Source: a virus
Length of the DNA stretch: 37,042 bases
Direction: 5' to 3' (one strand)
Virus record (IMG/VR): IMGVR_UViG_3300024272_002272
Made by a program: the position numbers and the translations under genes. The notes below the pieces were generated by a model, which saw only the letters and a program-made list of their open reading frames with translations, made no database searches and was not told where the DNA came from. Below, piece after piece: positions 1 through 37,042 of the stretch. The number at the start of each line of letters is the position of its first letter. Positions within the stretch are counted from its first letter, which is position 1.

Positions 1-127
1 TTTCTAATAATCCACCAAGTTCTTGTTCAGTTACAGCCATTCTTTCTGCCATTGCTGCAAAATCTCCGTTAGCTTGCTCCATTGAGTAGCCTGTAGATTT
101 AAGCATTTTATCCCATTGTTGATAAGA
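1..127. repeat. Terminal direct repeat, copy 1 (identical to 36916-37042); a circular-contig overlap
   Basis: Read directly: the first 127 nt (tttctaataatccaccaagttc...ttgttgataaga) recur exactly at the window end. The offset is 36915. Confidence 0.95.
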
Positions 128-403
128 TTTAGTAGACATATTTGCCATTTTAGATATTTTATTTATCTCTGCTCCTTGTTCAACATAAGCACCTGTTATA
201 GCCGTTAAACTTCCTGCAATAGAAGCTCCTGTTGTAACTGCAACTTGCCCAATATCTTTCATCTTGTCAGAAGCTTCTTTAGCACTTGCACTTACATTAT
301 CAAAGGTCTTTTTTACATTCCTTAAAGACTTATTAACATTTTTTAAAGGTGTAGTTATTTGGTCTTTTAATTTTATTACAGCTTGTAAAACTTTATCATT
401 CAT
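1..403 (-). CDS. Tail tape measure protein, N-terminal segment (ATG at 403; continues across the circular junction into 35882..36915)
   Basis: Hand translation from 403 gives MNDKVLQAVIKLKDQITTPLK. A GGGAGG RBS lies upstream. The frame is continuous with ORF 35882..37021 once the 36915 offset is applied (403-106 is a multiple of 3). It sits after the chaperone genes. Confidence 0.8.
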   Translation of the reverse strand, partial: MNDKVLQAVIKLKDQITTPLKNVNKSLRNVKKTFDNVSASAKEASDKMKDIGQVAVTTGASIAGSLTAITGAYVEQGAEINKISKMANMSTKSYQQWDKMLKSTGYSMEQANGDFAAMAERMAVTEQELGGLLE

Positions 404-407
404 TTAA

Positions 408-554
408 TTACCTCCCTTCATTTAGGAGTCTATATTCTTCATTTTTTTGGTCGATTTCATAGTGCATAAATGCTCTTACTATTTGCTTTTCACCATATCC
501 CATATTGTAAAATTGCATAGGCATAATATGGTGGTATTTAAACAAGTAATACAT
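408..554 (-). CDS. 48-aa ORF in the -1 frame after the tail chaperone; probably the T part of a G/GT-type frameshifted chaperone
   Basis: Hand translation: MYYLFKYHHIMPMQFYNMGYGEKQIVRAFMHYEIDQKNEEYRLLNEGR*. The -1 frame is open from the slippery site at 584-590 into this ORF. It lies between the chaperone and the tape measure. Confidence 0.6.
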   Translation of the reverse strand: MYYLFKYHHIMPMQFYNMGYGEKQIVRAFMHYEIDQKNEEYRLLNEGR

Positions 555-580
555 TAATTGCACTTTTCCATCAACCTTTA

Positions 581-976
581 TTAGTTTTTTATTTCTTCAT
601 CATTTTCTTGATAGCTTGATAAACCTGTTATAACTGAATATAATTCTGCAAGTTCTCCATCAAGTAATAGCTTTCTAACCAATTCAATAGGTACAGGACA
701 GTTAAAATGTTTCATTAATTCCTTATTTTTAAATACATCTTTGCACCCTTCAATTACTGTTAAAGCTTGTAATTTAAAAGTGTCCATACCTTCTAAACCA
801 TTACTATTTAAATCTACACATTGCATTTGTATTTCGTTTGATTTTTCAGCATCTAAAGCTATACAAGAAAATTCTATTTCTTTTTTTATTTTTTTAAGGT
901 ATATTTTTTTAACAGCTTTAGGCATTTCTATTTCACCTAAATCTATCGCTAATAATGTATCTACAGCATTACTCAT
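581..976 (-). CDS. Tail assembly chaperone (PBSX XkdN-like)
   Basis: 131-aa ORF between the tube and tape measure genes, with a slippery site at its 3' end. Confidence 0.7.
   Translation of the reverse strand: MSNAVDTLLAIDLGEIEMPKAVKKIYLKKIKKEIEFSCIALDAEKSNEIQMQCVDLNSNGLEGMDTFKLQALTVIEGCKDVFKNKELMKHFNCPVPIELVRKLLLDGELAELYSVITGLSSYQENDEEIKN
584..590 (-). promoter_or_regulatory. Candidate -1 programmed ribosomal frameshift heptamer A_AAA_AAC
   Basis: The minus strand reads gaa ata aaa aac taa. An X_XXY_YYZ motif sits immediately before the stop of the XkdN-like ORF. The -1 frame continues cta ata aag gtt gat gga aaa gtg caa tta atg... with no stop. Confidence 0.55.
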
Positions 977-1055
977 AGTCTATATTCTCCTTTGTATATA
1001 AAAATAAAGACTAGAGTAATACCCTAGCCTTATTAAATTTTATTTAGTTTTATTT

Positions 1056-1481
1056 TTAGAAACTATCTAAAACATCCCAGTCAGTAGCAGTAAATGGATG
1101 TTCTGATTGACCTATTGCTCCAACTTCCCAATCCATTAATGTTAAATCATCAAAGCTAACGTTTTTAACTGCTATTCTTTCTGATCCATTAGCATCGGGG
1201 TCTGCTAGTTTGCCTATTAAAGTGAATCTGGGCTCTTTACCTGCTTTTATGCTATCTGATATAAAGTGTATCATTCTTGAGTTTACTTTGTGTAAAGACA
1301 ATGAGCCTTTAACAGTATACCCCATATATTTTGTATCAGTAGCCATTGAGCCTGCTATTTTTACTTCTTCTTTTTGAAATTCAACCTTAACTTGGAAAGC
1401 CTTAACTTCTCCAACCTCTCTATCATTTATCCATAATGAGCCGTGAGTTCCGTTTATTGCATTTTTAGCATTAAAAGCCAT
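1056..1481 (-). CDS. Tail tube protein (XkdM-like)
   Basis: 141-aa ORF directly downstream of the sheath gene. The N-terminus MAFNAKNAINGTHGSLWIN is typical of XkdM-type tube proteins. Confidence 0.8.
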   Translation of the reverse strand: MAFNAKNAINGTHGSLWINDREVGEVKAFQVKVEFQKEEVKIAGSMATDTKYMGYTVKGSLSLHKVNSRMIHFISDSIKAGKEPRFTLIGKLADPDANGSERIAVKNVSFDDLTLMDWEVGAIGQSEHPFTATDWDVLDSF

Positions 1482-1494
1482 AATTTAACACCTC

Positions 1495-2559
1495 CTATAA
1501 GTTGATTTCTAAAGATATTTCTTCCATAGCATCTATAAGTTTTATATTAGCCATTAAAAATACTTTATCTTTTGTATTAGCTTCTTTTATTTCTTGTTCA
1601 CTCATTTCAGAAGTGTCAACACCTATAGACTTTAAGTATTTAATTTGTTGAGCCATATCTATAGCAACAGTAAAATCCTTTTCTATAAGTTGTTCTTTTG
1701 CTAGTTCTTCAAAATATGAAGTTATAGCAGTCATTAAGATACATTTATTATCATAGTTGTTAGCAACCTTGCCTATATATGTATCTATACAAGTTTTTCT
1801 TATGTCGTTGTGTATTAAATCCATAGTATCAACTAATTTTATTTTTTGGAATAAATCTCCCTTTTCAGTAGTAGTTGTAACTAAAGAGTTTACACCTCTC
1901 GCAACTCTAACTTTACCCATTTCTTTTACAAGTATCAGTTCACCTTTTCCAACTCTTTCTTCTGATTGTTCCTTAGTTTGAGAAGGTATATCTAGCACAT
2001 TTCTAGGTACTGCATAAGTTACTGATTGATTTAAAGGAGTTCCTGCTATAAGCCCTGCTATAACACAGCAAAACTCATCTGAGTTCATTTCTCCTTCTTT
2101 CATAGTAGCCGTATTTGTAGAATTTACTATTCCTTCATAATCAGCTTCTAAGTTCATTACTGCCTTTACTCTAACTTTTATATCATTTCTCATTTTATCT
2201 ATAAAAGTCTTAACAGTTTCTTTTTCTTCTTCCTTAACTTGAGGAACTACTAAATAATTAAATTCAACAGTTTCTAAATAGTCTAAAGCTGTTTTTAATT
2301 CAACCTCTTCCCCTACCACATAAGCTACAACTTTGCTTGGAGCAGTAACATTCCCTAACAAAGTTAGGTTTATGTATTTTTTATTAGCCTCTGATAAGTT
2401 AGAAGGTATATCATAAGCCCCTTTTATATTATAAAGCCCTAATTCTTGAGTATCTCTAAGTATTAAAGCTACTATTCCTGTATTACCTCTTTGTATAGCA
2501 GTAGAAGCTTTTTGCTTAAATTCAACTATTACACTTGGTAATCCTATATTTGAAGCCAT
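1495..2559 (-). CDS. Contractile tail sheath protein (XkdK-like)
   Basis: 354-aa ORF preceding the tube gene. Size and synteny match the PBSX-like sheath. Confidence 0.85.
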   Translation of the reverse strand: MASNIGLPSVIVEFKQKASTAIQRGNTGIVALILRDTQELGLYNIKGAYDIPSNLSEANKKYINLTLLGNVTAPSKVVAYVVGEEVELKTALDYLETVEFNYLVVPQVKEEEKETVKTFIDKMRNDIKVRVKAVMNLEADYEGIVNSTNTATMKEGEMNSDEFCCVIAGLIAGTPLNQSVTYAVPRNVLDIPSQTKEQSEERVGKGELILVKEMGKVRVARGVNSLVTTTTEKGDLFQKIKLVDTMDLIHNDIRKTCIDTYIGKVANNYDNKCILMTAITSYFEELAKEQLIEKDFTVAIDMAQQIKYLKSIGVDTSEMSEQEIKEANTKDKVFLMANIKLIDAMEEISLEINL

Positions 2560-2573
2560 TTAATCACCTCTTT

Positions 2574-3026
2574 TTACTTAATATTTACATCAATGTTATT
2601 CATAATATCAAAAGTATCTTCATTGCCACTATTTGAAGCCTTAACATTGATTTCATCAAAGTAAGTTATATAAATTAAAAAATCTAACATATCACCAACT
2701 TCATCAGTTAAGAAATTAGGTTCAACGTTAGATATATTTAAAAACCTATCTTTTACTTTTAAATTTCTAGCAAATAAGCAATCTAGCCTATCTGCCATGT
2801 CATAATTATCTAATTTGCTACTACCAAAATATTTTACTGATAACATTAATTGCTTTTGGTTAGTCTTTAAAGTAGAAGCTTTGCTTGTAACTGGTACCAA
2901 GGTTACATAAAAACATTCGTTCTCAAAAGTCCCCTCTTGATTTTCAACTATAACATCACAATTAAAGTTATCAGATAAAATTTTAGTAGTAGAAAATAAA
3001 ATATCTTTGTAAGTTATCATAATCAT
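2574..3026 (-). CDS. Tail completion/terminator-like protein (call based on position)
   Basis: 150-aa ORF between the head-tail joining genes and the sheath. No motif recognised. Confidence 0.4.
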   Translation of the reverse strand: MIMITYKDILFSTTKILSDNFNCDVIVENQEGTFENECFYVTLVPVTSKASTLKTNQKQLMLSVKYFGSSKLDNYDMADRLDCLFARNLKVKDRFLNISNVEPNFLTDEVGDMLDFLIYITYFDEINVKASNSGNEDTFDIMNNIDVNIK

Positions 3027-3037
3027 TAACCTACTTT

Positions 3038-3400
3038 CTAATCATTAAATAAATTCTCTATCATCATAGAAAATTCACTTGTTAGAGTTTCTTCTATTTC
3101 TTTTACTGATTTAGTAAGCATATATCGACCGTCAACAAAAGATTTTCCACCTCTAGTTCTATGACCATATTCAATGTACGGTGCGTAGTGAACATTGTTA
3201 TATATAATCCTAGCTAAATCTCCGTCTTTTTTAACTCTCCAACTTCTTCTAAGCACTCCACTATCTACTGGAGTTTTTAATTTAACTTTTGCAATAAGCT
3301 TTTGAGAAATTTTGTTTAAAGATTTACTAGCTTCTTCATCAAAATTATTACTAGCATTATTCAAAGTTCTAATAAATCTATTTAAGCCTTGAATATTCAT
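3038..3400 (-). CDS. HK97 gp10-like head-tail joining protein
   Basis: The motif KTPVDSGVLRRSW...YAPYIEYGHRT resembles the HK97-gp10 family. Synteny agrees. Confidence 0.65.
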   Translation of the reverse strand: MNIQGLNRFIRTLNNASNNFDEEASKSLNKISQKLIAKVKLKTPVDSGVLRRSWRVKKDGDLARIIYNNVHYAPYIEYGHRTRGGKSFVDGRYMLTKSVKEIEETLTSEFSMMIENLFND

Positions 3401-3756
3401 TATGCCCTCTCTTTATAGCTTAATAAAGTTTCACTATGAGATGAATAACAAAAAGGCTTAGAAGCTAAATAGATAGATATTTTACCCATACTAGATACCT
3501 CAACTATATCACCTTCTCGTACGTCTACGTTAGGGTTTAAAAATAATAAATGAGAAAAAGCTAAAGCACCTATCCCGTCAACGTTCATGGTTTGGATATC
3601 CTTTTTAGATAAAGCACATTTAGCATCTTCTACAATTATTATTTCTTTAGTTTCAGTTACTCCAGTATTAAGGTTTTTTATCTTTTCTTTTCTCTTAATA
3701 GTACATCTATCAAAGTAAGTACTTTCTAATATTTCTATATCAGTCATTAAAAACAC
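3400..3756 (-). CDS. Head closure / head-tail adaptor protein (call based on position)
   Basis: 118-aa ORF, translationally coupled within the head-tail joining block. Confidence 0.5.
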   Translation of the reverse strand: MFLMTDIEILESTYFDRCTIKRKEKIKNLNTGVTETKEIIIVEDAKCALSKKDIQTMNVDGIGALAFSHLLFLNPNVDVREGDIVEVSSMGKISIYLASKPFCYSSHSETLLSYKERA

Positions 3757-4091
3757 CTAACTTTTCTATATGTATTTAATATTTTCTTCTCGCTATCAGT
3801 TAAACCAACACCTGTTGAAGAAGTTTGGATAGCTTCGCCGACATTATATTCGATTTTAGTATCACCACGGCTTATAGACTTAATCTCTCCTGTATTTTGA
3901 GTGCCACCAGTTACAGTAGGTTTCATAATAGATACAACTTTATCTTCTATGAAACTTTCTAATCCTTTTGATAGCTCATTTACATTGCAATAGTCTACAA
4001 CCATAGTTTCAACCTTAGCTAAATATAATAAAATCATATTGTCATGCTTTTCATCAGTAATATTTAATAAAAGTTTTATATTTTCTAACAT
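3747..4091 (-). CDS. gp6-like head-tail connector protein (call based on position)
   Basis: 114-aa ORF immediately after the major capsid gene. Confidence 0.5.
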   Translation of the reverse strand: MLENIKLLLNITDEKHDNMILLYLAKVETMVVDYCNVNELSKGLESFIEDKVVSIMKPTVTGGTQNTGEIKSISRGDTKIEYNVGEAIQTSSTGVGLTDSEKKILNTYRKVRCF

Positions 4092-4152
4092 ACAATCACC
4101 TCACCTTTTTAAAAAAGGCAAGGGATTTATTCCCCTACCTTAGTAGTTTTAA

Positions 4153-4977
4153 TTAAGCTTTTCTAGATCTTCCAGCACTAGCTATTTTTATAGCTTTAGT
4201 AACATCTGCTAAATGAACTGTATAGTGCTTATCAACTGTTAATTCAGTAGCTCTTATATTGTGTATTCTTTCAGTTTCTAAAGAAGTATCTTTCTTTAAG
4301 TATATAGCTATAGCTCCTGGCTTAACTATGTAGTTAGTGTTAGTTACTCTGTTAGATATAACAACGTCACATCCATGTATTTGACCAACAGAACCTTCAA
4401 CTAAAGCTTCTCTTCCTAATTCTTGAACAGATAACCATGTTGGGTCTTGCTTTAATGTGTGAAGTTGAGCAGGAGAAACTAATAATACCTTTTGTCCTTC
4501 TAAGTCTTCACCAAATTTTACAAGCGCTTCAGATACTACTTCAGCAGATAAAGCTTTATTTATAGTCATTTCTTCTCCTATACCTTCTAAACAAGCCATA
4601 ACATCAGTGTCAACTTTTGCAGCTATAGCTTTTGCTAATTGTTTAGATGCTTGACCTAATGGATCTCCGTATCCTGATAATATAGCTTCATCAGTTATTC
4701 TAACACCTTTACCAGCTTTTTTAACTGTTACATTTTCCATTTCAGTAGCTAGTGCTTCAACTGGTATAGCTTCACCTTCTGCAACATCTGCTGCTTCACC
4801 TATCATTTTGTAAGCAGGTAAAGATATAGTGTTCCCTGGTCTACCAACTAATGTATTGTCTACTGTTGCAAGTGGAGCAAATTTTATAGCGAATTCTAAT
4901 TCTCCGTCTACCATAGAAGCTAATACTTCTGGGTTTATCATTTTATCTAATTTAGTCATAGTCATATTAAATACCAT
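4153..4977 (-). CDS. Major capsid protein (HK97-fold type)
   Basis: 274-aa ORF after the scaffold gene. The real start may be the ATG at 4965 (MTMTKL), which is better spaced from the AAGGA RBS. Confidence 0.8.
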   Translation of the reverse strand: MVFNMTMTKLDKMINPEVLASMVDGELEFAIKFAPLATVDNTLVGRPGNTISLPAYKMIGEAADVAEGEAIPVEALATEMENVTVKKAGKGVRITDEAILSGYGDPLGQASKQLAKAIAAKVDTDVMACLEGIGEEMTINKALSAEVVSEALVKFGEDLEGQKVLLVSPAQLHTLKQDPTWLSVQELGREALVEGSVGQIHGCDVVISNRVTNTNYIVKPGAIAIYLKKDTSLETERIHNIRATELTVDKHYTVHLADVTKAIKIASAGRSRKA

Positions 4978-4983
4978 CCTTTA

Positions 4984-5553
4984 TTATTTGTTTAATTCAT
5001 TAAATAAATCTTTGTTTTCGTTGTATAAGTTCATTTTTTCCATGTAACTCATATTTTTAAATTGTTCTTTAGTTATTGAAGTTGCGCTTGAGCTTGTAGT
5101 GGTTTTCGGTACATTACCTCTTAGTCTTTCAGTTACTACCTTCTCTACTGCTTCATTAAATTTAGCTTCAAATAACTGTATATTTTCAAAAGTTTTTTCT
5201 GCATCATTACCTTTTAGCATTTCTGCAAATTCTATTGGTAAGCTTTTAGAAGCTAATTGCTTAGAAGTTTCATTTAAAAGTCTTTCATTCTCAAAAGCCC
5301 TTTTAGTTTCTTCAAATTCTCTTACTTGTTTTTCAAATAATTTCTTTTGCCTTTCTTGTTCAGATAGCCTAGATAATTCCTCGGCTTCTTTTCTTTCAGC
5401 TTCTATCTTAGCTTCTATATCTTTTCTTTCTCTTTGAAGTCTTTTGTTTATTATTTCATTAACTTCTTCTTGAGTAAAAGTCTTAACCTCTACTGTATCA
5501 ACTTTTACATCTTCTTTTATTTCTTCATTAACAACGTTGTTTGTATTTTCCAT
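4984..5553 (-). CDS. Capsid scaffolding protein
   Basis: 189-aa, highly charged, coiled-coil-like ORF (many E/K residues) directly upstream of the capsid gene. AGGAGG RBS. Confidence 0.75.
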   Translation of the reverse strand: MENTNNVVNEEIKEDVKVDTVEVKTFTQEEVNEIINKRLQRERKDIEAKIEAERKEAEELSRLSEQERQKKLFEKQVREFEETKRAFENERLLNETSKQLASKSLPIEFAEMLKGNDAEKTFENIQLFEAKFNEAVEKVVTERLRGNVPKTTTSSSATSITKEQFKNMSYMEKMNLYNENKDLFNELNK

Positions 5554-5633
5554 TTAATCCTCCTAGTTTTAAGTCATAGTAGACTTTAAATAATCCGAGT
5601 TTTCTTTAGTGTCTAAACAAGTAAAAAGACAAT

Positions 5634-5666
5634 AAAAAAGCCCTTACTAAATCAGTTAGTAAAAGC
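5634..5666 (-). terminator. Rho-independent terminator (minus-strand sense)
   Basis: On the minus strand: GCUUUUACUAA-CUGAU-UUAGUAAGGGC, an 11-bp stem including 2 G-U pairs, followed by UUUUUUAUU. Confidence 0.55.
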
Positions 5667-5699
5667 CAAAAAAGACTATATATTATATATATTTATTCT

Positions 5700-5822
5700 T
5701 TATTCTTTGATAGTGTTGCCCTTTAATTGCCCTATTGTTGCCCTTAAAGTAGCTCAAAGCATTGAAAACACTATGTTTTAATTGCCCTATTGTTGCCCTT
5801 TAATTGCCCTTTTGTTGCCCTA
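5700..5822. repeat. Phased iteron array (7 x TTGCCCT at an 11-bp register), a diverged duplicate of the array inside the initiator gene
   Basis: TTGCCCT starts at 5716, 5727, 5738, 5782, 5793, 5804 and 5815, all congruent modulo 11. Positions 5700-5721 are identical to 18787-18808. Confidence 0.8.
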
Positions 5823-5966
5823 TTATTTAATTTTATAAAATTTAGCCCATTCTTTGTAAGTCATAGATGAAGGAATTTCTATACTTTTTCCCTTTTCATC
5901 TCTAGCAAATCTAGTAGACATATTATCTTCTACATAAGGAATAGTTGTTGTTCTACAGTAAGGGTG
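5823..5966 (-). other. In-frame continuation of the head morphogenesis ORF beyond its TGA (47 codons plus TAA)
   Basis: Hand translation after the TGA at 5967-5969: HPYCRTTTIPYVEDNMSTRFARDEKGKSIEIPSSMTYKEWAKFYKIK*. With the upstream PPFH this completes the PP-H-P-CR motif of the Mu F/SPP1 gp7 family. Confidence 0.55.
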
Positions 5967-6860
5967 TCAATGAAAAGGAGGCATATTTACACCAATAACT
6001 GCATCCTTAACATTAAACACCTCCCCGTCTAAATCTTGACACATTTTAGAAGTTCTTTTATCTAAAGTAGCAAGAATTTCATATTTATCAACATCACATT
6101 CTACATAAGCCTTTTGAGAAGAAGTTTCCATAAAATATGAATGCTCTGTATGTATAAGCCTTAAACAGTTTTTATAATCTGCATCTAGCTTTTTACTTAA
6201 AGCTCTTGAAGTTTCTTTAACTCCTTTACCTTGTATAATCATTTGGGTTAATTCCTGGACCATAGCATTTTTAAATTTAGTTCTATTAATCCATAAATTT
6301 TGACTATAGCTTCTACCACTCCAAGGAAAGGCCAAAATTTCTTTTATCATGTCATTATCTATATATGAAAAAGCAGCTCCAACACCTATTGATTTGTGTA
6401 TATCGAATATAGTTTGGTAGTAATTATCTTTTATAGTGCTACTGTAAGTCATTGTAAGCCTTTTATTTGTGCTTTCATATACTTCATTAATGTATTTACC
6501 ACATTGATAAAACATTTCTTCTAAACGGGAAATTCTACTTTTCATAGCTAAAGTGTTTAACTCAAGTAAAAGCTCTTCATTTCCTGTTTCTTCTATAAGT
6601 TTCATATAGGACTTTAAATCCCTTTTAAATTCTCTAAATTCACTACTATTCAAATATTTTTTTGCATCAGAATAAGATAGGTTGTTATCCTTAGCATATT
6701 TATAAAATAAATTGCTAATTTCTTTACCTATCTCATTCATAGCTTTTTTATATTCATCAACTAATTCTTTTTCTATTTTTTTTAAATCTTTTAAGCCTTT
6801 TTTAAGTTTATAAGCTTCTCTTTTTTCCCAGTATTCTTTACTAGACAAATTATTCTTCAT
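5967..6860 (-). CDS. Head morphogenesis / minor head protein (SPP1 gp7 / Mu F family), ending at an in-frame TGA
   Basis: 297-aa ORF downstream of the portal and methylase genes. It ends ...VNMPPFH* in the middle of the family motif. Confidence 0.75.
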   Translation of the reverse strand: MKNNLSSKEYWEKREAYKLKKGLKDLKKIEKELVDEYKKAMNEIGKEISNLFYKYAKDNNLSYSDAKKYLNSSEFREFKRDLKSYMKLIEETGNEELLLELNTLAMKSRISRLEEMFYQCGKYINEVYESTNKRLTMTYSSTIKDNYYQTIFDIHKSIGVGAAFSYIDNDMIKEILAFPWSGRSYSQNLWINRTKFKNAMVQELTQMIIQGKGVKETSRALSKKLDADYKNCLRLIHTEHSYFMETSSQKAYVECDVDKYEILATLDKRTSKMCQDLDGEVFNVKDAVIGVNMPPFH

Positions 6861-7890
6861 TTATAGCACCTTCTTTATTTTGTGCATTAAAAAAAGCTTC
6901 CTCAATTCTTTTAGAAGCTATATCAAAATAATTATTATCAAGTTCTATGCCTATAAATTTTCTATTGGTATTCATACAAGCTACACCAGTTGAACCACTT
7001 CCCATAAAGCAATCTAAAATTATGTCACATTTGTTAGATGATGTTTTAATTATATACTCTAATAAATCTACTGGTTTAGGAGTTATATGCCCTTGCTTTT
7101 TAGCTACTTCGTAATTCATTACAGAGTGATGTTCTTTTAAATTATTAAACGTATACCTTAAATCTTCATATTCTTGTCTTAAATCTTCATATTCTTGTCT
7201 TAAATCTTCATATGACTTATCAAAATCTAACACTTTTGATAGTACCTCGTAGTGTTTTTTTGTTATAAACTCAAATTGCTTGTAATTCTTATCTAATTTA
7301 TGTTTTAATATTGTTTTAGCACTTGCTCTATTTCTTGCTATACCGTTATCTATGTATAAATCCACAAGTCTATCATCATTATACTTGAGCCCTTTTTCCA
7401 TCAGTTTACTATAAAGATATTCTTTTATGGGCTTATAATTATCTACATCTCGTTGTACTCTATTTAATCCAGCCTCATCTTGAAAAGTATAATACAAGCA
7501 GTACTCAGCCATTTGCTTGTAATTCCTTAATCCATTTACGGCACAATGACCATCTAAATACCCTTTTAAGCTACTTCTATCAAATCTTTTATTCCATACT
7601 AGCAACTGCTTAAAAACAAAATCAGTATTATTATTTATATAATTTTGTAGTTCCACTATCTGTAAAAAGTCATTATGGAAAAAATAAAAACTACCATTAC
7701 CTTTTAATACTCTTTGGCACTCTTTAAACACTTTCCCCATGAACTCCACATACTCATTTACTGTTTTCCATTTATCCCATTTTTTATCTTTTCCTATATT
7801 GTATGGTGGGTCTATTAGTACGAGATTAACAGACTTATCTTCTATATCTTTAAATATACTTAAGCAATCCCCATTATATAATTTATACAT
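6850..7890 (-). CDS. Orphan DNA methyltransferase (N6-adenine/N4-cytosine, beta class)
   Basis: DPPY motif (VLIDPPYNIG) near the N-terminus and FMGSGSTGVA (AdoMet motif) near the C-terminus. It overlaps both neighbouring genes. Confidence 0.8.
   Translation of the reverse strand: MYKLYNGDCLSIFKDIEDKSVNLVLIDPPYNIGKDKKWDKWKTVNEYVEFMGKVFKECQRVLKGNGSFYFFHNDFLQIVELQNYINNNTDFVFKQLLVWNKRFDRSSLKGYLDGHCAVNGLRNYKQMAEYCLYYTFQDEAGLNRVQRDVDNYKPIKEYLYSKLMEKGLKYNDDRLVDLYIDNGIARNRASAKTILKHKLDKNYKQFEFITKKHYEVLSKVLDFDKSYEDLRQEYEDLRQEYEDLRYTFNNLKEHHSVMNYEVAKKQGHITPKPVDLLEYIIKTSSNKCDIILDCFMGSGSTGVACMNTNRKFIGIELDNNYFDIASKRIEEAFFNAQNKEGAINEE
7157..7213. repeat. 21-bp in-frame tandem repeat (2.7 copies) inside the methyltransferase gene
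   Basis: cttaaatcttcatattcttgt occurs at 7157-7177 and 7178-7198, with a partial copy at 7199-7213. It encodes EDLRQEYEDLRQEYEDLR. Confidence 0.9.
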
Positions 7891-9196
7891 TTATATCACC
7901 TAATTCAGAATAACTATCCTCATATAAAGAGTTAGCTTCATTCTTTTTTCTTTCTAATTCACTTGCTACATCATCAACATAAGGAGATAAAGCTAATACA
8001 GTTTCTTCTGATAATATACCTGTTAATTTTTGCATAGTATCAGCAATTTCAACTGCATTAAATGGTTTATTTCTAGTGAATATAGGTTGAATTTCCATGT
8101 AACTCATTTCACTATTAGTTTTTATTTTTAAGAAGTTACACATAAGTTCTAATCTTCTTAATAAACCTTTTTTAAACTTAGCTTCTTTAACTCCTACTAA
8201 ATTTTCTAAGGCCATTAATTTATAAGATAATGCAACTCCACTAGAATTATTAGAAAACTCACTATCATTCATATTAGGTACACAAGAAAACCTATGTATA
8301 TCATTATCTAATCTGTTTTTATAGTTTTCTAAAGCACTATCTTGGATATTCTTTATAAGATATTCGGCTTTGCCTTCATTGTCTACAAAGTTTATTATGT
8401 TTTGATTTTCTATATCTTTAGCACTTTCTTCATCCATTAAATATCCACTTATAACTAGATAAGCATGAGTAAAGCTTTCAAAGTCATTAGCACTATCGGA
8501 TTGAGTTTTATCATAAGCATCAATTAGTGGCTTAATTTTTTCAAAGTCCCCATATCTTTCATCATTATTTATGTATACTGAAACTGGTACATCTAAAAAA
8601 TAATGTGGCACTTGGTTCACAAATCTTATTGAATCTTCTTCTTTTACATAGTAGGTTATATTATTCTTATCATAAACCTCAATATGAGTTATAGTATCTT
8701 CAGTATCTATTAATTTTTCATCATAATATCTTATAGCAAATATAATATTTTCTTGAAGTGTATTATCATATGCTACTATACATTCACTAGGATCAATAGA
8801 AGCAAATCTAATATTTGTATCTTCATCAACATACATTATCTCTATACCATAACCACATATAGAAGCATTTTTAGCTAAAGTAGTATTATTATCTGCTTCA
8901 TCATTGTAAACTAATAATTCTTTTATAGTTTCAAAGTTTTCTATGTTAACATAAGATACAGGCTTACCTAAAAAATACCCAACTGCCGTATTTGTGATAT
9001 AACTTGCATAAGGGTTAGATATTTTATTTTTAGGTTTATTTCCGTTGTTATATTCTCTATAAACTATATCATTATTGTTATTGTAATAATCTTTTAATTT
9101 ATTAATTCTTTTAGCTTCTTCTTTGTGAAGCTCAAGCACATATTTAACTACATCTACTGTCATTTCTGTATCTTTATTAAGTTTAATTTTTCTCAT
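7883..9196 (-). CDS. Portal protein (SPP1 gp6-like)
   Basis: 437-aa ORF immediately after the large terminase gene. Size and synteny fit a portal. Confidence 0.8.
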   Translation of the reverse strand: MRKIKLNKDTEMTVDVVKYVLELHKEEAKRINKLKDYYNNNNDIVYREYNNGNKPKNKISNPYASYITNTAVGYFLGKPVSYVNIENFETIKELLVYNDEADNNTTLAKNASICGYGIEIMYVDEDTNIRFASIDPSECIVAYDNTLQENIIFAIRYYDEKLIDTEDTITHIEVYDKNNITYYVKEEDSIRFVNQVPHYFLDVPVSVYINNDERYGDFEKIKPLIDAYDKTQSDSANDFESFTHAYLVISGYLMDEESAKDIENQNIINFVDNEGKAEYLIKNIQDSALENYKNRLDNDIHRFSCVPNMNDSEFSNNSSGVALSYKLMALENLVGVKEAKFKKGLLRRLELMCNFLKIKTNSEMSYMEIQPIFTRNKPFNAVEIADTMQKLTGILSEETVLALSPYVDDVASELERKKNEANSLYEDSYSELGDINV

Positions 9197-9207
9197 ACTA
9201 CACCCCC

Positions 9208-10473
9208 TTATAAATCAAATCTATCTCTATTAAATTTAATTCCACCTAGCCTTACATCTTCTAAACTGTATCTGAGTGCATCCATTAAATGGTTATAATC
9301 ATCAATAGGCTTATTAATAACATTACCTTCTTTTGTGTCCCATACATAATTAGACAACTCAACTATAGTATTTTCACATTTAGGGTGAACGTATATTTTA
9401 AAATCTTGTATAAATTGAATACCATTTAAAATACTGTCTTTCCCCTTTTTAGCACCTTTAATTCTGTATATACCTTGCCTTTTTATATCATCTATAGATT
9501 TAGGCTCTGAACTATCCCCAACTATTTTTTCTTTTGAATAGCCTTTATATTTAATCATATTAGCTATATCTTTATTACTCATAGCTTTCTGATAGTGTTC
9601 ATCAAATATAAATATTTCATTATTATCTAAATCGATTAAAGAAGCTATAAAAGCAGTAGGATCATTTGTATATCCAAAGTCAAGGCCAAAGGCACTTTTG
9701 ATATTTCTTCTCTTTTTAATTTCTTCTATATTAAATTCTAATTCCTCAAAGTTACTATAGACTAATCCTTCTGCTATTCCCCAGTTTCCTAATCCTTCAA
9801 TATTATATCTTCTAGGATTATTTATCTTCATTTTTTCAAATAGCTTTTTATCATCCTTACCTAGAAATTCATTACAAGTATAGTTTGTGGTAATAGCTAA
9901 AATATCATCATCAACAACATCAAAGAATCTTTTCTTTAACCAGTGTTTTTCACTCCATGGGTTAAAGCTTAATATTATCTGTTTAAAATATCCTGGAGGT
10001 AATTCCCCCCTTATAGACATATCAACTTTATTAAAATCATCTTCATTCATTATTTGAAAAGCTTCCTCAAACCAACACCAGCACAAGTGGCCATGTTCAA
10101 CAGTAATAGAAGTTATAGACATAGGATCATCTAAACCCCTAAACAATATCTTTTGGCCAGTAGGTAAATAAGTTGCTTCTAGTGGTGATTTGCTAAACTT
10201 CCATAAATGAGATACTCCTAAAGTATTTGAAGCCCATTTTAATTGAGTATATGTACTGTCTTTATGAGTGTTAAAAACTCTCCTAATAATCAAAGTATTA
10301 GCTAAAGGATATTTCATCATATTGTAAATTATCCATAAAGCAGTAGTAGTTGATTTTTTGCTACCTCTACCACCTTTTACAACTTTATATCTACCTTTAT
10401 AATTCCAATAAGTTGCATAGCCTTTACCTATTATTTGTGGTAAGTTAATCCTCAAGTAATTCTTCCCCCTCAA
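9208..10473 (-). CDS. Terminase large subunit (PBSX/XtmB-like)
   Basis: 421 aa. Walker A-like VKGGRGSKKSTT near the N-terminus. It follows the small subunit with an overlap. Confidence 0.85.
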   Translation of the reverse strand: MRGKNYLRINLPQIIGKGYATYWNYKGRYKVVKGGRGSKKSTTTALWIIYNMMKYPLANTLIIRRVFNTHKDSTYTQLKWASNTLGVSHLWKFSKSPLEATYLPTGQKILFRGLDDPMSITSITVEHGHLCWCWFEEAFQIMNEDDFNKVDMSIRGELPPGYFKQIILSFNPWSEKHWLKKRFFDVVDDDILAITTNYTCNEFLGKDDKKLFEKMKINNPRRYNIEGLGNWGIAEGLVYSNFEELEFNIEEIKKRRNIKSAFGLDFGYTNDPTAFIASLIDLDNNEIFIFDEHYQKAMSNKDIANMIKYKGYSKEKIVGDSSEPKSIDDIKRQGIYRIKGAKKGKDSILNGIQFIQDFKIYVHPKCENTIVELSNYVWDTKEGNVINKPIDDYNHLMDALRYSLEDVRLGGIKFNRDRFDL

Positions 10474-10882
10474 ATATTACTTGTTGATTTACATTAGCTT
10501 CAACTTTATCAACCCACATTCTGTACCTTTTACCTAGTAATTCAGATGCCCTCATTCTATCTTTTATAGTTGGTTTTCTAGTTGTTCTTAATTCTTCGCC
10601 AAGCTGGCTAAATTGCACTACTTCTTCTTCTGTTATTCCCCTAGCTATATCAGTAAGTATTTGCAATATTTCATCTTGTGAAGCTATTCTGCTTTCATCT
10701 TTAGCACTCATAACTTCATCTATGTAATTTTTAACCTTTGCATTTCTAAGCAATCTACTTCCATTTGATTCTGCTGTACTTTGGTTTTCTACACCATAAG
10801 CTTTTTTATAGCTTTCAGTTGCATTAAGGCTTTCAATATAATAATCTGCAAAAGCCTTTTGTTTATCATTTAATTTACTCAC
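10445..10882 (-). CDS. Terminase small subunit
   Basis: 145 aa. GTG start with an AAGGAGG RBS. The N-terminus KQKAFADYYIESLNATESYKKAYG is typical of small terminase subunits. Confidence 0.75.
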   Translation of the reverse strand: MSKLNDKQKAFADYYIESLNATESYKKAYGVENQSTAESNGSRLLRNAKVKNYIDEVMSAKDESRIASQDEILQILTDIARGITEEEVVQFSQLGEELRTTRKPTIKDRMRASELLGKRYRMWVDKVEANVNQQVIFEGEELLED

Positions 10883-10937
10883 CCCAATACCTCCTTTATA
10901 TACTTTGACGATGATTTTAATAAAATAAAAAAGAAGC

Positions 10938-11078
10938 CTAATAACTAGACTTCTCCCCCTTTGGTACTTCTTCCATAACTTCTATAAGCCATTGTACCCT
11001 CTTAGGTATTTCAATAGTAGCTTTTATAACTTCATTTACATCTTTCCATACCTTAACCTTAGTTTTCTTCTCTTTCAA
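10938..11078 (-). CDS. Possible 46-aa ORF (TTG start)
   Basis: Hand translation: (M)KEKKTKVKVWKDVNEVIKATIEIPKRVQWLIEVMEEVPKGEKSSY*. A GAGGGG RBS lies 7 nt upstream. Support is weak. Confidence 0.3.
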   Translation of the reverse strand: MKEKKTKVKVWKDVNEVIKATIEIPKRVQWLIEVMEEVPKGEKSSY

Positions 11079-11169
11079 CTCAATTCCCCTCTTTGAGTTT
11101 TAATGTTAGAGTACTAAAATTAATTAATACTCTAAAATAAAAAATCAAATAAAAGGATAAATAAAAATG

Positions 11170-11199
11170 AAAAAATTAAAACCACCTAAAACTAGGTGG
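11170..11199 (-). terminator. Rho-independent terminator after the late-regulator gene
   Basis: Minus sense: CCACCUA-GUUU-UAGGUGG followed by UUUUAAUUUUUU. Confidence 0.55.
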
Positions 11200-11312
11200 C
11201 ATTTTAAGGAGTTTTATACAATATATGTTTATATATCATGTAACAATAATATATTACTATATCTAAAATGAAAATAAAACGTAAATTAAAAGTAAAAACG
11301 TAGTAATTTCAA

Positions 11313-11714
11313 TTACTCTACTAAATTTACTAAGCTATTTATAATTCTGTCTTTGTTAATCCATATAGTTTTAGTTTCATAATAGTTTAATTTTAATGCT
11401 ATTTTATTCATTCTAATATTTTCTATATAGAATGCTTCTACTATGTATCTATCTTTAGTATTTAAGCTTTCTAAAAGTGCATCAGTTAAGCTAACTTCAT
11501 ATCTTAATTTATCTAATTCTTTTTCTCTTTTTACAACTAAATCAGATAAATCACTTTGATTTGAAGTTTGGATTTTTTCTTTTGAGTAATCTATTGCACT
11601 TATAGTAAAATCATCATCAGTAACTATACCCAATTCAAGTATTTTTATTCTTGATTTATTCTTTTTGTAATTTCTTAATAAATTTTCTATGTATTTATAT
11701 TTGTCTTTAGCCAT
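11313..11714 (-). CDS. Late-gene transcriptional activator (ArpU/RinA-like, sigma region 4-like)
   Basis: 133-aa ORF, last before the long intergenic region upstream of terS. The position is typical for Firmicute phages. No strict motif was verified. Confidence 0.5.
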   Translation of the reverse strand: MAKDKYKYIENLLRNYKKNKSRIKILELGIVTDDDFTISAIDYSKEKIQTSNQSDLSDLVVKREKELDKLRYEVSLTDALLESLNTKDRYIVEAFYIENIRMNKIALKLNYYETKTIWINKDRIINSLVNLVE

Positions 11715-11715
11715 T

Positions 11716-12333
11716 TTATCCCCTTGATTTTAGTTTTGAAGCTTTGCTAAGTATCTTGGCTATATTAACTCCTGTTTTAGTCAATTCTTTATCTTTATAT
11801 ATTAATTTATTGTTGTTTAATATGAGCATTTCACTTCTTGATACTGCTATTAAATTATCTATATCAAAGTTTTGCCTGTTTCCATCTGCAAATATAACAT
11901 TGTGGTCTTTTGGAATTTCTCCATAATATTGTTCATAAACATATCTTTGTTTTAGTTTCCACGTTCTAGGATCAGCAACTTTTATTTCAATATATCCGTC
12001 TTTATTTACTCTTTCACTTCCCACTGGTCTATATTGAGGGGGCATGGTTCCTTTTTTAAAAGATGTTTTATTTGCACCCATATAGCCTTTAAGCCCTTTG
12101 TTCCAAGGTATACTTCCTTTTCTAAAGCACCCTGTAGTACCAGTAGTTAAATTATATCTATTCATAGCCCCTTTGATTTGTTGGTCTGTAAAATCATAAT
12201 TAAACTTATCTTTCATTAAATTTGCTATTTCTTTATAAGTCCTACCTTTTACAATAGAAGCTAAATATTCTTTTTCTTCTTCACTCCATTTATGAAGCCT
12301 TTTATTTTTACTCCCTTTAGGTCTACCAGTCAT
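11716..12333 (-). CDS. HNH endonuclease with an N-terminal SANT/Myb-like HTH
   Basis: HNH_3-like C-terminus (VIFADGNRQNFDIDNLIAVSRSE). The N-terminus has WSEEEKEYLASIVKG. It lies near the terminase genes. Confidence 0.7.
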   Translation of the reverse strand: MTGRPKGSKNKRLHKWSEEEKEYLASIVKGRTYKEIANLMKDKFNYDFTDQQIKGAMNRYNLTTGTTGCFRKGSIPWNKGLKGYMGANKTSFKKGTMPPQYRPVGSERVNKDGYIEIKVADPRTWKLKQRYVYEQYYGEIPKDHNVIFADGNRQNFDIDNLIAVSRSEMLILNNNKLIYKDKELTKTGVNIAKILSKASKLKSRG

Positions 12334-12337
12334 ACTA

Positions 12338-12559
12338 TTAACCCTCTAACATCTTAGGGTTTTCTTGCATATATTCAGTAGAATATTTTTTAGCTTCAAG
12401 CACAACCCTAGCATTTAATATTATTTCTTTAGCTATATTTGCTACTGCTTTGCTTCTTTCAATTTCTTCTGAAAGTTTCTCCCCTTTTATATCTTCATCA
12501 TTTAATCTTTCAAGTTGCATGAATAGGTGGTTGTTTAAATCTCCCAGTGTATTTTTCAT
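12338..12559 (-). CDS. Hypothetical protein
   Basis: 73-aa ORF in an operon context. Confidence 0.5.
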
Positions 12560-12584
12560 TTTTATATCCCTTCTTTATCTGTAT

Positions 12585-12604
12585 TACTGACTGTCAGTAC
12601 TGAC
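12585..12604. promoter_or_regulatory. Overlapping inverted repeats (TACTGAC-T-GTCAGTA / GTCAG-TA-CTGAC); a possible operator
   Basis: Read directly. It lies 26-45 nt upstream of the start of ORF 12338..12559. The loops are too short for an RNA hairpin, so a DNA-level binding site is more likely. Confidence 0.35.
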
Positions 12605-12682
12605 ATAAAATTTTTAAAAGCCTTAAACCTATTGAAAACGCTAATGCTTAAAAAAATGGCATAAAACTAGGTATTTTATGTC

Positions 12683-12916
12683 TTATTTCTTCCTGTTTTC
12701 TAATCTTTGTATCTCTCTATCTAAGTACCACATTGCTTTTTTTAAGTCCTGAACTATATCGTCTTTATGTCCTGCCCTAGATATATATTTTATGGTATTG
12801 CCTAAGTTAAATCCAAGCTCCCAATCCTCTATAACATCAATAGCTTCATATTTACCCATGTTATAATGGCTCGGGTGGTCTACCATTTCTTTTTCTTCTA
12901 TTTCAAACATTATCAT
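12683..12916 (-). CDS. DUF3310-family protein
   Basis: HPSHYN...IDVIEDW...GNTIKYISRAGHK...DLKKAMWYL matches my memory of the DUF3310 pattern. Confidence 0.65.
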   Translation of the reverse strand: MIMFEIEEKEMVDHPSHYNMGKYEAIDVIEDWELGFNLGNTIKYISRAGHKDDIVQDLKKAMWYLDREIQRLENRKK

Positions 12917-12925
12917 ATCTTCCCC

Positions 12926-13105
12926 CTACTTATCTTTATAGTGCCTTATATATGTATTAACCCTGTTAGCTTCTTGTATTATCCTACACAAAGTATCTTG
13001 AACCTTAAAAGACATATAGCCTTCTTCATTCTGTTCATTTAATACATCAGCTAAAGAGTTTATTTTTTCTACTATCTCACTATATCTTTCAAAATTAAAC
13101 CCCAT
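12926..13105 (-). CDS. Hypothetical 59-aa protein
   Basis: Hand translation: MGFNFERYSEIVEKINSLADVLNEQNEEGYMSFKVQDTLCRIIQEANRVNTYIRHYKDK*. GGGGG RBS. It fills the gap between SSB and DUF3310. Confidence 0.5.
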   Translation of the reverse strand: MGFNFERYSEIVEKINSLADVLNEQNEEGYMSFKVQDTLCRIIQEANRVNTYIRHYKDK

Positions 13106-13124
13106 GACTTATACCCCCTATTAA

Positions 13125-13523
13125 TTAGAAAGGTATCTCGTCATTGTCTACTTCTTGAAATTCTGTAAATTCTAAAGTATTTGTATTAGATTTATTTTCA
13201 GTATTATTATTGCTGCTTAAAAATTCTAATCTATCAACTTTTACTTTAGTAAAGCTTCTTTTCTCTCCGTCTTTTTCGTACTGATCTATATTTAATTCAC
13301 CTTCAACTAATATAGATTTTCCTTTAGTTATATATTGGCATAATTTTTCTGTATGCTGCCCCAGCATTTCACAGTTTATAAAATCAACTTTTTTATTATT
13401 TTTATCCTTTTGATAATTTCTTTCTACGGCTAAAGAAAAAGTCATTTTTGGAGTGCCTGTTGCTCCTATAAATCCTAATTCTGCATCTCTAGTTGTTCTT
13501 CCAGTTAATACTACTTTGTTCAT
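13125..13523 (-). CDS. ssb: Single-stranded DNA-binding protein
   Basis: OB-fold-like N-terminus (MNKVVLTGRTTRDAEL...) and an acidic C-terminal tip (DNDEIPF). Confidence 0.85.
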   Translation of the reverse strand: MNKVVLTGRTTRDAELGFIGATGTPKMTFSLAVERNYQKDKNNKKVDFINCEMLGQHTEKLCQYITKGKSILVEGELNIDQYEKDGEKRSFTKVKVDRLEFLSSNNNTENKSNTNTLEFTEFQEVDNDEIPF

Positions 13524-13602
13524 CTTCTATTCTCCTTTTCACTTATAAATATTGCCATCTTAATAATTAGATAACACATTAATATAAACTTTATAATTCT
13601 CA

Positions 13603-13929
13603 TTACTTCATCATATGTTTGTACTTATTCATAAAATAATCCTTGAACTTCTCATGCTCTTGTTCTGACCAAAAGTCAATTTTTACCCCTATGTTTTTGC
13701 TCCACCTCTCAGATTCTAAAGCAAAGTATGGTGCAAGGATTATGCTATTGTATTTAGCTTTTTTTTCAGCTTCTTCTTTTTCTATAACTTTATTAAATAT
13801 ATTATACTTCCACACATATTGGTTAAGTGCATAAGCTAATAACTTATCATTAACTGTTTCTACAGGAACTACAAAATCCCCTTTTTGTTTTTCTATATGA
13901 TTAAATATTATATCTGCTTGACTTTTCAT
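13603..13929 (-). CDS. Hypothetical protein (108 aa from the internal ATG)
   Basis: The ATG at 13929 is preceded by AAGGGGAG. The longer ORF-track start at 13986 would overlap the upstream gene. Confidence 0.5.
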   Translation of the reverse strand: MKSQADIIFNHIEKQKGDFVVPVETVNDKLLAYALNQYVWKYNIFNKVIEKEEAEKKAKYNSIILAPYFALESERWSKNIGVKIDFWSEQEHEKFKDYFMNKYKHMMK

Positions 13930-13945
13930 TTTACTCCCCTTGATT

Positions 13946-14188
13946 TTATTTATATGTCTTTTTATAGGCCTTCCAAATACTTTCAATAAGTTCAGATTTG
14001 GTCATCTTTTTTTTGTTTGCAAAATCTTCAATATCTTTTTCAATACTCTCATCTAAATTTATTCTATTTAGCCCTTTGTTTATTAACTTGCATAGCATAT
14101 AGTTAATACTTCTTTCTTCTACCTCTGAAATATCTTTTACTTTATCAAATATTTCTTCATCTATTCTTAATAAGAAGCTCTTTTTCAA
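13946..14188 (-). CDS. Ribbon-helix-helix (CopG/Arc-like) protein
   Basis: 80 aa. TTG start with a GGAGGTG RBS. The N-terminus KKSFLLRIDEEIFDKVKDISEVEERSINYML resembles an RHH beta-strand plus helix. Confidence 0.5.
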   Translation of the reverse strand: MKKSFLLRIDEEIFDKVKDISEVEERSINYMLCKLINKGLNRINLDESIEKDIEDFANKKKMTKSELIESIWKAYKKTYK

Positions 14189-14299
14189 TTAATCACCTCC
14201 ATAATATCATATTGATATTATATTAATATTATATCATATTTTTACAAAATTATATATATTTTATGTTTACTTAATAATTATTTATTGGTATTATTTAAC

Positions 14300-14396
14300 A
14301 TGGTAGCAAAACCTAGTATATAAAATATTTTGTACGATTTAATCATATCTCTTCGCTACCTTAGGAATCTATCATCTTTTAGGTGGTAGATTTTTT
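14300..14396 (+). ncRNA. Candidate about 97-nt plus-strand small RNA convergent with cas12f (possible tracrRNA or antisense regulator)
   Basis: Promoter: TTTACT (14266-14271), 17 nt, TATTAT (14289-14294). Terminator: UCUAUCAUCU-UUU-AGGUGGUAGA plus U6 (14368-14396); its two G-U pairs would be C-A mismatches on the other strand. Internal GGTAGC/GCTACC pairing. Positions 14312-14326 resemble part of the CRISPR repeat. Confidence 0.4.
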
Positions 14397-14401
14397 AATA
14401 T

Positions 14402-14427
14402 AAAAAAGACTAGGATTAACCTAGTCT
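14402..14427 (-). terminator. Rho-independent terminator of the cas12f-like gene
   Basis: Minus sense: AGACUAGG-UUAAU-CCUAGUCU followed by UUUUU. The stem overlaps the TAG stop codon. Confidence 0.6.
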
Positions 14428-15634
14428 ATTTAATAAAATCTTCACTTCTAGCAATATTTATACTTGCATTATGGTCTGCATTTAATTCAAAACCACATTT
14501 AGTACATTTAAACTTTTCTTGAGTTTGCCTATTTTCTTTATCTATATGCCCACACTTACTGCAAGTTTGACTTGTGTAAGCTGGATTAACATATCTCACT
14601 TTTATACCTATTCTATTTGCTTTATACTCCACCATTCTTTGAAGTTCATAATAACTCCAATTCCTTAGTATACTATCATTGAAACCATCTTTAGTTAATT
14701 TCTCCATATTAATATATTGGCATTTATATTTTTTAGCAAATTCAATTATTCTTTTACTTATCATGTGGTTATATGTTTTAGCAAAATTCCTCTCACATTC
14801 ACTTAATCTATTTAGATTTTTTAATTTTTTACCTCTACCCTTGCCACCTTTGACATTTTTTAATTGTTGTTGCGTTCTATTCCTTCTATCTTGGTATTGT
14901 TTACGTTGCTTTATAAGTTCTAGTGCTTCTCCTATATGTTCTCTTTTGTGGGTATCATCATTTAAGCACACATAAGCTGGATATTTAACTCCTAAATCAA
15001 CGCCTAAAACCCTGCCTTCTATAAATAATTCTTCTTGTTTAAATGGTATATCTAAGGTTAAATTAAGTATTAAATTATTATTTTTATCAAATTCCAAACT
15101 ACTTTGCATTACTTTATATTCTTTATTTAATATCTTCTGTAATGTATGTTGAAGTTCTAAAGTATTTTCTTTTCTAGCATTAAATACAACTTTGAAAATT
15201 ATTTTATTTACCCACTTTATAAGTATTTCTCCGTCTTGTTCATAAAATGTTAAATTTCTACCTCTAGTCATTAATGGAAAGTTTCTTTTATAGTTTATAG
15301 AACTTCTTTCGCCTTTAGCTAAACCATTTTTTAAAGATGTGCTAAAATCTTTTTTCACTTTTTGAGTTACTGCTGATAAGGTGTCTATTCCCTTTCCTAA
15401 CTCTAAGTCTTTAAATATAGGATTAGAATTTTTAAAATTCTTTTGATGTTCTTTAAAACCTTCTGATTTTATATCTCTATTGTTTGCAAGATAACCAGTC
15501 ATTATATACCCCATACCTAAATTAAGTGCTTGATACTGTGCATATTGGCTATCTCTTATAAATTTATATTGTTGCTTTCTTAGTTCTTCATTTTCATTCA
15601 CTATTATTAATTTTAATTTTCTAACAGTAATCAT
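14426..15634 (-). CDS. cas12f: Miniature type V effector, Cas12f (type V-F)/TnpB-like RuvC nuclease, 402 aa
   Basis: RuvC-I GVD(213)LGV, RuvC-II INME(311)KL, RuvC-III NAD(387)HNASINIA, and a CxxC...CxxC zinc finger (C358/C361/C377/C380). From memory, blocks such as INYKRNFPL, GGKGRGKK...NF..T.NH and NWSYYELQ...YKA...GIKV...P.YTSQ.CS.CG are collinear with AsCas12f (422 aa). The ATG at 15634 has a GGAAAGGA RBS. It is adjacent to a CRISPR array. Confidence 0.8.
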   Translation of the reverse strand: MITVRKLKLIIVNENEELRKQQYKFIRDSQYAQYQALNLGMGYIMTGYLANNRDIKSEGFKEHQKNFKNSNPIFKDLELGKGIDTLSAVTQKVKKDFSTSLKNGLAKGERSSINYKRNFPLMTRGRNLTFYEQDGEILIKWVNKIIFKVVFNARKENTLELQHTLQKILNKEYKVMQSSLEFDKNNNLILNLTLDIPFKQEELFIEGRVLGVDLGVKYPAYVCLNDDTHKREHIGEALELIKQRKQYQDRRNRTQQQLKNVKGGKGRGKKLKNLNRLSECERNFAKTYNHMISKRIIEFAKKYKCQYINMEKLTKDGFNDSILRNWSYYELQRMVEYKANRIGIKVRYVNPAYTSQTCSKCGHIDKENRQTQEKFKCTKCGFELNADHNASINIARSEDFIK

Positions 15635-15650
15635 AATTTTAATCCTTTCC

Positions 15651-15677
15651 AATAAAAAAAGGTCATAAAGACCTTTT
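15651..15677 (-). terminator. AT-rich hairpin plus U-tract between the array and cas12f (a weak terminator or processing element)
   Basis: Minus sense: AAAAGGUC-UUUAU-GACCUUUU followed by UUUAUU. It lies 17 nt upstream of the cas12f ATG. Confidence 0.35.
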
Positions 15678-15719
15678 AAAAACACATAATTTATAAAACT
15701 ATACACAGAGTTGCGATAT

Positions 15720-16068
15720 GTTTACCTATCACATAGTTAATATAAAACCTTTTAATATTACTAAATCCTTTGCTTCTATCAAATTCACATACCACATAGC
15801 TAATATAAAACTAATAATTACTTTGATATAAAAGAAGTTGTTTACAAATTCACATACCACATAGTTAATATAAAACAGTTATTTTTTCAGTTAATTTTTC
15901 TTGTATTAATACGTTTACATACCACGTAGTTAATATAAAACAAGCCACTTATAAAACTTCTTAGAAGCTAAATAAAGTTTACATACCACGTAGTTAATAT
16001 AAAGCTCAATATAATGGCTCATATATATAATAAAAAAAGGAATTTACATACCACGCAATATTTAAAAC
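15720..16068 (-). CRISPR. CRISPR array, 6 repeats (29 nt; the last is 27 nt) and 5 spacers (34-36 nt)
   Basis: Repeats on the plus strand: 15720-15748 gtttacctatcacatagttaatataaaac; 15783-15811 and 15848-15876 attcacataccacatag(c/t)taatataaaac; 15913-15941 gtttacataccacgtagttaatataaaac; 15977-16005 the same but ending aagc; 16042-16068 atttacataccacgcaatatttaaaac. The strand was assigned because the reverse complement ends ...GTGGTATGTAAAC, like Cas12f repeats (...GTGGAGTGTGAAC in AsCas12f, from memory), and is co-oriented with the cas gene. Confidence 0.85.
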
Positions 16069-16165
16069 TATGTGATTTATCGAGTGTTATAAGTAGTGAG
16101 TTGGTCTTAACCTTCACATTTTACCTTATACCTCAACCTTCGGACAGTAAATTGCCCGTATGTGT
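16069..16165 (-). ncRNA. GC-enriched block abutting the array; candidate leader-proximal structured RNA or tracrRNA
   Basis: About 38% GC by hand count (37 of 97 nt), with much more AT-rich flanks. A TATAAT (minus sense) lies at 16190-16195 upstream. There is no ORF. I found no clear anti-repeat. Confidence 0.3.
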
Positions 16166-16234
16166 TTTTATTTAATTTTATATATTAATATTATATCCAA
16201 AATAAAAATAAGTATACTTGTAAGTATTGGCAAT

Positions 16235-16259
16235 AAAAAAAGCTACTTATTCAGTAGCT
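16235..16259 (-). terminator. Rho-independent terminator of ORF 16247..16444
   Basis: Minus sense: AGCUACU-GAAUA-AGUAGCU followed by UUUUUUAUU. It isolates the CRISPR cassette from upstream transcription. Confidence 0.6.
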
Positions 16260-16444
16260 AATAATTCTCTAATAAATTCTATCTCTTTTATTATATTGTC
16301 CCTTTCGTGCCAAATCTTAAATTTATTTTTTTTCACATCATCCCAAATAAAGTCATGTTCTCTTGCCCATGCTTCAGCTTTATCAAGCCTATCTAATAGC
16401 TTTTGATATTCTAATAATAATTTATTTCTATCAACACTATCCAT
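16247..16444 (-). CDS. Hypothetical protein (65 aa)
   Basis: ORF whose ATG overlaps the stop of the upstream small ORF (ATGGATAG). Confidence 0.5.
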   Translation of the reverse strand: MDSVDRNKLLLEYQKLLDRLDKAEAWAREHDFIWDDVKKNKFKIWHERDNIIKEIEFIRELLATE

Positions 16445-16595
16445 TATTAACTCTCCTATACTTAACCTCCCTAGGTTTGCTTAAATATTTTTCAAGTTCT
16501 TCTTTAGTTAAAGTATAAGTTTTAAGCTCTCCCACAGTTTCATTTTTATAAGTATATTTTAATTCTATATCGTGTCCCCATTCTGACTGTACCAT
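16437..16595 (-). CDS. Hypothetical protein (52 aa)
   Basis: Hand translation: MVQSEWGHDIELKYTYKNETVGELKTYTLTKEELEKYLSKPREVKYRRVNNG*. AAGGGGGA RBS. Confidence 0.5.
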   Translation of the reverse strand: MVQSEWGHDIELKYTYKNETVGELKTYTLTKEELEKYLSKPREVKYRRVNNG

Positions 16596-16608
16596 TGGTT
16601 AATCCCCC

Positions 16609-18435
16609 TTAAATGTTCTCCCAACTATCTATATTTATCTGCTCTAAGTTTTGCATAAAATAATCAACTTCTAATTCTTCACCATTACCGTTTTTACAAT
16701 AGAATCTTCTTCTGTCTTTATCAAATAACAACTCTATGCCTATATTAACTCCCATATATCTATCTTTATTTATAGTTAATGTAGTATGTTTATCTGTTCC
16801 ATCTTCTTCATATACCCTTTGAACTATCATTACATAGTCAGCTAAGTTTGTTATATTAGCACTTCCTGATATATCTGATTTATCAAGTCCAATTTGACCA
16901 TTTTGTGCTTTTCTTGGATGTGCTACTAAGTGAACTATACAATTATATTTTTTAGCAAAACTTTTTAGTTTTTTAACTATTTCTGTTTGATTTCTTAACT
17001 CTTCTTTTTCATCATTTTCAGTAACCATTAAGTTATCTATGCAAAATACTTTTACACCGTATCTTTTGGCCATAATTTCCATTTTAGATATAATTGCATT
17101 TATACTATAATCTTCCTCTGTATATAAATAAAATTTATCTTCTAAAAAATCATCTATTCTACTAACTGCATTTGATGAAAGTTTTTTATATTTATATCCT
17201 TTTTTACTTGTAAATTCTAGCAAATCTTCTTTATTTGCAAGTGTATCTAATAGCCACCCTTTAGCATTACTTTCTGTAAGTTCTCCACTAAATAAAAACA
17301 CTTTATATCCTTGCCTTATGCTTTCACCTATGAAAAATTGATTTAGAATAGTTGATTTTCCTTCACCAGTTCGCCCAGTAATTACATTTAAGCTTCCCAA
17401 AGGTAAACCAATCATTCTATCATCTATTTTACTTATTCCTAATTGAACTGTTTCGGCTTCATATATATTAAAAGTTGATATTTGCTTTGTACTTTTAACC
17501 CCATCAACTAAAGGTGTTGAAGCTTTTTCAAGTTGTTTTAATACTGCTAGCTTACCATACTTAAATAATAATTCATTTATATCGTTGCATATATCAGAAT
17601 AAACTACTTTTACAACCTTATTAGGTAACCTATTAAATACTTCTTTTACTCCTTCTTTTCCTGCTTCGTCATTATCGTACCAAAGAATAACTTCCTCAAA
17701 TTGTTCTAACCAAGTCCAGTTGGTAGTTATCCATTCAGTAGACTTACAACCAGTAGGAACTGATACCGAATTTTTATATCCAGCTTCTATTAATGAAAGT
17801 GCATCAAATTCACCCTCGCATATTACAAGTGGCTTAGTTATATCAGCTTTATCCATAAGGTATAAAGTATTTATGTTTGTTTCAGATTCAAACCACATTT
17901 TTAATTCTTTTTTGTCTTTATTTATTTTCCTAGCAGGTCTATATTTATTTGTTATATGTTCTCCTAGCTCATTTTTATAAACAAATACTATATTGCCTTT
18001 ATTATCTTCTTTTACATCTGCATATTTTAAGGTGCTTTCAGTTATACATCTTTTATTTATATAATTAATAGTTTTAGATATATCATTTTTGTAAATTGTA
18101 GGGGCTTTTATAGGCTTTCTTTCTGTTTTAATGATTAATTTATCAGTTGATATATTAAAATCCGTTACAATTGATTTTATAGCTTCTATATATGACTTGT
18201 TATAGTATTCTTTATAGTGGTCTATTATGTTATAAGTTGCCCCACAACTAAAACATCTAAAAGTTTTTCCTTTCATATCAAAACTCATTGATGGAACTTT
18301 TTCACTATGTTTAAAACATAAACATTTATTGTTTTTATCTAATTTTAAGCACAAATCAGAAGTTATTTTATTTTTGACTTCTTCTGCTCTTATTTGAATC
18401 TGAATATCTTCCCTAATCTTTTTTATATCAATCAT
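16609..18435 (-). CDS. Bifunctional primase-helicase (zinc-finger primase, Toprim and a DnaB/RecA-type helicase)
   Basis: CHC2-like zinc finger (CLCFKH...CFSCG), Toprim motifs (VICEGEFDALSL, WYDNDEAGKEG), and Walker A GRTGEGKST. Confidence 0.85.
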   Translation of the reverse strand: MIDIKKIREDIQIQIRAEEVKNKITSDLCLKLDKNNKCLCFKHSEKVPSMSFDMKGKTFRCFSCGATYNIIDHYKEYYNKSYIEAIKSIVTDFNISTDKLIIKTERKPIKAPTIYKNDISKTINYINKRCITESTLKYADVKEDNKGNIVFVYKNELGEHITNKYRPARKINKDKKELKMWFESETNINTLYLMDKADITKPLVICEGEFDALSLIEAGYKNSVSVPTGCKSTEWITTNWTWLEQFEEVILWYDNDEAGKEGVKEVFNRLPNKVVKVVYSDICNDINELLFKYGKLAVLKQLEKASTPLVDGVKSTKQISTFNIYEAETVQLGISKIDDRMIGLPLGSLNVITGRTGEGKSTILNQFFIGESIRQGYKVFLFSGELTESNAKGWLLDTLANKEDLLEFTSKKGYKYKKLSSNAVSRIDDFLEDKFYLYTEEDYSINAIISKMEIMAKRYGVKVFCIDNLMVTENDEKEELRNQTEIVKKLKSFAKKYNCIVHLVAHPRKAQNGQIGLDKSDISGSANITNLADYVMIVQRVYEEDGTDKHTTLTINKDRYMGVNIGIELLFDKDRRRFYCKNGNGEELEVDYFMQNLEQINIDSWENI

Positions 18436-19157
18436 AACATTTCAACCTTTCTTGTATATTTGCCCCCATTATTGCATATATTAGGATTAACTAAATTATT
18501 ATTTTGAGTACCTGCTCCAACAGGTGCTTTTTTATTTGCTTCATTTAAATAATTTTCAAATTTTCCACCAAACAAAGTTGCTGGTCTTAAATACTTTTCA
18601 AAATCTGTTCCTAACCATTCTTTGCTTTTGTTATCTATAACTTTTTTAAAGTCATCTACTGTAAACCCTTCTTTTACTCTAGCATTTATTAAACTTTGAG
18701 TATTTTTAGTATTTATCCTGTAACTTGTATTGGCTTTTATGTTTAAATAATCAATAACAACACTATATATATTATTATTTTTATCTTTATTCTTTGATAG
18801 TGTTGCCCCATTGTTGCCCTTTTGTTGCCCCTTAGTATCGTCAACTTGTTGCAATTCCTCGTTTTTATTTGCCCCATTGTTGCCGAATAGCTGCCCTTTA
18901 ATTGTTATCTCTAAAGTGCTTTCTTTGCCTTTGCAACCAGCTTTTACAGGTTTAATATATCCCTCTTTTTCAAATTTCTTTAATATATTTCTAACTTTCT
19001 TAGTAGTAAGATTTAATCTTTCATCAGAATTTACAACTAATTGATTAACTGTATATCCTGCTATATTTGTGTCATAATTACAATGTTTATTTAATTGTTT
19101 CCAAACGTCATATTCTTCAAGTGTAAATGACTGCAATGTTATAAAATATTGCTCCAT
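18432..19157 (-). CDS. Replication initiator / replisome organizer (Phg_2220_C-like C-terminal domain)
   Basis: The C-terminus ...YLNIKANTSYRINTKNTQSLINARVKEGFTVDDFKKVIDNKSKEWLGTDFEKYLRPATLFGGKFENYLNE matches the conserved phage C-terminus / DnaD-like pattern. The gene contains iterons. Confidence 0.7.
   Translation of the reverse strand: MEQYFITLQSFTLEEYDVWKQLNKHCNYDTNIAGYTVNQLVVNSDERLNLTTKKVRNILKKFEKEGYIKPVKAGCKGKESTLEITIKGQLFGNNGANKNEELQQVDDTKGQQKGNNGATLSKNKDKNNNIYSVVIDYLNIKANTSYRINTKNTQSLINARVKEGFTVDDFKKVIDNKSKEWLGTDFEKYLRPATLFGGKFENYLNEANKKAPVGAGTQNNNLVNPNICNNGGKYTRKVEML
18787..18897. repeat. Phased iteron array inside the initiator gene (candidate phage origin)
   Basis: TTGCCC(C/T)-type motifs start at 18803, 18814, 18825, 18869, 18880 and 18891, all congruent modulo 11. 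They have the same 3 + gap + 3 layout as 5716-5821. Confidence 0.75.
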
Positions 19158-19171
19158 GTTATTCCCCCCAG

Positions 19172-19351
19172 TTAGCTTAATAAATCGTCATAAGTTACTT
19201 CAAATAATTCTTTTATAAGTTTTACTTCATCTATTGTAAATTTACTTTTCCCAAGTTCTTTATCAGAATAAGTATTTTGTTTTATACCTAGTAATTCAGC
19301 TATTTCCCTTTGAGTATACCCCTTAATAGTCCTATACTCTTTAATTTTCAT
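19172..19351 (-). CDS. XRE-family HTH transcriptional regulator (59 aa)
   Basis: MKIKEYRTIKGYTQREIAELLGIKQNTYSDKELGK is an HTH_3 pattern. The ATG at 19351 has a GGTGGTG RBS. Confidence 0.7.
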   Translation of the reverse strand: MKIKEYRTIKGYTQREIAELLGIKQNTYSDKELGKSKFTIDEVKLIKELFEVTYDDLLS

Positions 19352-19443
19352 TTCTTCACCACCTAACACTTTGTTATGTTTTTATCACTTTAATATATTA
19401 TATCGAATTAACCGATAAATATTGCAAAGTTTCGTTAGACAAA

Positions 19444-19470
19444 TAAAATAAAAAAGCTACTAAAGTAGCT
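19444..19470 (-). terminator. Terminator hairpin after the ERCC4 nuclease gene
   Basis: AGCUAC-UUUA-GUAGCU flanked by A and U runs. The minus sense is followed by UUUUUUAUUUUAUUU. Confidence 0.5.
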
Positions 19471-19471
19471 T

Positions 19472-20080
19472 TTATTCGACACCTTTCAAATATTCTCTCG
19501 CGTGAACATATAAAAGATCATGGATTATTCTAGCAGAATCCTTCTTATTGCAGTACCAAACATTAATATCATATCTATTACACAAGCTTAAAAACATCAT
19601 CATAAAGCTTTTAGGATTTATTTTTGAAGCTTTATCATATCTAAAATGTTTACTACTTAATATCTTACTTATAACATCTTCAGTTTCAATTAATAAATGT
19701 ATCTTAATACCTTTTTCTTTTGCTTTTAAAAACTCTCTCTCTATTCTTGTAAGCCCGTTTTCATCTTTACTTTTAGAATCATAAAAATTTGATGCTAACT
19801 CATTTAGATCAGCTTTTCTTTCAATAACTATCTTATCTTGAAAATTAATAACTTCTCCACTTGGTAACTGTACCGCTATAGTATAATCTCCAACTTTTAG
19901 TCCTTTTTCTTGGATGTAATATTGTACTGGGTCTGAATAAGTTGATTTTTTCCCCCTATACATATCATGGTGGCTAGGTTTATTTTCAAACCCTTCATCA
20001 AATTTATTTAGTATGTGATTTTGTATCTTTTTTTCTCTTGTATCTATAATTATTTTGTATTTGCATTTCTTTATATCCAT
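19472..20080 (-). CDS. ERCC4-domain (XPF/Mus81/Hef-like) nuclease
   Basis: Motifs IIIDTREKK, LKVGDYTI and IVIERKADLNELASN (the ERK...DL..S signature). Confidence 0.65.
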   Translation of the reverse strand: MDIKKCKYKIIIDTREKKIQNHILNKFDEGFENKPSHHDMYRGKKSTYSDPVQYYIQEKGLKVGDYTIAVQLPSGEVINFQDKIVIERKADLNELASNFYDSKSKDENGLTRIEREFLKAKEKGIKIHLLIETEDVISKILSSKHFRYDKASKINPKSFMMMFLSLCNRYDINVWYCNKKDSARIIHDLLYVHAREYLKGVE

Positions 20081-20113
20081 AATTCTCCCCCATATATAAA
20101 AATAAGGGCTACA

Positions 20114-20740
20114 TTAAGCCCCTATGTTATTTTTTAATCCTTCTATTTCATCACATATAAGATTATATTTATTCATAGTTATTTCTTTGCTACTTTCAAA
20201 TCCATATCCTGCTATAATGTCTTTTAATACATTAACGTCTATTCCTTTTGATATTATTTTTAATCTGTTTATTTGAGCTTCTGTTATTAATCTTTCTTCT
20301 GAATAGCTTTTTTTATTTAATTTTGCTTTTTTATCTTCTTCACTTGTAGACTTATTTGCGTCATCATCTTCCCCAGTATTCAAATTAAGTATAGCTTGAT
20401 AACTATATCTTCTCATATAGCTTATTATACTTCCAGCCTGTTGAGGATCATTAGCCTTTGCAGGTTTCATAAATATTGGCTCACTTTCTATAAATTCCCC
20501 ACTTTCATGGATTAATAAAGTCTGTATTCCAACACTTCCATCCTCTTTTGATAATGGGCTTTGCATTACTACTAAACCATTTTCTTGTAATATTGGTCTT
20601 GTGGCTTCTATAAGCTTATCAAGCGTTACATAGTTGCTTTTAAAAAATGGATTTTTAGCATCCTTTGCTATCTTTGAAACTTCACTATTAAATTTTACTA
20701 ATGATACTGCTAATTTACTTATACTTTCACTTCTATTCAT
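20114..20740 (-). CDS. erf: ERF-family single-strand annealing recombinase
   Basis: N-terminal pattern ISKLAVSLVKFNSEVSKIAKDAKNPFFKSNYVTLDKLIEATRPIL...RRYSYQAILNL. Confidence 0.7.
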   Translation of the reverse strand: MNRSESISKLAVSLVKFNSEVSKIAKDAKNPFFKSNYVTLDKLIEATRPILQENGLVVMQSPLSKEDGSVGIQTLLIHESGEFIESEPIFMKPAKANDPQQAGSIISYMRRYSYQAILNLNTGEDDDANKSTSEEDKKAKLNKKSYSEERLITEAQINRLKIISKGIDVNVLKDIIAGYGFESSKEITMNKYNLICDEIEGLKNNIGA

Positions 20741-20761
20741 TTCTCCAATACCTCCATATAT

Positions 20762-20980
20762 TTATTTTGACTTATAATACTCTATATCCTTTAAAATATC
20801 CTCTAGTTTAGCTTGTAAGCCTTCAAGAAAGTAATCTTTATTCCTATACTCATTATAAACTTTTTTATACTTCTTATCTGCTTCTATTCCTTCAAATTCA
20901 ATCCATATATTTTTACTAGATTTAAAATATTCTTCTTGAAGCTTTAGCCTCTCTTTTTTTATATACTCTAATTCCTCCAT
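20762..20980 (-). CDS. Hypothetical coiled-coil protein (72 aa)
   Basis: ORF in an operon context. Confidence 0.45.
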   Translation of the reverse strand: MEELEYIKKERLKLQEEYFKSSKNIWIEFEGIEADKKYKKVYNEYRNKDYFLEGLQAKLEDILKDIEYYKSK

Positions 20981-21008
20981 AACATCCTCCTTTTAAGTTA
21001 AGTATGGG

Positions 21009-21155
21009 CTAATATGAATAACCCATACCTTCTAATTCTTTTATTGCTTCTTCTTGTGCTTCCTTGTTATCCCAATAATATTCTATATCATCATATAATA
21101 CTTTTGCTCTATTACAATCTTCACAATTACAAGTTTCCCAATACCCACTACACAT
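21009..21155 (-). CDS. Hypothetical Cys-rich 48-aa protein
   Basis: Hand translation: MCSGYWETCNCEDCNRAKVLYDDIEYYWDNKEAQEEAIKELEGMGYSY*. GAGGAG RBS. Confidence 0.45.
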   Translation of the reverse strand: MCSGYWETCNCEDCNRAKVLYDDIEYYWDNKEAQEEAIKELEGMGYSY

Positions 21156-21156
21156 A

Positions 21157-21303
21157 TTACATATCTCCTCTTAAATCTCTTTCATTCATTTGCTCATATT
21201 CTTCCATAAACTCCTCAAATTCTTCATAGCTTAATGGAGTTTCATCTACTCCATATATTTCCTCTAGTTCCTTTATCATAGCTTCACTATCAAATTTATA
21301 CAT
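21157..21303 (-). CDS. Hypothetical acidic 48-aa protein
   Basis: Hand translation: MYKFDSEAMIKELEEIYGVDETPLSYEEFEEFMEEYEQMNERDLRGDM*. GGGGTG RBS. Confidence 0.45.
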   Translation of the reverse strand: MYKFDSEAMIKELEEIYGVDETPLSYEEFEEFMEEYEQMNERDLRGDM

Positions 21304-21306
21304 TTA

Positions 21307-21453
21307 CTAGCACCCCATTTCATTTAGTAATTGTTTTAATTCTTCTGCTTTAGCTTCATATTCTGTTTTAAATTTATTATCTTCTTCTAATCCATTTATT
21401 AAACTTTCGTAAACCTCTAATTTAGCTTCCATTTTTAATTTCAACTCTTCCAT
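21307..21453 (-). CDS. Hypothetical coiled-coil 48-aa protein
   Basis: Hand translation: MEELKLKMEAKLEVYESLINGLEEDNKFKTEYEAKAEELKQLLNEMGC*. AGGAGG RBS. Confidence 0.45.
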   Translation of the reverse strand: MEELKLKMEAKLEVYESLINGLEEDNKFKTEYEAKAEELKQLLNEMGC

Positions 21454-21557
21454 TTCCAATACCTCCTAAATTTTATTTTTTTATTTCCCTTTTCTTAATA
21501 TTATTATATGCGTTTTCGTTGCATTTATGCAACTAATTTAATAAAAAAATAAAAATT

Positions 21558-21746
21558 TTATAATATTTCTTTTATGTCTATTTCTAGTGCATCACATATC
21601 TTAATTAAGTTATTTATATTTATTTTCTTTATAGATCCTTCCTCATACCTTTTTATAGTGCTTCTATTTATTCCTGTAAGTTGTTCTAATCTGTATTGAC
21701 TTATTCCTTTATTTTCTCTAATTTCTTTTATTTTGTTCCCTATCAT
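21558..21746 (-). CDS. XRE-family HTH regulator (62 aa; Cro-like)
   Basis: MIGNKIKEIRENKGISQYRLEQLTGINRSTIKRYEEG. The internal ATG at 21746 is preferred over the ORF-track start. Confidence 0.65.
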   Translation of the reverse strand: MIGNKIKEIRENKGISQYRLEQLTGINRSTIKRYEEGSIKKININNLIKICDALEIDIKEIL

Positions 21747-21987
21747 ATTAAATCTAATCTCCTTAATAAATATATAATTATAATATACATACAACGTTGT
21801 TTTTATGCAACTAAAATAATAAAAAATATACTCCCAATTAATAGGAGTATATTCTTTACTTGAAAAAACATAAAATATAAGGTTTAAAAGTCAAATTTTT
21901 ATTTATAAAAGGAGTTTATTTCACCTACCTTTTTAAAATATTTTTATAAAAATAACACAACATAATGTAATATAATTATACCATATT

Positions 21988-22158
21988 TTATAAATATTTT
22001 TCTAATATATTGTAAATTTTTTCTAGTTCCAATTTACTAAAAGGTATTTCTCCTTTTAGCTTCCTTCTCAATGAATTATATGTTATATCAAGTTGATCTG
22101 CTATCCATTTCTTTTTTAATCCACTTTCTTTTATAGCTTCATCTATTTTATTATTCAT
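21988..22158 (-). CDS. Small HTH DNA-binding protein (56 aa)
   Basis: Hand translation: MNNKIDEAIKESGLKKKWIADQLDITYNSLRRKLKGEIPFSKLELEKIYNILEKYL*. AAGGTGA RBS. Confidence 0.5.
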   Translation of the reverse strand: MNNKIDEAIKESGLKKKWIADQLDITYNSLRRKLKGEIPFSKLELEKIYNILEKYL

Positions 22159-22162
22159 ATTA

Positions 22163-22558
22163 TCACCTTAATAAAAATTGTATAATAGCACCTACTAATG
22201 CAGTTAACATTATCCAAGTTAATATACCACCTTCGGCATCATATCTTTCAACCTGTCTTTTTAAAACTTCATATGTTTTCCATTCTTTTTCTTCCAATAC
22301 CAAAGTTAACTGATCTAATCTTTTATCTTGTTTATTATACTTTGGTTTATACTTATTAATATAATAAACTTCCATTATCTGTGCATCTGATTTAGTTGCC
22401 CATTTAATACATTCTATCTTTGCCACTTCTCGATAACATTCTTTGGGTAAATGTCCTTTGTTAAAATGTTGATTCATTCTTTGAGCCATTGTTTGCCCTG
22501 TATAACCAACATAAATCGTATTATCATATTTATCTTTAAATCTATAGGTATAAGCCAT
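22163..22558 (-). CDS. GIY-YIG nuclease-domain protein with a C-terminal transmembrane helix
   Basis: IYVGYTGQ...R...H......EVYYINKYKPKYN. The tail ILTWIMLTALVGAIIQFLL is hydrophobic. The gene ends with a TGA stop. Confidence 0.6.
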   Translation of the reverse strand: MAYTYRFKDKYDNTIYVGYTGQTMAQRMNQHFNKGHLPKECYREVAKIECIKWATKSDAQIMEVYYINKYKPKYNKQDKRLDQLTLVLEEKEWKTYEVLKRQVERYDAEGGILTWIMLTALVGAIIQFLLR

Positions 22559-22570
22559 TTAAACCACCTT

Positions 22571-23506
22571 CTATTGTTTTATATTATTCTTTAAAAGCTT
22601 ATCTATTTCATCTTCCTCTAAATACATTATTTGAGTTTCAATAATTCCGTTCTTATTTTTAACTTTACATCTACCATCTATTTTTATATCTTGTAAGTTT
22701 TGATTTTTGCCTATCAAGGTATTACTATCAGTTTCATCAAATGTTTTTAATCCTATAACTTGAGGGCAATTCATTTTACATTTACCAATTGTTTCTTTTG
22801 TTGCATCTTGCCCACCTAATATAAAATAAATGCCATATTTCCTGCATTTGCCCATTATTCTATGAAGTTCGCTTTTGCATATGCTATCAGTTGCAAACTG
22901 AACTAATTCATCAACTATAACAACTATATAACTCATTTTTTTATCATGCTTTTTATTATAATTTATTGCATTTCTACAATTAGTTTCATCAAATATTTCT
23001 GCTCTTTCTTTCATCTTATCTTCTAGTATTCTCACTATGTCTAAAAAGCCTTCTTTGTCTGTTGCCATTCTTTTAAAATGCTTATATCTTCTAAAATAAT
23101 ATATATCACTTTCAGTATAATCACACCCAAGCATAAAAACTTCATTCTCTGTATAGGTAAGCATTATATTAGTTATAATTACGTTTAATAAATTAGACTT
23201 TCCTGCTCCTGTCATTCCTCCGATTAATATATGCCCATCTAAAATATTTAAAACAACTTCATTGCCTTCTAAATCATATCCTATACATACTTTAATTCCT
23301 TCTTTTTCACCTTCTACAAAGCTATATTTTATAAAATCTTCATTGCTTTCTTTTTCATTTAATTCGGTTGGTATATATTCATATTTAATTATATTGTCTA
23401 CATCAATTTCTTTTTCTTTGTCTTTTGCAGATGAAATAATATTTAAACTGTAACCTATTGCCCCACTCATAACTCCAATTAAAAAGCTCTCTAAAAGCAT
23501 TGGCAC
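22571..23506 (-). CDS. FtsK/SpoIIIE-family ATPase with an N-terminal transmembrane segment
   Basis: Walker A ILIGGMTGAGKSN, Walker B YIVVIVDEL, and YGIYFILGGQ. The N-terminus LLESFLIGVMSGAIGYSL is hydrophobic. Confidence 0.7.
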   Translation of the reverse strand: MPMLLESFLIGVMSGAIGYSLNIISSAKDKEKEIDVDNIIKYEYIPTELNEKESNEDFIKYSFVEGEKEGIKVCIGYDLEGNEVVLNILDGHILIGGMTGAGKSNLLNVIITNIMLTYTENEVFMLGCDYTESDIYYFRRYKHFKRMATDKEGFLDIVRILEDKMKERAEIFDETNCRNAINYNKKHDKKMSYIVVIVDELVQFATDSICKSELHRIMGKCRKYGIYFILGGQDATKETIGKCKMNCPQVIGLKTFDETDSNTLIGKNQNLQDIKIDGRCKVKNKNGIIETQIMYLEEDEIDKLLKNNIKQ

Positions 23507-23622
23507 TCTCTCCCATAATCTGCTAAAATATAATTAAAATATATTATAAAAATACTTATATAAAAAAATAACAAATATTAGTAGTAATAATAGTAGGTGG
23601 AGCTTGTGCCCCACCATATTTT

Positions 23623-23745
23623 TTATCTATCTTTCCATTCACACCCACATTCCCTACAAAACCATTTATTTTTAAAGTAACAAAAGCTAATATTTTGGCT
23701 CATGCACTTAATACACTTCTCAGTAAATCCCAATAAATTAATCAT
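23623..23745 (-). CDS. Small zinc-ribbon protein (40 aa)
   Basis: Hand translation: MINLLGFTEKCIKCMSQNISFCYFKNKWFCRECGCEWKDR*. Strong AGGAGG RBS. Confidence 0.5.
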   Translation of the reverse strand: MINLLGFTEKCIKCMSQNISFCYFKNKWFCRECGCEWKDR

Positions 23746-23816
23746 GTCATCCTCCTACATCATATAAATTAAAACTGATACATACCAAGCACAAGTAATT
23801 ATTGCAGCAGTCATAT

Positions 23817-24038
23817 TTATATACTTCCTTTTTTCTTGTTCACTTCAAAGCTTCCACAGGCTTCTACAAGCTTAAACTGGTAGTCATTGATTAATATGTC
23901 CTTTAATGTGTAAAAGTCATTTTCTGCTTCTTCATTAACCTCTGAACATATTCTTTTAAACTCTCTATAACTCATATTATCTTGATGCGTTAATATAGCT
24001 AAAATCTCATTTTTATTTTCTAAAGTATATATTTTCAT
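23817..24038 (-). CDS. Hypothetical protein (73 aa)
   Basis: ORF in an operon context. Confidence 0.45.
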   Translation of the reverse strand: MKIYTLENKNEILAILTHQDNMSYREFKRICSEVNEEAENDFYTLKDILINDYQFKLVEACGSFEVNKKKGSI

Positions 24039-24120
24039 ATTTATATCCCCCTTTAATCTTTTAATAACTTTTTGTTACTTTATTATATGCTTGTGTTATA
24101 TTTTTGATACATTTTTAAAT

Positions 24121-24147
24121 AAAAAAACTAGAGAAATTATTCCCTAG
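24121..24147 (-). terminator. Rho-independent terminator after ORF 24204..24395
   Basis: Minus sense: CUAGGGAA-UAAU-UUCUCUAG followed by U7. Confidence 0.65.
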
Positions 24148-24203
24148 TTTCATTAAAAGTTTTATTTTTTACTTGTATAACATATTTTATTAAAAGTTTT
24201 ATT

Positions 24204-24395
24204 TTAACATAATTTTTTTAAATAAAAATTCTTATCTATGCTTCTTAACATCTTAAACTTAAATTTGTGATTACACTTTTCACATTCATAGTATTCATAG
24301 TCATAAACATAATTATGATTACCAACTCTTTCTGAATTACAACTTACTGATTGAACATATATGTGCCTACAAAATAATCTTTTGATAAAATTCAC
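24204..24395 (-). CDS. Hypothetical Cys-rich protein (63 aa)
   Basis: ORF with C..H / CEKC-type cysteines, directly downstream of the lipoprotein gene. Confidence 0.45.
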   Translation of the reverse strand: MNFIKRLFCRHIYVQSVSCNSERVGNHNYVYDYEYYECEKCNHKFKFKMLRSIDKNFYLKKLC

Positions 24396-24419
24396 ACTAT
24401 CACTTCCCTTAAAATGATT

Positions 24420-25385
24420 TTAATTAAATTTTAATTTATCTTCAACATATTTAACTACATCATCAGATAACAAGTCCGTCTTTTCAAATCCTACTCCACC
24501 ATTGGTTAAATCGTATTTAACTTCATTTCCACCATTAAAATTGCCTTCTATGTAATCCTTAATGGTTAATTTTAAGCCTTCCCCTACGTTTTTCAATGCT
24601 GAACTTATAATGTTTTCTGATAAATAGCTCATTGGCATATCTACACCAATTCCTTTTACATTGTCGGCTTCATTTATTGCTTCGATGATGCCCATGTTGC
24701 CACCACCTGTTGCCATGAATATTATATCTGAATTTGAATTAATCATTTGCTGGGCAACTATCTTAGCCTTAGAAGCATCAGTAAATGAGTTTATATATTG
24801 CTTTAATACTTTTACATTAGGATTAACTTCTTTTGCCCCCTCTATATAACCTTCAAAGAATGGAGTTAATGAAGGTATATCGAATCCCCCTATGCAAGAT
24901 ATAACATTAGTTTCAGTCATTTTACCTGCAATTAATCCAACTAAATATCCTGCCTCTTTCTCGTTGAATGTTATAGGTCTTACATTCTTAGGAATTTCTT
25001 TCCCAGCTTCATATGATGAATCTATCATTACAAAATCTTGATTTGGGTAAGATTCTACTGCTTCTTTTATTGCATCTGATACTTGGAAGCCTACACCAAC
25101 AATTAAATCTGTATCTCTATCTATAAAAGTTTCTATATTTGGAGTATAGTCTGCATCACTTTGACTTTCTAAATATGAAACCTCTACACCATATTCTTCT
25201 TGTGCTTTTAATGCCCCTTCCCATGCAGATTGATTAAAGCTTTCATCATTTACCCCACCGACTGAAAGGACTAATCCTACCTTATAATTTTCTTTTTCTG
25301 TACTTGCATTATCTTTTTTAGCACATCCCCATGCACCTACTGCAACAACAGTAGACAATAATAATACTTTAACTTTTTTTATCAT
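24420..25385 (-). CDS. BMP-family (PnrA/Med-like) substrate-binding lipoprotein
   Basis: Signal peptide with a lipobox-like VGAWGC. The body (VGLVLSVGGVNDESFNQSAWEGA...GVGF...) resembles basic membrane protein / nucleoside-binding ABC substrate-binding proteins. Confidence 0.7.
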   Translation of the reverse strand: MIKKVKVLLLSTVVAVGAWGCAKKDNASTEKENYKVGLVLSVGGVNDESFNQSAWEGALKAQEEYGVEVSYLESQSDADYTPNIETFIDRDTDLIVGVGFQVSDAIKEAVESYPNQDFVMIDSSYEAGKEIPKNVRPITFNEKEAGYLVGLIAGKMTETNVISCIGGFDIPSLTPFFEGYIEGAKEVNPNVKVLKQYINSFTDASKAKIVAQQMINSNSDIIFMATGGGNMGIIEAINEADNVKGIGVDMPMSYLSENIISSALKNVGEGLKLTIKDYIEGNFNGGNEVKYDLTNGGVGFEKTDLLSDDVVKYVEDKLKFN

Positions 25386-25400
25386 TTGATTTTCCCCCTT

Positions 25401-25568
25401 TTAAAATGGTAATAATATATCTATTAAATTTCTTTTGCAGCTTTCACACAAATACAACCTAGTACCTAGATTATTAGGCTTTGTGTCTTCTGCAAAATCA
25501 ATTAATACTTCACTGTCATTATCGCAACACTCACAAATATTTTTATCATCAGAATAAATTCTAATCAT
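25401..25568 (-). CDS. Small zinc-ribbon protein (55 aa)
   Basis: Hand translation: MIRIYSDDKNICECCDNDSEVLIDFAEDTKPNNLGTRLYLCESCKRNLIDILLPF*. GGGGGG RBS. Confidence 0.5.
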   Translation of the reverse strand: MIRIYSDDKNICECCDNDSEVLIDFAEDTKPNNLGTRLYLCESCKRNLIDILLPF

Positions 25569-25655
25569 CAAATTTCCCCCCTATGTCAAATAAACAATAA
25601 TAAAATAATAAAGTAATAAAATAAAGTGAAACGTATAATAAAATTTTAATAAGCA

Positions 25656-26375
25656 CTAAATATTAATCCCATACTTATAGCTCAATCTATTTCTTATGCT
25701 TCTATGGTTTCTCCCTGTTTCCATTGCTATTCTTTCAATACTATAATTATTATTTATTCTATCTAGGAGAATAAAATCTTCTTCCTCTGACCATCTTTTA
25801 TTGATTTTTTTAGAAATATTTTTATCAGCTTCTATTTTATCTTTTAACCATTGTGGCTTAGCACTCCATAAATCTATAGTTAAATTATAATAGTTCCATA
25901 AATGTGGTACAGTAGAAAGCATCACTCTTATTTGGTCTTCGTTCATTTGATAACTTTTATGACCAGTTTTCCCTCTAAAATGGTCTAAATCATATCTGTT
26001 TATTAAATTTATAATTGAAGCTCTATGAATACCAGTCATTTCTTGAATTTCTCTACAAGTATACCAGTTGACCTGCTCTCCTAAATTCAAAGTATAAGCC
26101 ATATGAAGTATTGCATTTTCAGTTCTATTTAACTTCTTTGCAATTGAAGAAAGTTTTAATTTTCCCCAACTTTCTTTTAAGTAATCACATTCTTTTCCAG
26201 TCCATCTTTGGTTCTTTCCACCATGGGTATTTTTTAGTTTTAAAACAGTATACCCATGATACTTAACACCACTATGCGACCTTCCTAGATTATCTGCTAA
26301 TTCTTGTATGCTTAAAACTCCCCAGTTTTTGCACAGATAATCATCTTCCTCTTTAGTCCAATGTTTCCACTTCAT
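25656..26375 (-). CDS. Protein with three SANT/Myb-like HTH repeats
   Basis: Repeated W-(T/S)-x-E-E-D motifs: WTKEEDDYLCKNWG, WTGKECDYLKESWG, RWSEEEDFILLDRI. Confidence 0.5.
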   Translation of the reverse strand: MKWKHWTKEEDDYLCKNWGVLSIQELADNLGRSHSGVKYHGYTVLKLKNTHGGKNQRWTGKECDYLKESWGKLKLSSIAKKLNRTENAILHMAYTLNLGEQVNWYTCREIQEMTGIHRASIINLINRYDLDHFRGKTGHKSYQMNEDQIRVMLSTVPHLWNYYNLTIDLWSAKPQWLKDKIEADKNISKKINKRWSEEEDFILLDRINNNYSIERIAMETGRNHRSIRNRLSYKYGINI

Positions 26376-26472
26376 ATTTGCCCCCTATTAACTTTTTTCT
26401 TATCCATTATATATTTACATCAAGAGAAGCTTAAAGCCTCTCTCAATATGCTTTAAATTGATTTTGTTTATA

Positions 26473-27408
26473 TTATGAGTTATGCCAATTCCACTTTTGT
26501 TTTATTTTAAACTCAATTTCTTCATCGGTTAACTCTTTTACACTTTTATGCTCTCCATTTATTTCAACCACACTATCTGCCATAAATATTGTGCTTTCTT
26601 TTTTATTGTTTTTACTCTTATTAACATCCCCATACTTATAAGCCATTCTTAAAGCTTTTATACCATGAGAATTATTAACTTCACATATAGTTAAAGCTTC
26701 TTTTAATTTATCTATATCAGTAAATTCTTCTTCACAATCTTTTAAATCTTCTTTTTTAATATTTACACAACTTTTATTAATAATTTTTACCACTTCACTT
26801 TTGGGAATAGTTTCCATATTTTCTTTTGATTTTTTAGTATCTTTTTTATTGTTTTGTGGTATACTGTTATTATCAAAATTATTTTTATTTTCGGCATTAG
26901 CTTCTACTTCGGCAAAAGTAGAGGCTTTTTTATTTTCATCTTCTTTTATTTCTTCAACATTCTCTACTTCCTCAACTATTTTTATGTTTGGTAAAAGCTT
27001 ATATCCTTCTAGTGCATAACCTAATTTTCCTAAATCAGTTTGAACCTTAACTAAATCAACTCTATACTGTAGGGTTTTATCCCATTTATACTTTGGATTA
27101 TTTCTTTTATTTAAATATCCTGCTTCTACTAATTGTTTAATGTATTTACCTATTGTGGCTTTACTCATTCCCACCATTAATTCATCATTTAATTCTTCTG
27201 CCGTTTTATATATCCAGCCTTTACTTTCTTCTATCGAAACTTCTATTTCCTCTTTTATGGCTCTTTCTTTTTCTTCTTGGATGTACTTATCAGTGTCTTT
27301 CATTCTTTCAGTCCAATAAATAAACTGGTTTAATATTAATGCAGGTCTGTAATCTCCTGTAAGTTCAACTAATTCCTGTTTTATAACAACTCTTTTTAGC
27401 TTATTCAT
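26473..27408 (-). CDS. Winged-helix DNA-binding protein; candidate plasmid-type replication initiator
   Basis: The N-terminus ...ALILNQFIYWTERM...GWIYKTAEELNDELMVGMSKATIGKYIKQLVEAGYL resembles the wHTH of Firmicute Rep/DnaD-N-like proteins. It lies downstream of iterons and DnaA boxes. Confidence 0.4.
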   Translation of the reverse strand: MNKLKRVVIKQELVELTGDYRPALILNQFIYWTERMKDTDKYIQEEKERAIKEEIEVSIEESKGWIYKTAEELNDELMVGMSKATIGKYIKQLVEAGYLNKRNNPKYKWDKTLQYRVDLVKVQTDLGKLGYALEGYKLLPNIKIVEEVENVEEIKEDENKKASTFAEVEANAENKNNFDNNSIPQNNKKDTKKSKENMETIPKSEVVKIINKSCVNIKKEDLKDCEEEFTDIDKLKEALTICEVNNSHGIKALRMAYKYGDVNKSKNNKKESTIFMADSVVEINGEHKSVKELTDEEIEFKIKQKWNWHNS

Positions 27409-27547
27409 GTTTATCCTCCTTTTCTTTCATATCTTTTCTTATAAGCTCCATTACATATTGTTGGAATGATTTTCTTTCTTTTAAAAGGTTTATTTTTATT
27501 TTTAAAAGCTCTTCATCTTCTATTCTAACAGTTAATGCTCTTTTCAT
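27401..27547 (-). CDS. Ribbon-helix-helix (CopG-like) protein, 48 aa
   Basis: Hand translation: MKRALTVRIEDEELLKIKINLLKERKSFQQYVMELIRKDMKEKEDKHE*. GAGGTG RBS. It overlaps the next ATG by 8 nt. Confidence 0.55.
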   Translation of the reverse strand: MKRALTVRIEDEELLKIKINLLKERKSFQQYVMELIRKDMKEKEDKHE

Positions 27548-27579
27548 TTAATCACCTCTTAATAATATTATATATTTAT

Positions 27580-27609
27580 ATTATATGCTTTATGACGTCA
27601 TTTTGGCAA
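27580..27609 (-). promoter_or_regulatory. Promoter of the RHH/Rep-like operon, with a palindromic operator in the spacer
   Basis: Minus sense: TTGCCA (27604-27609), an 18-nt spacer, then TATAAT (27580-27585). The perfect palindrome ATGACGTCAT lies at 27592-27601. Confidence 0.5.
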
Positions 27610-27634
27610 TATTTTTTATAAATATATATGAAAA

Positions 27635-27670
27635 TAATCTTTGAAGTAATCTTTGAAGTAATCTTTGGTA
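27635..27670. repeat. 12-bp tandem repeat x3 (TAATCTTTGAAG)
   Basis: 27635-27646 and 27647-27658 are identical. 27659-27670 reads TAATCTTTGGTA. Confidence 0.9.
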
Positions 27671-27674
27671 TTGC

Positions 27675-27808
27675 AGTTTAAAAAATAAATTATGAGATTT
27701 AATTTTTAAATTATGAAGTTTAAAAAATAAATTATGAGATTTAGTTTTTAAAAATCGATAAACTAAAATAAAACTATCGAAGTTTAAAATTTAAAACTCG
27801 GAGATTTC
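27675..27808. repeat. 27-bp direct repeats (AGTTTAAAAAATAAATTATGAGATTTA) at a 42-bp spacing, plus a degenerate third copy
   Basis: Exact copies lie at 27675-27701 and 27717-27743. A degenerate copy lies at 27781-27808. Confidence 0.8.
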
Positions 27809-27897
27809 AATGCTTTGATGATATTTTTAAAGAAAACCTAGAAATACCTAAAAAGGACTTCTTAGTATTTCCAGTAATTTTAGATTGAATATGAAAT

Positions 27898-27924
27898 TGT
27901 GGATATTGTGGATTATGTGAATAA
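27898..27924. promoter_or_regulatory. Three abutting DnaA-box-like 9-mers
   Basis: TGTGGATAT, TGTGGATTA and TGTGAATAA, compared with the reverse-complement consensus TGTGNAWAA. Matches are 8/9, 8/9 and 9/9. Confidence 0.55.
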
Positions 27925-28047
27925 CTAATGGAATTATTTTACAAGCTCCTAGTAGGGATAAAGAATTTATTTCCAAAGAAGATTAAAAAACTTAACATCT
28001 ACATAAAATAAATATATAATTATTTAATAAACAAAGGAGGATATAAA

Positions 28048-28275
28048 ATGGAAGAAAAACAATTTACTAGAGGATGGTTAGTATTACAAGAAAATGGAAG
28101 ATATGGTGCAATTACTAAAGAGTTTTCATCTGGAACACTAGTAGAAGTATTTATAGATGGATATATAGTAAAAGGAACTATTGAGTTTAGTTGGGAAAAT
28201 CAAGAATATTATTTATTAGGTGATGATGATAAATATTATAAGCTTAAGAATGATATGGAAATTTTATTTTATTAA
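28048..28275 (+). CDS. Hypothetical protein (75 aa), plus strand
   Basis: Strong AAAGGAGG RBS 8 nt upstream of the ATG. This is one of only two plausible plus-strand CDS. Confidence 0.6.
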   Translation: MEEKQFTRGWLVLQENGRYGAITKEFSSGTLVEVFIDGYIVKGTIEFSWENQEYYLLGDDDKYYKLKNDMEILFY

Positions 28276-28348
28276 AAGTTTATATGTATAAATATTTTAA
28301 ATGTGTTTAAAATACCTGCTAAATTAGATTTTAAGGACGGTGCAAGAT

Positions 28349-28513
28349 ATGTTTAATATATTTAATCAAGTTGATGATAAAAAAGAAGATAGAAACCACC
28401 AAGACAATTTTTATAGTGAAGGTTCTTATAATAATACTTTTCAGTATTGCAGTTATTGTGGAAAGTATGAAAGGTTTGAATATGATAGATGTAGTAAATG
28501 TAAAAATTCTTAA
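28349..28513 (+). CDS. Hypothetical zinc-ribbon protein (54 aa), plus strand
   Basis: Hand translation: MFNIFNQVDDKKEDRNHQDNFYSEGSYNNTFQYCSYCGKYERFEYDRCSKCKNS*. AAGGACGG RBS-like sequence. Confidence 0.4.
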   Translation: MFNIFNQVDDKKEDRNHQDNFYSEGSYNNTFQYCSYCGKYERFEYDRCSKCKNS

Positions 28514-28662
28514 AAAAAGAAGCTATCAAAATAGATAGCCCTTCTTCTAGCATTGGAAGATATAAATTTATATTTAACATTTGTTATATTTATCATATAT
28601 TTATAGGAAAAATTTGTCAATATTAAAAGGATTTCTAATACATATATAGAATATATAAAATA

Positions 28663-28763
28663 TGGTATAATAACTCTGTTAGAACCTCTTTATTTTTAAT
28701 ATATAAATTCACAAAATTTTTAACTTCCCTTAAAAGATTGATTTTTTATAATCAGTCTTTTTT
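28663..28763 (+). ncRNA. Candidate plus-strand small RNA (extended -10 promoter through an intrinsic terminator)
   Basis: TGgTATAAT at 28663-28671. Terminator AGAUUGAUU-UUUUAU-AAUCAGUCU plus U5 at 28735-28763; its G-U pair is valid only on the plus strand. No ORF. Confidence 0.35.
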
Positions 28764-28770
28764 GTTGCAT

Positions 28771-28802
28771 AAAAAAAGAAGCTAAATCCCCTTATAGCTT
28801 CT
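28771..28802 (-). terminator. Minus-strand rho-independent terminator, convergent with the plus-strand one
   Basis: Minus sense: AGAAGCUA-(10-nt loop)-UAGCUUCU followed by U7. Confidence 0.5.
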
Positions 28803-29129
28803 CCTTCTGAACTGTATATATAGCAATGTGTTGATATTACTTTATATCCACAATCTTTAGCCGATTAACTGTTGAATGTGTAAGTCTACAACTAGACTAT
28901 GAACGAGTGTTTGGGAAACTCGTTCTATGTGAAATAAAAATAAAAAGGTTTATATATTTATATTTTAGCAAATAAAAAAGACTACTGCAACAACAATAGC
29001 CTTTTATCAATAACTTAAGTTTAGGGATATTTTTATAAATTTAATTAATAAAATAAAAAGTTTTAAAAATGATTAAATATATTTGGATTTGTTTAATTAT
29101 ATTCTACCATTTCTTGCAATTTAAGTAAA

Positions 29130-29852
29130 CTATCTTATTATTAAATATGTAGATGTATAACCTTGTTTTTTAAGTTCTTCAGCTATGTTATTAGCTTTGT
29201 TTTTATCTTTATATGCCCCTACACATACTGCATACATATTCCCATCATAAATAGGCTCTATTTTTTCTTTATAAGTTACTCCAAAATATTGGCATATTGC
29301 TTTTACAGTAGCTTCTACTAATTCGCTTCTATTGTTTTTAAGTATTTTTAAATCATCTAAGTTTGAATAGAATCCATACTCAACTAATACACTTGGCATT
29401 GAAGCTTTATATATTACAGTAAAGTTTTCTGACTTAACTCCCCTATCTTTTGCATTATGATCTAATTCTTTCACAACCTTTACTATATTATCATTTAAAA
29501 CTTTAGCAAAGTTCTTTGATGTAGTAGAAGCATTTTTAGCAATATAAGTTTCAGTACCTCTAGCACTTTCGTTTGAGTAGGCATTGGCATGAAGTGATAT
29601 AAAAATAGACTTAGGCTTAGAATTTCTTAACCAATAATCATTAGCTAAAGAAGCTCTAGTTGATAAGTTTATATCTGATACTTTATCAGGATTAGGATTA
29701 GTTAAAAACACTTTTATTCCTAAATCTTCACACCTAGCTTTTATTTTGTGTTGCATATCATTATTAAATTCCCACTCATAGAAGTTTTCTTTTGCATTGT
29801 TTTTCCCTTTAGTTGATTTTGCATGACCTGCATCTAGTATCAATAAATTCAT
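29130..29852 (-). CDS. Endolysin: N-acetylmuramoyl-L-alanine amidase (Amidase_3) with a C-terminal SPOR domain
   Basis: LILDAGHA...ISLHANA...GTE motifs. The C-terminus YAVCVGAYKDKNKANNIAEELKKQGY is SPOR-like. Confidence 0.85.
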   Translation of the reverse strand: MNLLILDAGHAKSTKGKNNAKENFYEWEFNNDMQHKIKARCEDLGIKVFLTNPNPDKVSDINLSTRASLANDYWLRNSKPKSIFISLHANAYSNESARGTETYIAKNASTTSKNFAKVLNDNIVKVVKELDHNAKDRGVKSENFTVIYKASMPSVLVEYGFYSNLDDLKILKNNRSELVEATVKAICQYFGVTYKEKIEPIYDGNMYAVCVGAYKDKNKANNIAEELKKQGYTSTYLIIR

Positions 29853-29853
29853 G

Positions 29854-30132
29854 CTATACCCCCACCTTTTCTTTTATAACTTTTATATCATCTTCTATAG
29901 CTTCAAGTTTATTATTATTATTTTCTAAAGCTATAGCAAATTTATCTAACTTGCTATCAAACTTTTCTATTGTATCTCTATACATTTCCCTGTCTAGCTT
30001 GTTATCTTCTCTAAGATTATCCATTATTTTATTTATATCTTCTCTTGATGTCTTATCTTTTTGAACAAAGTAATAAGCTAAGCCAACAACCGAAGCTATT
30101 GGAAATCCTAGATTTGCAATTATATCTTCCAT
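29854..30132 (-). CDS. BhlA/UviB-family holin-like protein
   Basis: 92 aa, with an N-terminal TM helix (IANLGFPIASVVGLAYYFV) followed by a coiled coil. It lies immediately upstream of the endolysin gene. Confidence 0.65.
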   Translation of the reverse strand: MEDIIANLGFPIASVVGLAYYFVQKDKTSREDINKIMDNLREDNKLDREMYRDTIEKFDSKLDKFAIALENNNNKLEAIEDDIKVIKEKVGV

Positions 30133-30207
30133 AACATAATCATCCCTTTTGTATAAAAAATAAGGCTAAGGAATTAATCCCTAGCCTTTTTTGATTTAAT
30201 TTTTATA

Positions 30208-31170
30208 TTAGCCTATTGCAATCCATTTTAATTCTTTCCCTGTAAGCGAGCCGTTTGTAGATGAGTTAGTTCCGTCGTGAATCCCTAATTTGCAATTCGT
30301 AGAATTAATGTAAACACCACCAATATTGAGCTTGTATGTACGATCAAAGTTACTAGAAGCATCTCCTTTGATGTTCGAAGTTGTTACAAAGTTTGTAAAC
30401 TTGTTATATGTAAGCATTATTCCTGTATAATTATCTTTTTCATACACATATAAAAAATCTATTTCAAACGGGAAATCTATCTGAATGCAAGCTTTTGTAG
30501 GAAATGTTCCACTACTTAAATACGATAAAGTAAGGTACTCATCTTGTATAACAACAGTCCCGCTTGCTATTTTTTTTTGTTGTAAATTTTTTACTTTATT
30601 AACTAAGTTTAATACTCCTTCAGTATCACTACATTCTATATCTTTATCAATAAGTGTATCTTTAAAATAATCTTTTGTAGCTTGTAAAGAGTTTTCAATC
30701 TCTGCAACTTTATTTTTAACATCTTTTAAAGTAGCAGAATCTTCTAATTTATCTATATCTTTTTTTAGATTTATTCTTTTACCTTCGCTAGTTTCATAAT
30801 ATTTCCCTTCTACAGTACAATCAAATACAGTTACCCAATCTTGACCATTTATGCTAACTTCGGTTTTGGTTTCATGATATTGAGTTGTAGTGTTCCCATT
30901 TGGGAAAAACCTTCTTATTCTTATTCTATCTATATCGTAAATACCACCTAAATCAACTACAACGTTTCCTAAACCACTAAATGTAAATGATACATTGTCA
31001 TTTCCATCTGTAACAACAGAAGCATCATTTGTTCCCGCCTTTGAAGGTGTTACAGTTTTACCTAGTGCCACGTTTATATTGTTATAATCATAGGCACATA
31101 TTTCATTCCAGTTATTGTTAGCCCCGTTTGTATTTCCATTTGACCAATCTCGTATGTATCTTATTTTCAT
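30208..31170 (-). CDS. Putative receptor-binding tail fibre protein with a galactose-binding-like (discoidin-type) N-terminal domain
   Basis: 320-aa ORF, last in the tail module. The N-terminus ...NWNEICAYD...ALGKTVT...VTDGN...VVDLGGIYDIDRIRIRRFF resembles an F5/8 type C domain. Confidence 0.5.
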   Translation of the reverse strand: MKIRYIRDWSNGNTNGANNNWNEICAYDYNNINVALGKTVTPSKAGTNDASVVTDGNDNVSFTFSGLGNVVVDLGGIYDIDRIRIRRFFPNGNTTTQYHETKTEVSINGQDWVTVFDCTVEGKYYETSEGKRINLKKDIDKLEDSATLKDVKNKVAEIENSLQATKDYFKDTLIDKDIECSDTEGVLNLVNKVKNLQQKKIASGTVVIQDEYLTLSYLSSGTFPTKACIQIDFPFEIDFLYVYEKDNYTGIMLTYNKFTNFVTTSNIKGDASSNFDRTYKLNIGGVYINSTNCKLGIHDGTNSSTNGSLTGKELKWIAIG

Positions 31171-31182
31171 GCAATCACCTCC

Positions 31183-31491
31183 TTATAATAAGTCTATAAT
31201 TTGATTACAAGAATTTATTAAAGCTTCTCTATTTCCATTTAATTCAGTTTGCAAATTAGTTATAGCTTCTTCTACAGTTGAGCCGTCTAACATTTTTACA
31301 TTACTAGCAACTAATTCCAGCCCATCTATTTTACCTTTTACTTCTTGAATGGCATTATCTATCTTATCCATATTTCTATTATGGACTTCTATGTCATAGT
31401 TTTCATTAAGTAGAGGTTTTTCAAGTTGTAGGTTATCACTTGTTACTGCTCTTACTATTCCTTTTTCATCTTTTATATATTTTTTAGCCAT
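31183..31491 (-). CDS. Tail-fibre-associated hypothetical protein (102 aa)
   Basis: ORF between the XkdU-like gene and the fibre gene. Confidence 0.45.
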   Translation of the reverse strand: MAKKYIKDEKGIVRAVTSDNLQLEKPLLNENYDIEVHNRNMDKIDNAIQEVKGKIDGLELVASNVKMLDGSTVEEAITNLQTELNGNREALINSCNQIIDLL

Positions 31492-31492
31492 A

Positions 31493-32035
31493 TTATTTAC
31501 CTCCCCTCAATTCACTAGAGTTTCTAATTTCATCGTGAGTATAATTAGCTAATTGCTCGTGAGTATATTTTGATATATCTGAATGAGTGTTATAATTATA
31601 CTTATAAGTATGTGCTAAATGACAAGGCTTAATTTCATTTACAACTCTATCCATTTCCTCAAAGCTAAGTGGAACTCCTATTGTAGATATAAAAGATACT
31701 TCAAAGCTATAATTGGTATGGTCTACATTTATTTCAACTATACCGTTTGAATAAGCTTCACAAATATTTTTTATAACTTCAATACTAGTAGTACCTCTAC
31801 TTCTCATTTTAGCCTTTATATTTTCTCTTCTCGTTTGATAATCAAAATTATTTTTAGATATACCAAGCATTTTTTCCCATTTATCAAGGCCAAAAGTTGC
31901 ACTATCAACATAAAATTGATTTAAAGTGTTTTCAACTTCATCATTTATAGAATTAGCTTCTACAGTAAAAGAATTTTGTATAGGTTTAGTTATGTCATTA
32001 TCATAAAAAGAAGGTAGTTTATTGATTAAACTCAA
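31493..32035 (-). CDS. Baseplate/tail protein (XkdU / YmfQ, DUF2313-like)
   Basis: 180 aa following the baseplate J-like gene. FGLDKWEKMLGI...RRENIKAKMRSRGTTS matches the remembered pattern. Confidence 0.65.
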   Translation of the reverse strand: MSLINKLPSFYDNDITKPIQNSFTVEANSINDEVENTLNQFYVDSATFGLDKWEKMLGISKNNFDYQTRRENIKAKMRSRGTTSIEVIKNICEAYSNGIVEINVDHTNYSFEVSFISTIGVPLSFEEMDRVVNEIKPCHLAHTYKYNYNTHSDISKYTHEQLANYTHDEIRNSSELRGGK

Positions 32036-33076
32036 CTAAACCACCTCCACTAAATTTATTCCTGATATATTTATTATTTTATCTTCTGCTATAGATATAT
32101 TTATATTATTATCATTTACTAAAAGACTTGTTATATCTTCTATACCTAAATGATTAGCTAATAATCCATATACTTTAGAATAAGTAAGCTCTGTTGTAAT
32201 ATCTTTTAAATACTCATTTAAAGAAGCTTCAAAGTCTAGTTTAACATCTTCTATGTCATAACCTTCTTTTAGCTCTATAGTTGCAACTATGCTTACATTT
32301 AAGTTACTTGGAGTAGTTACAGTCAATTGACACCCTATAGGCATATTTTCTTCGATATGTAACTTGCAAGTTTCAATTATTTCATCAGTTACAGGCTTAT
32401 TATCATTTCCTGTTATCATAACCTTTACAGTACCGTTACCATTATGTAATGGATAAACCACTGCCCTACCAACTCCATTTACTTCTAAAGCCCATTCTTC
32501 ATAGTGATTTTTATTTCCACTAGTACTTGGATTATTAACAACCTTAACAAATCTTTTTCTTAAATCTTCATCAGTTTCAATATCTACCCCATTAACAAAT
32601 TCAATTTCATTTACTAATTTAGTAACTTTATCATTTTTTTCAACTAATTCAAATTCAGTATTTGCAAGTAAGTTATATTTATATCCTACTTCATTAGCTT
32701 CTACATGTAGGATATTGTCATTAGGAAGTTCTATATCATTTAATACAGTAAAATATAAATCGTTGGCTTTTATAAGTGTACCATTAGTTATAGTTGCACC
32801 GTCTTTACCTTCAACTTTTATTTCTCCTGTAGCTTTTACACCTTCTTTTCTATATACCCCAAATTCAGATACTCTTTTATCTAAGTAAGTATCAAAACTA
32901 TCCTCTATAAATCCAAGGCTTAATATATCACCCATGTTTATATAAGCTTTTGCTAGTTCTTCAACTATTGGGGCTACCATATTAGAAGTGAAACTGCCTT
33001 CCCTTTTATCAATATCTATATTTATATTATCAAGTATTCTTTGTTTTATAACTTCATAAGTTTGATTACTAAACAT
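32036..33076 (-). CDS. Baseplate J-like protein (XkdT-like)
   Basis: 346-aa ORF in the conserved Xkd order. Confidence 0.75.
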   Translation of the reverse strand: MFSNQTYEVIKQRILDNINIDIDKREGSFTSNMVAPIVEELAKAYINMGDILSLGFIEDSFDTYLDKRVSEFGVYRKEGVKATGEIKVEGKDGATITNGTLIKANDLYFTVLNDIELPNDNILHVEANEVGYKYNLLANTEFELVEKNDKVTKLVNEIEFVNGVDIETDEDLRKRFVKVVNNPSTSGNKNHYEEWALEVNGVGRAVVYPLHNGNGTVKVMITGNDNKPVTDEIIETCKLHIEENMPIGCQLTVTTPSNLNVSIVATIELKEGYDIEDVKLDFEASLNEYLKDITTELTYSKVYGLLANHLGIEDITSLLVNDNNINISIAEDKIINISGINLVEVV

Positions 33077-33495
33077 TAAATTACCACCTCACTTTCACCG
33101 TAAATTGTGGTTATTTTTATATCAGCACTTAACAATCCATTATTAAAAGAAGTATCAACAACAGTTACATCTAAAATATAAGGATTAATTAATAGTGCTT
33201 CTTTTATATATCTTTTAGCTTCTTCTTTAGTTAAGGAAGGAGTATATGCTTTACCTATTAAGTCCATTAACTCACTTCCATAGTCCCAACTATAAATTGA
33301 ATAGTTATATCTAGGAGTTAATAGTGCCTTATATACCCATACCTTTATAGCATTATTACCTTCAACTATTTTAAAATCTCCATTTTGAATTATTGGAGTA
33401 TTTCTTTTAAAGTCCCAAGCTACTTCACGATATAAAGGGAAGCTATTATCAACTTTTACTTCATCAACATTACTTATAAAAGGGAACAAACTCAT
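33076..33495 (-). CDS. Baseplate wedge protein (XkdS / gp25-like)
   Basis: 139-aa ORF, translationally coupled, in the Xkd order. Confidence 0.6.
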   Translation of the reverse strand: MSLFPFISNVDEVKVDNSFPLYREVAWDFKRNTPIIQNGDFKIVEGNNAIKVWVYKALLTPRYNYSIYSWDYGSELMDLIGKAYTPSLTKEEAKRYIKEALLINPYILDVTVVDTSFNNGLLSADIKITTIYGESEVVI

Positions 33496-33797
33496 ATACT
33501 CACCACCTTATCTAAGATTATAAATTTATCATCAATTCTAAGTAATATTACTTTGTCATTAGCATTTAATTCATCTTTTAAATTATGAGTTACATTACAT
33601 TCAGTAGCAGCTATACTTGCATTATTAGATAACAATAAACTTTTAGAAATTAAAAAATCATCTTTATCTAAAACTAGATCATTAAGATTAACTTTTAAAT
33701 TAGGTAAAGGAGATATTACTTTTGCAATAAAAAAAGAAGCTTCAACTTTAGTAGCTTCACCCATTAAACTATATAATTCTAAAAATGGATTTTTCAT
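33492..33797 (-). CDS. XkdR-like baseplate protein
   Basis: 101-aa ORF in the Xkd order. Confidence 0.55.
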   Translation of the reverse strand: MKNPFLELYSLMGEATKVEASFFIAKVISPLPNLKVNLNDLVLDKDDFLISKSLLLSNNASIAATECNVTHNLKDELNANDKVILLRIDDKFIILDKVVSI

Positions 33798-33798
33798 T

Positions 33799-35211
33799 TT
33801 AATAATACCTCCTTGCTCTTACATATCTACTTGAGTAATAACTTGATGATAAGCTATCATATTTAACGGGCTTAGATTTGTTAGGAGCATGAATAAATTG
33901 ACCATTACCAACATACATTCCAACATGACCAACTTCGGCACTTGTAGTCTTAAAGAATACTAAGTCCCCTACTTGTAAACTTGATTTACTAACTAACTTT
34001 CCACTCTTAGACTGTGTTAAAGATGTTCTAGGAATAGATATACCAAGTTGTTTATGACACCATAACATTAAACCACTACAGTCAAATGTGTTAGGACCTG
34101 TTGCTCCCCATACATATTTACAACCAAGTTTTGATTTAGCTAAATTAACTAGCTTTTCACCTATAGAATTTGAAGAATTACTTGATGATGAATTACCACT
34201 TGATGAATTGCTTGAATTATTACTTGAAGTAGCTTCGGTTTCGTCTTGACCTGCCGACACTTCATTCATAATATTTTTAAAGTTTAATTCTAAATCTATA
34301 GTATAGTTTCCACCTTGCCAAGTATGAGTATCACTATCTATATAAAATAAACCTATTAAGCCTGTGTTAGTATCTTTTACTTGGACTCCATATCCTGTTA
34401 TACAAGTAGTGTCGCCAAACCCACTCAATGAACAACTTTGTTCAACTCCATTAAGCATAGTTTTAGCTTCTGCATTAGCATCTTTATTATCTTCCTTTTT
34501 ATAAACTTCTTGGAACAGTCCATAAGTTTTAAGCCATTCATCATTCTTAACTTCTGACACTTTATTTCCATTATCATCAACGATTAACATTTTATTAACC
34601 ATACCTGATACACTTTCCTTAAAATTAGAAGATAATATATTTTTACCTTCTTCAAAAGCTAAATTAAGCTTTACATTTCCCTTTTCAGATGAGCAAAACT
34701 TATCACCTTTAGAATATACCATATACTTTTTGCCAGTCTTTTTAGATTCTTCTGTATAAGCAGTCATTATCATATCATAAGCAGTAGTTCCTAAGAATAC
34801 TTTTTTAATCTTAGTTGTTGCATTTGCAACATCGCCTTTATTTAGCTTGTATTCAGTTAAAAACTTATTATATATACTTGAAGCAGTTTCATCTTTTATA
34901 TTGTAAGATACCTTTATATCATTTAGCTTTGCTGCATAATCATAGCATAAAAAGCTTATACTATTATCACTAGATTTTTCTCTTTCATATACAAATCCTC
35001 TAAATAATTCATTATTATCTTCATAAAATAAAATCATACTCATTAAAGGTATATCAACTTTAGGAATATTTATATCACTTACACTATTAAGTAATGAAAA
35101 CTCTAGCTTCCTAGCGCAACTTTTATAGTCGCCACTCCAAGTTATAGTAGTTAATAAATTAGTTATATCTAGCTTTTCACCATTAGTCTTTTGATATATT
35201 AACTTAATCAT
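33799..35211 (-). CDS. XkdQ-like tail/baseplate hub protein fused to a C-terminal NlpC/P60 endopeptidase
   Basis: 470 aa, with a Ser/Asn-rich linker (SSNNSSNSSSGNSSSSNSSNS). The C-terminus has YVWGATGPNTFDCSGLMLW...GHVGMYVGNGQFIHAP (the Cys/His motif of NlpC/P60). Confidence 0.75.
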   Translation of the reverse strand: MIKLIYQKTNGEKLDITNLLTTITWSGDYKSCARKLEFSLLNSVSDINIPKVDIPLMSMILFYEDNNELFRGFVYEREKSSDNSISFLCYDYAAKLNDIKVSYNIKDETASSIYNKFLTEYKLNKGDVANATTKIKKVFLGTTAYDMIMTAYTEESKKTGKKYMVYSKGDKFCSSEKGNVKLNLAFEEGKNILSSNFKESVSGMVNKMLIVDDNGNKVSEVKNDEWLKTYGLFQEVYKKEDNKDANAEAKTMLNGVEQSCSLSGFGDTTCITGYGVQVKDTNTGLIGLFYIDSDTHTWQGGNYTIDLELNFKNIMNEVSAGQDETEATSSNNSSNSSSGNSSSSNSSNSIGEKLVNLAKSKLGCKYVWGATGPNTFDCSGLMLWCHKQLGISIPRTSLTQSKSGKLVSKSSLQVGDLVFFKTTSAEVGHVGMYVGNGQFIHAPNKSKPVKYDSLSSSYYSSRYVRARRYY

Positions 35212-35882
35212 GGAATTATCAACTCCATATTAGTATATATAACATTGCTTTTAGCTAAAGAAGGATATTTACTTTTATTGGCTTCTTTTATCTTAGGATA
35301 TAAACTACCCTTGCCATAATACTTTTGGGCAATAGCCCATAAACTATCGCCTTTTGCAACTTTATGAGTTTTTTGAGTGCTAGTGTTTGTATCGCTAGAA
35401 TTATCATTAGAATTATTGTCTGTATTATCAGTTCTATTTGTATTTTGAGCATTAGTAGAAATTTCATTAATTACTGGTATAATTATAGGTCTACGTTCTA
35501 ATAAATCTATAGTATAATAAACATCGCCTGTACCGTCTTTTTCTCCATAGCTAAAGTTAGTTATATACATTTCTTGATTTATATCAGTACCAGTAAGTAT
35601 CACCCTTACTATAGAACCTTTGTTTTTCCAATCTTTGAAGCGAGATACTAAATCATAAGGTTTTGGTACGTTAGAATATTCATTAAAACTATATTCTTTG
35701 TTTGGGAAGAAGCTTGATAAACTTAATTGGGCCAATCCATTAGAATTAAACGTAGCAACATCGCCCAAACCAATAATATTATTAGTTTCATAATCTGCTC
35801 CAATAACTCTTTCAAATTCACTTGGCATTACAGGAAGCCTTATTGCTTTATCTTTAGTTTTAAACCATATTTCAGTAAGCAT
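35208..35882 (-). CDS. XkdP-like tail protein with a C-terminal LysM domain
   Basis: HKVAKGDSLWAIAQKYYGKGSLYPKIKEAN is a LysM pattern. It lies directly after the tape measure gene. Confidence 0.75.
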   Translation of the reverse strand: MLTEIWFKTKDKAIRLPVMPSEFERVIGADYETNNIIGLGDVATFNSNGLAQLSLSSFFPNKEYSFNEYSNVPKPYDLVSRFKDWKNKGSIVRVILTGTDINQEMYITNFSYGEKDGTGDVYYTIDLLERRPIIIPVINEISTNAQNTNRTDNTDNNSNDNSSDTNTSTQKTHKVAKGDSLWAIAQKYYGKGSLYPKIKEANKSKYPSLAKSNVIYTNMELIIP

Positions 35883-37042
35883 TAATAAGCACCTCCATAT
35901 ACCATTTTATTTTGATTAATCTTTTGAACTAATTTATTAGCTATTTTAGTTATGTCTGCTTCTTCTCTTACAGTTAATCCATTTATGACTATATTTACAC
36001 CTGTATTAGTGCCTTTTTCATACCTATTTGCCTCTTGTTTGGTTAATACACGCTCTCCTTCGTGAAGCGTTCTAACTGTTCCATCTCTTGCTATTCTACC
36101 ACTACCAAAAGCATTTCTACCTTCACTCTTGCCACCAAGTACACTTTTAGTGATTCCTACAACTGCTCTAACAGGAGAAGTTATTATTGAAACAAAATTT
36201 TTCCACCAAGAAACTATGTTGTCTATTGCATTTTTACAGTCAGCTTTTAACTGATTCATACTTCTACCCCAGTTTGCTTGAACTACGGCAATAGCAGCAT
36301 TAACGGCAACTATTGCAGCTATAACTGCACCTACAGGGCTACAAATAAAAGCAAATGCAGCTGCAACAACTCCACATATAACACCTAAAGCTTTTAGTGC
36401 TAATATTATGCCTGTTACAATAGGGGCTATAGTTACTAATACTGCTCCTACTCCTGCAACAATTCCCCCAAATATTAATATTTGTTGAATTAGTTTTGGA
36501 TTTTCATTTATCCAACTTACTATTTTGTCTATAACAGGAGATATTTTATTCATTAACTGTTCTAAAGTTGGCATTAATGCTTGACCTATGGAGTTTTTAA
36601 CTAAATCAAATTTTCCTTTTAACTCATTCCACTTGTCTTTAAATTGTTGTATCTTTTGTAATTGGCTTTCACTTATATAGCTATATCCTTCAAGTTCTTT
36701 AGCTTTTTCTGCCCAATTATCTAAATGTGGTAATAATTCTTCCCCTGTAGTAGATAACAAAGCAGTCATAACGGCTTGTTGGTGAGTTTTATTTTCAAGC
36801 TTACTTGTAGCTAGCATTAACTCATTCATAAAAGTACCAGTTTCTTTTAATTTCCCATTACTATCAGTAACAGATAATCCAAGTTGTTTTACTATTTGAG
36901 TTAAATCACTTTCACTTTCTAATAATCCACCAAGTTCTTGTTCAGTTACAGCCATTCTTTCTGCCATTGCTGCAAAATCTCCGTTAGCTTGCTCCATTGA
37001 GTAGCCTGTAGATTTAAGCATTTTATCCCATTGTTGATAAGA
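35882..37042 (-). CDS. Tail tape measure protein, C-terminal segment (36916-37042 duplicates 1-127; the joined product is about 478 aa)
   Basis: ORF open to the window edge, with a hydrophobic Gly/Ala/Val/Ile-rich core and the expected position. It is in frame with 1..403 after removing the 127-nt overlap. Confidence 0.8.
   Translation of the reverse strand, partial: SYQQWDKMLKSTGYSMEQANGDFAAMAERMAVTEQELGGLLESESDLTQIVKQLGLSVTDSNGKLKETGTFMNELMLATSKLENKTHQQAVMTALLSTTGEELLPHLDNWAEKAKELEGYSYISESQLQKIQQFKDKWNELKGKFDLVKNSIGQALMPTLEQLMNKISPVIDKIVSWINENPKLIQQILIFGGIVAGVGAVLVTIAPIVTGIILALKALGVICGVVAAAFAFICSPVGAVIAAIVAVNAAIAVVQANWGRSMNQLKADCKNAIDNIVSWWKNFVSIITSPVRAVVGITKSVLGGKSEGRNAFGSGRIARDGTVRTLHEGERVLTKQEANRYEKGTNTGVNIVINGLTVREEADITKIANKLVQKINQNKMVYGGAY
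36916..37042. repeat. Terminal direct repeat, copy 2 (identical to 1-127)
   Basis: Read directly. Confidence 0.95.

Follow-up and report, generated by a model that had tools for sequence, protein, structure and literature searches.

Small RuvC nuclease genes next to CRISPR repeats raise the question whether nuclease and repeats belong to one functional system. Such a segment is located at positions 14402 to 16259 of the IMG/VR record IMGVR_UViG_3300024272_002272, a stretch of viral DNA of 37,042 nucleotides (called the window in the following), and all features of the cassette described here are encoded on its minus strand. The answer to which we give a probability of roughly 70 % is a self-contained type V-F1 Cas12f interference module, forming a moron-like accessory cassette of a contractile-tailed phage of about 37 kb. 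The system belongs to an already characterised family and is not a new kind of system.

The cassette lies between phage replication genes and SSB, as the first-pass annotation had placed it, with a DnaG/DnaB primase-helicase gene on one side and the SSB gene on the other. Sheath, tube and baseplate genes show that the phage has a contractile tail; the same genes rule out a 'siphovirus-type' phage, which an SPP1-type portal had suggested. Near-identical DNA was not found among deposited phages, and in two related loci (L043 and L044) the cassette resides in differing phage backbones. Solely from repeat identity and GC content we infer a low-GC, Clostridioides-like host. No ORF of the window has a family match to cas1, cas2, cas4, tnpA or an integrase, and the earlier statement that adaptation genes and tnpA are missing is correct for the window ORFs.

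The effector protein and its family

The cas12f1 gene comprises positions 14426..15634 with the stop codon at 14426–14428 and codes for a protein of 402 amino acids, which is matched over its full length in PDB and PADLOC. The longest mechanical ORF begins at a GTG at 15706. However, since the homologs and RhCas12f1 of Ruminiclostridium herbifermentans start with MITVRKLK, the ATG at 15634 is the start of the gene; a ribosome binding site, read from the sequence, precedes it (GGAAAGGA; 15632..15650 including the ATG). The RuvC triad D213/E311/D387 and the CxxC...CxxC zinc finger (C358/C361/C377/C380) are found exactly where the first-pass annotation had positioned them. All of these residues are invariant in 119 homologs and RhCas12f1. 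Together with D84/R124/R126, the predicted PAM-contacting residues, they make up ten residues invariant in 121 sequences.

Among the solved structures a chain of 497 amino acids labelled 'Transposase' (PDB 8hr5) is one of the two closest relatives; it is homologous across the N-terminal ~70 residues and across residues 72–401 (E=1e-115), but has an insertion of about 80 amino acids in its N-terminal region which the window protein lacks. We take this chain to be CnCas12f1 of Clostridium novyi; CnCas12f1 has a C-rich PAM. The other close relative is RhCas12f1, a V-F1 protein with solved structure (PDB 9nzp), which is collinear over the full length with 53.6 % identity (E=1e-120), possesses the same RuvC and zinc-finger residues and carries D77/R117/R119 at the positions of D84/R124/R126; with 415 amino acids it is 13 residues longer (Kong et al. 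2023, PMC10090079; Guan et al. 2026, PMC13186708). Other Cas12f structures match at 1e-47 to 1e-25. The protein had earlier been called collinear with AsCas12f; its closest relatives are the two named above and not AsCas12f. The profiles agree with the structures: PADLOC Cas12f PDLC01699 gives E=2e-143 across residues 1–402 and Cas12u3 E=4e-134, and Pfam Cas12f1-like_TNB reaches 90.8 bits against a cutoff of 26.3 bits. Effectors of type V-F1 (formerly V-U3) have about 400–550 amino acids and a TnpB-like C-terminal RuvC domain (D-E-D) into which a zinc-ribbon domain for binding the target nucleic acid is inserted. Judged by its sequence, the window protein is a genuine Cas12f of this type.

An ordinary IS200/IS605-type TnpB, that is, an omega-RNA-guided transposon nuclease beside an array by chance, would fit the public annotation of homologs as 'TnpB family' or 'transposase', the NCBIfam umbrella 'guided_TnpB' (passed with 203.8 vs 100 bits) and a weak Pfam OrfB_IS605 match (23.6 bits, under the 30.5-bit cutoff). 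However, neither IS200_TnpB (69.3 bits vs a 425-bit cutoff) nor IS607_TnpB (51 vs 350) was passed, and solved IS200/IS605 TnpB structures are far weaker matches (E~1e-7 to 1e-11) than RhCas12f1. In addition, tnpA is absent from the window, and the gene is followed at its 3′ side by a terminator and then an unrelated gene, with no omega-RNA-like conserved block. A tracrRNA and an array stand beside all full-length loci whose adjoining DNA was covered, in varied genomic backgrounds. The TnpB explanation is effectively refuted.

The size of the protein and its occurrence with an array and no adaptation module had both been regarded as unusual. Proteins of this size are already part of the typing HMMs, hundreds of metagenomic homologs have 401–402 amino acids, and virus-encoded V-F1/V-U3-like effectors without adaptation genes have been described (PMC12607003). 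[quoted passage not shown] At least 23 contigs, drawn from many samples, code for this same 402-amino acid protein. Among deposited phages the nearest protein match is merely 34 % identical; related genes with about 52 % identity are located on megaplasmids of C. botulinum and C. sporogenes, not on phages. [quoted passage not shown] In contrast to these systems, which have about 700–800 amino acids, are tracrRNA-free and occur mostly in huge phages, it is a tracrRNA-dependent V-F1 system of 402 amino acids; its phage is of ordinary size (37 kb), and its repeats are borrowed from the I-B system of the host.

The tracrRNA gene, the array and the lost leader

The system needs a tracrRNA; it is encoded in the cassette and was overlooked in the first reading. 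The predicted gene of about 98 nt is located at 16068..16165 and is the sole match of a covariance model within the window (103 bits, E=1e-18); alignment shows homology to the published RhCas12f1 tracrRNA. Stem 1 (16141–16158) bears the loop ATTTAC, which is complementary to GTAAAT at the 3′ end of the repeat, and the long stem 2 (16080–16136) includes an invariant GGU...ACC 'PAM-mimic' hairpin at 16103–16112. The anti-repeat ATCACATAGTT at 16066–16076 extends 2 nt beyond the model match into the junction with the array. Compensatory changes were found at 18 of 28 pairs in six sequences and at 20 of 28 in 12 distinct sequences, with 96.5 % of the cells paired as against 36–44 % in slid controls, values that have to be read with the covariation alignment (A2) having been fitted to the model and with sequence relatedness inflating shuffle-based controls. 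The G-U pairs in the covariation fix the strand of the tracrRNA as minus. The folding energy of the tracr-R0 region as a single sequence is unremarkable (z=−1.3; R0 is the junction described below). Each locus with a full-length cas12f and covered DNA upstream of the array has one co-oriented tracrRNA, and the model found none in more than 20 C. difficile loci which consist of an array only. Furthermore, anti-repeat and repeat change together from locus to locus (CACATAG/CTATGTGG vs CACTTAG/CTAAGTGG).

The RhCas12f1 tracrRNA resembles that of the window in the ATTTA loop of stem 1, the long stem 2 with a GG...CC PAM-mimic hairpin and the CACTCG.AAA motif. It is longer (124 nt vs about 98 nt) and has a stem-loop ahead of the anti-repeat which the window lacks; its anti-repeat pairs with TGGAATG, whereas that of the window is complementary to the central part of the repeat. 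RhCas12f1 was described from a bacterial genome; the window system is carried by a phage.

The CRISPR array (15720..16005) contains five repeats of 29 nt at 15720–15748, 15783–15811, 15848–15876, 15913–15941 and 15977–16005 with the consensus GTTTTATATTAACTAYGTGGTATGTAAAC, and four unique spacers S1–S4 of 34–36 nt. Each repeat differs slightly from the others, and each matches Rfam CRISPR-DR14 with 37–44 bits, just below the 45-bit cutoff. The array lies upstream of the gene in the same orientation, 85 nt separating the last repeat from the cas12f ATG, and this neighbourhood is conserved in all full-length relatives; repeat length, spacers, gap and orientation had all been correctly recognised before. 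A likeness of the repeat 3′ end to Cas12f repeats had also been noted; the RhCas12f1 repeat is of the same family and has the same 3′ handle (TGGAATGTAAAT against GTGGTATGTAAAC).

Six repeats had been counted, of which the five above are true ones. The sixth (16042–16070), which corresponds to the junction R0 at 16039..16067, has no Rfam CRISPR-DR match, and alignment with the leader-bearing loci L043 and L044 resolved it into a chimera of a leader remnant, TTTTAAATATTGC (16055–16067), and the 3′ half of a repeat, GTGGTATGTAAAT (16042–16054). It is followed by a spacer-like segment of 36 nt (S0; 16006..16041), which would be the guide of a fused tracr-crRNA unit. The same alignment excludes R0 as a degenerate terminal repeat and, together with the G-U pairs placing the tracrRNA on the minus strand, as a reverse-strand anti-repeat. 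By sequence comparison R0 is the product of a deletion of about 105 nt which removed an I-B-type leader. This leader, which spacer acquisition requires, is retained between tracrRNA and array in L002, L003, L006, L043 and L044, and its motifs TGCAGTG[AT]GCGA and CACTGCA are absent throughout the window. L001, with 89 % protein identity, has the same deletion together with an intact gene, an intact tracrRNA and an intact array of 11 repeats. The fusion of tracrRNA and array by leader deletion also distinguishes the window from RhCas12f1. The window array is identical in four samples.

Two terminators bracketing the cassette had been reported and both are present on the minus strand, one directly after the cas12f stop (14407..14427; an 8-bp stem followed by TTTTTTATATT) and one belonging to the upstream phage operon, which forms the 5′ boundary of the cassette (16241..16259). 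A third, unreported one is located between array and gene (15657..15677; an 8-bp stem followed by TTTATTGG) and probably ends the tracr-array transcript; the scan expected 0.4 terminators and found three. A candidate promoter (TTGCCA-17-TATTTT) lies at 16205..16233 upstream of the tracrRNA gene, a consensus match of a kind that is not enriched over shuffled sequences. The scan revealed no convincing promoter for cas12f. The loss of the leader, the drifting apart of the repeats and a terminator between array and cas12f with no convincing cas12f promoter behind it are all compatible with a decaying module.

Relation to the host type I-B system

The 29-nt repeat belongs to the type I-B repeat family of C. 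difficile and has the same orientation; as a 28-nt pattern it is nearly confined to genomes of C. difficile, including dozens of arrays with no cas12f nearby. A text search of the literature for the repeat string gave no result; the I-B repeat was instead located in PMC7064742, where the CCW PAM and the leader are published too. The tracr-array stretch of the relatives aligns with this leader, which is deleted in the window. The I-B arrays of C. difficile, prophage-borne ones included (PMC7064742; PMC4556805; PMC4173771), resemble the cas12f-linked arrays in the repeat family, the orientation, spacers of about 36–37 nt and a CCN/CCW PAM; the leader is homologous to that of the window's relatives, and phage-borne arrays aimed at rival phages occur on both sides. 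The I-B arrays rely on Cas6, Cascade and Cas3 of the host and, unlike the window, adjoin no effector or tracrRNA gene.

The protospacers of cas12f-linked arrays carry a 5′-CCN flank in seven of ten cases, which resembles the NCCD PAM of the experimentally active RhCas12f1 (PMC10090079), whose D77/R117/R119 read both the PAM and G49/G50/C57 of the guide RNA (PMC13186708). Spacers of the relatives match other cas12f-carrying phages and, in addition, holin, tape-measure and baseplate genes of known C. difficile phages. For the window itself, S0–S4 gave just chance-level blastn matches against deposited phages (E=1) and a single chance match, to Buchnera, against PLSDB plasmids. Exact 22–26-nt seeds of S1–S4 were not found in IMG/VR, nor CCN+S1 and CCN+S4 in JGI metagenomes. 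The window spacers match neither the fetched loci nor their own phage, and the fetched C. difficile spacers do not match the window phage. The first nucleotides of S0 (CCTTTTTTTATT) share an identity of 12 nt with the tail of the terminator just upstream of cas12f. This was considered as an autoregulatory target and rejected, since the match is a T-run of low complexity and lacks a CCN flank.

The repeats, the leader of the relatives and the CCN flanks would also suit a phage array which depends on the host I-B system, with host Cas6 cutting the transcript, Cascade and Cas3 using the crRNAs and Cas12f being redundant or sharing the array; arrays of this kind have long been known in C. difficile phages, and prophage arrays of C. 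difficile directed against other phages have been reported (PMC4173771, PMC4556805). However, a pure I-B array does not need the structured, co-varying tracrRNA, which is strictly tied to cas12f and absent from the array-only loci, and RhCas12f1 is active in experiments with exactly such a repeat handle. In its exclusive form this explanation is unlikely. A dual use of the array by Cas12f and I-B Cascade, on the other hand, may well be true.

That the locus is a decaying relic, with no updating after the leader loss, spacers matching nothing and the module heading for loss, is in keeping with the deletion, the heterogeneous repeats, the terminator separating array and gene, and the lack of targets among deposited phages, plasmids, IMG/VR and JGI metagenomes; the related loci L013 and L014 are degenerate and retain only the tracrRNA and a C-terminal cas12f fragment. 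Against it stand the intact ORF with every functional residue, the same protein on many contigs, the preservation of all tracrRNA helices, and L001, which has the same deletion and yet intact parts, so that the configuration has been maintained across considerable divergence. We regard a relic as quite improbable.

Sister-lineage arrays contain 39 distinct spacers and share spacers only at the gene-proximal end, and no match to cas1/2/4 was found in any ORF of at least 100 amino acids within ±6 kb of them. A link between V-F1 and I-B systems has already been described (bioRxiv 10.1101/2024.04.09.587696). Since the repeats are of the host I-B type and the relatives bear an I-B-type leader, the spacers were presumably acquired in trans by host I-B Cas1-Cas2-Cas4, which would select the same CCN PAM.

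Proposed working of the cassette and its meaning

As a self-contained Cas12f module, the cassette would give a minus-strand transcript which begins upstream of 16165 and contains the tracrRNA of about 98 nt and then the five-repeat array, with a probable end at 15677–15657. The anti-repeat AUCACAUAGUU would pair with the central AACUAYGUGGU of each repeat and the stem-1 loop AUUUAC with GUAAAU at the repeat 3′ end, and processing would yield guides made of repeat handle and spacer. By analogy with the structures of RhCas12f1 and other Cas12f proteins, a Cas12f homodimer would bind the tracrRNA:crRNA duplex, recognise a 5′-CCN PAM via D84/R124/R126 and cut matching double-stranded DNA with a single RuvC site (D213/E311/D387). 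The likely role would be to keep rival phages or other mobile elements out of the same host cell. By removing the leader, the deletion froze the spacer set of this lineage and joined the tracrRNA with the first crRNA unit.

A more far-reaching idea, which we hold only tentatively, is that in the window lineage and L001 the deletion made a natural Cas12f single-guide RNA, and that portable Cas12f-tracr cassettes plug into host I-B adaptation and share crRNAs. One continuous transcript would then run from the tracrRNA scaffold and its anti-repeat through a 13-nt leader-derived loop to the 3′ handle of the repeat (13 nt) and a spacer, and the remaining array units would still be served in trans. 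The long tracrRNA of Streptococcus pyogenes is reportedly a natural single-guide form which autoregulates the cas promoter (Workman et al. 2021, Cell). As in the window fusion, a tracrRNA and a repeat-derived segment lie there on one molecule that could act as a single guide; the S. pyogenes RNA, however, belongs to a Cas9 system, whereas in the window a deletion within a Cas12f system produced the fusion, for which no PAM-flanked target was found.

The window presents a complete tracrRNA-dependent miniature Cas12f system on a phage of ordinary size, and each of its three components is located to the exact base. With 402 amino acids, a naturally short tracrRNA and a predicted C-rich PAM it is a reasonable candidate for a compact editor, one with many near-equivalents. 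It bears on the proposed dependence of V-F1 systems on host I-B adaptation, for which the identical repeats, the homologous leader of the relatives and the common CCN PAM speak, as do arrays that have no cas1/2/4 nearby and yet turn over their spacers in a polarised manner. The leader-deletion variant is a natural experiment on a cassette unable to gain spacers and possibly a natural single-guide RNA, which, if true, would have the same architecture as the engineered one. If such cassettes in phages of Clostridioides-like hosts do share their crRNAs with the host I-B machinery, a single array would supply two interference systems of different mechanism.

A type V-F1 effector

The open reading frame (ORF) that the first-pass annotation proposed as a Cas12f/TnpB-like nuclease is present at 14426-15634 on the minus strand. 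The mechanical ORF opens at a GTG at 15706, and the ATG at 15634, giving 402 aa, is the start of cas12f1 because the N-termini of homologs and of RhCas12f1, the type V-F1 nuclease of Ruminiclostridium herbifermentans, read MITVRKLK. The residues D213, E311 and D387 and the zinc-finger cysteines C358/C361/C377/C380 lie exactly where they had been placed, and none of them varies across 119 aligned homologs plus RhCas12f1. The set of homologs numbers 2,326 sequences. A phmmer search of the PDB sequences returned 9nzp chain A first (415 aa, full length, E=1e-120) and 8hr5 (497 aa, E=1e-115), which we take to be CnCas12f1, second, followed by other Cas12f structures at E=1e-47 to 1e-25 and the TnpB structures at E=1e-7 to 1e-11. 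According to the alignment and the paper, 9nzp chain A is RhCas12f1. The profile searches recommended as a check agree with a Cas12f identity: PADLOC Cas12f PDLC01699 (399 positions) is matched end to end at E=2e-143, PADLOC Cas12u3 at E=4e-134, and Pfam Cas12f1-like_TNB scores above its cutoff. The NCBIfam TnpB-specific models remain far below their cutoffs, and the umbrella model 'guided_TnpB' is the sole NCBIfam TnpB model above its own.

RhCas12f1, 53.6% identical to the window's Cas12f1, is an experimentally active nuclease with the PAM 5'-NCCD (PMC10090079). Its residues D77, R117 and R119 read the PAM as well as a PAM-like G49/G50/C57 element of the guide RNA (PMC13186708) and correspond to D84, R124 and R126 of the window protein, all invariant. 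On every point that sequence can address, the system classes as type V-F1 and not as a transposon TnpB.

Surveys of viral contigs have already turned up V-F1/V-U3-like effectors next to arrays, with the observation that adaptation genes are nearly always missing from CRISPR-encoding phages (PMC12607003). CRISPR systems are rare in phages below 200 kb, and V-F is enriched on plasmids (review PMC11656645). Among deposited phages no close Cas12f homolog was found, the best being 34% identical. Added here are a mapped tracrRNA, the homology to a type I-B leader, and a variant combining leader deletion with tracr fusion.

The tracrRNA gene and the array

The first-pass annotation recognised effector and array but overlooked a tracrRNA gene upstream of the array. 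On the gene strand, the 100 nt or so immediately preceding the array are conserved in related loci, on either array side, and align with the RhCas12f1 tracrRNA published in Supplementary Data 1 of PMC10090079. RNAalifold on six sequences yields a stem 1, whose ATTTA loop is invariant, and a long stem 2, with compensatory double changes in 18 of the 28 pairs. A covariance model made from this alignment places the tracrRNA gene at 16068-16165 on the minus strand (103 bits) and detects exactly one co-oriented copy in each full-length-homolog locus with DNA upstream of the array (the window and the fetched loci L001-L012, L022, L025, L043 and L044). It has no match in L034, a short contig beginning within its array, or in the fetched array-only loci of Clostridioides difficile. 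Among 12 distinct sequences, in an alignment that was itself fitted to the covariance model, 96.5% of cells are standard pairs versus 36-44% with the partners slid by 1-3 columns, and 20 of 28 pairs have changed on both sides. The minus strand is assigned because G-U pairs are frequent.

A short helix GGU...ACC, which never varies, is the counterpart of the PAM-mimicking G49/G50/C57 of the RhCas12f1 guide. The RhCas12f1 tracrRNA has a hairpin before the anti-repeat that is absent from the window RNA, which is about 25 nt shorter. The anti-repeat at the scaffold 3' end (ATCACATAGTT, 16066-16076) is complementary to the mid-repeat AACTAYGTGGT and co-varies with the local repeat, CACATAG facing CTATGTGG in the window and L001 and CACTTAG facing CTAAGTGG in L003 and L012. 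GTAAAT at the repeat 3' end has its complement in the stem-1 loop, ATTTAC.

Six co-oriented repeats had been claimed. Five 29-nt repeats with unique 34-36-nt spacers between them stand on the minus strand upstream of cas12f1 (15720-15748, 15783-15811, 15848-15876, 15913-15941 and 15977-16005), each scoring 37-44 bits with Rfam CRISPR-DR14, slightly below the 45-bit cutoff; the sixth is a chimera. The reported 85-nt gap between array and start codon is borne out, as are both bracketing terminators (minus strand, 16259-16241 and 14427-14407). A third terminator lies between array and cas12f1 (15677-15657, minus strand), making three where shuffles predict 0.4.

A type I-B leader and its loss

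A species-representative genome collection contains 24 stretches with the repeat pattern GTTTTATATTAACTANGTGGTATGTAAA, nearly all from C. difficile and most of them arrays without cas12f nearby; the window repeats are host-type I-B repeats. The type I-B CR11 repeat of C. difficile 630 (GTTTTAGATTAACTATATGGAATGTAAAT), its PAM CCW, 37-nt spacers and leader are known from a published construct (PMC7064742). In most relatives tracrRNA and array are about 167-200 nt apart, and this stretch aligns with the CR11 leader, including the motifs TGCAGTG(A/T)GCGA, CTTGAAAT, CACTGCA and TT.GG ahead of repeat 1.

Alignment with the relatives L043 and L044 reveals a deletion of about 105 nt in the window cassette, common to L001, which joins the first 13 nt past the anti-repeat (TTTTAAATATTGC) straight to a repeat's 3' half (GTGGTATGTAAAT). 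This makes the 'sixth repeat' (16039-16067) a chimera and means that the I-B-type leader has been lost; none of the leader motifs occurs anywhere in the window. In line with leader loss, four independent phage assemblies show one and the same array, whose five repeats have all diverged slightly from one another. After the deletion, one continuous strand carries scaffold, anti-repeat, a 13-nt loop, a 13-nt repeat handle and a 36-nt spacer (S0, 16006-16041). This layout is that of an engineered sgRNA, with a putative guide function. The minimum-free-energy fold contains the scaffold stems and a hairpin of anti-repeat with half-repeat, and the fold energy of the tracr-chimera region is unexceptional (z=-1.3). 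The 12-mer CCTTTTTTTATT (minus strand) recurs at 15651-15662, 16029-16040 and 16232-16243, at the S0 start and in the T-tails of two cassette terminators; as it is of low complexity and lacks a CCN flank, this is probably coincidental.

Five phage contigs of a sister lineage with identical tracrRNAs hold 39 distinct spacers, and the few shared ones are placed gene-proximally, the pattern expected of polarised, leader-end acquisition. Among the ORFs of 100 aa or more lying up to 6 kb to either side of these cassettes, none is hit by a cas1, cas2 or cas4 model. Borrowing of the I-B adaptation module by V-F1 was proposed in 2024 from co-occurrence and shared PAMs (preprint 10.1101/2024.04.09.587696), and a 2023 paper reports that C. 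difficile strains carry Cas12f genes (PMC10806358).

Several loci have further array arrangements. The C. difficile prophage contig L008 carries three arrays in 7 kb (1203-2021, 3775-4065 and 7200-7686) with three variants of one repeat family, the first identical to the CR11 repeat of strain 630; the third array alone directly follows cas12f and tracr. In L002, one array lies between two diverged tracrRNA copies (7274-7371 and 8036-8133), one following the gene and preceding an I-B-type leader, the other abutting the last repeat. The arrays of L003-L005, L011 and L012 (e.g. L004:4841-5538) are composites of a leader-side (ATTTCATATTAACTAAGTGG...) and a gene-side (GTTAACTATTAACTATGTGG...) repeat subtype, and the tracr anti-repeat fits the leader-side subtype better.

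Mobility and targets of the cassette

The window is JGI contig Ga0307249_10024247, and the identical Cas12f protein occurs on at least 23 contigs, mostly of 37-41 kb, from many samples. Its phage genes include small and large terminase, SPP1-type portal, Mu-F, capsid, tail sheath, tube and baseplate J as well as an amidase endolysin, ERF, DnaG/DnaB and SSB. The claimed absence of cas1, cas2, cas4 and tnpA holds, no such family being detected in the window; integrase families and tRNAs were likewise not detected there. With a GC content of about 25-31% throughout the window, the cassette is not compositionally distinct. Relatives that are 83-90% identical occupy different backbones, L043 a 63-kb element carrying partition- and relaxase-like genes and a myovirus module, L044 an SPbeta-like phage, each with the order tracr, leader, array, gene. 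The behaviour of the cassette is that of a mobile accessory module.

Other genes of the window also vary or recur. An N6/N4 DNA methyltransferase gene between portal and Mu-F (6850-7890, minus strand) is shared with L015 and absent from the otherwise near-identical L016, and is thus a variable insertion among isolates of one phage; its ORF contains a perfect 21-nt tandem repeat (7157-7213, 2.7 copies, CTTAAATCTTCATATTCTTGT). A Bmp/periplasmic-binding-type lipoprotein gene (24420-25385, minus strand) has a counterpart about 2 kb from the cas12f cassette of the unrelated SPbeta-like phage (L044:13119-14078) and may be another shared accessory gene. An FtsK/SpoIIIE-type ATPase ORF (22571-23506, minus strand) matches PADLOC 'mad8' (4e-14) and SspH (1e-12), probably through generic ATPase similarity, and similar ORFs recur beside cassettes in L043 and the sister lineage. 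A 311-aa ORF without Pfam family (26473-27408, minus strand) occupies a region in which one might look for a lysogeny gene.

Searches of deposited phages, plasmids, IMG/VR and JGI metagenomes turned up no targets for the window's own spacers. This and the lost leader would fit a decaying relic, a reading that we consider improbable.

Degenerate cassettes do occur elsewhere: L013:720-1056 and L014:5817-6153 retain an intact tracr-like RNA gene (107 bits) and, about 90 nt past it, only the last 51 cas12f codons, which share 92% identity with residues 352-402 of the window protein. The DNA between tracr and cas12f remnant of this degenerate cassette is matched, with a CCT flank, by a spacer from the L002 phage array.

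Within the cassette family, local searches with 508 spacers and a search of deposited phages gave ten distinct protospacers for spacers of cas12f-linked arrays, seven flanked by 5'-CCN and one by TCA; chance would put a CC dinucleotide at roughly 2% of positions in DNA of about 28% GC. The protospacers lie in other cas12f-carrying phage contigs and, at 92-100% identity, in holin, tape-measure and baseplate-J/XkdT genes of known C. difficile phages. In the C. difficile chromosome OX246690.1 (L022), an array adjoins a longer, 44%-identical cas12f homolog, and its spacer at minus-strand position 3725 matches, over 35 of 37 nt and with a CCT flank, the cas12f of the L006-L009 prophages (L006/L007:7051-7087, L008:6698-6734, L009:4295-4331). 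One Cas12f-linked array therefore targets the cas12f of another element. The protospacer data support inter-element competition as the role of this cas12f cassette family.

Follow-up and report, generated by a model that had tools for sequence, protein, structure and literature searches.

The window, i.e., the whole stretch of 37,042 nucleotides that was analysed (IMG/VR record IMGVR_UViG_3300024272_002272), carries a complete type V-F1 (V-U3) CRISPR-Cas12f cassette, which constitutes a 1.8-kb phage accessory module (Clostridioides/Clostridium-like host, ~28% GC). Its parts are all on the minus strand, with the tracrRNA leading into the CRISPR array and the array into cas12f:

14408-16232, minus strand: whole cassette (tracrRNA, CRISPR array and cas12f), 1.8 kb, absent in the sister phage L002
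16205-16233, minus strand: promoter-like site TTGCCA-17-TATTTT upstream of the tracrRNA, a weak candidate from a consensus scan
16055-16165, minus strand: predicted tracrRNA scaffold, conserved in 11 cassette copies
16157-16154 with 16145-16142, minus strand: predicted tracrRNA hairpin, GGGC paired with GTCC, loop AUUUAC at 16152-16147
16074-16066, minus strand: predicted anti-repeat CACAUAGUU, complementary to the repeat segment AACUAUGUG
16042-16054, minus strand: half repeat GTGGTATGTAAAT, contiguous with the tracrRNA 3' end, from alignment with L021, L004 and L016
16006-16041, minus strand: spacer 5, first transcribed, TCCTTTTTTTATTATATATATGAGCCATTATATTGA; target not found
15977-16005, minus strand: repeat, GCTTTATATTAACTACGTGGTATGTAAAC
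15942-15976, minus strand: spacer 4, TTTATTTAGCTTCTAAGAAGTTTTATAAGTGGCTT; self match of 15/15 at 3457-3471
15913-15941, minus strand: repeat, GTTTTATATTAACTACGTGGTATGTAAAC
15877-15912, minus strand: spacer 3, GTATTAATACAAGAAAAATTAACTGAAAAAATAACT; target not found
15848-15876, minus strand: repeat, GTTTTATATTAACTATGTGGTATGTGAAT
15812-15847, minus strand: spacer 2, TTGTAAACAACTTCTTTTATATCAAAGTAATTATTA; self match at 6919-6937
15783-15811, minus strand: repeat, GTTTTATATTAGCTATGTGGTATGTGAAT
15749-15782, minus strand: spacer 1, TTGATAGAAGCAAAGGATTTAGTAATATTAAAAG; target not found
15720-15748, minus strand: terminal, degenerate repeat, GTTTTATATTAACTATGTGATAGGTAAAC
15657-15677, minus strand: terminator-like hairpin with T-run between array and cas12f; an equivalent hairpin follows the L020 and L021 arrays
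14426-15643, minus strand: cas12f, 405 aa from the ATG at 15643, ribosome-binding site GGAAAGGA upstream, with PADLOC and PDB matches
14407-14427, minus strand: terminator after cas12f, right edge of the cassette

Gene, guide RNA and mobility of the cassette

The listed open reading frame of cas12f starts at an upstream GTG (15706). In PADLOC, the product is matched over its full length by both Cas12f (PDLC01699, E = 2.4e-143) and Cas12u3 (E = 3.9e-134), and in the PDB by RhCas12f1 (9NZP, E = 1.3e-120, full length) and CnCas12f1 (8HR5, E = 1.5e-115), while the best passing NCBIfam model is guided_TnpB. The RuvC and zinc-ribbon motifs are intact, with GVDLG, INMEKL, NADHNAS and two CxxC conserved, and the protein has the make-up of a type V-F1 effector, i.e., a small TnpB-like protein with a split RuvC and a zinc ribbon. 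By these matches and motifs, it is a full-length Cas12f1 nuclease of type V-F1 (formerly V-U3), closest to RhCas12f1 and CnCas12f1. Many of the Cas12f homologues with 90–96% identity are themselves full-length; among the isolated phages in INPHARED there is no close one, the best being TnpB-like genes of 34–44% identity. The array stops 77 nt short of the cas12f ATG on the same strand, and a same-strand array of the same repeat family adjoins the gene in 11 of the 12 viral loci with a full-length homologue (60–89% amino acid identity). The same arrangement is present in L020, L021, L041 and L069.

The conserved tracrRNA is found here and in L004-L008, L014-L017 and L021, and RNAalifold places 28 pairs in it, 16 of them with compensatory changes. 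Its AUUUAC loop is complementary to the repeat 3' end GUAAAU, and anti-repeat and repeat change in concert, CACATAG being matched by CTATGTG here and CACTTAG by CTAAGTG in L006-L015. A tracrRNA with a repeat-pairing anti-repeat, as befits type V-F1, is thereby predicted computationally. No Rfam family matched the window in a gathering-threshold scan, and promoter-like sites in the window are not enriched over shuffles, so that 16205-16233 is only a candidate. The five spacers had been given with correct coordinates and sequences in an earlier note on this DNA. What was there called a degenerate sixth repeat (16042-16070) aligns to the tracrRNA 3' end plus half repeat of the relatives, and is really the tracrRNA 3' end followed by the last 13 nt of a repeat. 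Both the tracrRNA and the cas12f gene adjoining the array had been overlooked in that note.

The cassette behaves as a unit. In L002 (~90% identical), the equivalents of window positions 16233 and 14407 are directly joined; L004 has the same cassette in the same context; L016 and L017 retain it there as a decayed remnant; and L021, an SPbeta-like phage, has it in another phage background. Its parts are bounded by three terminators and cas12f is its sole gene: the cassette has no cas1, cas2 or cas4, their absence from the locus being a hallmark of V-U3 (PMC7229846). Nor did a scan of the window ORFs, not all of the small ones included, reveal other cas genes, those scanned having phage functions or no defence-profile match. 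Megablast of window positions 12000-20000 against INPHARED returned no match, and a portal-based search of GTDB genomes returned no relatives. The system is of an already-known kind, of which the window locus is a further member.

Proposed expression, spacer acquisition and link to the host type I-B machinery

The explanation that, taken whole, is probably correct combines a Cas12f cassette of functional type, self matches that arose by chance and putative targets in other phages. A promoter upstream of 16165 would yield a minus-strand transcript in which a structured tracrRNA of ~110 nt precedes the array. The tracrRNA would pair twice with each repeat, once via the loop (AUUUAC-GUAAAU) and once via the anti-repeat (CACAUAGUU-AACUAUGUG), and the 405-aa Cas12f, as a dimer by analogy with solved relatives, would use approximately the first 20 nt of the spacer and cut DNA with a 5'-CCW PAM. 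Against this explanation, the searches returned no target for any of the five spacers, the function of the array being read from its relatives; there is no I-B-type leader, and five of the six repeat units differ mutually; and a terminator-like hairpin stands between the array and cas12f, for which the promoter scan gave no clear promoter.

The connection to type I-B comes from several directions. In L020 and L021, the cassette repeat has exactly the sequence found in C. difficile chromosomal arrays; compared to it, the window repeats carry 1–2 nt differences. The leader motifs ACTGCAA, ATTGRAA and TTWGG are common to the sister cassette arrays and the chromosomal arrays; in a comparison of leaders, they are absent from the window array, where the tracrRNA abuts the half repeat instead. 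In Clostridium sp. CCUG 7971, a Cas1b gene is adjoined by an array whose repeat is near-identical, and two spacers of that array match the window phage. We infer that the spacers were loaded in trans by the host I-B Cas1-Cas2-Cas4, which would explain both the 34–36 nt spacers and the I-B-like PAM; a borrowing of I-B adaptation by V-F1 systems has been independently proposed (preprint 10.1101/2024.04.09.587696). Given the missing leader and the heterogeneous repeats, the window array may itself be frozen or decaying.

Given the closeness of the repeats to I-B, host Cascade could be the user of the array, or a second one. Transcripts might be shared, with both host Cas6b/Cascade and the phage's own Cas12f-tracrRNA processing them and interference ensuing whether the host I-B interference module is intact or not. 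The co-occurrence of I-B-type repeats and PAM with a Cas12f-specific tracrRNA is consistent with this, as is the overlap of the CCD/CCN PAM of Cas12f relatives with the CCW PAM of I-B; however, the case is inferential throughout, and the heterogeneity of the window repeats may impair recognition by Cas6b, leaving such double use a tentative proposition. A wider conjecture, which we would advance with similar reserve, is that phage Cas12f cassettes mimic I-B repeats and leaders, such that host Cas1-Cas2-Cas4 loads CCW-flanked spacers and the transcripts are read by Cas12f-tracrRNA as well as Cascade. In the lineage of the window and L004, where the leader has been lost, the fusion of tracrRNA, half repeat and spacer would then represent a natural single-guide RNA, reminiscent of TnpB omega RNA.

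That the cassette is instead a decaying relic devoid of current function seems unlikely. In its favour are the lack of a leader, repeats that are heterogeneous and in the last case degenerate, the failure to find a target for any spacer, and the clearly decayed copies in L016 and L017; yet the cas12f ORF is full-length and retains every catalytic and zinc-binding motif, the tracrRNA is intact with its helices kept via compensatory changes, and full-length homologues at 90–96% identity are many.

Self matches of two spacers and the search for targets

Two of the spacers resemble genes of the phage itself:

6919-6937, plus strand: 18/19 near-match to spacer 2, inside the N6/N4 DNA methylase gene (PF01555); judged chance
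3457-3471, minus strand: 15/15 near-match to spacer 4, inside the head-tail adaptor gene (phrog_615); judged chance

From these the earlier note had proposed, as the source of the protospacers, homologues of the two genes in related phages or mobile elements, the resident copies escaping. The matches were re-found as described, with 18/19 identities between spacer 2 (plus sense) and the reverse complement of 6919-6937, and 15/15, codon-aligned, between spacer 4 (minus sense) and that of 3457-3471. That they are in frame, which was offered as support, carries no weight, since whatever matches a gene in nucleotides is bound to share the frame of that gene. Shuffled or Markov-generated spacers set against the window give P = 0.07–0.14 per match and P = 0.01–0.02 for the two jointly, but such nulls ignore the structure of real sequences. 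A null made of 865 real spacers from unrelated host arrays was scored against the window, with a GC-matched subset of 234 spacers (GC ≤26%). Local scores of at least 15 are attained by 11% of this subset and scores of at least 16 by 3.8%; the real-spacer null gives P = 0.10 for two or more of five spacers at ≥15, and P = 0.18 for one or more of five at ≥16. Thus, the self matches are what chance would produce in such an AT-rich composition (P ~0.1 with GC-matched real spacers), a possibility that the note had itself raised.

The form of the matches points the same way. Both consist of a single exact block and then near-random sequence, whereas diverged homologues would be expected to display wobble-spaced mismatches. 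Spacer 2 is matched at its positions 18–36, the PAM-distal end, with 1/17 identities outside the exact block, and its peptide (..YFDIKEVVY) diverges from that of the window's methylase (..YFDIASKRI) right after the common block. The spacer 4 peptide (YLASK-K-FYKWL) is without the near-invariant P, Y and S-H of the adaptor family, which has the motif G..[YF].A[SG][KE]-P-F.Y.SH.E across ~270 homologues; its self site has the 5' flank CTA, not CCW, and a mismatch at spacer position 2. In a relative, L003, the same spacer is matched 17/17 at a non-homologous place (4023-4039). The self matches would not license cleavage, as one is PAM-distal and the other has no PAM and a mismatch at position 2. 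No better match occurs at the same sites in the sister phages L001 and L002 (~90% identical), and no protein among the 5.8 billion searched with the spacer-encoded peptides has three shared 5-residue words. On these comparisons, the methylase and adaptor matches are coincidental, at the chance level for such AT-rich DNA. The lesson is that when an AT-rich spacer is compared to an AT-rich genome, matches of 15–19 nt are no evidence of targeting.

It is accordingly improbable that spacers 2 and 4 were taken from methylase and adaptor homologues of related phages, with the carrier escaping by virtue of own copies that differ over half the spacer. The codon-aligned matches do exist, their joint probability is low against the shuffled nulls, the CTA flanks in the phage's own genes resemble a PAM-escape variant of C. 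difficile (PMC4173771), and each of the two spacers has a related, independently acquired counterpart in L004. This is countered by the GC-matched null, the L003 site, the adaptor residues missing from the spacer 4 peptide, the early departure of the spacer 2 peptide from the methylase, the outcome of the protein search and the absence of a DNA match from every collection searched. The L004 counterparts nevertheless argue for real, recurrent targets of spacers 2 and 4: spacer 4 matches L004 spacer 3 at 21/25 with an offset of 11 nt, CCA there standing immediately ahead of the position equivalent to the spacer 4 start, and the reverse complement of spacer 2 matches L004 spacer 5 at 25/35 with wobble-type differences.

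Full-length matches in relatives, which the earlier note had suggested seeking by BLAST, did not emerge, there being nothing better than the self matches in INPHARED, PLSDB, IMG/VR and JGI metagenomes, although searches of this type are poor at detecting a target whose mismatches are scattered. Nothing above chance was returned by blastn of the window spacers against INPHARED and PLSDB, by all five spacers as exact 24-mers in IMG/VR, or, in JGI metagenomes, by patterns that allowed for codon degeneracy in spacers 4 and 2. The sole match of a broader degenerate pattern in IMG/VR is the L004 spacer itself, and blastn-short against 92 fetched loci gave no target for any of the five. A homologue of a 187-aa protein of L006 was weighed as a candidate target of spacer 2. 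This protein, which falls in no Pfam family and lacks a homologue in the window, has a C-terminus (NDNILDIRE) resembling the NNYFDIKE of spacer 2, at a nucleotide identity of only ~20/33.

Sister-cassette spacers match other cassette-bearing phages at 28–31 of 36–37 nt, and one matches Clostridioides phage pCD5401_3 at 37/37. CCA or CCT is found immediately 5' of five of six sister-cassette protospacers, the 37/37 match included, the chance of CCW at a single site being ~0.015. By analogy, the likely targets of the window array are competing phages or phage-plasmids, the targeting being shown in sister cassettes only. The general idea of inter-phage targeting is thus plausible for the window array and gains from the sister-cassette spacers, whereas the self near-matches fall away as evidence for it.

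Relation to known systems

RhCas12f1 (Ruminiclostridium herbifermentans) and CnCas12f1 (Clostridium novyi) are homologous to the protein described here (405 aa against 415 aa in RhCas12f1), and their systems are alike in the RuvC and zinc-ribbon motifs, tracrRNA, adjoining array and lack of adaptation genes. For RhCas12f1, nuclease activity, a 5'-NCCD PAM and an optimal guide of 20 nt have been reported (PMC10090079); the putative CCW PAM here fits both NCCD (PMC10090079) and the C-rich PAM class (PMC7229846). In contrast to those systems, which reside on bacterial chromosomes, the present one is a cassette gained and lost on a phage genome of roughly 40 kb, and in it the tracrRNA is followed without a gap by a half repeat and the first spacer.

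Arrays in C. difficile (pro)phages have the same repeat family, the same CCA/CCT PAM and spacers that match other phages (PMC4173771). They were read as host-served type I-B, whereas an intact Cas12f gene stands beside the array here and in the prophage loci L009-L012; the 'partial transposase gene' reported beside those arrays (PMC4173771) may be a cas12f remnant. The corresponding reading of the window, an orphan I-B array used only by host Cascade-Cas3 with a TnpB transposon nuclease landed nearby, is very improbable. It can draw on repeats (nearly) identical to the chromosomal I-B ones, 34–36 nt spacers and a CCW PAM as in C. difficile I-B (PMC4173771), the I-B-type leaders of the sister arrays and guided_TnpB as the best passing NCBIfam model. 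However, gene and array stay adjacent even where homologues are only 60% identical and where the phage backgrounds are unrelated, they are accompanied by a conserved structured RNA whose anti-repeat covaries with the repeat, the protein has full-length Cas12f profile matches as well as matches to the experimentally active RhCas12f1 and CnCas12f1, there is no TnpA gene among the window ORFs examined, and gain or loss affects the unit as a whole. What the window shares with an orphan I-B array is the repeat; it has no I-B leader next to the first repeat, and a cognate effector lies alongside.

Viral CRISPR mini-arrays, which rely on host Cas proteins (reviewed in PMC11656645), are likewise virus-borne, with host-type repeats, no adaptation genes and related viruses as their usual targets. 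The phage here differs in supplying an effector and tracrRNA of its own, and in the number of spacers, five as opposed to one or two. TnpB of IS200/IS605 elements, with its omega RNA, is a homologous RuvC nuclease of ~400 aa guided by a structured RNA, but the guides here come from a CRISPR array, not a transposon end, and the scaffold RNA, which in TnpB elements overlaps the gene 3' end, here lies upstream of the array, the cassette ending in a terminator 18 nt past the cas12f stop codon. An IS605-type transposon carrying an array was rejected on the placement of the scaffold RNA, the full-length Cas12f profile matches and the lack of a TnpA gene among the listed window ORFs.

The value of Cas12f1 (V-U3) systems as miniature genome editors is recognised, but their natural biology is poorly known, notably how spacers are gained without adaptation genes. 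The window locus and its relatives display such a system as a 1.8-kb mobile phage module. Having repeats, leader motifs, spacer length and PAM in common with host I-B renders the hypothesis of borrowed adaptation directly testable. These cassettes also suggest that some 'orphan' C. difficile prophage arrays belong to, or descend from, Cas12f cassettes.

A phage-borne CRISPR-Cas12f cassette

The main feature of this part of the window, lying just outside the coordinates singled out in the earlier note, is a complete phage-borne CRISPR-Cas12f cassette (14408-16232, minus strand). The ORF adjoining the array codes for 405 aa from a probable ATG start at 15643, with the RBS GGAAAGGA 5' of it. It is matched over its full length by the PADLOC profiles for Cas12f (E = 2.4e-143) and Cas12u3 (E = 3.9e-134), contains the Pfam domain Cas12f1-like_TNB, and matches the structures of RhCas12f1 (9NZP, E = 1.3e-120, full length) and CnCas12f1 (8HR5, E = 1.5e-115), with the RuvC motifs GVDLG, INMEKL and NADHNAS and both CxxC pairs intact. 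These relatives actively cut dsDNA under RNA guidance and recognise C-rich 5' PAMs (PMC10090079, PMC7229846, PMC13186708), RhCas12f1 using the PAM NCCD and a 20-nt guide (PMC10090079). V-U3/Cas12f1 systems have already been described from Clostridia and Bacilli (PMC7229846), type V cas12f from a C. difficile mobile region (PMC10806358), and virus-encoded effectors resembling V-F1/V-U3 from metagenomes (PMC12607003).

The genes of the window are all on the minus strand, on which the 29-nt direct repeat reads GTTTTATATTAACTAYGTGGTATGTRAAY; between the repeats lie five spacers of 34-36 nt. The third component is the guide scaffold:

16165-16055, minus strand: tracrRNA, 5' of the array; the block is richer in GC and kept in eleven copies of the cassette

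Of the 28 pairs in its consensus fold, 16 show compensatory changes. The loop of a hairpin, AUUUAC, complements GUAAAU at the end of the repeat, and the 3' segment CACAUAGUU complements the repeat segment AACUAUGUG; in the sister cassettes L006-L015 the repeat has AACTAAGTG and the anti-repeat CACTTAGTT, i.e., a compensatory change across two separate elements. This complementarity and the accompanying change tie the array to the Cas12f-tracrRNA machinery. What had been taken for a sixth repeat (16042-16070) is actually the tracrRNA 3' end fused to the last 13 nt of a repeat, a junction also present in L004 and L016, while in L021 and L005-L015 a leader of ~150-190 nt separates tracrRNA and array. 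Terminator-like hairpins occur before the cassette, in the array/cas12f gap and after cas12f (3 found against 0.4 expected). In the sister cassette L005, cas12f comes first and two tracrRNA-like copies (7237-7391, 8043-8148) flank the array, one directly after the last repeat; thus, the cassette layout has been rearranged between lineages.

Mobility and genomic setting

The window is the genome of a tailed phage, circularly permuted, and its genes include those for terminase, portal, MuF, adaptor, tape measure, baseplate, endolysin and replication. Over window 19160-3296 the sister phage L002 is collinear at ~88-92% identity, and in it the equivalents of 16233 and 14407 are joined directly, with no cassette between them. 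At the same spot the sister phage L003 has 2.3 kb of other genes (383-2724, the exact cassette position: four small genes of 60-286 aa, function unknown), and L004 has a cassette in the same context as the window. Homologues are found at 90-94% identity in L021, an SPbeta-like phage that has Yon genes, and at 66-67% in prophage contigs of C. difficile with a flank resembling phage CDKM15; among the isolated phages of INPHARED no close homologue of this Cas12f was found. In two loci the cassette is reduced to its scaffold and the final 51 codons of cas12f:

L016 685-1096 and L017 5782-6193: decayed cassettes with tracrRNA scaffold, half repeat, one spacer-like segment and cas12f end

Sequence comparison thus indicates that the cassette is a mobile accessory module, and the place where it is inserted is apparently a hotspot of accessory cargo. 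The spacer-like segment of the decayed copies corresponds, once reverse-complemented, to L005 spacer 7 (30/38), with AGG beside it (CCT on the other strand), a likeness that may reflect cross-targeting between cassettes or a shared target.

Further genes of the minus strand include a Bmp/PnrA-like ABC-transporter substrate-binding lipoprotein (24420-25385; PF02608, E = 4.8e-68), an FtsK/SpoIIIE-like ATPase (22571-23506; PF01580) and an HNH_3 endonuclease (11716-12333), encoded ~1.2 kb upstream of the terminase genes. L020 and L021 likewise have a Bmp-family gene (319 aa), ~2 kb away from their Cas12f cassette, and it may be a moron gene travelling with the cassette.

Self matches and the origin of spacers 2 and 4

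Two spacers resemble genes of the phage itself, with positions, identities and genes just as the earlier note gave them:

15812-15847, spacer 2: matches 6919-6937 at 18/19, within the PF01555 DNA methylase gene
15942-15976, spacer 4: matches 3457-3471 at 15/15, codon-aligned, in the phrog_615 head-tail adaptor gene

The first match takes in spacer positions 18-36, at the PAM-distal end, and beyond the exact block only 1/17 positions are identical; the second site has CTA at the PAM position. These features speak against an origin of the spacers in homologues of the two genes. Within the methylase ORF (6850-7890), 21 nt are repeated perfectly in tandem (2.7 copies, 7157-7213), giving a 7-residue repeat in frame.

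With shuffled or Markov-generated spacers as the null, P is 0.07-0.14 for either match and 0.01-0.02 for both jointly; since such nulls take no account of how real sequence is structured, empirical ones were built. Of 84 sister-cassette spacers scored against the window, 3.6% reached a local score of at least 15, their GC being 30% as against 20% for the window spacers. For the second null, host arrays of many Bacillota supplied 865 distinct spacers; 17-20% reached that score where spacer GC was <20% and 7% where it was 20-26%. For those with GC <=26% (n = 234) the rate was 11% at a score of at least 15 and 3.8% at 16 or more, giving P = 0.10 for two or more of five spacers at the former and P = 0.18 for at least one of five at the latter. 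Thus, the self matches are real, yet at the level expected by chance in AT-rich sequence, which the earlier note itself had named as grounds against reading them as a targeting signal.

That note had further suggested that the protospacers lie in methylase and adaptor homologues of related phages or mobile elements. Spacer 4 matches the adaptor genes of the ~90% identical sister phages at 16/16 (L001) and 14/14 (L002), close to the 15/15 at the self site, with no full-length match in either, and it matches L003 at 17/17 in a place non-homologous to the self site (4023-4039). Across 120 close and 150 diverse adaptor homologues, the segment at the spacer 4 site forms the conserved motif G..[YF].A[SG][KE]-P-F.Y.SH.E, whose near-invariant P, Y and S-H are absent from the spacer 4 peptide YLASK-K-FYKWL. 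Among 5.8 billion proteins, none had three 5-residue words in common with the spacer 2 and 4 peptides or their L004 counterparts, and DNA searches of INPHARED, PLSDB, IMG/VR and JGI metagenomes gave no match above chance. Given the chance-level matches, the motif mismatch and these empty searches, an origin in such homologues is unsupported.

A different relationship emerges with the cassette of L004:

L004 about 5547-5680: spacers 5 and 3, paired with window spacers 2 and 4

Spacer 2 agrees with L004 spacer 5, in opposite orientation, at 25/35, the differences sparing second codon positions (NNYFDIKEVVY vs DNYFEIKEIIY); spacer 4 agrees with L004 spacer 3 at 21/25 with an 11-nt offset, and CCA directly precedes the equivalent of the spacer 4 start. 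Both similarities exceed all 7,832 shuffled comparisons, which points to independently acquired spacers against related targets in two cassettes and would imply that one target family has been sampled repeatedly at the same sites.

Targets, PAM and spacer loading

Spacers of sister cassettes match other phages that bear a cassette, 28-31 of 36-37 nt being identical, and one spacer (L011, 7424-7460), whose array adjoins cas12f on a prophage contig of C. difficile, agrees with Clostridioides phage pCD5401_3 (CP069347.1, 465-501) at 37/37, next to a CCA PAM. CCA or CCT lies directly 5' of the protospacer (crRNA sense) in 5/6 cases, the chance of CCW at a single site being ~0.015, and its position fixes the direction of transcription. 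Such a PAM agrees with that of the Rh/CnCas12f1 class as well as with that of type I-B in C. difficile (CCA/CCT; PMC4173771). Inter-phage targeting by the cassette array, the general idea of the earlier note, is therefore plausible on this independent evidence from relatives; the self near-matches lend it no support. C. difficile prophage arrays are known to match other phages, with a 'partial transposase gene' adjoining them (PMC4173771).

The repeat core is found in arrays of many Bacillota, and the cassette repeat of L020/L021 is identical to that of C. difficile chromosomal arrays. Leader-bearing cassette arrays and chromosomal arrays have in common the motifs ACTGCAA (~-70), ATTGRAA (~-30) and TTWGG (-1), and in Clostridium sp. 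CCUG 7971 (L049) an array of near-identical repeats adjoins a Cas1b gene. One spacer of this array matches window 2687-2722 at 31/36 with the flank CTA, a PAM escape variant according to Hargreaves 2014 (PMC4173771); a second matches 12546-12567 at 21/22 over its first 22 nt, with the flank CCC. These two matches suggest the host lineage. From the shared repeats and leader motifs, the Cas1b-adjacent array and the lack of adaptation genes in the cassette, we infer that spacers would be loaded in trans by host I-B Cas1-Cas2-Cas4, an idea already present in a preprint on the basis of co-occurrence and PAM statistics (10.1101/2024.04.09.587696).

Viral mini-arrays against related viruses are likewise an established concept (PMC11656645); less familiar are two features, the mimicry of I-B-type leaders and repeats throughout the cassette family and, in the lineage of the window, the joining of the tracrRNA to a half repeat.

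Follow-up and report, generated by a model that had tools for sequence, protein, structure and literature searches.

The window analyzed here, a 37,042-nt stretch of viral DNA, represents a 37-kb tailed phage (low-GC gut Firmicute host) that carries a predicted origin-plus-initiator cassette besides ordinary phage replication genes (Table 1). The cassette comprises two overlapping minus-strand open reading frames (ORFs; 48 and 311 aa), an upstream promoter with a perfect palindrome in its spacer, direct repeats, and three abutting DnaA-box-like 9-mers. All of these elements lie where a preliminary description of this DNA had placed them, and its reading of the region as a plasmid-type replicon was partly supported by our comparisons.

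Table 1 Features of the cassette, its surroundings, and the second replication module (positions in the 37,042-nt window).
Feature	Position	Strand	Remarks
Second phage-type origin copy	5680–5830	-	Four exact GGGCAACA and shared ~45 nt; late-region non-coding gap
Primase-helicase gene	16609–18435	-	Pfam
Replisome organizer gene, HTH and Phg_2220_C	18432–19157	-	Pfam; TIGR02220
GGGCAACA iterons and AT-rich stretch	18770–18885		Within organizer gene
Predicted initiator gene, 311 aa	26473–27408	-	Winged helix aa 1–138, disordered acidic linker aa 140–202, small helical C-domain aa 205–311
DNA-binding-type gene, 48 aa	27401–27547	-	RHH-like by pattern; overlaps initiator start by 8 nt
Operon promoter TTGCCA-18-TATAAT	27580–27609	-	11/12 consensus positions; best sigma-70-like promoter of region
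Perfect palindrome ATGACGTCAT	27592–27601	.	Promoter spacer; sole copy in window
Almost pure A/T stretch	27610–27633	.	Between predicted origin core and promoter; read from sequence
Predicted origin core: GCAATACC, then AGATTAC, AGATTAC, AGATTAT at 12-nt spacing	27634–27674	-
Perfect 12-nt repeat, 2.8 copies	27635–27667
Seven iteron-like units, 21–22-nt period	27660–27808	-	Includes the 39-nt repeats
39-nt direct repeat, 95% identical, spaced 42 nt	27672–27752		Partial third copy 27775–27795
Three abutting co-oriented DnaA-box-like 9-mers TTATTCACA, TAATCCACA, ATATCCACA	27898–27924	-
Divergent promoter TTAACA-17-TATAAT	27992–28020	+	11/12 consensus positions; for two small plus-strand genes
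DUF5348 gene, 75 aa	28048–28275	+	Pfam DUF5348 2e-7
Cys-rich, zinc-ribbon-like protein gene, 54 aa	28349–28513	+	Zinc-ribbon match weak
Bidirectional terminator	28520–28541		Ends two plus-strand genes

The two-gene operon and its initiator family

The AF2 model of the 311-aa protein (full length, pLDDT 62) shows a wHTH (aa 10–128), disorder (aa 140–202), and helices (aa 205–260). The protein matches phrog_22444 (6e-27) and the DnaD-like loader phrog_6493 (2e-9), and also the replication-initiation phrogs 428, 270, and 9773. In Pfam, it has no match above threshold, no RepA_N match at E <= 0.1, and no Rep_3; NCBIfam returned only sub-threshold RepC/HTH matches. The N-terminal 138-aa winged-helix domain has no Pfam or PDB sequence relative, and neither the protein alone nor the family profile retrieved a meaningful match from PDB sequences. 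Foldseek with the full-length model retrieved only generic ArsR/MarR winged helices (E >= 0.03), RepA structures not being among them, and the modeled C-domain had no match (E > 1).

Homologues of the N-domain form a family of 1,608 representatives at 50% identity (about 1,600 clusters), and in the best 150 of these 1,608 the match is N-terminal. Pfam C-domains were assigned to 13 of 53 diverse members (DnaB_2 in nine, best 2.7e-18; Phg_2220_C in four, best 3.3e-29), while the C-termini of 42 of the 53 link to Phg_2220_C/DnaB_2 in one BLAST cluster; none of the 53 has RepA_N at E <= 0.001 (Pfam) or Rep_3. In 18 genomic loci, a DnaC/IstB-like AAA+ gene lies immediately beside the family gene. 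By comparison, the N-terminal winged helix thus represents the predicted DNA-binding domain of a large DnaD-like initiator family of Bacillota mobile elements. The C-domain of the window protein is a different matter: against the DnaD-like C-domains of the family its hhalign probability was 0.6%, and a homologue search recovered only 12 fragments, all from the same clade, so that the domain is clade-restricted. Initiators of same-clade relatives are shortened to 224–250 aa. Neither a helicase loader nor a helicase adjoins the initiator gene, which is followed by genes for an HTH regulator and a lipoprotein; the primase-helicase gene is 8 kb distant, beside another organizer. The preliminary label of a Rep-like protein therefore holds as membership of an initiator family whose N-domain usually occurs with DnaD-like C-domains and often with a DnaC-like loader next to it, but not as demonstrable DnaD-likeness of the protein's own C-domain.

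We found N-domain homologues in 33 PLSDB plasmids versus none of 50,697 INPHARED phage genomes (deposited, mostly cultured). At least two of the 33 plasmids are isolate phage-plasmids; in pDC11_3 and pG5MAi6_3, the homologue is located between lysis and early genes, in an AimR/ParA maintenance region. A 36-kb conjugative-type Paenibacillus plasmid with a homologue has no other annotated Rep gene. In the closest relatives, a ParM-like partition pair comes after the cassette, and L012-type relatives show the order XRE, ori, RHH, Rep, ParM-like, and adaptor, the late genes running toward this block from the opposite end.

The 48-aa protein matches phrog_37719 (4.7e-6; function unknown). A beta-alpha-alpha sequence pattern is the sole basis of its RHH label, as it has no Pfam or PDB match. 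A homologous gene occupies the same position in relatives L012–L018, and a 78-aa wHTH gene takes its place in L001, L003, and L011. The position of the operon promoter is kept in an alignment of relatives (A3). Taken alone, the palindrome in its spacer does not reach significance, as 34 of 100 shuffled sequences contain one or more matches with <=1 mismatch. However, TGACGTCA is found in the promoter spacer of L012 too, which has the RHH homologue, and the palindrome is missing from the three relatives with the wHTH gene. ATGACGTCAT is accordingly a candidate operator of the small RHH-like protein, which is probably an autorepressor of the operon. The palindrome does sit in the promoter spacer, as the preliminary description stated, but it tracks the small RHH-like gene and not Rep.

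Iteron array, core motif, and DnaA boxes

Upstream of the promoter, the preliminary description listed a 12-bp and a 27-bp repeat. Both are present, although not as separate features: they resolve into parts of one family-conserved origin, in which seven iteron-like units (cores CTCCGAG, CTTCGAT, TATCGAT, TCTCATA, CTTCATA, TCTCATA, and CTGCAAT) adjoin a core motif. Identity within the array is 0.53 at lag 21 and 0.62 at lag 42, compared to a best shuffle lag averaging 0.446 +/- 0.021, and none of 2000 shuffles attained the observed value. The origin architecture is kept in five diverged relatives, with the same 3+3+1 unit pattern in L001, L003, L011, and L012. Unit pattern, core motif, and DnaA-box spacing are all maintained although the intergenic identity of the relatives is only about 72%.

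Elsewhere in the family, this element lies within the gene. Of 55 family entries, 40 have the 16-nt core motif CARTACCRRAGAYTA, in a single copy per locus and invariably on the strand of the gene; the gene linker holds 36 of these copies, the other four being upstream (the window's clade), and 837 kb contained none elsewhere. In the in-gene copies, synonymous codon sites are frozen (ATA 31/31, CCA 32/32, GAG 31/31, ATT 29/29). Family genes carry repeats with a 21/42-nt period in the linker-coding region (strong cases at about nt 420–750; lag 21 or 42 in 14 of 14), plasmid homologues have 21-nt iterons within the gene, and A/T-rich or A-rich sequence likewise follows the core motif in in-gene origins. 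The window initiator gene contains no periodic repeat (best score 0.53 at lag 18), the array lying upstream instead. By comparison, the usual family origin would consist of 21-nt iterons, GCAATACC-(AGATTAC-N5)x2-3, and A/T-rich DNA, all within the stretch of the initiator gene that encodes the linker, and in this phage clade the same predicted origin is non-coding and upstream of the operon. Such shifting of an origin between coding and non-coding context helps to tell protein-level from DNA-level constraint. We identify positions 27634–27808 as the predicted cognate origin of the 311-aa initiator, with the A/T stretch as the candidate DNA-unwinding element. The core DNA motif did not occur in the literature searched by full text. 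The 12-nt repeats were also considered as a partition centromere, an assignment that was rejected because, throughout the family, the element is embedded within initiator genes, and because L012-type relatives possess a ParM/adaptor pair apart from it.

Each of the three DnaA-box-like 9-mers has one mismatch to TTATCCACA. Window-wide, 12 such 9-mers are present against 12.7 expected by chance, and it is the abutting cluster alone that departs from randomness. L001, L011, and L007 keep the triplet, L003 keeps two boxes, and perfect TTATCCACA occurs in L001 and L003. Relative to the origin core, the triplet lies at -251 in the window and -252 in L001, the two loci compared. Across the family, DnaA boxes are about as dense close to the motif (0.40 per kb) as elsewhere (0.38 per kb) and were rejected as a general origin feature; we interpret the triplet, from its distribution among relatives, as a subclade-specific addition and not a family feature. 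The boxes adjoin the divergent promoter and could be transcriptional sites. Of the theta-origin layout proposed in the preliminary description, the upstream repeats as a predicted cognate origin are therefore retained, given that iterons and GCAATACCAGAGATTAC accompany the N-domain family-wide, but the DnaA boxes are restricted to the subclade. To our knowledge, few of the Firmicutes plasmids described so far depend on DnaA. For pBS72 of B. subtilis, DnaA dependence is reported as probable (PMC5615212), and a paper on pLS20-family conjugative plasmids mentions pBS72 repeatedly; equating the present family with this replicon was dropped, since no B. subtilis plasmid of the expected size was among the matches listed.

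Second replication module and comparison with known replicons

As the preliminary description had claimed, the genome contains two replication systems, the second being a complete phage-type module with its own iterons. Exact GGGCAACA copies number seven in the window, all at the organizer-gene and late-region sites, and BLASTP found no similarity between the two initiator-like proteins of the phage. ERF, an ERCC4 nuclease, and SSB are encoded as well. The virion, packaging, and lysis set is complete (TerS, TerL, portal, capsid, baseplate, holin-like, amidase); TerL is Terminase_3, the portal is SPP1-type, and the terminal repeat is 127 nt. Terminases, portal, and terminal repeat fit a headful-packaging phage, and because headful (pac-type) packaging gives circular assemblies, the circular assembly of this genome is uninformative on a plasmid state. 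Among the window ORFs scanned, we found no ParA, ParM, TubZ, resolvase, integrase, or recognizable CI-type repressor. In contrast to its arrangement in the phage-plasmid relatives, the cassette here stands at the head of the early lytic genes and has the same orientation as they do. The genome also has a TnpB insertion and encodes a lipoprotein moron and a methylase.

Region 26473–27924 is thus predicted to be a self-contained iteron-type replicon (origin, initiator, and small regulator), distinct from the organizer/primase-helicase system of the phage. We consider it highly probable that a functional origin with a cognate initiator is present in addition to the second replication system.

Several known replicons resemble parts of this arrangement. 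Gram-negative iteron plasmids and P1 combine DnaA boxes, direct repeats, an A/T stretch, and an autoregulated rep operon, and the order of elements in the window (DnaA-box-like 9-mers, direct repeats, A/T stretch, predicted rep operon) matches theirs. P1 has a maintenance oriR/RepA alongside a lytic oriL/RepL; likewise, the window phage would combine a maintenance-type replicon and a separate lytic replication system in one genome. Unlike in these systems, the initiator is unrelated (no Rep_3), autoregulation would probably act via a separate small protein, and there is no partition locus. In the rolling-circle plasmid pMV158, CopG represses the copG-repB promoter. The window operon is similar to copG-repB of pMV158 in having a regulator of ~45–50 aa upstream of, and overlapping or abutting, rep and a palindrome in the operon promoter, but the pMV158 Rep is unrelated to the window initiator, and the 48-aa protein is RHH-like by sequence pattern only.

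The RepA_N theta replicons (pSK41, pAD1, pLS32) are the closest in protein organization, being tripartite like the window initiator and of near-equal size, with an N-domain of about 120–140 aa. The pSK41 Rep has an N-terminal iteron-binding winged helix, a dispensable linker, and a genus/clade-specific helical C-domain (PMC5703833), and the modular exchange of N-domains between plasmid and phage initiators, as described for pPR9, is a further shared trait. The iterons of pSK41 are central in the rep gene, a trait shared by most members of the present family but not by the window gene. In contrast to RepA_N replicons, the window protein lacks RepA_N sequence membership, the origin of its clade is upstream of the gene, a DnaA triplet and a separate small regulator are present, and no antisense RNA is evident. 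With the lambda O and SPP1 G38P organizers, the family shares iterons and an A/T stretch where the initiator gene encodes the linker, and many members likewise have a Phg_2220_C/DnaB_2 C-domain and an adjoining helicase loader. The window protein differs in lacking such a C-domain and a loader/helicase neighbor and in having its origin outside the gene; the true lambda O/G38P-type organizer of the phage is the gene at 18432–19157, whose own iterons differ and are duplicated in the manner of SPP1 oriL/oriR. In Bacillus cereus sensu lato and other Bacillaceae, plasmid prophages are known in which the genome of a tailed phage is maintained as a circular plasmid (PMC8026635). Two such elements, pDC11_3 and pG5MAi6_3, share an N-domain homologue with the window phage, but these plasmid prophages have ParA or ParM plus an RHH adaptor, Xer-type/serine recombinases, Replic_Relax, and AimR/CI-type control, none of which was found in the window.

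Possible role of the cassette

In the mechanism that we propose, the initiator would bind the iteron array and core and open the adjacent A/T stretch. Together with host DnaA on the box triplet, this complex would recruit host helicase loading (DnaD/DnaB/DnaI-DnaC) or the phage helicase, and theta replication of the circularized genome would follow. The RHH-like protein, bound to ATGACGTCAT in the promoter spacer, would limit the initiator supply in a CopG-like manner. As a maintenance replicon, the cassette would sustain a prophage that does not integrate (a plasmid prophage), and lytic replication would be carried out by the organizer and primase-helicase with the two GGGCAACA origins, ERF, the ERCC4 nuclease, and SSB. 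The phage may therefore persist as a plasmid instead of integrating. This explanation as a whole, with the plasmid-maintenance role included, is tentative and in our judgment falls just short of an even call. A broader formulation is held a little more cautiously still: the cassette would belong to an undescribed, widespread replicon family of Bacillota mobile elements (138-aa winged helix; nearly invariant GCAATACCAGAGATTAC and AGATTAC repeats at 12-nt spacing after 21-nt iterons). In this gut-phage clade, the origin would have left the gene, another domain would have taken the place of the DnaD-like one, and a phased DnaA triplet would have been added, giving a host-DnaA-assisted maintenance replicon beside the lytic system, by which a phage with neither integrase nor partition genes could persist as a multicopy plasmid.

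The same origin and initiator might instead belong to a virulent, SPP1-like phage, in which the cassette would start the earliest, host-dependent rounds of theta replication once the DNA is injected, the organizer/primase-helicase and ERF would then make concatemers, and no plasmid state would exist. Near-unidirectional transcription, the SPP1-type portal, the pac-type terminase, and duplicated phage origins agree with a virulent lifestyle, and the cassette is first in the early operon and co-oriented with it. The ORFs scanned include no partition genes, resolvase, or repressor, and the DnaA boxes would suit the use of host machinery before phage proteins build up. However, the initiator is in no deposited (mostly cultured) phage, its isolate homologues lie in maintenance modules of plasmids and phage-plasmids, and in its nearest relatives the cassette is linked to ParM/ParR and an XRE gene; the lipoprotein moron, TnpB insertion, and methylase also suggest a long stay in cells. 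We regard a purely virulent role as unlikely, if a serious alternative to plasmid maintenance. It is improbable that both proteins are now mere transcription factors of the early operon, with the repeats as operators or enhancer-like sites, the ancestral origin function lost, and the DnaD-like domain gone. Such a loss would agree with the C-domain having no similarity to DnaD-like domains, the shortened clade relatives, the repeats directly upstream of the promoter, and the fold matches to ArsR/MarR-type regulators, but iteron period, core motif, and A/T stretch are all kept in non-coding DNA across diverged lineages, which operators would not need. Moreover, the same DNA element is constrained inside coding regions elsewhere, and a replication context is found throughout the family.

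Two further explanations concern the DNA elements more than the genes. Iteron arrays are classic incompatibility determinants, and the cassette might target the host or competitors, its iterons exerting incompatibility on related elements or its DnaA-box triplet titrating host DnaA. The conservation of the triplet in the subclade only, outside the family origin, is in keeping with such a function, yet three boxes are few for titration and the conserved initiator gene, promoter, and regulator would be left unexplained, making it very improbable. That the upstream repeats are left over from an initiator gene now in decay, or are low-complexity DNA arising by chance in an AT-rich intergenic region, is disfavored and hardly credible to us. 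The region is 75% A+T, DNA of a kind that yields many weak repeats, and the motif is part of coding sequence elsewhere; against this, the observed periodicity exceeded every shuffle, the units, core motif, and DnaA spacing have been kept despite intergenic divergence, and that strand of the region holds no ORF of >=40 aa.

The cassette would offer a concrete candidate replicon that can be cloned for use in low-GC anaerobes (Clostridium, Romboutsia relatives), in which theta replicons for vectors are few. The analysis also defines a sizeable initiator family, whose members are now labeled 'hypothetical' or 'HTH domain protein' by pipelines, and a simple DNA signature that pinpoints the origin of its members. 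If the plasmid role is true, many integrase-less gut phages scored as virulent could be plasmid prophages, and lifestyle predictions in gut viromes would change.

A nucleotide search with the 2-kb region gave no match in phages and one weak match to a Bacillus plasmid, and Rfam and tRNA scans of the window returned nothing. GC and cumulative skew were discarded as origin locators, since they are monotonic and dominated by gene orientation and thus uninformative. In 22 collection blocks, the exact 311-aa protein occurs on contigs of 20–50 kb, and no contig >50 kb carries it; with the lack of an integrase among the ORFs scanned, this is indirect evidence that the phage does not integrate. The DUF5348 gene and the adjacent 54-aa gene (28048–28513) are the sole plus-strand genes of the genome.

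Repeats, promoter, and DnaA boxes of the cassette

The two-gene operon of the preliminary description, a 48-aa ORF and the 311-aa ORF, is present, and the two reading frames overlap by 8 nt (see table). Its proposed promoter proved to be the best promoter match of the region and contains, within its spacer, the palindrome ATGACGTCAT, of which this is the sole copy in the window. The upstream repeats were likewise recovered: the 12-nt repeat occurs in 2.8 perfect copies, and the direct repeats with 42-nt spacing form a 39-nt pair. Read on the minus strand, these repeats merge into a single array with seven units and a period of 21-22 nt (unit cores CTCCGAG, CTTCGAT, TATCGAT, TCTCATA, CTTCATA, TCTCATA, and CTGCAAT), a periodicity that none of 2000 dinucleotide shuffles reached. 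The array is followed by GCAATACC and then by AGATTAC, AGATTAC, and AGATTAT at 12-nt spacing (together, the core motif), beyond which lie a nearly pure A/T stretch and the promoter. A search of the open full-text library gave no occurrence of the motif string.

In an alignment of five relatives, the order of elements was the same: three TCGA units come first, then three of the TCAT type and GCAATAC, after which the 12-nt repeats, a T-rich stretch, and the promoter follow; the mean column identity was just 72%. Together with the family-wide link between these elements and the gene (see below), this conservation is our strongest argument for reading the segment as the putative cognate origin of the 311-aa protein, and it also speaks against both chance repetition and decay of a former element. 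We regard it as quite probable that the cassette comprises a functional origin plus its initiator.

The three abutting DnaA boxes were also found, as co-oriented 9-mers with one mismatch each. DnaA-box-like 9-mers occur window-wide at chance level (12 observed vs. 12.7 expected), so that only their clustering is informative. The triplet is kept in the window subclade (three boxes in loci L001 and L011, two in L003), with a perfect TTATCCACA in L001 and L003, and lies at -251 (window) and -252 (L001) relative to the core motif. It is absent from the L012-type relatives, and across the family of proteins that share the N-terminal winged-helix domain (aa 1-138; hereafter, N-domain), there is no enrichment of DnaA boxes around the origin (0.40 vs. 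0.38 per kb). Because the triplet is located ~70 nt upstream of a divergent promoter serving two small plus-strand genes, DnaA may have a transcriptional role here.

The small upstream gene is modular: the window and L012 have an RHH-like version, and L001, L003, and L011 have a 78-aa winged helix in its place. Only where the gene is RHH-like does the promoter spacer contain TGACGTCA, which fits a candidate operator of the RHH-like small protein (putative RHH fold).

Coordinates of features in the window and, where named, in other loci
Feature	Coordinates	Strand	Details
Terminal direct repeat	1-127 and 36916-37042		exact, 127 nt
GGGCAACA site 2	5680-5830	minus	four copies at 5714-5820; non-coding gap, late region
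N6/N4 DNA methylase gene	6850-7890
Tandem repeat inside methylase gene	7157-7213		perfect, 21 nt, 2.7 copies
TnpB / Cas12f-like ORF	14426-15706	minus	426 aa; Cas12f1-like_TNB 6.6e-26, weak OrfB_IS605
Primase-helicase	16609-18435		coupled to organizer
Replisome organizer	18432-19157		HTH + Phg_2220_C
GGGCAACA site 1	18770-18885	minus	three copies; organizer's linker-coding region, then A/T-rich stretch
FtsK/SpoIIIE-like ATPase, then GIY-YIG nuclease	22163-23506		ATPase ~311-323 aa
PnrA/Bmp-family ABC substrate-binding lipoprotein	24420-25385	minus	Pfam Bmp, 4.8e-68
311-aa ORF	26473-27408
48-aa ORF	27401-27547
Operon promoter	27609-27580		TTGCCA-18-TATAAT
Palindrome ATGACGTCAT	27592-27601
Putative cognate origin	27634-27808
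Core motif	27634-27674
12-nt repeat	27635-27667
Seven-unit array	27660-27808
39-nt repeat pair	27672-27752
DnaA-box triplet	27898-27924
Terminator hairpin	28541-28520
Region that may encode a short non-coding RNA	28510-28620	minus	no Rfam match
Strong promoter-like site	28620-28592	minus	TTGACA-17-TATGAT
L012 Bro-N/ORF6C antirepressor	1865-2572
L012 REP_ORF2-G2P-type protein	2798-3685
L161 reverse transcriptase (RVT_1)	3272-4285		52.6-kb contig
L006 family member	5980-7512		B. subtilis 142-kb plasmid pNIB353_1

The predicted initiator family and its DNA element

For the 311-aa protein, Pfam gave only HTH matches, all sub-threshold, NCBIfam gave nothing above threshold, and a PDB sequence search returned nothing. 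PHROGs assigned it to phrog_22444 (6e-27), with weaker matches to DnaD-like helicase-loader and replication-initiation families. The AlphaFold2 model (pLDDT 62) consists of a winged helix (aa 10-128), a disordered acidic linker (aa 140-202), and a small helical C-domain, and Foldseek matched it to generic ArsR/MarR winged helices and nothing else. The N-terminal 138 aa are highly conserved and match 1,608 representatives of sequence clusters at 50% identity, and in the best 150 of these matches the domain is N-terminal in proteins of ~135-580 aa.

We sampled 53 diverse members on viral contigs, genomes, and plasmids; 42 of their C-terminal regions fall into a single BLAST linkage cluster, which takes in the Phg_2220_C domain of the window phage's own replisome organizer. 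Pfam identified DnaB_2 in nine of the 53 (best 2.7e-18) and Phg_2220_C in four (best 3.3e-29). A DnaC/IstB-like AAA+ gene directly follows the family gene at 18 genomic loci, and a replication-relaxation gene is nearby at 12 loci, mostly divergent and just upstream. The DnaD-like C-domains and adjacent DnaC/IstB-like loaders suggest, by guilt by architecture and association, that the N-domain is the origin-binding module of DnaD-like initiators. The C-domain of the window protein is restricted to the window clade and is neither DnaD-like nor similar to anything else.

The origin-like repeats recur inside family genes. In plasmid homologues, for example those of pPlas3 (Paenibacillus), pAACI01 (Alicyclobacillus), and pDC11_3 (B. 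toyonensis), repeats with a 21-nt period are located in the linker-coding part of the gene. Family-wide, strong intragenic periodic repeats (score >= 0.70) have a lag of 21 or 42 in 14/14 cases, all at ~nt 420-750 of the gene, and the family repeats are followed by the nearly invariant GCAATACCAGAGATTAC and more AGATTAC units. The 16-nt pattern CARTACCRRAGAYTA was found in 40 of 55 entries, once per locus and always on the gene strand, with 36 copies in the linker, four upstream, and none elsewhere in the 837 kb scanned. Within genes it encodes AIPEIT using ATA (31/31), CCA (32/32), GAG (31/31), and ATT (29/29), compared to background usage of 35, 37, 31, and 47%, respectively; these frozen synonymous positions imply that the constraint acts on DNA. 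Of the four upstream copies, one each belongs to the window, to its duplicate locus L007, to L001, and to L093; L012 has a one-base variant. In the window clade, genes are devoid of internal repeats, and the array and motif lie in non-coding DNA 265-406 nt before the gene. The sequence comparisons define a predicted, previously unrecognised initiator family with a diagnostic cis-element, the putative origin having been relocated out of the gene in the window clade.

The closest analogue in architecture is the RepA_N family, in which an N-terminal winged helix binds iterons central in the rep gene, the linker is dispensable, the helical C-domain is host-specific, and modular N-domain swaps have precedents (PMC5703833). 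Pfam did not place the 311-aa protein or any of the 53 sampled family members in RepA_N. The DnaA boxes, iterons, A/T stretch, and putatively autoregulated rep operon of this phage resemble Gram-negative iteron plasmids and P1 oriR, and its small upstream regulator gene recalls copG-repB. The predicted origin and initiator are directly testable and relevant to phage and plasmid biologists.

Two further occurrences of the family were observed. A three-gene module recurs in Bacillaceae genomic contigs (L111, L130, L131, L134, L136, L150, and L100, the last being a complete Rummeliibacillus chromosome): a Replic_Relax gene in divergent orientation, the gene of the winged-helix initiator family, and a loader of the DnaC/IstB-like AAA+ type. 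This module probably serves to replicate integrated or plasmid-like elements. The member carried by B. subtilis plasmids of 136-156 kb, which come from fermented soybean foods, has a linker with perfect 42-nt units (lag-42 identity 1.00) that translate to repeated peptides of the LQNEASNLRNEDSK type; MOB-suite gave no replicon type for pNIB353_1, the one record inspected.

Plasmid and phage-plasmid relatives

Using tblastn, the N-domain was found in 33 PLSDB plasmids (<=61% identity; Bacillus, Alicyclobacillus, Vagococcus, Paenibacillus, and other genera) and in none of 50,697 deposited phage genomes. The 36-kb plasmid pPlas3 has transfer genes of the type IV secretion type; its homologue lies near ParM, and the listed annotation contains no other plausible Rep. 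Two circular 'plasmids' of isolates, pDC11_3 of B. toyonensis (40.9 kb) and pG5MAi6_3 of Priestia (41.6 kb), are complete siphoviruses in which the homologue sits between lysis and early genes with an AimR gene alongside. The former additionally encodes ParA and, on the opposite strand, a distinct P4-type primase module, and the latter an FtsK-like gene paired with a replication-relaxation gene, as well as a recombinase. Homologues also occur on large chromosomal contigs, one a complete chromosome, indicating a family of mobile elements in general and not of plasmids alone.

The nearest relatives of the cassette, L012-L018, are 79% identical in the N-domain and have a homologue of the RHH-like gene as well as a promoter with the same palindrome. 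Their order is XRE, origin, RHH-like gene, initiator, actin-like ParM (ALP_N, 4e-20), and an 86-aa RHH-like adaptor, with tail, holin, and amidase genes related to those of the window converging from the opposite side; judged by gene content, this is a phage-plasmid maintenance module. These phage-plasmid-like L012-type elements would have two replication systems too: genes for a rolling-circle-like (REP_ORF2-G2P-type) replication protein and for a Bro-N/ORF6C antirepressor lie opposite in strand to their rep-par cassette.

Second replication system and lifestyle of the phage

The window (37,042 nt, 28% G+C) has a terminal direct repeat, which indicates a complete, circularly assembled genome of ~36.9 kb. 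Nearly all genes are on the minus strand, and predicted TerS, TerL (Terminase_3), SPP1-type portal, capsid, baseplate, holin-like, and amidase genes mark it as a tailed phage.

The phage-type replication module noted previously is present; it has an organizer, a primase-helicase, and its own iterons, and ERF, ERCC4 nuclease, and SSB genes were also found. All seven exact copies of GGGCAACA in the window fall within two sites that have a ~45-nt block in common. They look like a duplicated phage-type origin, in the same arrangement as SPP1 oriL-oriR or the lambda origin inside gene O. The phage-type system would accordingly have origins of its own that bear no relation to the repeats at 27.6-27.9 kb, and the 311-aa protein has no detectable similarity to the organizer.

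The full reading of the cassette as the maintenance replicon of a plasmid prophage has, in our estimate, slightly less than an even chance of being correct. The contigs that encode the exact protein (22 collection blocks) measure 20-50 kb, with none above 50 kb, phage-plasmid relatives carry the homologue in maintenance modules, and the PnrA/Bmp lipoprotein moron, TnpB insertion, and methylase also count for a plasmid state. The window ORFs scanned included no integrase, ParA, ParM, TubZ, or resolvase; the missing integrase favors a plasmid state, whereas the lack of a partition system, resolvase, or recognisable repressor speaks against it. Alternatively, the cassette may fire early in a purely lytic cycle, consistent with its co-orientation with early lytic genes and with a headful-packaging SPP1-like layout that would suffice to explain circular assembly. 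The clade-restricted, non-DnaD-like C-domain likewise weighs against the plasmid state.

Several other features of the phage were recorded. The lipoprotein gene is a host-type 'moron' in the early region that is missing from L001 and L003, and the TnpB / Cas12f-like ORF is an insertion among the phage genes that lie downstream of the replication module. Within the gap that follows the lysis genes, the strong promoter-like site is followed only ~50-70 nt beyond by a terminator hairpin, and a short non-coding RNA may be produced there; tRNA and Rfam scans of the window gave no matches. Irrespective of tail type, the pair of FtsK/SpoIIIE-like and GIY-YIG genes, also found in L001, L003, L154, L156, and L161, occupies the same position downstream of the cassette in those relatives that were examined in detail, and the ATPase may act in DNA segregation or transfer. 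In L161, a reverse transcriptase gene beside tail-fibre genes may belong to a diversity-generating retroelement.
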